Made by a program: the position numbers and the translations under genes. The notes under the pieces were generated by a model. The model saw only the letters and a list, made by a program, of their open reading frames with translations. It had not been told where the DNA came from and searched no databases. Below are positions 1 through 40,208 of a stretch of DNA of 40,208 bases, one piece after another. The stretch's first letter is position 1; the number at the start of each line of letters is the position of its first letter. Source of the DNA: a virus (lineage: Duplodnaviria; Heunggongvirae; Uroviricota; Caudoviricetes); IMG/VR virus record IMGVR_UViG_2671180254_000014. One strand, 5' to 3'.

Positions 1-267
1 ATGAGGGTATCCAGACAAGCATCGAATAATTTGTTTGTTCGAGAGGGGTGTGACTGGTCTGCTAAAGCGGTATATGCAGCCCTTGAAAACAAAGGCACAG
101 ACCTCCCTGAACTGGAAAGGGAGTTAGGATTAAAAAGCGGATCAATGCGCAATGTGTTTTACCGCCAGTGCCGTAAATACGAAGCCGCCATCGCCGAAAA
201 AATAGGGGTTGAACCTGCTGTAATCTGGCCCAGCAGATACCAGGTGGACGCCAGAGAAGTGGCTTGA
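1..267 (+). CDS. ner: Ner-like DNA-binding regulator (Mu Ner/Nlp family)
   Basis: 88-aa ORF ending ...EPAVIWPSRYQ, matching the Mu Ner C-terminus; directly upstream of the transposase as in Mu; starts at window base 1 so the upstream limit is untested. Confidence 0.75.
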   Translation: MRVSRQASNNLFVREGCDWSAKAVYAALENKGTDLPELERELGLKSGSMRNVFYRQCRKYEAAIAEKIGVEPAVIWPSRYQVDAREVA

Positions 268-277
268 TGGGGGATGT

Positions 278-2368
278 ATGTGGGTAACAGCAAAAGAATG
301 TGTTGGTCTTCCTGATTTACCAATGATGGAACATAACATTCGCCATCGACTCACAAAAGCAGCTGCGGGAAATGCAGCCATGTTACGCAAACGTAAGGGG
401 ACAAAAGCAATCGAATTTAATATCGATTGTTTGCCTTCTGGCGCGCAACAAGTATTGCGTGAACGTTATGCCCTTCAACTGATGACGCAAAAAGCTGATG
501 AATCACCGGCTCCGGTGGTGACAAAGGCCAGACGCTCATCTGCCGTGGTTGATGCGGTGGAGGCATATCGCGGATCACCACAACTGATGCTCGAACGCCT
601 CAATGCCCTGACTGAAAACCAGCGCCAGGTGGCTGATGCACGAATCGCGATCGTCAGCGAAGTTCTGAAAGTCGCGCAACAACCTGGTTTCAGCTGTGCG
701 AAGGCTATCCGGTTTATCGTTGACAACCTGGCACGTTCGCAACTGGACGAGCGCATTGTGGCAATGGTTGAGACGGCGAACGCCAAAAAGGGAAACAGCC
801 GTGCGTTGAGTGAAATCACGCTGAAACGCTGGATTGCGGCCTTTAACAAGGCACAGAACGCCGCTGAACGCCTGCTTTTACTGGCACCGGGTAAACGCCA
901 GGAAATAAAAGCCGAAGATATTAACTGGCTGCCCGAATTTCTGGCGCAGTATCGCCAGTCAAACGGCCGACCAATGACCGAGGCTTACGAGGATTTTGTT
1001 GCTGAATGGCAGCACCGGCACGCTGATGAGCCTTATATGCTCGATATCATGCCCTCTTATGACACCATTCGCCGCGCAATGAAGAAACTGCCGGAAGTGG
1101 TGAAACAAAAAGGCCGGGTAACTGGCAGTGAATACCGTCAGCTTGAGGGATTCACGCGCCGCGACTGGTCCAGAATGCCGGTGAATTATGTCTGGATTGG
1201 TGACGGTCACGGCATGAAGCTGAAATGCGCGCACCCGGTTCACGGGCGGCCATTCGCACCGGAAGTGACCTTTGTTATCGACGGTGGCACGCGCTTTGTG
1301 GTGGGCTGGAGCCTTGACCTGGCTGAAAATGTTTTCGCCGTAGCCGGTGCCATACAGCACGGTATTCGCCATCATGGCAAACCGTTTCTGTATTACTCGG
1401 ATAATGGCTCCGGGGAAACCGCCGACGTCCTGGATAAGGAGATTGTGGGGATACTGCCACGACTGGGGATTAATCACCCGACAGGGATTGCCGGTAATCC
1501 GCAGGGACGGGGCATTATCGAACGGCTTAACCGCACATTACCGATGCGCATAGCCCGTAAATACCGCACCTATTTCGGGAAAGGAGCAGATCGCGAGACG
1601 TTACGTAAAACCAACCGCGATTTACGCTCGGCATTCAGTGCCCTGCAACAGGGCAAACGGCTGAACGCCCGGCAGCAGTCAGCGATGCGTGATTTACCGT
1701 CCTGGTCTGAACTGATTGATGCCATTCGTGACGGTGTTGAGTGGTACAACAACCGGCCGCACGATGAATTACCCATGAAGCCGAACGGTAAACATTACAG
1801 CCCGGCGGAGTTCAGAAAAAAACGCCTGGCGGAAGAGGACACGGAAATTGAATGGCTGTCCGATGTTGAACTGCGGGATATGTTCCGGCCGATGGTGGAG
1901 CGCCCTGTAAGACGCTGTGAAATACGCTGGCTGAATAATATTTACTACGCGCCCGAGCTGCGTGACGAGCATGGCCGTAAGGTACTTATCAGCTATGACA
2001 TTCATGATGCCGAACGAATTACCGTGCGCCGCCCGGATGGCAGCGTGATTTGCGAGGCGGTATGGGACGGCAATAAACGCGAAGCCTTCCCTGTCAGCGC
2101 GGAATACTACAAACAGCAGCAGCGCCTTAAAGGCATGCGTAAACGCGCAGAGGAAAAAATCCGTGATGCCGAGGATGAGGTTGTCAACGTGCTGGAGCAC
2201 AAGCCGCAGGAGCCCTGGCTGGAAAACATATACCGCCCTGTGGGTAATACGGTGACCGTTCAGCAACCGGTCGCTGACGATGAACCTGATGAAGAATACG
2301 AGCGTAATTTCCAGCGGGGATTGCAACTGCTCGAAGCGAAATTAAAAGAAAGTGATCCGCTGGCCTGA
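278..2368 (+). CDS. A: Mu-type DDE transposase (MuA-like)
   Basis: 696-aa ORF, acidic-residue-rich central core region (YVWIGDGHG..., YYSDNGSGE...) typical of MuA-type transposases; position after ner. Confidence 0.9.
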   Translation: MWVTAKECVGLPDLPMMEHNIRHRLTKAAAGNAAMLRKRKGTKAIEFNIDCLPSGAQQVLRERYALQLMTQKADESPAPVVTKARRSSAVVDAVEAYRGSPQLMLERLNALTENQRQVADARIAIVSEVLKVAQQPGFSCAKAIRFIVDNLARSQLDERIVAMVETANAKKGNSRALSEITLKRWIAAFNKAQNAAERLLLLAPGKRQEIKAEDINWLPEFLAQYRQSNGRPMTEAYEDFVAEWQHRHADEPYMLDIMPSYDTIRRAMKKLPEVVKQKGRVTGSEYRQLEGFTRRDWSRMPVNYVWIGDGHGMKLKCAHPVHGRPFAPEVTFVIDGGTRFVVGWSLDLAENVFAVAGAIQHGIRHHGKPFLYYSDNGSGETADVLDKEIVGILPRLGINHPTGIAGNPQGRGIIERLNRTLPMRIARKYRTYFGKGADRETLRKTNRDLRSAFSALQQGKRLNARQQSAMRDLPSWSELIDAIRDGVEWYNNRPHDELPMKPNGKHYSPAEFRKKRLAEEDTEIEWLSDVELRDMFRPMVERPVRRCEIRWLNNIYYAPELRDEHGRKVLISYDIHDAERITVRRPDGSVICEAVWDGNKREAFPVSAEYYKQQQRLKGMRKRAEEKIRDAEDEVVNVLEHKPQEPWLENIYRPVGNTVTVQQPVADDEPDEEYERNFQRGLQLLEAKLKESDPLA

Positions 2369-2441
2369 AATAAAAAAATAACCCGAGGGGTGACTCAGGT
2401 TATTTGAGGTTTCAGTCTCGGAGAATGCTGTCTCAAGCGAG

Positions 2442-3383
2442 GTGAATAATATGACCGATATTAACGATGTAATCAAGACCATTGATGAACTTATTGATGG
2501 CGGCGTACTGACGCAGTATGCCATCGCCAGAGAGGCGGGAATTTCCGACGGCACATTATCGGCTTTCCGTAAGGGAAAATATAAAGGCGATAACGCTGCT
2601 GTGGCTGCTTCCCTGCGCTCCTGGTATGAGAACTGGAATAAACAAAGCGCACTGCCGGAACCGCCGCAGTTTGTGGAAACTCAGACAGTCCAGGAGCTGC
2701 GCGCACTGTTTCAGGCGGTTCGCCTGATGGGCTGTATTAACGTTATTGTGGGCGTACCGGGTGTGGGTAAAACGGCCACTGCCCGTAATTACTGCCAGGA
2801 GCAACCAAACACCTGGATGATCACCCTGTCACCCGCGCACTCCAGCGTCACGGAGTGTCTGCTGGAGCTGGCCGATGCGCTGGGGATTGATTACACCCGC
2901 GCGAACAAAGGGGCATTATCCCGCGCCATCCGCCGTCGCCTGACGGGAACGCGTGGACTGGTGATTGTGGATGAGGCGGATCATCTTGGTATTGACGGTC
3001 TGGAGCAACTCCGGGCAATTCAGGACGCCACGGGGATCGGGATGGTGCTTATTGGTAACCCGCGCGGATTGTTTAAAGGTGGACGCCGCGCCTTTGATGA
3101 TTTATCGCGCCTGTTCAGCCGTCTTGCCCGTACAAAACAACTTCGCAAGGCCAAAAAGGCGGATGTGCTGGCCATTGCCAGGGCATGGGGTATCAGTGGT
3201 GAGGCCGAGCTGGCCGTCATGCAGGCTATCGCTGAAAAGCCGGGAGCATTACGTGTTCTGACACATACGCTTAACCAGGCGTGGCTCACCGCCAGCGGTG
3301 AAGGCGCGGCGCTGACAGAAAAACATATTAATGCGGCCTTTAAAGAGGTTTATACCAACCCTGAATTACTCTCACAGGTGTGA
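2442..3383 (+). CDS. B: Mu B-like transposition ATPase
   Basis: 313-aa ORF with Walker A GVPGVGKT and Walker B-like VIVDEAD; follows transposase. Confidence 0.9.
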   Translation: MNNMTDINDVIKTIDELIDGGVLTQYAIAREAGISDGTLSAFRKGKYKGDNAAVAASLRSWYENWNKQSALPEPPQFVETQTVQELRALFQAVRLMGCINVIVGVPGVGKTATARNYCQEQPNTWMITLSPAHSSVTECLLELADALGIDYTRANKGALSRAIRRRLTGTRGLVIVDEADHLGIDGLEQLRAIQDATGIGMVLIGNPRGLFKGGRRAFDDLSRLFSRLARTKQLRKAKKADVLAIARAWGISGEAELAVMQAIAEKPGALRVLTHTLNQAWLTASGEGAALTEKHINAAFKEVYTNPELLSQV

Positions 3384-3607
3384 TTATGGCGGTATTTAAT
3401 ATTCCTGATATTTACGGACGCTTTTACCTGGTTAATTTCGATAACGTGAAGGTGATTTCACTGGCCGAAAATAAAGCATGTGGCGATTTACTTTTTGAAT
3501 TTAATGACCGCACACGAATGGTGATATCTGCCGGACTTGATCGCGAAGGTGCGACAGAAGTTTACAGCGGAATATGCCGTTCTGTTGGTGCGAAACAAGT
3601 CAGCTAA
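3380..3607 (+). CDS. hypothetical early protein
   Basis: 75-aa ORF overlapping B stop (GTG 3380 or ATG 3386); same strand. Confidence 0.45.
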   Translation: MIMAVFNIPDIYGRFYLVNFDNVKVISLAENKACGDLLFEFNDRTRMVISAGLDREGATEVYSGICRSVGAKQVS

Positions 3608-3874
3608 ATGAGGTGTTATATGAATATGCAATCCTGCGGTAACAAAATGAATTTATTCGACTCCCTGAACAGCGCGCGCCGTCTGACCGAACTTGCCGGT
3701 GCGGTACTGGAACGCAGTAAGCGCTATCCGCAACGTTTTGCACTGAAAACCACGCCGCCGGTAGGCAACGTGCAGGGAACCGGTGAAATTGAAATCACCA
3801 TACAGACCAACGGCCTGCGCCGCCGTGTGAAGGCCACCCGCATCAGCGGCTGCACGGTTTACTGGGAGGTGTGA
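3608..3874 (+). CDS. hypothetical early protein
   Basis: 88-aa ORF, tightly packed; alternative ATG at 3620. Confidence 0.45.
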   Translation: MRCYMNMQSCGNKMNLFDSLNSARRLTELAGAVLERSKRYPQRFALKTTPPVGNVQGTGEIEITIQTNGLRRRVKATRISGCTVYWEV

Positions 3875-3875
3875 G

Positions 3876-4157
3876 GTGAAAAAAAATCTCATTGCATGGG
3901 CGTGGTCGAGTGGTCTTATTGAGTTTGGTTACGTCCTGCCGGAAGGTGCATTGCCGATAGTTGCCGGAAAGCCCGCCACGGTACGGCATGTGATTGATGT
4001 TGTGGCGCGTCATGGACGCGATGAACAGGAACAGCTACTGGTTCCTGGAATACCGGAAGCGGTGACGGAAGAAGAAGCCTTTAATGCCATGGTTCAGTTC
4101 TGCCGTGAGGTCAGACGCCGGGTCAGTTATCCAAACAGAACGAGGGCCAGAGGATGA
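3876..4157 (+). CDS. hypothetical early protein
   Basis: 93-aa ORF starting 2 nt after previous stop. Confidence 0.5.
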   Translation: MKKNLIAWAWSSGLIEFGYVLPEGALPIVAGKPATVRHVIDVVARHGRDEQEQLLVPGIPEAVTEEEAFNAMVQFCREVRRRVSYPNRTRARG

Positions 4158-4426
4158 GTAAAGTCGTGCGCATTATTTTCGAATACAAGGAGGACGTTAT
4201 CCGTAAAAACGCTGATGGAACAGTGCACATGGGGGTAAGTCTGGATATACGTTCAACCGGAATAAAGCAGAAAAATGATAGCCCCGCCATGATTTTTGGG
4301 GTGGTTATGCTGGCAGAAAGCAGAAACTTCGCAGAGCTTGTGGCAATGAAAGCCAGTGCATTCATGAAAGACAGGGGCATGGCTTCCGGGGTTATTAACG
4401 GTAATGAATTTAATCAGCAGGGGTAA
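4154..4426 (+). CDS. hypothetical early protein (paralog 1 of tandem pair)
   Basis: 90-aa ORF with ATGA overlap to previous gene; N-terminus MSKVVRIIFEY. Confidence 0.5.
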   Translation: MSKVVRIIFEYKEDVIRKNADGTVHMGVSLDIRSTGIKQKNDSPAMIFGVVMLAESRNFAELVAMKASAFMKDRGMASGVINGNEFNQQG

Positions 4427-4430
4427 TTCC

Positions 4431-4724
4431 ATGAGCAAAGTACGCGTTATTTTTGAATTTGAGCATGTTTCGCATGACGAAAAACCGGCAGGCAATGACA
4501 GTGTTGAAGTGCATGAAAAGATTGGTGTGGATGTAAAAACAGAACGTGATACGGATAACAGGCCGACGTCACTCTGTGACGTTTATGCAAGTATTCTCCA
4601 GTATCACAGTCCTGAAATTATTCAGTTTCTCTCAGCGGAATTTCAGGCATCTGTACAGGCTTTTGGGGCGGATGCCATCATTAAACGCCACCGCGTGCAT
4701 AAAGCATCAGGCACACTGCAATAA
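4431..4724 (+). CDS. hypothetical early protein (paralog 2 of tandem pair)
   Basis: Internal ATG of ORF 4404..4724; N-terminus MSKVRVIFEFE parallels the preceding gene. Confidence 0.5.
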   Translation: MSKVRVIFEFEHVSHDEKPAGNDSVEVHEKIGVDVKTERDTDNRPTSLCDVYASILQYHSPEIIQFLSAEFQASVQAFGADAIIKRHRVHKASGTLQ

Positions 4725-4735
4725 GGAAAAACAAA

Positions 4736-5266
4736 ATGGCTAAACGCGTTACAAAATTAAAGGCCGCAGCCGAGGCAGCACCGCAGACCCGTGAAGAGGT
4801 CAGCCGCGATATCCGACGCTTTGGGGATATGCAGCGTGAGGCACTACGCCTGGAAACGGCGATGAATGACGAAGTGGCAGAAATCACCGCCCGTTATACG
4901 CCGCAGATTGAAAACCTTAAAAAAGAAATCAAAGTGCTTTTTAAGGGGATTCATGACTGGTGTAAAACCAACCGCAATGAGCTGACGAACGGCGGCGAAA
5001 CCAAAACAGCCAATCTGACCACCGGAACGGTGTCATGGCGGCTGGGAACGCCATCATGCAGCGTCAGCCGTGATGTGGAAGGCGTGATTGAAATGCTGCG
5101 CCGTATGGGCCTTGAGCGCTTCATCCGCACGAAAGAGGAAGTGAATAAGCAAGCTGTCCTGGCGGAGCCAGATGCGGTGAAGGGCATTGCCGGTATAAAG
5201 GTGAATAAAGGCGCTGAAAGTTTTTATGTCGAGCCTTTTGAACAGGACGCCGGACTGAATAAATAA
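4736..5266 (+). CDS. gam: Gam-like host-nuclease inhibitor (DNA-end binding)
   Basis: 176-aa ORF; motifs RLETAMNDEVAEIT, TNGGETKTANLTTGTVSWR, ERFIRTKEEVNK, PFEQ match Mu Gam as I recall it. Confidence 0.85.
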   Translation: MAKRVTKLKAAAEAAPQTREEVSRDIRRFGDMQREALRLETAMNDEVAEITARYTPQIENLKKEIKVLFKGIHDWCKTNRNELTNGGETKTANLTTGTVSWRLGTPSCSVSRDVEGVIEMLRRMGLERFIRTKEEVNKQAVLAEPDAVKGIAGIKVNKGAESFYVEPFEQDAGLNK

Positions 5267-5363
5267 CACCGCATTAAATCTTTAAATATCACATCGTGTT
5301 AATTATGGCGCTCGCGTCAGGGGACTGCCTGCGCCTGTAAACTGAAAATAAGGAACAGGAAAT

Positions 5364-5906
5364 ATGGCATATTTTTATTTCAAATTAGACATAGTGTACA
5401 CAAATAAATATTTAACCGAATATCAGCGGGATGTTTTACCGCTACGCAACAGTATTCTTCGGGCATTACTGAAAAATACAGGCGCTGCCGGATTGCGCTT
5501 AAAGCCGTTCGCCATGGACGTAATCAGTGAGTTTTATTTTTCTGGTTCTCTGCCTGCGGGCTGGCGTAAGCGCGATGATGTGGCTTTTATCGGGGACGGA
5601 CCGTGCTTTATTGCCAGACCTGATGAGTCATGCCCTGAAGGTCCGGCGATTGCCGCAATGATTGAAACCGCTGAACGTGAGTTAAGAAAGCGTCCTGATT
5701 TCCTTGTCTGGCTCTGTGAAAAGCTGGGGGTAATGAGAATCCCCTCCATGTTTAACACGGACTCCTGGTGGACCCCGTCGCTCTCCCGTGATGCCCTGTG
5801 CGTGGTGTTTAAAGTAGGCGCTTATGGCAGGGAAATAAAAGGGGGTATTCCTGAAGAATGCCAGGAAATTAAACATTCTGAATATGTGGCGCTGACGGAG
5901 GAATAA
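5364..5906 (+). CDS. hypothetical early protein
   Basis: 180-aa ORF after a 97-bp intergenic gap; AAGGA-type RBS. Confidence 0.5.
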   Translation: MAYFYFKLDIVYTNKYLTEYQRDVLPLRNSILRALLKNTGAAGLRLKPFAMDVISEFYFSGSLPAGWRKRDDVAFIGDGPCFIARPDESCPEGPAIAAMIETAERELRKRPDFLVWLCEKLGVMRIPSMFNTDSWWTPSLSRDALCVVFKVGAYGREIKGGIPEECQEIKHSEYVALTEE

Positions 5907-5909
5907 TTC

Positions 5910-6443
5910 ATGATTGATGCAAAAGTGCTTGAAGGGGTTAAAAGCTGGCTGCGTTTTTCTGGCCGTCTGACCAGTCGTTCTCTGGCAGAAAAAATGAATA
6001 TGCCGCTATCCTCCATGGTTTATTTTCTGCGTGATGCGGTCGATGCCGGGGTGCTGACGGACCGTAACGGTTTTTATGATATTCCGCGTCCCCGCCCGGT
6101 GCAGGCGGTTCGTCGCAAATGCAGCCAGGAAGGTGCGGCTGATGATGTTCAGTGGTGCAGCTTCAGAAAATCCCTGCCGTGGATTGAGGGGCATGATATT
6201 CCGTCGATGGCGTGGGAATTTGCTCAGGGAGTACTGACCTGCGAAACCGTTTATGTGGTGGCTGAAGTTGATGAGCAGGCCATGAAAGAAGGCGTGCCCC
6301 AGTTTGTGATGGCGTATATCGACATTCGCCTGGGCGTCATTATCTGCGGCTTAAGCGGCTGGAACATCACCGGGCGCGTTCTGCGTTACCTGATTATTGA
6401 CCGGACAGCGGCATCGGCAGGGATATCTGCGGAGGTGGCGTAA
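5910..6443 (+). CDS. hypothetical early protein
   Basis: 177-aa ORF 3 nt after previous stop. Confidence 0.5.
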   Translation: MIDAKVLEGVKSWLRFSGRLTSRSLAEKMNMPLSSMVYFLRDAVDAGVLTDRNGFYDIPRPRPVQAVRRKCSQEGAADDVQWCSFRKSLPWIEGHDIPSMAWEFAQGVLTCETVYVVAEVDEQAMKEGVPQFVMAYIDIRLGVIICGLSGWNITGRVLRYLIIDRTAASAGISAEVA

Positions 6444-6958
6444 TGTTCTTTAAAACATCAAACCCTTCCGCGCTGGCTGCGTGGCAAAAATACCAGCAGG
6501 ACTGCCAGAAAGTTAAGGATGAGGCAAAACGCCTTGAGGCCGTGCTGAATGTTGCGTGCCGGTCGGTATTTGTATCCGGTATCAGTGGATTTTGCTTTAA
6601 GGGACTGCGTTTTACGGAGGACAAATATCCTTTTCATCGCGACTTATGGCGAAAACCGACTGCGTCGAATGGCTGGAGCTGCACACCGCGCACATCACGT
6701 ATCCCTAAAACCCTGCGTGTTGCCTCTGATGAACTGAACAGTCTGTGGCGTGAATATTCGCCCGTCACGTATGCCAGAACCGATGCGCTGTTGTTCTGGC
6801 TGGGTATTGATTTCTCGGCAATCCTGTTTGGCCCTGTGAAGTGGTTCTGCGTTGACGATGTGATTTACCTTCAGTGCGGCGTAAAACCCGCAAAACAGAA
6901 AATGACCGAAATACTGTCTGATGAGTTTTATGCTGCTGAAAAGCGAGTCAGGGGGTGA
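6443..6958 (+). CDS. hypothetical early protein
   Basis: 171-aa ORF, start overlaps previous stop. Confidence 0.5.
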   Translation: MFFKTSNPSALAAWQKYQQDCQKVKDEAKRLEAVLNVACRSVFVSGISGFCFKGLRFTEDKYPFHRDLWRKPTASNGWSCTPRTSRIPKTLRVASDELNSLWREYSPVTYARTDALLFWLGIDFSAILFGPVKWFCVDDVIYLQCGVKPAKQKMTEILSDEFYAAEKRVRG

Positions 6959-6961
6959 TGC

Positions 6962-7513
6962 ATGATGAAATTACAACCCATGGGACTAAAAGGTCGCGCC
7001 CCCGCTCATGTCCGTCCGTGGACACCTGAAGAAGATGCGCTGCTGATTGCGCTTTATTCATCCACCCCGGTTAAGGATATTGCTGCCAGAATAAAAAGAA
7101 CTGTCTGGGCTGTATATAACCGGACTGGTGTATTGCGCAGTTCATACCCGGAGTTACTGAAATATAAACACCCAAGATTTACACCTGATGAAGATAAGTT
7201 TATTCGAAAAAATGCCAGAACAATGACCTGCCAGCAAATGGGAGAATATCTCGGACGTAATAAAGATTCTGTCAGATGTCGGGCAGGAATGATTGGTGCT
7301 GGATTAACAAAGTGCGGAGAGTTACGCCCCGGCACGCGCATATCTGATGATGATGTACGTCTTATACGTGCGCTGCGTGATTCCGATTACCCACGCCGTC
7401 TGTCATTCCGGGAAATTGGCGAAAAGTTTGGAATATCTGAACATTCTGCTCACGCAGTTTATTACCGTCGCCGGACTGCCGAGGACGCTGTATTACGGGA
7501 GTTAACGCCATGA
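6962..7513 (+). CDS. hypothetical protein with Myb/SANT-like W-x-EED repeats
   Basis: 183-aa ORF; WTPEEDALL and FTPDEDKFI repeats plus a basic C-terminal segment; domain call is by eye. Confidence 0.45.
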   Translation: MMKLQPMGLKGRAPAHVRPWTPEEDALLIALYSSTPVKDIAARIKRTVWAVYNRTGVLRSSYPELLKYKHPRFTPDEDKFIRKNARTMTCQQMGEYLGRNKDSVRCRAGMIGAGLTKCGELRPGTRISDDDVRLIRALRDSDYPRRLSFREIGEKFGISEHSAHAVYYRRRTAEDAVLRELTP

Positions 7514-7842
7514 TAACGACCTTATTTGTTGAATCAGATGAACCTCTTGTGTGTGCCGCCGGAATGCCGCTCTGTGGCGGAACGCTGACCGGCGTTTATT
7601 TCGGGGATTTGCGCGGTTATCCCTGGCATTCACTGGATGACGCATTTCCGCCTGATATGGAGGCTGTCGTGCTGATTGTTCAGTATGGTGACCAACAGGA
7701 ACTGCGCATCGGCCATATGGGGTATGAAGGCTTTTTTATTGATGAAGAAACCGGAGCCTGCCTTGAAGATGAGGACGGACAGGTGACGCACTGGTGCCAT
7801 CTTTCGGCCTTGCCGGAATTACAGGGGATACATAATGGATGA
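7510..7842 (+). CDS. hypothetical acidic early protein
   Basis: 110-aa ORF with ATGA overlap to previous gene. Confidence 0.45.
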   Translation: MITTLFVESDEPLVCAAGMPLCGGTLTGVYFGDLRGYPWHSLDDAFPPDMEAVVLIVQYGDQQELRIGHMGYEGFFIDEETGACLEDEDGQVTHWCHLSALPELQGIHNG

Positions 7843-7978
7843 GCAAATTGTTGAATGTCCCACCTGTGGAAATGAGGACCCGGAGTATCTGAAAGAGTGC
7901 CCACATTGTGGTGAGATAAAATGTAACCACTGCGATATGGGCGACGACACTGCATGTATAAATTGTGAGGATGAATAA
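7835..7978 (+). CDS. small Cys-rich zinc-ribbon-like protein (47 aa)
   Basis: Not in the ORF track (under 60 aa); ATG 7835, TAA 7976-7978; four CxxC pairs (CPTC, CPHC, CNHC, CINC); coupled to flanking genes. Confidence 0.4.
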   Translation: MDEQIVECPTCGNEDPEYLKECPHCGEIKCNHCDMGDDTACINCEDE

Positions 7979-7979
7979 T

Positions 7980-8267
7980 ATGGAAAAAGAAATCAAATTT
8001 GCGCCTAAATCTATCGACGAAGAACTGGCTAAAATCGGCATGCTTGAACGTATGCGGGACATTATCGAATATGCGATAAAAGAAAATCTTGCAGCCAGAG
8101 AAGCCCTTTTGATAATGGAGCGGGAGATTAACCTGATTAAGGATGCTGTATCTCTGGATAATAAAATAGCCCGCGAGGAATACGTTCGCCGCAGGCTCGG
8201 TGTTGATGGTTCAGCAATTCTTACATCTGAACATTATGCAAAAATTTTTAATCTTTTTCAGCGGTAA
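7980..8267 (+). CDS. hypothetical early protein
   Basis: ATG 7980 inside ORF 7965..8267, 1 nt after zinc-ribbon stop; GAGGA RBS. Confidence 0.45.
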   Translation: MEKEIKFAPKSIDEELAKIGMLERMRDIIEYAIKENLAAREALLIMEREINLIKDAVSLDNKIAREEYVRRRLGVDGSAILTSEHYAKIFNLFQR

Positions 8268-8487
8268 TCCCCATACAGGCCCGGAGATTGTCGAAATGCC
8301 AGTCGGTATTAATATATGAGCCATCCTGGATATCTTCTGTATTTTCCGGGGTAGAGTTTTTTTGAGCGAGATTGATAATATGTATTGCCTCCTCACGGGA
8401 AATCAGCCCCTTATCGAACAGGGTTACCATAAGATTTCCAGCCATTGTGAATGCGGCAACATCAAGTGCATTTTTTATATCTGACAT
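8248..8487 (-). CDS. hypothetical protein, reverse-oriented within early operon
   Basis: 79-aa minus-strand ORF with AAGGAAAAA RBS about 9 nt upstream of ATG; no plus-strand ORF covers 8268-8557. Confidence 0.4.
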   Translation of the reverse strand: MSDIKNALDVAAFTMAGNLMVTLFDKGLISREEAIHIINLAQKNSTPENTEDIQDGSYINTDWHFDNLRACMGITAEKD

Positions 8488-8515
8488 AGATTTTTCCTTT
8501 TATGTTAATTGACAT

Positions 8516-8543
8516 GGCGGTGCGGTAACACCGCCCATTTTTT
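8516..8543 (+). terminator. candidate intrinsic terminator (GC stem plus T6)
   Basis: GGCGGTG-cggtaa-CACCGCC hairpin followed by cattttttat; lies between the reverse ORF and gemA. Confidence 0.4.
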
Positions 8544-8557
8544 ATGGAGCCACGATA

Positions 8558-9043
8558 ATGAATCGCGCTTCCCTGATTACCTTAATACATGTCGCAAAAC
8601 GCGATCTACAGCTTGACCATGATACCTATACATCCGCGCTGCTGGCAGCCACCGGCAAATCCAGTTGCCGTGATATGTCACCCGGTGAGTTATCCCGCGT
8701 GCTGGATGTTTTCAAAAAACGCGGTTTTAAAGTGCGTCANNNNNNNNNNNNNNNNNNNNNNNNNNNNNNNNNNNNNNNNNNNNNNNNNNNNNNNNNNNNN
8801 NNNNNNNNNNNNNNNNNNNNNNNNNNNNNNNNNNNNNNNNNNNNNNNNNNNNNNNNNNNNNNNNNNNNNNNNNNNNNNNNNNNNNNNNNNNNNNNNNNNN
8901 NNNNNNNNNNNNNNNNNNNNNNNNNNNNNNNNNNNNNNNNNNNNNNNNNNNNNNNNNNNNNNNNNNNNNNNNNNNNNNNNNNNNNNNNNNNNNNNNNNNN
9001 NNNCAGCCCTGGATATGTCGGAACGTGCAGTGATGAGTTATGA
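8558..9043 (+). CDS. GemA-like protein (Mu gene 16 family), interrupted by N-run
   Basis: N-terminus MNRASLITLIHVAKRDLQLDHDTY... resembles Mu GemA; N-run 8740-9003 hides the middle, and the 3' end could be 9043 or 9083 depending on frame. Confidence 0.5.
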   Translation: MNRASLITLIHVAKRDLQLDHDTYTSALLAATGKSSCRDMSPGELSRVLDVFKKRGFKVRXXXXXXXXXXXXXXXXXXXXXXXXXXXXXXXXXXXXXXXXXXXXXXXXXXXXXXXXXXXXXXXXXXXXXXXXXXXXXXXXXXXXXXXXXSPGYVGTCSDEL

Positions 9044-9153
9044 GCGTGTTTGCAGGCTGTATGAAAAATCATTCCCCCGTTAACCCCAAATCCCGCCACA
9101 GCGCGGGATTTTTATTTTAAACTTGCCCTGTGTAATGATGACCGGAGGCGGGT

Positions 9154-9576
9154 ATGGCTGAAACACAGATGAGCATGTTTGGTGACAGCGAACAGCTGCA
9201 CGCGCTGATTGACCGTCTGGATGATATTCCTGATGATGAGCTGAAAAAGAACTGGCCCGGCACGCTGCGGGACCTGGTTGATGTGATCAGTGCTGAACTG
9301 CACCGTCAGGGGATTGAACCTGCTCAGGCGGGAATGCTTGCCCGTAAGGTTGCAGCCGCACAGGCCGGGTACATGGGCGGGCGTGGTTATTATCTCCCGG
9401 TCGGTGAATCCCTTTTCACCGAACTGCGCAATAATGAAATTTTTTCCCGCTGGAGCCAGGGCGAAAAAATTGAAACCCTGCGCCGCCACTACCAGATGTC
9501 AGAGACGCAGATTTACTCCGTTATCCGCAACCAGCGTCGCCTGCATCAGGAGCGCACGCAGCCCCGGCTTTTCTGA
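9154..9576 (+). CDS. Mor/C-family transcriptional activator
   Basis: 140-aa ORF; acidic N-terminus, central GGxxYYLPxG-like core and C-terminal helix-turn-helix region as in Mu Mor/C; only one family member seen. Confidence 0.8.
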   Translation: MAETQMSMFGDSEQLHALIDRLDDIPDDELKKNWPGTLRDLVDVISAELHRQGIEPAQAGMLARKVAAAQAGYMGGRGYYLPVGESLFTELRNNEIFSRWSQGEKIETLRRHYQMSETQIYSVIRNQRRLHQERTQPRLF

Positions 9577-9647
9577 TATTCCGCAAATCCTGCCCCCTTT
9601 TCCTCACGGTTACGCTGACTCAGAGAACACCATGAGACAGCGTAACA

Positions 9648-10148
9648 ATGCCAAAACTCCCCGCACCCCTGCGTAAAAAGCTGATTGCCCTTGTTCTGGC
9701 CGGAGCCGGGACGTTCACCATTGCCACGCACTACACCGGCTACTGGGAAGGGAAAGAAAACACCACGTACATTGATCCCACCGGCACCCCCACCATCTGT
9801 TACGGCCATACCGGCCCGGATGTGAAACCGGGGATGACAAAAACTGATGAAGAGTGTCTGGAGCTGCTGGAAAAGGACATGAAATGGGCCTTTGCGGCTA
9901 TCGATCGTCATGTTCAGGTGCCGCTTACCCGTGGTCAGACGGTGGCGCTGGCCTCCTGGATTTTCTGGGCCGGTGAAACGAACTTTCGCAACTCCACGCT
10001 CCTGCGCCTTATCAATGCCGGGCAGATGCCCGCGTCCTGTAAGCAGTATATCCGCTGGATTTATTCAAAGGGGGTAAAACTCCCCGGTCTTGAGGCCCGC
10101 CGTTCGGCGGATGAATGGTTATGTCGTTACGATTTGCCGAAAGTCTGA
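9648..10148 (+). CDS. endolysin, lysozyme family, probable signal-anchor-release type
   Basis: 166-aa ORF; N-terminal Gly/Ala-rich hydrophobic segment LIALVLAGAGTFTIA followed by lysozyme-like core (YWEGKENTTYIDPTGTPTICYGHT). Confidence 0.8.
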   Translation: MPKLPAPLRKKLIALVLAGAGTFTIATHYTGYWEGKENTTYIDPTGTPTICYGHTGPDVKPGMTKTDEECLELLEKDMKWAFAAIDRHVQVPLTRGQTVALASWIFWAGETNFRNSTLLRLINAGQMPASCKQYIRWIYSKGVKLPGLEARRSADEWLCRYDLPKV

Positions 10149-10212
10149 ACCGCTTCTGGCGACCGCTCATGATTGCGCTGCTGTGTGCCGTTGTGCTGCT
10201 GCGGGGTGTGCT

Positions 10213-10611
10213 GTGTCTGCGGTGAACAATCCCTTACCGGCCCTGATTGCCGGAGGCTGTATGGCGGCGCTGGGGGTGATGAGCGTGCTGGCTGCCGTGG
10301 TATGGGGAATGCACCAGAAGACGCAGCGCCTTGAGGACAATAATCATGTGCTTGTGCGTGAACGGGACGAAGCCCGTCTGGTGCTGGCAAACCAGCAACG
10401 CACCCTGCAACTCATTTCACAAATCAGCAAGGCGGCCACGAATGAAAAACAGCAGAACATGCAGCACAGCGAGGAACAGCAGAGCATTGTCCGCCGGTCA
10501 CTGGCAACGGTGCCTGCTGCCGCTGTGCCTGTGCCTGATGATGTGGCTGACCGGGTGCGGCGGGCCGTCTGTGAAATTCGTCCCTGTGCCGCCGGTGCCG
10601 ATCCCCGCTGA
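10213..10611 (+). CDS. candidate i-spanin (Rz-like); start uncertain
   Basis: N-terminal transmembrane segment then coiled-coil-like region; starts possible at GTG 10213/10222 or ATG 10261; overlaps lysozyme 3' end if extended. Confidence 0.45.
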   Translation: MSAVNNPLPALIAGGCMAALGVMSVLAAVVWGMHQKTQRLEDNNHVLVRERDEARLVLANQQRTLQLISQISKAATNEKQQNMQHSEEQQSIVRRSLATVPAAAVPVPDDVADRVRRAVCEIRPCAAGADPR

Positions 10612-10813
10612 ATGGCTGGCTGACTGCCTGGTCCCTCCCGCGCCGCAGCCGTTCACGTTTGGTGCATCGGTCACTTACAACCTGCAACTGCTGGCGGTGA
10701 TTAAAAACTGCAACGTGGACAAGGCCAGCATCCGCCGTCTGGAGACACAGCGACAGCATGAATTTACTGATATGGCCGGAACGACTGCTGTTCCGGCAGG
10801 AAAGACGAAGTAA
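10442..10813 (+). CDS. candidate o-spanin lipoprotein (Rz1-like)
   Basis: Alternate frame overlapping i-spanin; basic N-region, hydrophobic core, lipobox LTGC, Pro-rich mature part (VPVPPVPIP). Confidence 0.5.
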   Translation: MKNSRTCSTARNSRALSAGHWQRCLLPLCLCLMMWLTGCGGPSVKFVPVPPVPIPAEWLADCLVPPAPQPFTFGASVTYNLQLLAVIKNCNVDKASIRRLETQRQHEFTDMAGTTAVPAGKTK

Positions 10814-10823
10814 GGAAAAAGGT

Positions 10824-11051
10824 ATGGATGATTCAGATTGTGCTCAGGCAGTCATGGAGCGTGCAACAGAACGCGCCCTTTGTGACCGGCTGACACGTAA
10901 GCGCCGGGTGGCGGAGACACCGGGCAGGCGTGTATGCGCGGACTGCGGGGGTGACATTCCGGCTGCCCGTCTGGTTGCCGTGCCGGATGCCATCCGTTGT
11001 GTGAACTGCCAGAACATCATGGAGGCCGGTCATGTGGGTCAGCATCGTTAA
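10824..11051 (+). CDS. TraR/DksA-family C4 zinc-finger protein
   Basis: ATG 10824 with AAGGAAAAAGG RBS; CxxC-(17)-CxxC motif (CADCGG...CVNC). Confidence 0.6.
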   Translation: MDDSDCAQAVMERATERALCDRLTRKRRVAETPGRRVCADCGGDIPAARLVAVPDAIRCVNCQNIMEAGHVGQHR

Positions 11052-11343
11052 AGATTATGTCGTGCCGATCCTGTCGGCAACGGCCACAGCCGGGGGGATC
11101 TTCATGGCGCTGATGCGCAAAACCTTTGTCCCCCGCGAGGCCTTTGAAAAACTCTCCGACCGGGTTGAGCGGGTGGAGAGCCGGATTTCCGGCCTGCCCA
11201 CGCAGCAGGAGGTGAACAGACTCAATATCGAAATCACCACCCTGCGCGGTGAGCTTAAGGCCACCAATGCCACCCTGAAATCCGTCTCCCATCAGAACGA
11301 ACTGCTGCTGGAGCAGGCTGTAAGGAAAAAACACAATGAGTGA
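11032..11343 (+). CDS. membrane-anchored coiled-coil phage protein
   Basis: 103-aa ORF; N-terminal hydrophobic helix then charged coiled-coil region. Confidence 0.5.
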   Translation: MWVSIVKDYVVPILSATATAGGIFMALMRKTFVPREAFEKLSDRVERVESRISGLPTQQEVNRLNIEITTLRGELKATNATLKSVSHQNELLLEQAVRKKHNE

Positions 11344-11626
11344 TTTCATTACTGAAGATCAGCGTCTTGTCATTCTGCGGTCGCTGGCGGATTACAACGG
11401 CGAACTGGGCGAATCCGTGCTTCAGGACTGCCTGGATGATTACGGTCACCGCGTGTCCCGCGACACCGTTCATACCCACATTGCCTGGCTTGCCGAGCAG
11501 GGACTGGTGCGTAAGCGCACGCTTGTTAACGGTTATTTCATCGCTGAACTGACCGGCCGGGGTCAGGATGTGGCGGAAGGCCGCGCCACCGTTCCGGGTG
11601 TGAAGAAACCACGCGCAAGGGGGTAA
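11336..11626 (+). CDS. hypothetical phage protein
   Basis: 96-aa ORF overlapping neighbours. Confidence 0.5.
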   Translation: MSDFITEDQRLVILRSLADYNGELGESVLQDCLDDYGHRVSRDTVHTHIAWLAEQGLVRKRTLVNGYFIAELTGRGQDVAEGRATVPGVKKPRARG

Positions 11627-11628
11627 CG

Positions 11629-12210
11629 ATGGATAAGCCAACGCGTGGCCGTGTACGCAAGGTGGATTTGCTCCCCGACAGCATCCGTAAGCCGCTGCTG
11701 GAAATGCTGCGTGAAAAACGTCTGACGCAGGTCCAGATCCGCGAGGAAATCAACCGTCTGATCCGTGAAGCAGGTCTGCCGGAAGAGCAGCAGCTCTCAC
11801 CGGCGGCCATCAGCCGGGAAGCCTCCCGTAATGAGCTGATTGCCCGTAATCTGCGTGATTTACGCGAGCAGACAAAAGCCATGATGGCCGAACTGGGGGA
11901 TAAGCCGACCGGTGAAACCACGGCACTGATTCTGGAGATGTCCCGTGCCCTGATGTACCGCCGTCTGCGTGCCGCCACCGAATCCCTGAACAGCGACAGC
12001 GATGTGGATATGCGCCTTATTAAGGACATCCTCCTGTCGGCACAGCGTGCAGAAAGTGCCGCCGAGCGCAGCATTAAGCGTGAAAAAGAAATCCGGGCCG
12101 CATTTGCTGAAGAGATGGCGAATGCGGTCACCGATGAGTTGCGCGGCGTGGATGGCATGAGCGAGCAGATCGAATTCCGTATCAGGCAGATGCTGCTGGG
12201 TAAGGCGTAG
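11629..12210 (+). CDS. putative terminase small subunit / DNA-binding protein (Mu gp27-like)
   Basis: 193-aa basic/acidic helical ORF immediately upstream of terminase large subunit region. Confidence 0.55.
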   Translation: MDKPTRGRVRKVDLLPDSIRKPLLEMLREKRLTQVQIREEINRLIREAGLPEEQQLSPAAISREASRNELIARNLRDLREQTKAMMAELGDKPTGETTALILEMSRALMYRRLRAATESLNSDSDVDMRLIKDILLSAQRAESAAERSIKREKEIRAAFAEEMANAVTDELRGVDGMSEQIEFRIRQMLLGKA

Positions 12211-12220
12211 GAGGTGAATC

Positions 12221-12469
12221 ATGGCAACAGATAACCGCTCACTGATGAGCAGTGCCCATCAGAAAGCATTCAGTCTTGCAACACAGTTACCTCCTGAAAC
12301 CATAAAGGTATGTCGTGAGTTGACTGAACTCAGCATTGCCGGGGAAATATCCCTGGAACAACTGCATTCGCTGCTGGCAGAGGCTGCCACTGATGAGTTG
12401 AGCGGCGTGGACGTGATGACTGAAGAGCTTGAGTCCCGAATCAAAAGCATTCTGACAGGTAAAGCATGA
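12221..12469 (+). CDS. hypothetical protein, C-terminus paralogous to preceding gene
   Basis: 82-aa ORF; C-terminal TDELSGVDVMTEELESRIKSILTGKA parallels TDELRGVDGMSEQIEFRIRQMLLGKA of the 193-aa protein. Confidence 0.5.
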   Translation: MATDNRSLMSSAHQKAFSLATQLPPETIKVCRELTELSIAGEISLEQLHSLLAEAATDELSGVDVMTEELESRIKSILTGKA

Positions 12470-14133
12470 TGAACAAAGCCAGAGAAACGTCGCCTTCACT
12501 GATGCAAATGACGCCTCCCCGCAAAATTGATCTGTCAGGTGAAAAAGCCCTGCTGGGCGTGGATGTGCCGGACAGCCTTGATTTGCCCGGTGATATGCCG
12601 GTGTTTCTGGATTATCAGGCCCGCTGGTTTGCAGATGAAAGTCAGGTCTGCATCGCGGAGAAATCCCGCCGCACCGGTCTTACCTGGGCGGAAGCCGGGC
12701 GTAACGTCATTACTGCTGCAAAACCGAAGCGTCGTGGTGGCCGCAATGTGTTTTATGTGGGATCAAAGCAGGAGATGGCGCTGGAATATATTTCTGCCTG
12801 CGCGCTGTTCTCCCGTGCCTTTAACCAGCTGGCAGATGCTGATGTGTATGAGCAGACATTCTGGGATCGGGATAAAAAAGAAGAAATTTTGACCTACATG
12901 ATCCGCTTTCCGAACAGTGGATTCAAAATTCAGGCATTGTCTTCCCGTCCGTCAAACCTGCGCGGCCTTCAGGGGGATGTGGTGATTGATGAAGCCGCGT
13001 TCCACGAGTCACTGGATGAGCTTCTCAAGGCGGCAATGGCGCTCACTATGTGGGGCGCGCGCGTGCGTATTATCTCCACGCATAACGGCGTCGATAATCT
13101 GTTTAATCAGTACATTCAGGAAGCCCGCGAGGGGCGCAAGGATTACAGCGTCCACCGCATAACCCTGGATGATGCCATTGCGGACGGGCTGTACCGTCGT
13201 ATCTGTTACGTCACCGATCAGGAATGGTCACCGGAAAGCGAGCAGAAATGGCGTGATGATCTCTACAAAAACGCCCCGACCCGTGAGGATGCCGACGAGG
13301 AATACGGCTGTATCCCGAAAAAATCCGGCGGTGCCTATATCCCCCACGCGCTTATTGAAATGGCGATGATCCGCGACATCCCGATTCTGACGTTTGAAGC
13401 CCCGGACAACTTCATCAGCCGTGCCGCATGGCTGCGTGAATCGGAAGTTTTAACCTGGTGTGAAGAACATTTAAAACCGCTTTTAGAGAAATTAAATCCC
13501 CGTTCCCGCTTCAGCTTCGGGGAAGACTTTGCCCGCACCGGTGACCTGTCCTGCTTTGTGCTGCTGGAAATCACCGAATCCCTGGCAAAGCGCGAGGTGT
13601 TTCGCGTGGAGCTGCGCAACCTGCCGTATGCCCAGCAGGAACAGGTGATGATGTACATCCTGACCCGCGTTCCGGCGCTGGTCGGTGCGGCGTTCGACGC
13701 CACCGGTAACGGCGGCTATCTGGCAGAGGCCGCACTGCTGGCCTTTGGCCCGGATATCATCGACTGCGTGATGTTGTCGCCGAAGTGGTACGGCGAGTGG
13801 ATGCCAAAACTGAAAGCCGAGTTTGAAGATCAGAATATCCTCGTCGCCCGCCATCAGACCACGCTTGATGATTTGCGCCATGTGAAGGTAGTGAATGGTA
13901 TCCCGCAAATCGACAAGGGGCGCACGAAGGACCAGAACGCAACGGCTGCGAACGCCCGCCGCCATGGTGATTTTGCCGTGGCGCTCTGTATGGCAAACCG
14001 GGCGTCATACATGGAGGGCTTCATCCTGGATGAATCAGCCTGTCAGGCGCTACCGGAGCGGTCGCGGGCAATGGAGGGCGGTTATCGTGATGACGATGAG
14101 GCATATCATGAATTTGATCGGGGGGGCTGGTAG
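12466..14133 (+). CDS. terminase large subunit
   Basis: 555-aa ORF; position and size match Mu gp28-type TerL; acidic motifs such as VVIDEAAFHE. Confidence 0.8.
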   Translation: MMNKARETSPSLMQMTPPRKIDLSGEKALLGVDVPDSLDLPGDMPVFLDYQARWFADESQVCIAEKSRRTGLTWAEAGRNVITAAKPKRRGGRNVFYVGSKQEMALEYISACALFSRAFNQLADADVYEQTFWDRDKKEEILTYMIRFPNSGFKIQALSSRPSNLRGLQGDVVIDEAAFHESLDELLKAAMALTMWGARVRIISTHNGVDNLFNQYIQEAREGRKDYSVHRITLDDAIADGLYRRICYVTDQEWSPESEQKWRDDLYKNAPTREDADEEYGCIPKKSGGAYIPHALIEMAMIRDIPILTFEAPDNFISRAAWLRESEVLTWCEEHLKPLLEKLNPRSRFSFGEDFARTGDLSCFVLLEITESLAKREVFRVELRNLPYAQQEQVMMYILTRVPALVGAAFDATGNGGYLAEAALLAFGPDIIDCVMLSPKWYGEWMPKLKAEFEDQNILVARHQTTLDDLRHVKVVNGIPQIDKGRTKDQNATAANARRHGDFAVALCMANRASYMEGFILDESACQALPERSRAMEGGYRDDDEAYHEFDRGGW

Positions 14134-15722
14134 TGGGACGCATCATTGATACTGACGGAAAACCTTTCTCCTTTGACCCGGAGATGCAGAGTGCCGCGCT
14201 GGATATTCCGCAGATTGCCAGCCGTTATATTGAACATCCGGCTTCGGGTATCACCCCGAACCGGGCGGCGCAGTGCCTTCGCGGGGCTGAACGTGGCGAT
14301 CTGATTGCCCAGTCCGATCTGGCCGCTGATATTGAAGAAAAGGACACCCACCTTTTTGCGGAGCTGGGCAAGCGACGTCTTGCCATTCAGGGGGTGCCAT
14401 GGAGTATTGAGCCGCCACCGAACGCCAGCGCGAATGAGAAAAAGGACGCGGAAATGCTCGACGAATATCTGCATTCCGCAGACTGGTTTGATGCCATGCT
14501 GTTTGACGCCACGGATGCCATCCTGAAGGGCTATTCCTGCATGGAAATTGAGCACGGGATGCTCGGTAAAATGCACATCATCCGCGCCATCCGCTGGCGT
14601 GACAGCGGGCATTTCTGCCTTAACCCGGATGATTTGAGCGAACTGCGGCTGCGTGACGGCAGCCATGCCGGGGTGGCGTTTCAGCCTTTTGGCTGGATAG
14701 TGCATCAGTCACGTTCACGGACCGGTTACGGTGGCGCAACGGGGCTTGTCAGGACGCTTATCTGGCCGTTCATTTTCAAAAACTATTCCGTGCGCGATCT
14801 GGCCGAATTTCTGGAGGTGTACGGACTGCCGATGAAGGTCGGGAAATACCCGTCCGGGGCAACACCGGAGCAGAAAAGCGCCCTGATGCGGGCGGTGATG
14901 GATATCGGGCGACGTACAGGCGGGATCATCCCGGCCGGGATGTCGCTGGAATTTCAGGCGGCAGCAAACGGTCAGGCCGATCCATTTGAAACCATGATTT
15001 CGTGGGGGGAGCGTTCCATCTCCAAAGCAATACTCGGCGGCACGCTGACCACGGAAGCCGGAGACAAAGGCGCGCGCTCGCTGGGTGAGGTGCATAACGA
15101 GGTGCGCCGGGAAATCAGGGATTCTGATTTACGGCAGCTGGCTGCAACCCTGAACCGCGATCTGGTGTATCCGCTGTACGCCCTGAACACCACGCACACT
15201 ATTGATATCCGCCGTCTGCCACGTATCTGCTTCCAGACCAAAGAACCAGGTGATATCACCAAAATCACCAGTGCGGTGATGCAGCTCAGTACGGGGATGG
15301 ATATTTCTGATCCCTGGATACGGGAGCAGACCGGTATTCCGCAGCCCACGCCCGGTGAAGCCATATTCCGTGTCCGTCAGAGTGGCAATGAACCGGCTCA
15401 GACCGACAGGGAAACACCACCGGAAAAACAGGAAAAAACAGAGCAGACGGCGCTGTCAGCCAGACTGCCGGAAGCGAAAAGCACGCCGCGTGATGAACTG
15501 GATGATATGGGGGACGCGGTGCCTGCCCGCCGCTTACAGGAGGCCATCGACCCGGTACTGGAGCCGGTCATTGATGCCATCAGAACGCGGGGGCTGGCGG
15601 ATGCGCTGGCAGACCTGCCTGCCCTTTATCGTGAAATGGATGATTCCCGCCTGATGACGCTGCTCAGTGATGCCATGTTTGCTGCGGAAATGAAGGGGAT
15701 GCTGGATGACACAGGGGATTGA
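14133..15722 (+). CDS. portal protein (Mu gp29-like)
   Basis: 529-aa ORF directly after terminase; Mu-like order. Confidence 0.8.
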   Translation: MGRIIDTDGKPFSFDPEMQSAALDIPQIASRYIEHPASGITPNRAAQCLRGAERGDLIAQSDLAADIEEKDTHLFAELGKRRLAIQGVPWSIEPPPNASANEKKDAEMLDEYLHSADWFDAMLFDATDAILKGYSCMEIEHGMLGKMHIIRAIRWRDSGHFCLNPDDLSELRLRDGSHAGVAFQPFGWIVHQSRSRTGYGGATGLVRTLIWPFIFKNYSVRDLAEFLEVYGLPMKVGKYPSGATPEQKSALMRAVMDIGRRTGGIIPAGMSLEFQAAANGQADPFETMISWGERSISKAILGGTLTTEAGDKGARSLGEVHNEVRREIRDSDLRQLAATLNRDLVYPLYALNTTHTIDIRRLPRICFQTKEPGDITKITSAVMQLSTGMDISDPWIREQTGIPQPTPGEAIFRVRQSGNEPAQTDRETPPEKQEKTEQTALSARLPEAKSTPRDELDDMGDAVPARRLQEAIDPVLEPVIDAIRTRGLADALADLPALYREMDDSRLMTLLSDAMFAAEMKGMLDDTGD

Positions 15723-17037
15723 TTTAGGTTATGCCGCCACGCTTCCCTCAAAAGAGGCGGTAGCATACTTCCGTGTCAAAGGGGCGCATATCAGCTGGAA
15801 CTGGTTCGAAACAGCCGCGGATGTTCATGCCCGCTCATTCACGGCAGCAAAAGCGGCACGCCTGGATGTGGTGACCACGTTACAGGCCGAAGTGCAGCGG
15901 GCCATTGATGAGGGAATTTCACAGAAAGCATTTATCCGCACGCTGACGCCACGCCTGCAAAAGCTGGGATGGTGGGGAAAGCAGATTGTGGTGGACAGCG
16001 ACGGTAACGCGGAAGAAGTGCAACTGGGCAGTCCCCGTCGTCTGGCGCTGATTTACAACGTGAACACCCGTGTGGCTTACAATGCCGGGCGTTACACGCA
16101 GATGATGAACAACACGGACACGCATCCGTTCTGGCAGTATGTGGCGGTCATGGACAGCCGTACCCGCCCGTCGCATTCCGCCCTTAACGGTCTGGTATTC
16201 CGCTATGACGATCCGTTCTGGAAAACACACTACCCACCTAATGGCTGGAACTGCCGCTGCCGTGTGCGGCCATTGTCTCAGGCTCGTCTGGATGCAATGG
16301 GGTTATCCGTTTCATCCGGTGAGGATCATCTCTCCACCCGCAATGTTGAGGCTGGCGTGGATAAACAGACCGGAGAAGTCAGAGAAATGCCGGTGACCAC
16401 ATATTCAGATGGCACCAGAACCATGACACCGGATGTGGGCTGGTCATATAACCCCGGCTCGGCAGCGTTCGGCACAGACCAGGCGCTGATCCGCAAACTG
16501 ATCGAGGTGAAAAGCCCGGCGTTACGGGAAATGGTGGTTCAGGAGATGAACAACAGCCCGGAGCGGCAGCTGGCGTTCCGCATCTGGGCAAAAAACATCA
16601 TGCAGACCCGGCGAGGTGGTAACGATATCCGCACGCTGGGCTTTATGACTGAAAGCATTGCGCAGGCAGTGGAAAGCCGGACGGGAACGCCACCGGCCCG
16701 CCTGCTGGCGATGAGCGGTAAAAATGTGCTCCATGCAGACAGTGTGAAACATCAGAATGACGGCATCGCCCTGATGCCAGAGGACTTCGGGCGCTTACCG
16801 GCAATGCTGGCAAAGCCAAAAGCGGTGCTGTGGGACAAACGGCACAAAAATCTGATGTATATCGTGGAAAATAAGGATGGCAGTGTGCAGATTGCCGTTA
16901 ATGCACCGTACAGTCTGAAACGTCAGCCCGACAAACTGGATGTGATTGTGAATGCTTACCGGGTTATCAATATGGATAAGCTGAAATCGGATATCCGGGG
17001 CGGAATGCTTGAGGTGCTGGAAGGACAAATTGATTAA
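15706..17037 (+). CDS. head morphogenesis protein (Mu F-like)
   Basis: 443-aa ORF after portal; Mu F position. Confidence 0.75.
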   Translation: MTQGIDLGYAATLPSKEAVAYFRVKGAHISWNWFETAADVHARSFTAAKAARLDVVTTLQAEVQRAIDEGISQKAFIRTLTPRLQKLGWWGKQIVVDSDGNAEEVQLGSPRRLALIYNVNTRVAYNAGRYTQMMNNTDTHPFWQYVAVMDSRTRPSHSALNGLVFRYDDPFWKTHYPPNGWNCRCRVRPLSQARLDAMGLSVSSGEDHLSTRNVEAGVDKQTGEVREMPVTTYSDGTRTMTPDVGWSYNPGSAAFGTDQALIRKLIEVKSPALREMVVQEMNNSPERQLAFRIWAKNIMQTRRGGNDIRTLGFMTESIAQAVESRTGTPPARLLAMSGKNVLHADSVKHQNDGIALMPEDFGRLPAMLAKPKAVLWDKRHKNLMYIVENKDGSVQIAVNAPYSLKRQPDKLDVIVNAYRVINMDKLKSDIRGGMLEVLEGQID

Positions 17038-17158
17038 CGGTCAGTGGCGGGGGTCGAACCCGCATACATGATCCACCCGGAGGCAGGCACCGACTTTACC
17101 AGTTAAGCGTACACTGACCGCCTGTTTATTTTATATTCATCCTTTATGCGGAGGCAAT

Positions 17159-17632
17159 ATGTCATCCATTGATGCCGCTGTCGTTGTTGACGTTACGCGT
17201 CTCCAGCGGGTGTTTGCCCGGCTTCAGTTTGTGGGCGGCGGAAAAGACCTGGCCCGCAGTGTGGCGGAGAGTCTTCTGTCATCGTCAGAAATGGCGTTTG
17301 AACAGGAAAAAGAGCCGGACGGCGAACGCTGGCATGACTGGTCAGATCCTTACCGCAAGTGGCGTACCCGTAAGGGATACACGCCCGGCAAAATCCTGAC
17401 ACTGAACGGCGATCTGGCCCGCCGCCTGACCACGGATTATGGCGATACCTGGGCGCTGATTGGATCAAATGAACCTTATGCGGCCATTCATCAGTGGGGT
17501 GGCCTGCCTGGTATGCCACCGGGACCGGCGGCCATTGGCGCACGTCCGTATATGGGCTTTGATCAGGTGGCAGAACAGGAGATCATGGACGAAATCAGAA
17601 AACGCTTTAAAAAGGCCACAGAAACGCCGTAA
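17159..17632 (+). CDS. virion morphogenesis protein (Mu G-like)
   Basis: 157-aa ORF in Mu G position. Confidence 0.7.
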   Translation: MSSIDAAVVVDVTRLQRVFARLQFVGGGKDLARSVAESLLSSSEMAFEQEKEPDGERWHDWSDPYRKWRTRKGYTPGKILTLNGDLARRLTTDYGDTWALIGSNEPYAAIHQWGGLPGMPPGPAAIGARPYMGFDQVAEQEIMDEIRKRFKKATETP

Positions 17633-17809
17633 TGGTTTAAGGTATACAAACGCATTACCTTACCCTCTTCAGGCGCGTGTCGTGATTTTCTAACCTGTAT
17701 TTAACGGGCTTTAAAATCTGCGTGAAGCGCCTTTCTCATTTTTCCCCTGTCAGCACTTTCTGAAGTCCCGCAAAACCGGCCCCGAAAAACACCGGCTTAT
17801 GCTGCCGGA

Positions 17810-18934
17810 ATGAAGACGAAAAACACGCCCAAACTTGCTTATGCCATTCTGAATGCCATCAGCCTGTCCGCAGACGGGGACGGTGACTGGTGTCAGATCA
17901 TGCCAGCCGGTCGGGTAAAGGCCCGTGACGGTCGCCCGGAAAAACCGGCGGAAGGCTGGCTGATTAACCATGCGGCCGTTGAGCGCATGGTATCCCGGGT
18001 TGTGGCGCTCAATCAGCCGGTAAAAATTGACTACAACCACCAGACCCTGATTAAGGGGCATCCGGCACCGGCTGCCGGTTTTGTCATGGCCTCACCGGAA
18101 AACTTCCGCTTCAGTGAAGAGCGGGGTTTTGAAGTGCGTCCGGACTGGAACCCTCCGGCCATTGAACACCTGCGCAATAACGAATTTCCCTGGTTTTCCC
18201 CGGTGATTGGTTATGACGAAATCACCGGTGAACCTGTTGAGCTTCGGATGCTGGCTATTACCGGTGACCCCGGTCTGACTGGCATGAATCCTGTCGCCGC
18301 ACTGTCGGCGGATGACCTTTATAACGCCTTAAACCCTCCTTTAAAGGACACCTCCATGAATGAGCAATTACGCCAGTTGCTGACGGCGCTCGGTCTGACC
18401 GTGGCCGACGGTGACGAATTTACACCGGAACTGGGCACGGCGGCGCTGTCTGCCCTTACCGGGATCAAAACCCGTGCGGATGCGCACGACACCCTGAAAA
18501 CGCAGGTTGCCAGCCTGTCGGCAGAGCTGGAAACCGCAAAAGGCACACCAACTGGCGGCACTATTGATCTGACGAAATACGTGCCCGTTGAGACGTATAA
18601 CGCCCTGCGTACCGAATATGTCGCGTTGTCGGCACAACACGGCAGCACCACGCTGGAGCAGTTGCTGGATAAGGCCGAGTCCGAAGGACGCATTTTCAAA
18701 AGCGAACGCGGATACATGGAAGGACTCGGACAACAGATTGGTGTTGCGGCACTTTCTGCACAGCTTGACGCCCGCCAGCCGGTTGCGGCTCTGACCACTC
18801 TTCAGACCGACACCGTAACCGTGCCGGATAAAAAGACCGCCACCGCTGCGCTGTCGGCTGAAGATATCGCCGCCGCCCATCTGCTGGGTAAAACCGAAGC
18901 CGAGTTCCTGAAAATGAAAGAGGAAATGCAATAA
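17810..18934 (+). CDS. head protease/scaffold protein (Mu I-like)
   Basis: 374-aa ORF preceding major head gene; Ala/Leu-rich coiled C-terminal half typical of scaffold. Confidence 0.75.
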   Translation: MKTKNTPKLAYAILNAISLSADGDGDWCQIMPAGRVKARDGRPEKPAEGWLINHAAVERMVSRVVALNQPVKIDYNHQTLIKGHPAPAAGFVMASPENFRFSEERGFEVRPDWNPPAIEHLRNNEFPWFSPVIGYDEITGEPVELRMLAITGDPGLTGMNPVAALSADDLYNALNPPLKDTSMNEQLRQLLTALGLTVADGDEFTPELGTAALSALTGIKTRADAHDTLKTQVASLSAELETAKGTPTGGTIDLTKYVPVETYNALRTEYVALSAQHGSTTLEQLLDKAESEGRIFKSERGYMEGLGQQIGVAALSAQLDARQPVAALTTLQTDTVTVPDKKTATAALSAEDIAAAHLLGKTEAEFLKMKEEMQ

Positions 18935-19881
18935 TGCCTACCCCGATCACACCGGCGATGATCACCGCCCTGATGACGGGCTACCGTTCTGATTTTCAGG
19001 CCGGGATGTCCATGGCTCCGTCTCAGTACCAGAAAATTGCGATGACCGTACCGTCCACGTCGAAATCCAACACCTACGGCTGGCTGGGGCAGTTCCCGCA
19101 GTTCCGTGAGTGGATCGGCTCCCGCGTCATCGAGAAGATGAAAGCCTATGGCTACGCCATCGTGAACAAAACCTTTGAAGGCACCGTTGCCATTAGCCGC
19201 GATGACTTTGAAGACGACAATCTTGGCATCTACTCCCCGTTGTTCCAGGAGATGGGGCGCGCTGCGGCGGCACAACCGGATGAACTGGTCTTTGCTGCAC
19301 TGCGTGATGGTCTGAATGCGGCCTGCTATGACGGCCAGAACTTCTTTGATACCGAACACCCTGTTTACCCCAAAGTGGATGGCTCCGGTGATGCACAGAT
19401 GGTCAGCAATATGTTTGTGGCAAAAACCGGCTCTGTCGGTGCACAGGCGGATTACAGCGGCCCGGCCTGGTATCTGCTTGACTGCTCCCGCGCGGTAAAA
19501 CCGCTGATTTATCAGGATCGCCGCAAGGCCGAACTGGTTGCCCAGACAAAAGTCGATGAAGGCCGTGCGTTTACTGATAACGAGTTTGTGTTCGGTGCTT
19601 CCGCCCGTCGCAATGTGGGCTACGGCTTCTGGCAGATGGCCTACATGATGCAGTCACCGCTGACGCTGGATGCGCTGTGGCACGGCTGGTCAGCCATGCG
19701 TGACTTTAAGGCTGACGGTGGCCGCAAACTCGGCATCAAACCCACCCATATTGTTGTCCCCACCTCGCTGGAAAAACAGGCGGTGCAGCTGCTGGAGCGC
19801 GAGCTGTTCGCGGACGGTAACACCACCGTCTCTAACGAGATGAAGGGCAAGCTGGAGCTGGTTGTCGCGGATTATCTGTAA
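18934..19881 (+). CDS. major head subunit (Mu T-like)
   Basis: 315-aa ORF, start overlaps previous stop; Mu order. Confidence 0.8.
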   Translation: MPTPITPAMITALMTGYRSDFQAGMSMAPSQYQKIAMTVPSTSKSNTYGWLGQFPQFREWIGSRVIEKMKAYGYAIVNKTFEGTVAISRDDFEDDNLGIYSPLFQEMGRAAAAQPDELVFAALRDGLNAACYDGQNFFDTEHPVYPKVDGSGDAQMVSNMFVAKTGSVGAQADYSGPAWYLLDCSRAVKPLIYQDRRKAELVAQTKVDEGRAFTDNEFVFGASARRNVGYGFWQMAYMMQSPLTLDALWHGWSAMRDFKADGGRKLGIKPTHIVVPTSLEKQAVQLLERELFADGNTTVSNEMKGKLELVVADYL

Positions 19882-19924
19882 ACGGTGAGCCGGGCTTACG
19901 GCCCGGCCCCTGCGGAGGGCAAAT

Positions 19925-20278
19925 ATGAATGAACATCACACTGTGGCAGCAACAGATGATTCAGGCCTTCAGGTCAGTGGTGACAGTCCTGTCACGGTAC
20001 TGGCAGAAGTGCGTTGCAGTCGTGCGCAGTTTCGTCGTGCGGGGTTCCTGTTCATGCGGGGACGCCAGCAGGTTGACGTCACCCCGGAGCAGCTTGCCCG
20101 ACTGGAAGCGGAGCCATGCCTCACTGTACGAATACTACAGACGCCTGGTGATGATGCGGGAGCCGTGGCGGGTGTGGTTCATGCAGAGACCGGTGCAGAT
20201 TTAGCCGAAGCCGGACAGGATGCTCCCCGGAAAAAGACCGGCAATAACGCCAGACAGGCGAAAAAGGCTCGCGCATGA
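19925..20278 (+). CDS. hypothetical head-region protein
   Basis: 117-aa ORF with GGAGGG RBS; stop overlaps next start (ATGA); preferred over the +1-frame ORF 19929..20204. Confidence 0.45.
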   Translation: MNEHHTVAATDDSGLQVSGDSPVTVLAEVRCSRAQFRRAGFLFMRGRQQVDVTPEQLARLEAEPCLTVRILQTPGDDAGAVAGVVHAETGADLAEAGQDAPRKKTGNNARQAKKARA

Positions 20279-20694
20279 ATTACGCCACCGAAACCGATAT
20301 GCGGGCACGTTACCGCGAGGATTTGCTCAGGCCATTACTGGCCGTGCCCCGTTCGGATGAGCCGGACGCGCGCAAGCTGAACCGGGCACTGACGGACGCG
20401 TCTGCCCTTATCGACAGTTACCTGTCTGCCCGTTACACGCTGCCGCTGGCGGTGGTTCCGGCGGTCCTTGTTCAGCATTGCTGCACGATTGCCTTTTATT
20501 ACCTGTGCGATCAGCGGGCATCCGATCAGGCGCGTGACCGTTACCGTGAGGCGCTGGCCTGGCTGAAAGATGTCATGAACGGTAACGTGCCGGTCGGCGT
20601 GGATACAGACGGTGCGGCCCCTGAATCCGGGGATTTACCGCAGGTGCAGTCTGATGCGGCGGTGTTCGGGCGCAACCAGAAGGGCTTTATATGA
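20275..20694 (+). CDS. Mu gp36-like structural protein
   Basis: 139-aa ORF, coupled; Mu position. Confidence 0.6.
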   Translation: MNYATETDMRARYREDLLRPLLAVPRSDEPDARKLNRALTDASALIDSYLSARYTLPLAVVPAVLVQHCCTIAFYYLCDQRASDQARDRYREALAWLKDVMNGNVPVGVDTDGAAPESGDLPQVQSDAAVFGRNQKGFI

Positions 20695-21254
20695 TTACGG
20701 AAACCGAGCAAGCGTACATCGCCCGTATCCGTGAGTATTTCGGGAATGAACTGGTGTCAGTTGACACGCATCCCGGCGACTGGAGCGACAGTGTGCTGCG
20801 CACCATGCTGATTAGCGCCCCGGCGATCTACGTTGCCTGGCTGGGTGCCGGTGAAGGCCGTACCCGTGGGCGTCTGGTCAGCCACTGGGTGTTCTACGTC
20901 ATCGGCGACATGCTCAATGGCCGTGAGGTCAGCCGTCCCGGGCTTTATCAGATTGTGGCCCGCCTGATTACCGTGCTGGACGGCTTCAGAACCGAAAAAA
21001 CCTCACCGCTTTACTTTGAAAAGGCGGTCAACGGTTACACCGAAACGCAGGCCGACAGTGGCGCGGTGATGTATGCGCTTTATTTCTCCTGCGAGGAAAT
21101 GATCGCACCGCTGACTGATATCAGCTCGCTGGATGATTTCCTGCGCCATTACGAAACCTTCACCGAACCGGAAGGCACACCGGAATTTAAGGCGCACATC
21201 AGCCTGCCAGGTGCAACCGCCGCCGGTGAAAAAGCCGGACCGTCAGAGGAATAA
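20691..21254 (+). CDS. Mu gp37-like structural protein
   Basis: 187-aa ORF, coupled; Mu position. Confidence 0.6.
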   Translation: MITETEQAYIARIREYFGNELVSVDTHPGDWSDSVLRTMLISAPAIYVAWLGAGEGRTRGRLVSHWVFYVIGDMLNGREVSRPGLYQIVARLITVLDGFRTEKTSPLYFEKAVNGYTETQADSGAVMYALYFSCEEMIAPLTDISSLDDFLRHYETFTEPEGTPEFKAHISLPGATAAGEKAGPSEE

Positions 21255-21257
21255 CAG

Positions 21258-21545
21258 ATGACAACCATTTTTATCAAACCCGCGCCGGGATGCCTGATCC
21301 GCGATCCGGACACCATGAAACCGCTGGCGCAGGAGGGAGAGGAAAAACCCTTCACCCCGTTCTGGTGCCGCCGTCTTAATGACGGGGACGTCATTGTGGT
21401 GGAAAAAGCGGCTGAAGCAGCACCGGCAGCAGCGTCTGCAACGACTGATGCCGCCGGAAAACCCGCGGGAGCGGCAGCAGAAAAACCTGCGACTGAAAAA
21501 CCCGCGACTGAAAAACCCGCAGCATCAGACAAGGGGACGTCCTGA
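21258..21545 (+). CDS. Mu gp38-like small protein with KPATE repeat
   Basis: 95-aa ORF; Ala-rich C-terminus with tandem EKPAT peptide repeat from a 15-bp DNA tandem repeat. Confidence 0.5.
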   Translation: MTTIFIKPAPGCLIRDPDTMKPLAQEGEEKPFTPFWCRRLNDGDVIVVEKAAEAAPAAASATTDAAGKPAGAAAEKPATEKPATEKPAASDKGTS

Positions 21546-23047
21546 TGATTAACTTTGATTATATCGGCGATAACAATCGCATTCCGCTGGTACAGATTGA
21601 AATCAATAATTCAATGGCCGTGACCGGCACTCCACCACAGCGTCAGGCGGTACTGTTGTTTGGTCAGGCTGCAATGAAAGACACCACCATTCAGGGGCGC
21701 GGTCAGCTTGATGTACCAGTACGTATTACCCGAGCTTCACAAGCAAGAGAACTCTGGGGGCGAGGTTCCATGATTGCACTGATGGTAGAGGAATTTATCG
21801 CCATTAACCCTGACACAGAGTTATATGCCATTGCACAGGGGGCTGGAACAGGTCAGTCCAGGGCATGCGTGATGAATATCATTGGAACAGCATTGGCAGA
21901 CGGGGTGTTAAGTGTTTACATCGGCGGTCGCCGTTACCTCCTGCCCGTCAGTAAGGGGAAAAAAGGTAAAGAGCTTGTGGAAGAGCTGGCTAAGGTCATT
22001 AACGCTGACACTGATGCGCCATTCACTGCTATCGCAGCTGAAGTCAGTGGTGATAATGCTGAAGGACTTAAAGGGAGCATGGGGGTTAACGCCCGCTTTA
22101 TCGGTGAATGCTCAGCTCATGATTTACGGGTGAACTATTATGACGGTGAAACTACACCGGCCGGTCTTACGCTGGAGCTCGTCGCGCCAACACAGAAGGC
22201 AACAAACCCCGATATCACCCGTAGCGTCTCAGGGATGGGGAATCGTCAGTACAACTACATCGTCATGCCCTATAAGGATGCGGCAAATCTCAAAATTCTG
22301 GCGGATGAACTGCTGAAACGCTGGGGACCGGTAAAAATGTCGGACGGTATGGTCTGGATGGCGCATACCGGCACCTTCGGTACGGCAACCAGTTTTGGTG
22401 AATCCCGTAATGACTTCCTGTTTACCTGCACTTCTATTCCTAAAGCACCAGAGCCGGATTATGTCTGGGCGGCCTCCATTTGTGCGGTCTGTGCGCCCTC
22501 CCTGTCAACGGATCCGGCCCGACCATTACAGACACTGGCGCTGCCTGCCCGTATGGCACCTGAAGCACCGGCTCGTCTGACGCGGGAAGAGCGAAACAGC
22601 CTGCTTTATACCGGCATGTCCACGGTGACCGTTGCGGCCGCTGATGTGGTGCAGATTGAACGTCAGGTGACGATGTACCGTCAGAATGCATACGGCGAAA
22701 GCGATCCCAGCTATCTGGATGTAGAAACCATCTACACCCTGTCATATCTGCGTTATTCCCTGCGCACCTTTATCACGCAGCGTTTCCCGCGCCACAAACT
22801 GGCCGATAACGGTACTCCCGTCCGGCCCGGTCAGAATATCGTGACGCCGGAGATTATGACGCTCCAGCTGATTGCACTGGGGGAAGAATGGGTGGAACTC
22901 GGGCTGGTCGAAAATCTGGACACCTTTAAAAAGAATCTGCTCGTGGAGCGCAACACAAAAGACCGTAACCGTCTGGATGTGATGTGTACACCGGATCTGG
23001 TTAACCAGTTCCGCTTCATGGCCGCGCAGATCCGTTTCATTTTGTGA
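21545..23047 (+). CDS. tail sheath protein (Mu L-like)
   Basis: 500-aa ORF followed by small tube gene; contractile-tail order. Confidence 0.8.
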   Translation: MINFDYIGDNNRIPLVQIEINNSMAVTGTPPQRQAVLLFGQAAMKDTTIQGRGQLDVPVRITRASQARELWGRGSMIALMVEEFIAINPDTELYAIAQGAGTGQSRACVMNIIGTALADGVLSVYIGGRRYLLPVSKGKKGKELVEELAKVINADTDAPFTAIAAEVSGDNAEGLKGSMGVNARFIGECSAHDLRVNYYDGETTPAGLTLELVAPTQKATNPDITRSVSGMGNRQYNYIVMPYKDAANLKILADELLKRWGPVKMSDGMVWMAHTGTFGTATSFGESRNDFLFTCTSIPKAPEPDYVWAASICAVCAPSLSTDPARPLQTLALPARMAPEAPARLTREERNSLLYTGMSTVTVAAADVVQIERQVTMYRQNAYGESDPSYLDVETIYTLSYLRYSLRTFITQRFPRHKLADNGTPVRPGQNIVTPEIMTLQLIALGEEWVELGLVENLDTFKKNLLVERNTKDRNRLDVMCTPDLVNQFRFMAAQIRFIL

Positions 23048-23055
23048 GGTAAGGC

Positions 23056-23421
23056 ATGAGCGGAAAACAGCATCAGGGCACGGCCACCATCCGTGTGAAC
23101 GGACAGGAGTACGCCACCCTTGAGGGAGCCACGTTCTCCCCGTCCGGCTTTGAGCGTGAAGTGGTGAAAGGCGCGAAAGTCTATGGCTATCGTGAGAAAC
23201 CCCGTGAGGCGACGCTGGACTGTAAATTTCCGGCTGGCGGAGAAGGTTCACCGGCTGCCGATGAAATCAACACCTGGACTGCGGTCACGATTGAGTTCGT
23301 GGCCGATACCGGTGAAGTCCATATGATGACGAAGGCCTGGAGCAGTGAACCGGCCTCGCTTGACGGTGGCGGTGATATCTCCGCGAAGTTCGCCAGCGCC
23401 ACCAGTACCCGTGTCCAGTAA
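23056..23421 (+). CDS. tail tube protein (Mu M-like)
   Basis: 121-aa ORF after sheath. Confidence 0.75.
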   Translation: MSGKQHQGTATIRVNGQEYATLEGATFSPSGFEREVVKGAKVYGYREKPREATLDCKFPAGGEGSPAADEINTWTAVTIEFVADTGEVHMMTKAWSSEPASLDGGGDISAKFASATSTRVQ

Positions 23422-23435
23422 TCAGGAAAAATGCA

Positions 23436-23915
23436 ATGACCACACGTAAGAAAAAAACGGCGGTTTCTGACGAGGCCGTGATGGAGGCTATCCGGGATGT
23501 ACTTGAAGACGGCGATCCCCGCACCGCCGGGCTGGCTGAACAGCTGGCGAACGGCTATGTGGATCTGCTCGACGGTCTGCCGTTCGGGGAATCCCGTGAA
23601 TACCGCGTCACCTTCCGCGAACTGACGGCGAAAGACAGCATTGACGCGGAAACCGAGGCCGAGCGTCTTATGGAAACCCGAAATGGCGGCCCGGTTCTGA
23701 TAGCCTCGCCGGCACTGCGCGGCATTGCACTGCTGCGCCGTCAGATTGCCGCTGTTGGCCAGATTGAGGGGCCATTGTCTCCGCGTCAGATCGGACAGCT
23801 CAGCGAGCGCGATCTCTCCCGTCTGATGGCGGCGGTAAGCCTGCTTGATTCCGCGATGGCAGGAAAGCTGGTCGCTGAACGGGGGCGACCAGATGCAGTG
23901 CCGGGATCAGATTGA
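23436..23915 (+). CDS. tail assembly chaperone (Mu gp41-like)
   Basis: 159-aa ORF between tube and tape measure; a +1-frame ORF overlaps its 3' end. Confidence 0.55.
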   Translation: MTTRKKKTAVSDEAVMEAIRDVLEDGDPRTAGLAEQLANGYVDLLDGLPFGESREYRVTFRELTAKDSIDAETEAERLMETRNGGPVLIASPALRGIALLRRQIAAVGQIEGPLSPRQIGQLSERDLSRLMAAVSLLDSAMAGKLVAERGRPDAVPGSD

Positions 23916-24039
23916 AGAAGCCGCAATTGTGCTGGGGATGGTGACAAAAAGCGGCCCGGAGTGGGCGCTTAACCTCCCCTTATCGCAGCTTTACCGGCAC
24001 TGCCGACAGACCGAAAAAATTCTCAGAACGAAGCAGTAA
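23893..24039 (+). CDS. possible frameshift extension or small ORF of the tail chaperone
   Basis: ORF 23845..24039 in +1 frame relative to gp41 overlapping its last ~70 nt; internal ATG 23893. Confidence 0.3.
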   Translation: MQCRDQIEEAAIVLGMVTKSGPEWALNLPLSQLYRHCRQTEKILRTKQ

Positions 24040-24042
24040 CCC

Positions 24043-26100
24043 ATGGCAAAAAACCTGAAAGCCTCCCTGATTGTCGATTTACTCGGCAATATTTCCGCCA
24101 AATCCCGCCAGTGGTCACAGGAGCTGGGGGCATTCTCCCGTTCCGGCAGGACGGGGCTGGGTGGTCTTGGAAATGCAGCACGCCGGGCCGGTCAGGAAAC
24201 AGAGCTTGTTGGCTCCCGTATGCAGCGAACGCTTGCCGGTGTTCGTGGCAGTATCCGCACGGTAACGTCAGATTTTGACCGCCTGCAGGGCAGCATTACC
24301 GGCACCATCGGGCGGATAAGCAACCTTTACGGGATGCTGGCGGGAGGGGCTGCGGTCTACGGTTTTAATAAAGCCTTTATCCGCCCGGCCGCAGAGATGG
24401 AGAACTATATTCTGCGTCTCAACGCCATTAATCATGGCGATAAGGCAAAAACGGAAGCAGTGAAAGCCTGGGCGGTACAGAACGCCAAAGACACCACCTG
24501 GGGGCTGGCGGGGGTTATGCAGGAATACGCCTCCAGTCGCGGGTTTGGCATGAGTGACAGGGAAGCCCGTCGCTTTATTACCATGCTTCAGGATCAGGGC
24601 GGCTATCACGGCTGGTCACTGTCAGAGGCACAGGGTGCGTCCCTGCAACTCAAACAGATGTTTGCCCGCCAGAGTATCCAGGCAGCGGACGCCAATATTC
24701 TGACCGGATACGGGATTAACGTTTACCAGTTACTGGCCGATAAGCTGGGTGTAAACCAGAAGATCATCCGTGAGAAAGGCGAGAAAGGAAAACTGGGACC
24801 GGACAGCATTCGCCTGTTATTTCAGGTGATGGCCGAACAGGCAAAAGGTGCCCAGAAAAACGCCATGAACTCATGGACGGGAATGACGTCCATGATGGGT
24901 GACGTCTGGGATCAGTTTGCCCGTGACGTGATGGCGAAGGGACCGTTTGACAGCCTGAAAAAGAGCCTGAAAGGCTTTCTGGATTATGCCGATGCGGCAC
25001 AGAAAAGCGGCTTACAGGATAAGCTGGCCACACAGACGGCCTCAGCACTGAATCAGGGATTTGAGTATGCCAGAGATGCTGCGACCGGCTTTTACCGGGC
25101 CATTCAGAAAGTCAGGGAAACGCTTCAGGCACTGCGCGACGCCGGTTATGGCGATGCGCTGGATCGTATTGGTCAGGGTGCGCAGACCGCCGCAAAGTAC
25201 CTGATGTATATGTATCTCGCCTCCCGTGCGCTGAAGGTGCTCAGGTTTGCAGGGACGGGGGCATTACGTCTCGGCGCAACCCCCTTACGCTATGGCATGG
25301 CGATGACCTCCGTGCTGACGTCGCCCTTCCGCAAACCGCAGACCACTGTACCGGGAACGCAGCCCGGACGCGCTGGCCGGTTCCTGAATTTCCTTACCGG
25401 GGTAAATCCGGCTGCCGTTCAGCCCGTGCTGGTCACCAACTGGCCTGCGGGTGGCCTGGCCTCAGGTGGCGGGGATGTGGTGGTCAGCGGTGACGGCAAA
25501 ACCGTGCGCGGCCGTAAAAAACGCGGCCCCGGACGTGGACGGGGTGTCACGACCGTCGTGACTGCCGGTGAGCAACTGGCGGAGAGTGCCGGTAAACAGG
25601 GCTTCTTCGGTCGTATGATGAGCCGTGCCGGTGGTCTGCTAACGGCGGCCGGAAACCGCATGGGGCTGGGGCGTTTTGCCGGGCTGTTCCGTGGTGCCGG
25701 TCGGCTGGGTGGTGGTGCCCTGTGGGCCGGTGCCATGGCGGCTCCTGTACTGCTGGACAGCAGCGCCAGTGCAGCCGATAAAGCCGGTGCCGTGGGTTCT
25801 CTTGCCGGAAGTATCGCCGGTGGCGCGCTGGGGGCGGCTGCCGGTCCGGTCGGGGTTGCCATTGGTTCCACGGTGGGCAGCTATCTCGGTGATTATCTGG
25901 GGGGCTGGCTGACGCAGGCCTGGCAGAAACTGCGTGGCAGCAGTGACGAAAACGGCGGACAGGCCACCGCGAAAACCGCCGCACGGGTGGAGCTTGTGGC
26001 CCCTGAAGGCTGGCGGGCGCGCAGTATTGATGTGGATGATACCGCACAGCATGGCCTGGATGTGAACGTCTGGAACGGAGGGAACTATGGCCTCTACTGA
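24043..26100 (+). CDS. tail tape measure protein
   Basis: 685-aa ORF, Gly/Ala-rich C-terminal region; position after tube and chaperone. Confidence 0.8.
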   Translation: MAKNLKASLIVDLLGNISAKSRQWSQELGAFSRSGRTGLGGLGNAARRAGQETELVGSRMQRTLAGVRGSIRTVTSDFDRLQGSITGTIGRISNLYGMLAGGAAVYGFNKAFIRPAAEMENYILRLNAINHGDKAKTEAVKAWAVQNAKDTTWGLAGVMQEYASSRGFGMSDREARRFITMLQDQGGYHGWSLSEAQGASLQLKQMFARQSIQAADANILTGYGINVYQLLADKLGVNQKIIREKGEKGKLGPDSIRLLFQVMAEQAKGAQKNAMNSWTGMTSMMGDVWDQFARDVMAKGPFDSLKKSLKGFLDYADAAQKSGLQDKLATQTASALNQGFEYARDAATGFYRAIQKVRETLQALRDAGYGDALDRIGQGAQTAAKYLMYMYLASRALKVLRFAGTGALRLGATPLRYGMAMTSVLTSPFRKPQTTVPGTQPGRAGRFLNFLTGVNPAAVQPVLVTNWPAGGLASGGGDVVVSGDGKTVRGRKKRGPGRGRGVTTVVTAGEQLAESAGKQGFFGRMMSRAGGLLTAAGNRMGLGRFAGLFRGAGRLGGGALWAGAMAAPVLLDSSASAADKAGAVGSLAGSIAGGALGAAAGPVGVAIGSTVGSYLGDYLGGWLTQAWQKLRGSSDENGGQATAKTAARVELVAPEGWRARSIDVDDTAQHGLDVNVWNGGNYGLY

Positions 26101-27445
26101 CACGCCGGGGCGTGGCTCCTTTCGTGGCGTACCGTTCCTGGTTTATCAGGAGCAGCGGGAACGGGGCGGACGTAACATTGTGCGCCGTGAATACCCACTG
26201 CGTGAAAGCGGCGGTGCGGATGATCTGGGGCCAAAACTCCCGGAGTTCACATTCACGGTTCTAGTGACCGGAGACGATCTTCAGACACAGCGAAGCCGCC
26301 TGCGTGATGCGCTGCGTGCACCCGGTGCCGGTGAACTGATGCACCCGGATTACGGCACGTTAAACGTGCTGATAAACAGCTTTGAAAGCCGTTATAACGC
26401 CAGCGAGCAGGGAACGGTTGAGTTCACGATCAACGTGATCCCCGCCAGTGACGATACCGCCCCTTCGGTGGCAGAAGATACGGCAGCTGCGCTGGAGCAG
26501 AAAAGCGGCTCAGCAATGAATCAGCTGTTTAACACACTTTCAGACGGCTGGACGGTGATTTCAGACGGTCTGCATGATGTACAGGCCATGACCGACACCA
26601 TCAGCGATAAAATTGATGCGCTGGAGAATGCCGTTTCAGGGATGGGGATTGTGCAGGATATCAGTGCCTTTACGGCCAGTTTTACTGCCCTGAAAGGGAA
26701 TGCCGCCGCCCTGATTAATGCGCCCCGTCGCATGGCTGAATCGCTGGCCGGAATGTTTGCCGTGCTGGCGGGGCTGCCCGGCGATCCTTCCCTGTCGCTG
26801 ACCGGAAAAGCCGGAACGCCGTCCGGCAGCCTGACCACAAACCGTGACAGCACGACAGAGCAGGCCATGCCGCAGCTGTACCGCACACTTTCTTCCCTGC
26901 GTTACACCCTCAGCGAACAGGATGATCCGCAGCGCCTGATTGGTCTGACGCCTGCGGCACAGAACAATATCCGTCTGCTGCGGAGCGTCATGCAGAGTGC
27001 AGCCCTGGTGTCGCAGGCGCAGACGGTCGGAAAACTGCTGGATCAGGTCATCCGGCAGAATACGACGCACGTTCAGGATACTGACCGTGCGGGCGGACTG
27101 GCCTGGCTGGAAAGTTCTGCTGATGTGCAGCGTATCAACCGGGATTTGAGCGATGCCATGGAACAACAGGTGCTGGATCTGTCCGCACAGGGCCATACCG
27201 GCACCGCCCTTGCATTACGTGATGCAGGGCTTGCGCTGACAGAAGATTTAACCACGCGGAGCGTGCATCTTCCCGGTGCTTTTCAGGTCATGGTGCGAAC
27301 CACCGAACCGGCACTGGTCACGCTGTACCGTGCCACCGGTAACAGCCGCCGCTGGCAGTATTTTGTCCGCAGAAACAATATCCCCGATCCGGTTTTTGTT
27401 CCGGGTGGCCGCCGCGTGGAGGTGATCAGTGAGCAGCAGGATTGA
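26087..27445 (+). CDS. DNA circularization protein N-like tail protein
   Basis: 452-aa ORF after tape measure; Mu N position. Confidence 0.75.
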   Translation: MASTDTPGRGSFRGVPFLVYQEQRERGGRNIVRREYPLRESGGADDLGPKLPEFTFTVLVTGDDLQTQRSRLRDALRAPGAGELMHPDYGTLNVLINSFESRYNASEQGTVEFTINVIPASDDTAPSVAEDTAAALEQKSGSAMNQLFNTLSDGWTVISDGLHDVQAMTDTISDKIDALENAVSGMGIVQDISAFTASFTALKGNAAALINAPRRMAESLAGMFAVLAGLPGDPSLSLTGKAGTPSGSLTTNRDSTTEQAMPQLYRTLSSLRYTLSEQDDPQRLIGLTPAAQNNIRLLRSVMQSAALVSQAQTVGKLLDQVIRQNTTHVQDTDRAGGLAWLESSADVQRINRDLSDAMEQQVLDLSAQGHTGTALALRDAGLALTEDLTTRSVHLPGAFQVMVRTTEPALVTLYRATGNSRRWQYFVRRNNIPDPVFVPGGRRVEVISEQQD

Positions 27446-28553
27446 ACTGTATATCGGCGGCAGTATTTTTTCCGGCTGGCTGACGGTCAGCGTCCGTCGC
27501 TCGCTGGAGCATCTGGCCGGGTCGTTTGAACTGGGGCTGATGCTGCCCGGTGAGCGCATCCCCTCAGCCCTGCGGACCGGTCAGTCCCTGACGCTCAGAA
27601 TTAACGGGCAGACGGTCATCAGTGGCTGGCTGGATCAGGTCAGTCAGCGGATCAGTGCAACCCGTCATCAGATCAGCATCAGCGGTCGGGATAAAACCGG
27701 CGACCTGGTGGACTGTGCCGCCATCCATCCCGGCAGCCAGTGGCGCAACCGGACGCTGGCACAGATTGCCGCAGATTTATGTGCGCCCTTCGGGATAGCC
27801 GTGCGCTGGCAGGTTAACGACGACACGGCTGCACGCCCCTTCAGCTCTTTTACGCTGGAAAACTCAGAAACCGTGGCGGATGCGCTGACCCGTGCTGCCC
27901 GGCATCGCGGGGTGCTGGTGACCAGTAATGCTGACGGCGATCTGGTGTTCACCCAGGCAGGAAGCCAGCAGACGGACAGACTGGTGCTGGGAGATAACCT
28001 GCTTGATGCCGATTACAACACGGACTGGCGAGGACGATACAGCGAATACCGTGTCCGGGGACACGGGCGCGGTGGTGGCAAACGGGGAGACAGCGAATCC
28101 GCCGCCCGTCTGGCAGCACCTGTGGGCGTCATCAGTGATGAGCAGATCGGCCGCTACCGGCCGAAAATCATCCTCGCCGATCAACAGACAGACATCACCG
28201 GTGCACGGCAGCGTGCCCTGCGTGAAATGCGCCGTGCGATTGCCCGTTCAGAACGGTTTTCTGCCACCGTGCGTGGCTGGTTCCGGGATGATGGCCGGTT
28301 ATGGGATGTCAATCTGCTGACCGGTGTTTCAGCCCTGCGTTTCGGTATAGAACAGACTGAACTGCTGGTCTGTCAGGTGGAGTTTTTACTTGATGAGCAT
28401 AACGGGGAAGTCACCCGGCTGGTACTGGCACCGCGTGACGGCTTTATCGTTCCGGCAGAGCCGGACAGTAAGGGCCGGGGTGGTTCCGGTGACGATGTTG
28501 ATGCCTTTATTCGCCAGCAGATGAAAAAACAGGGGATCAGCTTTGATGAATGA
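27429..28553 (+). CDS. tail/baseplate protein (Mu P-like)
   Basis: 374-aa ORF; Mu gp44 position. Confidence 0.75.
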   Translation: MSSRIELYIGGSIFSGWLTVSVRRSLEHLAGSFELGLMLPGERIPSALRTGQSLTLRINGQTVISGWLDQVSQRISATRHQISISGRDKTGDLVDCAAIHPGSQWRNRTLAQIAADLCAPFGIAVRWQVNDDTAARPFSSFTLENSETVADALTRAARHRGVLVTSNADGDLVFTQAGSQQTDRLVLGDNLLDADYNTDWRGRYSEYRVRGHGRGGGKRGDSESAARLAAPVGVISDEQIGRYRPKIILADQQTDITGARQRALREMRRAIARSERFSATVRGWFRDDGRLWDVNLLTGVSALRFGIEQTELLVCQVEFLLDEHNGEVTRLVLAPRDGFIVPAEPDSKGRGGSGDDVDAFIRQQMKKQGISFDE

Positions 28554-29157
28554 TGAAGTGTTCAGCCGCCTGATTGCCCCGGTAACGCGCGGTATTCGCC
28601 TGTTGTTTGGCCGGGGCGTTCTGACCGGCACACATGACGAACTGAAAATGCAGAATGTGCAGCTCACCGGCATGGACGGCGAAACCTTTGATGATGTGGA
28701 GCGTCCCCAGCAGTACGGGCAGATCAGCGTTCCCCTGCCGGGTGCGGAAACCTTTTTTGCCTGTCTGGGCGGACAGCGGGATCAGACTGTGGTGCTTGTG
28801 GTGGAAGACCGGCGCAGCCGCCCGACCGGACTCACAGCCGGAGATACGGGGGTGTATCACCATGAGGGGCACCGGATACGGTTAACAAAGGATGGCCGCA
28901 TTATTGTGACATGCAAAATGCTGGAGATTTACGCCGACGAGGGGATGCGGGTGGATACGCCGGAAGCCACCTTTACGGGCAATGTGACGGTGGATAAGAA
29001 CCTGCATGTTAAGGGTAATTTCGCGCTTGAGGGTACGGGGAAATCTCAGGGACTGTTCACAATGTCGGATGCCGTTATTGCAGGGATACGGTATTCCGGC
29101 CATGTGCATCATGATAACGGCGAAGGCAGTAAGACAGGAGTGCCGGAGAATGGCTGA
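28543..29157 (+). CDS. baseplate assembly/spike protein (Mu gp45-like)
   Basis: 204-aa ORF in baseplate cluster. Confidence 0.7.
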   Translation: MMNDEVFSRLIAPVTRGIRLLFGRGVLTGTHDELKMQNVQLTGMDGETFDDVERPQQYGQISVPLPGAETFFACLGGQRDQTVVLVVEDRRSRPTGLTAGDTGVYHHEGHRIRLTKDGRIIVTCKMLEIYADEGMRVDTPEATFTGNVTVDKNLHVKGNFALEGTGKSQGLFTMSDAVIAGIRYSGHVHHDNGEGSKTGVPENG

Positions 29158-29587
29158 TATTGCAATTGTGTGGGATCAGGGATGCGGTTCGCTGCAACTG
29201 AACGGTGCCGACCTGCTGACGGATGACAGTCTGCTGACGGCCGTTCTGATTTCGCTGTTTACTGACCGCCGGGCGCTGGCATCGGATGAAATCCCTGACG
29301 GTACGCGCGACCGCCGGGGATGGTGGGGAGACAGTTTTCGCCCGCGCCCCATTGGCTCCCGTCTGTGGCTTCTCAGCCGGGAAAAAACGCTGGCCTCGGT
29401 GATAAGCCGTGCCCGTGCTTACGCGGATGAGGCGCTGGGCTGGCTCAGTCAGGATGGCGTGGCGTCATCCGTGGTCTGTCATGCAGAACGTGTGGGACAC
29501 GCGCGGCTGGCGCTTTCGGTGCGCATAACCCTGCCTGATGGTTCAGTGAGGCCCATGATTTTTTATGCTGATCTTAAGGGGGAGTAA
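29150..29587 (+). CDS. baseplate protein (Mu gp46-like)
   Basis: ATG 29150 (MADIAIVWDQG...) inside ORF 29006..29587; coupled to gp45 stop. Confidence 0.65.
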   Translation: MADIAIVWDQGCGSLQLNGADLLTDDSLLTAVLISLFTDRRALASDEIPDGTRDRRGWWGDSFRPRPIGSRLWLLSREKTLASVISRARAYADEALGWLSQDGVASSVVCHAERVGHARLALSVRITLPDGSVRPMIFYADLKGE

Positions 29588-30669
29588 TGCCTTATCAGCC
29601 TTTACCGCTGGCACAGTTAATCACGCAGACACAGCAGGATATCAGCCAGCGCCTGCCCGGCTCGCAGCCGGGTGTGAATGAAACCACCCTGAATGCCATT
29701 GCTTACGCTCAGGCAGGGTTATCTGCTCAGGAGCATGAGCATCTGGCCTGGATTGCGCGTCAGATCATCCCGACCGAAGCCGATGAAGCCGAACTGCTGA
29801 AACACTGTGCATTCTGGGGCGTCATGCGTAAGCCTGCCTCTCGGGGGGACGGGCCGGTTCAGCTGATGCTGACCACGGATGCGGGGATCAAGGAAGGTGT
29901 GCTTCTCCAGCGAAGTGATGGCGTGGTTTACCGTATCACCACCTCCCTGACCGGTAAGGCCGGTACGCTGAATGTCAGTGTGGAAGCCGAAAGTGCCGGT
30001 CGTGCGGGGAATGCCCCGGCAGGGACAAAACTGACATTTATCACACCGCAGGCGGGGATCAACCAGACGGCCACGGTGACCGGAACGGGGATCACCGGTG
30101 GTGCGGATGTGGAAACCGTGCCGGAGCTGCTTTCCCGTCTGGTTTTCCGGGTGCAGAATCCACCGTCCGGCGGCACGCAGTATGATTTTGAACGCTGGGC
30201 GCGTGAAGTGCCGGGCGTGACGCGGGCATGGTGCCGCCCGGAATGGCCGCAGGCGGGCAGCGTGGGGGTAACGTTTGTTCAGGATAATAACCCGGATATT
30301 TTCCCCGGTGACGGTGATGTTCAGCGGGTGGCGGATTATATCCGCAGTCATGATGATCCGGCGACCGGCCAGCCTGTCGGACAGCCTCTGGGGCCGACGG
30401 TGACCGTGTTTAAACTGACCAATAAGCCGGTGCCCTTCAGCATCAGGATCATCCCGAAAACACCGGAGAATCAGGCGGCCGTAAAACAGGCGCTGACCGA
30501 CCTGTTGTATAACGAATCCCGGCCCGGCGGTCTGGTTCTGCCGTCGTCTTTCTGGCGGGCGGTGGCAGGGGTGAAAAATCTGGAGGATTTTGAAGTGCGC
30601 AGTCCGCTGACGTCAGTTCAGGCGGGAGACAGTGAGCTGCTGACGGTAGGAGAAATCACATGGCTGTAA
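29587..30669 (+). CDS. baseplate J-like protein (Mu gp47-like)
   Basis: 360-aa ORF, start overlaps previous stop. Confidence 0.8.
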   Translation: MPYQPLPLAQLITQTQQDISQRLPGSQPGVNETTLNAIAYAQAGLSAQEHEHLAWIARQIIPTEADEAELLKHCAFWGVMRKPASRGDGPVQLMLTTDAGIKEGVLLQRSDGVVYRITTSLTGKAGTLNVSVEAESAGRAGNAPAGTKLTFITPQAGINQTATVTGTGITGGADVETVPELLSRLVFRVQNPPSGGTQYDFERWAREVPGVTRAWCRPEWPQAGSVGVTFVQDNNPDIFPGDGDVQRVADYIRSHDDPATGQPVGQPLGPTVTVFKLTNKPVPFSIRIIPKTPENQAAVKQALTDLLYNESRPGGLVLPSSFWRAVAGVKNLEDFEVRSPLTSVQAGDSELLTVGEITWL

Positions 30670-31220
30670 CCCTGACCCCGCATCAGCGCGCCCTGTTGCA
30701 GTTACTGCCTGACGGGCTGGCATGGGACAAGCGTCCGTCATCCGTACTGGCATCATTATGTCTGGGCCTCAGTCATTCGACAGCGCGTGTATCCTGGACG
30801 GGTAAACAGCTGCTTGCCGAGCGTTTCCCTGACACGTCGCGCCTGCTGCTGGAAGACTGGGAGCGTTATCTCGGGCTTCCCGAGTGTGATATGGCCGGAG
30901 CCACCCTCACGGAGCGACAGCGTTATGCCGGAAATAAATACCGGATGAAGCCCTCGCTGAACCGTGAATTTTATATCCGGTTTGCGGCGGAGTTTGGTTA
31001 TCAGATTGACATTCAGCCCTCACCGGATTCGCAGTGGGTCAGTATTGTCACGATTAACAGTGAAACCGGCTACCGGAATATGAATGTGCTGGATGATATT
31101 CTCACGCCGCTGCGTATTTATGAAGGCGGTGCGCTGGAATGTATTCTGAACCGTTATAAGCCTGCATGGCAGACGTTTATTTACGTTTATGCAAACAGCC
31201 ATGAAGAGGAGACTATTTAA
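30660..31220 (+). CDS. tail protein (Mu gp48-like)
   Basis: 186-aa ORF between baseplate J and tail fibre. Confidence 0.7.
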   Translation: MAVTLTPHQRALLQLLPDGLAWDKRPSSVLASLCLGLSHSTARVSWTGKQLLAERFPDTSRLLLEDWERYLGLPECDMAGATLTERQRYAGNKYRMKPSLNREFYIRFAAEFGYQIDIQPSPDSQWVSIVTINSETGYRNMNVLDDILTPLRIYEGGALECILNRYKPAWQTFIYVYANSHEEETI

Positions 31221-32096
31221 TGTTTCATGTTGATAATAATTCCGGCGTGGCGAATATGCCTGCGCTGGCACCGGCGCAGAGTAATACCACCACCTGGTTT
31301 ACCGAAGGTGACGGACAAAAAGGTATCAGCTGGATTGGTCAGGACTGGCTGAATATTCTCCAGGCCGAACTGCTGAATATTCTGGCTGAAGCCAGTATTC
31401 AGCCGGATAAGGCGCAGTTAAACCAGCTTACGCTGTCCATTAAAGCCATTATCGCTGCGAATGCCTTTTCCCGGAAAAATAACCTGAAAGAAATTGCTGA
31501 TGCCGGTGCGGAGGCCCAGCGTCTGGCCCGTGGTTATCTTGGTCTGGGGACGCTTGCCACAAAAAACAGTCTTGGTCCCGCTGACGTTAATGCCCTGGCG
31601 AAGGATCAGAATCTCGCCGACCTGGAGAATAAGGGAACCGCCCGTAATAATCTGGATGTTTACAGNNNNNNNNNNNNNNNNNNNNNNNNNNNNNNNNNNN
31701 NNNNNNNNNNNNNNNNNNNNNNNNNNNNNNNNNNNNNNNNNNNNNNNNNNNNNNNNNNNNNNNNNNNNNNNNNNNNNNNNNNNNNNNNNNNNNNNNNNNN
31801 NNNNNNNNNNNNNNNNNNNNNNNNNNNNNNNNNNNNNNNNNNNNNNNNNNNNNNNNNNNNNNNNNNNNNNNNNNNNNNNNNNNNNNNNNNNNNNNNNNNN
31901 NNNNNNNNNNNNNNNNNNNNNNNNNNNGCCCGGAACATGGGAAAGCTGGGATCTGAATCTGGGGGGCGGCAATGTTCTTACCGGAATTAAAGTACAGGAT
32001 GTCGGTAAGAATACGGCAGATAACGTCGGCGGCGTGTATTACCGGCCGTTGCAGTATCTGTTAAATGGAGCATGGGTGACGGCTGCAAGTATATAA
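31220..32096 (+). CDS. tail fibre protein (constant N-terminal part plus currently joined variable C-terminus), interrupted by N-run
   Basis: N-terminal 148 aa to 31665, N-run 31666-31927, C-terminal 56 aa to TAA 32094-32096 in a different frame, so the gap length is not true. Confidence 0.65.
31531..31665 (+). repeat. left inverted repeat of invertible tail-fibre segment (at least 135 bp)
   Basis: Identical to the reverse complement of 33146-33280; ends at an N-run so true extent unknown. Confidence 0.85.
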
Positions 32097-32105
32097 TGAT
32101 ATTCA

Positions 32106-32123
32106 GAAGGCCTTCCGGCCTTC
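32106..32123 (+). terminator. candidate terminator hairpin after tail-fibre gene
   Basis: GAAGGCC-ttcc-GGCCTTC followed by TTTATTA; between convergent fibre and fibre-assembly genes. Confidence 0.4.
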
Positions 32124-32127
32124 TTTA

Positions 32128-32649
32128 TTACTGTGGCTGCTCAGGCCATTTAATGGCGTTAAATTCAGCTTCTGTTTTAATGGCGGGTAGTTCCATTTTC
32201 TTCACCTGACTGATGTATGCCATCCATTGGGTAAGTGCTGCTCTGTCTTCATCGCTGATGGTGCCCAGTTGTAGCTCCGTTCTCCAGTCATTAATTTTTT
32301 CATATGCCTGATTAAGATATGACTGGCGCATTGCTTCCAGTTTTCTTGCGTAGTTAACCGGAATACGGGAGATTATGCCATTATCAAACTTCCAGTTTCC
32401 TGAAATATCCGTGCCTTCAGGGAGTTCATCGACCTCAACCACAGAAAACCCCGCAGGATACAGCGCCGAGGCGTCCTGTGATATTGAGCAGATAACGCCG
32501 CTGTCAGGTGTTATGCAAAGTTTATATTTTTTGGTGAATAATGGCAGGGATTCGTAGAAATCCTTACCATCTTCACTCTGGAAATACTGAACATTATTAC
32601 CATATGGCATATTTTCAGGATAATAACGGGTTATATTTTTTAGTTCCAT
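32128..32649 (-). CDS. tail fibre assembly protein (Mu U/U'-like)
   Basis: 173-aa minus-strand ORF directly downstream of the alternate fibre C-terminus on the same strand. Confidence 0.75.
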   Translation of the reverse strand: MELKNITRYYPENMPYGNNVQYFQSEDGKDFYESLPLFTKKYKLCITPDSGVICSISQDASALYPAGFSVVEVDELPEGTDISGNWKFDNGIISRIPVNYARKLEAMRQSYLNQAYEKINDWRTELQLGTISDEDRAALTQWMAYISQVKKMELPAIKTEAEFNAIKWPEQPQ

Positions 32650-32700
32650 AAAATCCTCCTGGAAATAAATCTGTTTTAAAATATATTATTTACTGACTAT

Positions 32701-33280
32701 TTATAACTGAGATACCGTAATCCATGTACCTCCGACTAATTTTTGCAGGGGTCTGAATGCTATAAAATCGTTTGAAGCATCAACTTTACTGTCAATCTGC
32801 AGGCCTGCCATAACATTACCGTACGCAGAGTAATATGCCCCACCGTACATTACCTGCCTGTTCTCTGCTCCCAGCCTGATATCCTGGATATATCGGGAAT
32901 CCGCATCCTGCTGTGTTATACCAGAAGTGATGTTTATGTCCTGCGTCCCGTCAAAGGGAACCCCATTAATATTTCTTGGGGTGGCGAGTCTATTCGCGGC
33001 AACGGCGGTGCCGTCCGATGGCAGAGCATTCGCCGCCCTGTTTACCGTTTCCCGTAAACCGACGTTATCGATAAAAGCCCCTTTATCCGGAATGTCTGCG
33101 CCGTTCTGCTCCCTGCGCAGGTAACGGTTATCACCTTCGCTTTTGCTGTAAACATCCAGATTATTACGGGCGGTTCCCTTATTCTCCAGGTCGGCGAGAT
33201 TCTGATCCTTCGCCAGGGCATTAACGTCAGCGGGACCAAGACTGTTTTTTGTGGCAAGCGTCCCCAGACCAAGATAACCA
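32701..33280 (-). CDS. alternate tail-fibre variable C-terminal segment (S'-like), 5' end in N-run
   Basis: Hand translation of minus strand from 33280: [44 protein letters not shown] (identical to residues 105-148 of the plus-strand fibre) then a divergent ~149 aa ending ...[10 protein letters not shown], stop at 32701-32703; not in ORF track because it lacks an ATG. Confidence 0.7.
33146..33280 (-). repeat. right inverted repeat of invertible tail-fibre segment
   Basis: Reverse complement identical to 31531-31665; abuts N-run 33281-33331. Confidence 0.85.
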
Positions 33281-33331
33281 NNNNNNNNNNNNNNNNNNNN
33301 NNNNNNNNNNNNNNNNNNNNNNNNNNNNNNN

Positions 33332-33834
33332 GTGCAGGATGTGAGCTGTTTTTCGAAGACAGAATAAGCGGTAAGACAAGGGAGCGTCCCGGACTTAAAC
33401 GCGCATTAAAGCGACTCCGGCCAGGGGATACCCTGCTGGTCTGGAAACTGGATCGCCTTGGACGCAGTATGCAGCACCTTGTCCTTTTAACAGAAGAACT
33501 CCGGCAACGCGGCGTTAACTTCCGCAGCATTACGGACAATATTGATACATCCACTCCCATGGGACGTTTCTTTTTCCATATAATGGGCGCGCTGGCGGAA
33601 ATGGAGCGGGAACTCATTATTGAACGTACACGCGCGGGTCTTGCTGCTGCCCGTGCTCAGGGGCGTCATGGCGGCAGACCTCAGAAACTGACAGAGAAAG
33701 AGCGGGAGCAAATCGCCCGTTTGCTGGCTAATGGCGAGTCCCGTAAACAAATCGCACTGATATTTGATATTGGCCTTTCCACCCTTTATCGTTATTTTCC
33801 TGCCTCACCAGCTCCGTCACCAAAAGTACCGTGA
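33332..33834 (+). CDS. gin: serine DNA invertase (Gin/Hin/Pin/Cin family), N-terminus lost in N-run
   Basis: In-frame translation from 33334 gives ...ELFFEDRISGKTRERPGLKRALKRLRPGDTLLVWKLDRLGRSMQHL... then GALAEMERELIIERT... and a C-terminal helix-turn-helix; catalytic Ser region falls in the gap. Confidence 0.85.
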
Positions 33835-33919
33835 CGCTTTTTTGAATTTCCGCAAAACACATATTTTTCAGCGGTCGCTATTCTGACTCTGTTTAATTCA
33901 GAAACAGGCAGAAAAGACG

Positions 33920-35974
33920 ATGTCAGACTCCAAGTGGAAAATGCTCTCCGCCATGCCCGGAGAGTTTTCAGTCAAGGTTGCCGGTGGCACGGTGGCATTT
34001 ATTGAAAGCCCTTTCCGCCCTTCGGGTAATAAAGGGGGGATCACCTTCGCAGACTGCGTGATCCGCTTCAGCACGAAAGAGCCATTATGGGTAATGCCGG
34101 TATCCGGTAATCCCAGTGCAGAAATCACCAGTTCAGGCGTGACTGGCATCATTCCAATCACATCTGACGTGGCCGGAACGCTCACGCCCTCCGACTGGAA
34201 TGCACCGGATAACGCCGGGCCTTCCGGTAGCACGAATGGCAGCAGTTCAGAGCCGGAATATTACTTTGTTGTCATTCTCGCGGGTCAGTCAAATGGCATG
34301 GCCTACGGCGAGGGGCTGCCGTTACCGGATTCGTTTGACCGCCCGGACCCACGCATTAAGCAACTGGCACGCCGCAGTACGGTAACGCCCAACGGTACGT
34401 CGTGTACATACAACGACATCATTCCGGCAGACCACTGCCTGCATGATGTTCAGGATATGAGCGGGATAAACCACCCGAAAGCTGATCTGGCAAAAGGCCA
34501 GTACGGGACTGTCGGTCAGGGGTTGCATATTGCCAAAAAACTGCTTCCCTATATCCCACAGAATGCCGGGATACTTCTGGTGCCCTGTTGTCGTGGCGGG
34601 TCAGCATTCACCACTGGAGCCGACGGCTCATTCAGTGAGGCCAGCGGTGCTTCCGCTGATTCTTCACGCTGGGGGGCCGGTAAACCTCTGTATCAGGACC
34701 TGGTAAGCCGCACCAAAGTCGCGCTGGCGAAAAACCCGAAAAACAAACTTCTGGCTGTGGTCTGGATGCAGGGAGAGGCAGACCTTGCCTCAGGAAGCCA
34801 GCAGCATAATAGTTTATTCACGGCCATGGTTCAGCAGTTCAGAACTGACCTGGCTCCGCTTGCTGCGCAGTGCGTGAGTGGAAATGCCACCACGGTGCCG
34901 TGGATTTGCGGTGATACCACGTATTACTGGAAAAACGCTGGCACCGATAAATATGAGGCAGTATACGGTGGCTACAAAGGCAAGGAAGCACAGAAAATTT
35001 TCTTTGTACCGTTCCTGACGGATGAGAATGGACAGAGCACGCCAACGAATGCTCCGGCGGAAGACCCGGATATTGTGGCTGTCGGGTATTACGGTGCAGC
35101 ATCCCGAACCCAGGGCAGTTTTGTTTCGACACAGCGTGACAGCCATTTCAGCTCATGGGCACGCAGGGGCGTCATTTCAGACCGTCTGGCCTCAGCTATT
35201 ATGCTCCATGCAGGGCGCACGGCTGAACTGATGCGCGGGCAGACCGTGACACCACCGGATGAGAAGCCGTCACCTGATACACCATCAAAACCGTCCACGC
35301 CACCCGCAGACACCACGACGATGAGTACGCTATTTGCTTACCGGGCATCTGAGTCTGAAGGACGGTTGACACCACAGGGTTGGGCTGCCGGAGGTGGCAA
35401 GGCTCAAATCGTGGATGATGCCGGAGCCAGCGGGGGTAAGGCAATGAAACTGACCAAGGAAACAGGAAGAGCCCCCTGGTACCTTGAGCATGATGCTGGT
35501 AATGGTGCGGACCTGCTGGGTAAAGGTGGTCTTGTCAGTTGTCGTTTTAAACTCGATGGCGCGCTTACGGCTAATCAGTACGCACTGGCGCTGTACTGGC
35601 CGGTTTCTGCCCTGCCGCAAGGGGTTACTCTGGAAGGAAATGCCGGTCATAACCTGCTGGCATCGTTCTACGTACAGAGCGATGCCACAGACCTTAACGT
35701 GATGTATCACAAAGGAAACACGGCGCAGAACACGAAGCTGGGGTCATTCGGCGCATTTAATAACGAATGGCATACGCTGGGCTTCCGTTTTGCCGGTAAC
35801 AACAGTATTGAGGTGACGCCGGTCATTGATGGTAAGGACGGGACACCATTCATGCTGTCGCAGTCTCCGGTCGGCACGTTTACGGCAGACAAGTTGCGCG
35901 TGACCGATATCACTAAAAATGCGACTTACCCGGTACTGATTGACAGTATCGTGGTGGAAGTGAATAACGCGTAA
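33920..35974 (+). CDS. SASA/SGNH-type carbohydrate esterase (sialate O-acetylesterase-like) with C-terminal beta-sandwich-like domain
   Basis: 684-aa ORF; GQSN motif at residues 122-125 (YYFVVILAGQSNGMAYGEG) and downstream WMQGEAD block; Ser/Pro/Thr-rich linker then ~200-aa Gly/Asn-rich C-terminal domain. Confidence 0.55.
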   Translation: MSDSKWKMLSAMPGEFSVKVAGGTVAFIESPFRPSGNKGGITFADCVIRFSTKEPLWVMPVSGNPSAEITSSGVTGIIPITSDVAGTLTPSDWNAPDNAGPSGSTNGSSSEPEYYFVVILAGQSNGMAYGEGLPLPDSFDRPDPRIKQLARRSTVTPNGTSCTYNDIIPADHCLHDVQDMSGINHPKADLAKGQYGTVGQGLHIAKKLLPYIPQNAGILLVPCCRGGSAFTTGADGSFSEASGASADSSRWGAGKPLYQDLVSRTKVALAKNPKNKLLAVVWMQGEADLASGSQQHNSLFTAMVQQFRTDLAPLAAQCVSGNATTVPWICGDTTYYWKNAGTDKYEAVYGGYKGKEAQKIFFVPFLTDENGQSTPTNAPAEDPDIVAVGYYGAASRTQGSFVSTQRDSHFSSWARRGVISDRLASAIMLHAGRTAELMRGQTVTPPDEKPSPDTPSKPSTPPADTTTMSTLFAYRASESEGRLTPQGWAAGGGKAQIVDDAGASGGKAMKLTKETGRAPWYLEHDAGNGADLLGKGGLVSCRFKLDGALTANQYALALYWPVSALPQGVTLEGNAGHNLLASFYVQSDATDLNVMYHKGNTAQNTKLGSFGAFNNEWHTLGFRFAGNNSIEVTPVIDGKDGTPFMLSQSPVGTFTADKLRVTDITKNATYPVLIDSIVVEVNNA

Positions 35975-35986
35975 GCAGGATAAAAA

Positions 35987-36019
35987 AATGCCGCCGGTAA
36001 GGGAAAACAAGAAACCGGC
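35987..36019 (-). terminator. hairpin with T-run on minus strand (GCCGCCGGT...ACCGGCGGC)
   Basis: 9-bp GC-rich inverted repeat with 15-nt loop just after esterase stop; flanked by A-runs on plus strand, so T-run follows on minus strand. Confidence 0.3.
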
Positions 36020-36118
36020 GGCAAAAAGATCGTTATATCCAAAGCAAAAAATGCAGTGCACCTTTTTACCTAACAGATATTACCGGTGTCAACACCATGT
36101 CAATAATTGGGAGGGATA

Positions 36119-36301
36119 ATGACATTTTTACAGCTTATTTTATTGTATTTCTGCACGGCAGTATGTGCGTTATATCTGGTGAGTGGTGGTTATAAGGCCA
36201 TCAGAAATTATGTTCGCCGCAAAATTGAGGACGCAGCAGCTGAAAAACTCAGTAAAACAGCGCAGGTAACTCCGCTCCCAAAAGACCCGACCCAGCCCTG
36301 A
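36119..36301 (+). CDS. small membrane protein (60 aa)
   Basis: GGGAGGG RBS 4-5 nt before ATG 36119; one N-terminal transmembrane helix then a basic tail. Confidence 0.4.
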   Translation: MTFLQLILLYFCTAVCALYLVSGGYKAIRNYVRRKIEDAAAEKLSKTAQVTPLPKDPTQP

Positions 36302-36336
36302 TTGCAGGGCTTTATTCCCGCATAAGGAGGATATAC

Positions 36337-36591
36337 ATGCCAGAAATTAAAGGCACCGTCACTGAAGACCTGGTAAAACAGGCACTGTATTCCGGTGAAG
36401 TAAATAAGTTGCTGAAAGCGCAGGTCCGCAAGGATTTTGAGGCACAAATCGACACTTACGTTGATGAAGTGCTGGCAAAACTTATTGGGCCAGCAGTTGC
36501 GGCCAGTGATGCTGATAATGAGCCGAAAACCGACGCGCAGCCAGAGCAACCAGACCCGGCTCAGCCCGGAACTGACAGTACCATGATGTAA
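36337..36591 (+). CDS. hypothetical protein with acidic Pro-rich C-terminus
   Basis: 84-aa ORF with AAGGAGG RBS 7 nt upstream of ATG. Confidence 0.5.
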   Translation: MPEIKGTVTEDLVKQALYSGEVNKLLKAQVRKDFEAQIDTYVDEVLAKLIGPAVAASDADNEPKTDAQPEQPDPAQPGTDSTMM

Positions 36592-36758
36592 CAATACAAA
36601 CCGGTGGTGTCCTCTGCCGGTTTGACACTAATGAAAACATCTTTGCCGCTATCCAGCCATATGTAATCGCTGGATAGTATTTCGTATTCAGAAATATAGC
36701 TGCTTATGGAGCAGTCAATCCTGCTTCCCCATCCGGGCAGGCAAATGAACCGGTATCA

Positions 36759-37052
36759 TTAGTCCGATTCACGCTTTTGTAGAATCGTTCCCAGAATGCT
36801 ATACAGCTCATTAGCCTGTTGCTCCATCATTGAGACGGAGGCTATACGGTGCAAAGTGATTTCAGGAGGTGGCACACCTCCATCTTCTTGCTGTGGAGGA
36901 AAAACATAAGATTTAATAAAAAAGTTGAAGCATATGAACTCTCCCGCACTCGAACTGTATTTGCAGGCATCTGAATAATCGGAAAAATAATCATTATAGA
37001 TTTCCGCATTTTCAATCATTTTTCGATTTCTCGTCGTTACATGATTGTCCAT
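36759..37052 (-). CDS. hypothetical protein in AT-rich segment, reverse strand
   Basis: 97-aa minus-strand ORF with TAAGAGG RBS; AT-rich composition unlike surrounding phage genes; convergent with the two small plus-strand ORFs. Confidence 0.45.
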   Translation of the reverse strand: MDNHVTTRNRKMIENAEIYNDYFSDYSDACKYSSSAGEFICFNFFIKSYVFPPQQEDGGVPPPEITLHRIASVSMMEQQANELYSILGTILQKRESD

Positions 37053-37244
37053 AGCAGCCTCTTACGCTGGCAATTAACCAATTGACTTCTATAAATTAGT
37101 TGATTTGTTTGCTTTGCGGTATTCAAATGTACAATCATTCAGCACTTATGCGTTACAGCACCGTTTAAAATTAGTGATCAAACTCATAAATTTTCGCTAA
37201 TGACATTTCGTGTTATTTGTTGTATCAATTAAATAAATCAAATC

Positions 37245-37261
37245 GATCGTTTTTGTCGATC
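37245..37261. promoter_or_regulatory. paired TCGATCG (Dam GATC) sites upstream of com-mom
   Basis: GATC at 37245-37248 and 37258-37261 (13 bp apart), ~50-65 bp upstream of com ATG; a third GATC at 37176-37179; Mu mom is regulated through upstream GATC methylation. Confidence 0.4.
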
Positions 37262-37308
37262 GATTGAGTGATAAAGATATCAACAACAAAGCAGGAGGTT
37301 ATGCGGCC

Positions 37309-37509
37309 ATGTATCGAAACATACGGTGCCGACATTGTAACAAGCTACTGGCACGAGCCAGCTTCAGTTATCTGGAAGTTAAATGTCCGCGCTGTAAAAC
37401 CCTCAATCAAATCACATCTCAGAGCGCCACAGAGCACCCCACATACACAAGGAAATCCTGTCGTGGGGAACAGAAAGCAAGTTACATCCCGTATCATCAG
37501 CACGCCTGA
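37309..37509 (+). CDS. com: Com, zinc-finger translational activator of mom
   Basis: [26 protein letters not shown] closely parallels Mu Com as I recall it (IRCKNCNKLL...RCPRCK); GCAGGAGG RBS; ATG 37309 inside ORF 37264..37509. Confidence 0.8.
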
Positions 37510-38200
37510 ACTTATTCACTATAACGACAATATCGTCGGTTATGGCTCCCGTGAGTTACGGGTTGAGACAATAAGTTGCTGGCTGGCCCGGCTGGTCGTC
37601 GTCAATAAACATTACAGCCATCGTTTCGTAAATAATTCCTACCTTCATCTGGGCATATTTTCAGAACGGGAGCTGGTTGGCGTAATGCAATGGGGTTATG
37701 CCCTTAATCCAAACAATGGTGCACGCGTCGTAACTGGCACGCAGAACCGCGAATATATGGAGCTTAACCGGTTATGGCTGCATGACTGTATGCCGAGAAA
37801 CTCCGAATCAAGGGCAATCAGTTACGCGCTCAAACTAATCAGACAACTTTATCCGCAGGTGCAGTGGGTTCAGTCGTTTGCAGATGAGCGTTGTGGCTGT
37901 CTTGGTGTCGTGTACCAGGCAAGCAATTTTGATTATGTAGGCAGTCATGAAACAACATTCTATGAACTTGATGGCGAGTGGTATCACGAGATTTGCAAGA
38001 ATGCAATCAAACGAGGAGGACAGCGAGGTGAACATCTGCGGGCTAATATCGACAGAGCCAGTGTTCATAAATTCCGTCAGTTTCGTTACATCCGGTTTCT
38101 GGACAAGAGAGCCAGAAAACGCCTTAACACAAAGCTATTCAAAGTCCAGCCTTACCCAAAACCACAAACAGTTAAAACTGGTTTGAAAGAGAGTGAATGA
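37463..38200 (+). CDS. mom: Mom-like DNA modification protein; start codon uncertain
   Basis: ORF 37268..38200 overlaps com 3' end in another frame as in Mu; GTG 37463 preceded by AAGGAAA is the only plausible start near the com stop; identity rests on synteny with com. Confidence 0.65.
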
Positions 38201-38332
38201 ACGCTTAAAAACTCATTCTAAAACTCAAAAGAAAAGCGCCGATTTAGTATCAAATAAGTTGCGTATCGGTGTTTTTCAGCGGTATCAAATGAAATGCAAA
38301 TCGGTATCAAAAAAATCGCCGCGCTATAATCA

Positions 38333-38517
38333 ACGCCACGGGGTTACGCCATGTCTGGCATTTACGCTGTACGGACACCTTAAAAGGTCCTTTACTGGAA
38401 AGTTATGAAATCTGCCCAATACCGGAAGTGGTGCTGGCAGCGCCAGAAGATTTGGTCGACTCTGCGCAGCGGCTTAGCGAGGTATGTCAGTGGCTGGCGG
38501 AAGCTGCACCGACGTAA
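38333..38517 (+). pseudogene. hyaF: 3' fragment of host hyaF (hydrogenase-1 operon), interrupted by the prophage
   Basis: Frame ending TAA 38515-38517 translates ...INATGLRHVWHLRCTDTLKGPLLESYEICPIPEVVLAAPEDLVDSAQRLSEVCQWLAEAAPT, matching my recalled HyaF C-terminus; lies directly upstream of appC; not in ORF track because it has no start codon. Confidence 0.55.
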
Positions 38518-38644
38518 AAAGACGGTAAGTATCGCTTTCAGTCTTATGAATATCGCAATCGGCGAATACCTCTGGTCGTAGAGTTTCAGGATAAAGAGGG
38601 AGATCTAACATTATCGGGTTATTTTTCTCTCTTCGCCTACAGGA

Positions 38645-40208
38645 GTGCGCATGTGGGATGTCATTGATTTATCGCGCTGGCAGTTTGCTCTGACCGCGCT
38701 GTATCACTTTTTATTTGTACCCCTTACCCTGGGGCTGATTTTTTTGCTGGCTATCATGGAAACCATTTACGTGGTCACCGGCAAAACAATCTACCGCGAT
38801 ATGACGCGCTTCTGGGGTAAGCTCTTCGGTATCAACTTTGCTCTTGGCGTGGCTACCGGCCTGACCATGGAGTTTCAGTTTGGTACTAACTGGTCATTCT
38901 ATTCCAACTATGTGGGCGATATTTTTGGCGCACCGCTGGCGATGGAAGCATTAATGGCCTTCTTCCTCGAATCCACCTTTGTCGGGCTTTTCTTCTTCGG
39001 CTGGCAGCGGCTGAATAAATACCAGCACCTGCTGGTGACGTGGCTGGTGGCGTTCGGTTCAAATCTCTCTGCATTGTGGATATTGAATGCCAACGGTTGG
39101 ATGCAATACCCGACCGGTGCGCATTTTGATATCGACACCCTACGTATGGAGATGNNNNNNNNNNNNNNNNNNNNNNNNNNNNNNNNNNNNNNNNNNNNNN
39201 NNNNNNNNNNNNNNNNNNNNNNNNNNNNNNNNNNNNNNNNNNNNNNNNNNNNNNNNNNNNNNNNNNNNNNNNNNNNNNNNNNNNNNNNNNNNNNNNNNNN
39301 NNNNNNNNNNNNNNNNNNNNNNNNNNNNNNNNNNNNNNNNNNNNNNNNNNNNNNNNNNNNNNNNNNNNNNNNNNNNNNNNNNNNNNNNNNNNNNNNNNNN
39401 NNNNNNNNNNNNNNNNNNNNTGGCGGCGATGGAAGGGGAGTGGCAAACGGAACCTGCTCCTGCACCGTTCCATGTGGTTGCCTGGCCGGAACAGGATCAA
39501 GAGCGTAACGCCTTTGCCATCAAAATTCCCGCGCTGTTAGGGATCCTCGCCACTCACTCATTAGATAAAACCGTGCCGGGTCTGAAAAATTTGATGGCTG
39601 AAACCTACCCACGCTTGCAACGCGGACGTATGGCCTGGCTGTTAATGCAGGAAATATCGCAAGGCAATCGTGAGCCGCATGTGTTGCAGGCATTCCGGGA
39701 ACTGGAAGGTGACCTGGGCTACGGCATGTTGCTCTCCCGCTATGCGCCGGATATGAATCATGTCACAGCCGCACAGTACCAGGCGGCGATGCGTGGCGCG
39801 ATACCTCAGGTTGCGCCGGTATTCTGGAGTTTCCGCATCATGGTGGGCTGTGGTTCCCTGCCGCTACTGGTGATGCTGATTGCGCTTGTCCAGACGCTGC
39901 GTGGCAAAATCGACCAGCATCGCTGGGTGCTGAAAATGGCGCTCTGGAGTTTGCCGTTGCCGTGGATTGCGATTGAAGCCGGGTGGTTTATGACCGAGTT
40001 TGGTCGTCAGCCGTGGGCGATACAGGACATCTTACCGACATACTCCGCGCACTCCGCTTTAACCACAGGACAACTGGCTTTCTCACTGATCATGATCGTA
40101 GGGCTTTACACCCTGTTCTTAATCGCCGAAGTCTACCTGATGCAGAAATATGCCCGTCTGGGGCCGAGCGCGATGCAGAGTGAACAACCGACGCAGCAAC
40201 AGGGGTAA
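38645..40208 (+). CDS. appC: cytochrome bd-II ubiquinol oxidase subunit I (AppC/CbdA), interrupted by N-run
   Basis: N-terminus [28 protein letters not shown]...[22 protein letters not shown] is cytochrome bd subunit I, AppC paralog rather than CydA; N-run 39155-39420; stop at 40206-40208. Confidence 0.85.

Follow-up and report, generated by a model that had tools for sequence, protein, structure and literature searches.

The right end of an Sp18-type transposable prophage in hyaF, and the ends and target duplication of its family

Prophage and host genes at the locus

The window, that is, the whole 40,208-nucleotide stretch of DNA analysed here, is prophage up to position 38328 and Escherichia coli DNA, the 3' part of hyaF followed by appC, from position 38329 onwards. 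Its main features are the following.

1-38328, + strand: Sp18-type prophage, covered from the ATG of the ner-like gene (phage position 1125) up to the right terminus, collinear with Sp18 of strain Sakai
278-2368, + strand: DDE transposase, 696 aa (Pfam Mu-transpos_C and HTH_Tnp_Mu_1; weak rve hits)
2442-3383, + strand: MuB-like AAA+ target-DNA activator (Pfam Phage-MuB_C and AAA_22)
37309-37509, + strand: com, translational activator of mom (Pfam Zn_ribbon_Com; Com family annotation in relatives)
37463-38200, + strand: mom, DNA adenine modification, last gene of the prophage (Pfam Mom, E 8e-78; 78% identical to Mu Mom)
38201-38328, + strand: non-coding right end (attR), 128 bp, invariant in seven aligned relatives except for one T/C
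38247-38254, + strand: R3 core GTATCAAA, 75-82 bp from the terminus
38282-38289, + strand: R2 core GTATCAAA, 40-47 bp from the terminus and 22 bp from R1
38304-38311, + strand: R1 core GTATCAAA, with L1 as its mirror image at the left end (each 18-25 bp from its terminus)
38325-38328, + strand: terminal TATA-3' of the prophage; 19 flanks diverge after 38328
38329-38332, + strand: ATCA, predicted right copy of a 4-bp duplication, hyaF nucleotides 670-673 (from intact hyaF and eight of eight pairs in the family)
38329-38517, + strand: hyaF 3' fragment, codons 224-285 and stop (megablast, annotation mapping, HupH_C, protein identity)
38518-38650, + strand: hyaF-appC intergenic region, unchanged (within a 96-99.4% match to E. 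coli genomes)
38651-40208, + strand: appC, cytochrome bd-II subunit 1 (RefSeq annotation mapped; N run at 39155-39420; the window ends at the appC stop codon)

An earlier note on this DNA placed the right end of a prophage inside hyaF, upstream of appC, and took the reading frame ending at 38517 for the C terminus of HyaF. Both statements hold. Translation of 38329-38514 gives 62 amino acids that are 100% identical to residues 224-285 encoded by intact E. coli hyaF and that match positions 63-118 of the 118 in Pfam HupH_C; the stop codon lies at 38515-38517, and only the C-terminal 22% of HyaF falls within the window. The phage terminus adjoins hyaF codon 224, 322 bp upstream of the appC ATG, and hyaF resumes directly after 38328. 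The same note began appC at 38645, where a GTG merely opens the longest reading frame; the RefSeq start maps to the ATG at 38651.

The BLAST comparison that the note had suggested agrees with its reading. In a megablast of 38201-38644 against 5,426 complete E. coli genomes, the hyaF-appC DNA matched 5,416 of them at 96-99.4%, the match being confined to the right three quarters of the query, annotated as hyaF, with appC downstream. The whole query was covered by none of the 5,426, so that the insertion is absent from these genomes. The hyaF remnant carries a synonymous T at 38388 (GGT, for GGC in the aligned intact hyaF); the best complete-genome match, at 99.4%, differs by this mismatch and by a gap at the junction, and apparently no complete genome matches the remnant perfectly.

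All DNA before position 38329 belongs to a full-length transposable prophage of the Sp18 type, one of the Mu-like phages or 'saltoviruses'. A DDE transposase and a MuB-type AAA+ activator stand beside a repressor/ner module at the left end, and members of the family have the same precise termini at many unrelated chromosomal sites, with no att site (19 right flanks and at least 15 left flanks). Pfam HTH_35 was also found; in identical phages the repressor sits immediately beyond the left border of the window. Positions 1-6368 of the window match three prophages at other loci with 100% identity over these 6,368 bp, and position 1 of the window lies 1124 bp inside the left terminus of these prophages. 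The first 1124 bp of the phage, with the left end and the repressor, thus precede the window, which gives the prophage a length of about 39.45 kb. The right-end sequence occurs in 232 of the 5,426 complete E. coli genomes (about 4%), beside many different genes. In a protein look-up, the transposase had exact matches in 764 blocks and Mom in 2,424.

The prophage also has a cargo gene at 33920-35974, in the stretch between the invertase and com/mom. Its 684-aa product combines a SASA (sialate O-acetylesterase-like) domain with DUF6645; Mu has no counterpart of this gene at the same position, and its nucleotide identity to the Sp18 version is only about 69%. The window also contains runs of N at 8740-9003 (264 bases), 31666-31927 (262), 33281-33331 (51) and 39155-39420 (266), the third within the gin-like invertase gene (33262-33834) and the fourth within appC. 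They look like deliberate masking and not like assembly gaps, because the flanking frames keep their register.

The right terminus and its repeats

Where exactly does the phage end? We compared 19 unrelated right flanks: a first set of seven aligned flanks (hyaF, a JAB-domain gene, yeaW, dgcE, torS, cas7e and hofQ), those of Sakai (sorM) and F7508 (upstream of garL), and ten from contigs encoding an identical Mom protein. The phage sequence is common to all up to ...CGCCGCGCTATA and diverges at the very next base; the right-end sequence shared by the 19 insertions is ...AAAAAAATCGCCGCGCTATA, and each of the four bases A, C, G and T is found directly after it in one flank or another. This immediate divergence of 19 different flanks puts the end of the phage at 38328: the last phage base is 38328 (...TCGCCGCGCTATA), and hyaF starts again at 38329. 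The alignment of the window with Sp18 of O157 Sakai stops at exactly the same base. Intact hyaF reads GCTAT|ATCAACGCC at the insertion site, in the wider context ...GAGAGCTAT ATCA ACGCC.

The bracket of 38328-38333 previously given for the junction does contain the true border, 38328/38329. The phage end proposed along with it, ...ATAATCA, has to be abandoned in favour of ...GCTATA at 38328. That proposal had the phage finish at 38332 with a canonical CA-3', next to a Mu-like 5-bp duplication. It drew on the analogy with Mu (TG...CA ends, 5-bp duplication), and the border is indeed blurred by a megablast match to hyaF that apparently begins at 38323. This early start is an artefact, because the phage GCTATA resembles the GCTAT of hyaF and BLAST bridges the two with a 1-nt gap. 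Moreover, none of the 18 other flanks has ATCA next to the terminus; this tetranucleotide corresponds to nucleotides 670-673 of hyaF, and a 5-bp duplication is excluded in five of the eight prophages read at both junctions (next section). These results refute a phage end at 38332.

The same set of flanks bears on the possibility that the junction is an assembly chimera, in which the end of a prophage contig was joined to the hya-app region. The masked N runs in the window would fit such a mis-join, as would the multi-copy, clone-like presence of this phage in public data. However, the break coincides to the base with the terminus set by 18 other insertions, which would not be expected of a mis-join, and we consider a chimera very unlikely.

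Within the last 128 bp, the sole difference among the seven aligned relatives is a T/C variation at 38270, which lies between repeat sites. A scan of 38100-38700 for promoters and terminators gave nothing above shuffled sequences. Three direct repeats had been noticed here, at about 38248, 38281 and 38302; exact copies of the core GTATCAAA start at 38247, 38282 and 38304. This 8-mer has only four copies on both strands of the 40-kb window, and three copies within 82 bp were obtained in none of 1000 shuffles (shuffle mean, 0.8 copies). A looser pattern, GGTATCAAA with one mismatch, shows no window-wide enrichment (12 found against 7.2 expected), and the signal therefore lies in the clustering at the end.

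Read inwards from the terminus, the core is TTTGATAC. The left end was read in the prophages that share the first 6.4 kb of the window at 100% identity; it begins with TGTAACCAGGTGAATCATTTGATACC... and carries TTTGATAC cores at 18-25, 113-120 and 165-172 bp. The two ends together thus hold six cores, three per end, in uniform orientation relative to the terminus, that is, as inverted repeats. A fourth GTATCGG, at 38263, was rejected as a site, as it has no mirror at the left end.

The repeats had been put forward as candidate transposase-binding sites. Several observations argue for this: the right-end copies are invariant in all relatives, they are mirrored at the left end, and their spacing is like that of Mu. 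In addition, in the related Mannheimia phage described below, the positions of the sites are conserved while the core has changed along with the transposase, which is the behaviour expected of transposase-binding sites. With this Mu-like L1-L3/R1-R3 layout, it is very probable that the six repeats are sites of this kind.

Target duplication and the insertion in hyaF

Both junctions could be read in eight prophages of the family (in Sakai, F7508, JKHS016, 143, 2014C-3050, JE86-ST05, S1-CAM-01-A and HH35), and the left and right flanks overlap by 4 bp in all eight. The duplications are TAAA, ATAA, TAAG, TTCG, CTCG, TTCG, GACG and TACG. The right copy is preceded by the phage A in every pair. On the left, the matching target base reads T, A, A, C, G, A, T and C, so that in five pairs the two sides disagree at the fifth base and a 5-bp duplication is excluded there. 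The empty sites that we reconstructed for hofQ and dgcE match uninterrupted genomes at 156 of 156 bases; these are hence clean insertions with 4-bp duplications. At the level of the family, insertion leaves a short target-site duplication (eight of eight pairs, two empty sites), of 4 bp and not of the 5 bp anticipated in the earlier note.

We also considered other registers. A 5-bp duplication with the phage ending in ...GCTAT was rejected, since A always follows GCTAT whatever the fifth base of the target; a left end at GTAACC and a 6-bp ANNNNT duplication were discarded because they did not fit the flanks when checked by hand.

The ends of the family are 5'-T(G/A)...TA-3'. The right terminus is TA in all members and the left terminus TG in most. 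Two exceptions, HH35 and S1-CAM-01-A, start with TATAACC... instead of TGTAACC... and so have TA...TA ends, yet their 4-bp duplications are clean. The TA-3' end contrasts with the CA held to be conserved at the ends of Mu and of B3-like phages. Sp18-type phages would probably, then, have a transpososome geometry distinct from that of Mu, with a 4-bp stagger and a right transferred strand ending in TA-3' (as do some left ones). A 4-bp stagger or a TA end turned up for no enterobacterial transposable phage in the searchable literature, in which we also found no account of Sp18-type phage ends and no binding or transposition experiments on this family.

The duplicated tetranucleotides often end in CG (TTCG twice, CTCG, GACG and TACG), and TACG, CACG and GTCG also occur among left flanks. 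This very small sample suggests a target preference of the form NNCG, unlike that of Mu. The preference of Mu is the symmetric N-Y-G/C-R-N.

How did the prophage of the window come to lie in hyaF? We propose that DDE transposition carried a full-length Sp18-type prophage, some 39.45 kb in length, into hyaF at codon 224. This gene closes the hyaABCDEF operon, and the prophage points the same way as hya and app. The 696-aa transposase would assemble a transpososome on R1-R3, in the last 82 bp, and on the three mirrored sites of the left end, and would join the 3' ends of the phage to the target DNA with a 4-bp stagger. ATCA at 38329-38332 would then be the right copy of the duplication, and the left junction is predicted to read ...GAGAGCTATATCA|TGTAACCAGG..., or in a longer form 5'-...GGCGAGAGCTATATCA|TGTAACCAGGTGAATC...-3'. 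The predicted HyaF product would comprise residues 1-224 plus a Met, the cut falling within the HupH_C domain.

About 1.1 kb separates the left junction from the start of the window, no collection yielded it, and we therefore infer the simple insertion. The pattern GAGAGCTAT-N(0-8)-TGTAACCAGG... had no match in the genome contig or metagenome contig collections, nor had its version with TRTAACC in the viral contig collection or a generic left-end pattern in the genome contig collection. The 30-mer spanning the right junction was likewise without a match in the metagenome and viral contig collections. At the protein level, look-ups for the exact products of two junction-spanning ORFs (71 and 39 aa) gave no record. 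Homologue representatives did not include the predicted truncated HyaF, the short ones being unrelated frameshift variants, and eight exact candidates for it (two N-terminal variants with the endings IM, II, INVTR or INITR) are absent from the protein collection.

A right end abutting hyaF could also be combined with a left end that was moved elsewhere by deletion or inversion, or by recombination between prophage copies, in which case part of hya or more would be missing or displaced. Such rearrangements do occur in the family. In strain 2313, a prophage of this family lies between hyaE (about nucleotide 318) and torS without a duplication, and its flanks, GCGTG on the left and TATTC on the right, imply the loss of hyaF-appCBA-...-torS'; in 2010C-3347, the left and right ends are some 2.3 Mb apart; and the JKHS016 prophage has internal inversions. 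Against this, all eight readable left/right pairs are simple insertions with a clean 4-bp duplication, and the window shows no sign of rearrangement, its prophage being collinear with Sp18. We therefore leave a small but real chance to a displaced left end and regard a simple insertion in the genome of the window as quite likely. The account as a whole, that of an Sp18-type prophage inserted simply at hyaF codon 224 with an ATCA footprint and six end sites, is in our view likely to be correct.

The prophage of strain 2313 (NZ_AP027159.1, about 1253560-1292334) is a second, independent case in the hya region. The JKHS016 prophage (26621-34263) is near-identical apart from an internal inversion and deletions, which interrupt its portal, tape-measure and protease genes and leave it defective although its ends are perfect.

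Relation to other transposable phages and significance

The prophage of the window most resembles Sp18 of O157:H7 Sakai. Gene order is the same throughout, with 84-95% nucleotide identity; the last 125 bp are alike but for one T/C (window position 38270), the terminus is the same ...CGCCGCGCTATA, and the left end of Sp18, TGTAACCAGGTGAATC, is that of the phages identical to the start of the window. The two differ in their site, sorM for Sp18 and hyaF here, and in their immunity, tail-fibre and cargo regions, which have diverged. Sp18 was described as intact and as not circularising on induction (PMC2669165). The Sakai record has it begin one base inside the left terminus placed here and overshoots the right one by 5 bases, into sorM.

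The likeness to Mu is one of organisation. The order of modules (repressor, ner, A, B ... gin, com, mom) is shared, Mom is 78% identical, and each end carries three sites in both phages. The R1-R2 distance is 22 bp, and L1 stands about 95 bp off from L2 and L3; the layout of MuA sites in Mu, reportedly established by Craigie, Mizuuchi and Mizuuchi in 1984, has the same R1-R2 and L1 spacing. On the other hand, the core TTTGATAC bears no resemblance to the Mu consensus and the end sequences are unrelated. R3 is inverted in Mu and direct in the prophage of the window; Mu has TG...CA ends and a 5-bp duplication, against T(G/A)...TA and 4 bp in the present family. The transposase is 23% identical to MuA, about 29% to the A protein of D3112 and 44% to its counterpart in Mannheimia phage vB_MhM_3927AP2, and a phmmer search with it against the PDB did not reach MuA at E 1e-3. 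The window prophage thus has neither the MuA-type transposase and MuA sites (23% identity) nor the TG...CA termini and 5-bp duplication of Muvirus proper (Mu, D108, SfMu). Published target duplications measure 5 bp in Mu and 6 bp in B3 (PMC8705779).

By its transposase, vB_MhM_3927AP2 is the closest isolated phage. It has a repeated core 18 and 165 bp from its left terminus and right-end copies 22 bp apart, and its terminal sequences resemble ours (TGTAAGCGGTCGATTT versus TATAGCGCGGCGATTT). Its core is TTTTGCATAG and its right end a canonical ...CA; the host is another one, and the rest of the genome differs. If its R1 is placed 18 bp from the terminus, the deposited sequence (NC_028766.1) extends some 48 bp beyond the true right terminus (...CCGCTTACA); the extra 48 bp or so are possibly packaged host DNA left in the deposited genome.

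Ends other than TG...CA have a precedent in the TA-TA transposable prophages of Leptospira (PMC8705779). These are of the B3/Tn552 type, with 6-bp duplications, and as far as tested they have no sequence-level relation to the E. coli family. Transposable phages of Porphyromonas gingivalis provide a precedent for bounding repeats of 4 bp (PMC10367356), the only one that we found in the literature; they are phages of Bacteroidota, again with no sequence-level relation to the E. coli family as far as tested.

For the host, the insertion is an ordinary gene disruption by a transposable prophage, which splits the last gene of the hydrogenase-1 operon. HyaF (HupH), a hydrogenase-1 expression/formation protein, would lose the second half of its HupH_C domain. 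As hyaF is the last gene of hyaABCDEF, there is no downstream hya gene to suffer from polarity. The appCBA genes form a separate transcription unit with its own promoter (PMC4222967), and they retain 322 bp of native upstream DNA, made up of the 133-bp intergenic region and 189 bp of hyaF. Protein binding to the end sites, the left junction and any effect on the expression of hydrogenase-1 or appCBA are inferred. The earlier interpretation was right in kind, and the two details that it took from Mu, the CA end and the 5-bp footprint, were wrong.

For the family, the comparison yields base-exact ends, a six-site architecture and a 4-bp footprint with T(G/A)...TA ends. This family is a common one in E. 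coli: it includes a prophage of EHEC O157:H7 Sakai and is present in about 4% of complete E. coli genomes. Current annotations, that of Sp18 in the Sakai record among them, place its borders a few bases off, and software keyed to TG...CA ends and 5-bp duplications would overlook or wrongly trim Sp18-type elements. Defined ends could also be used to build a mini-transposon with a transposase unrelated to MuA.
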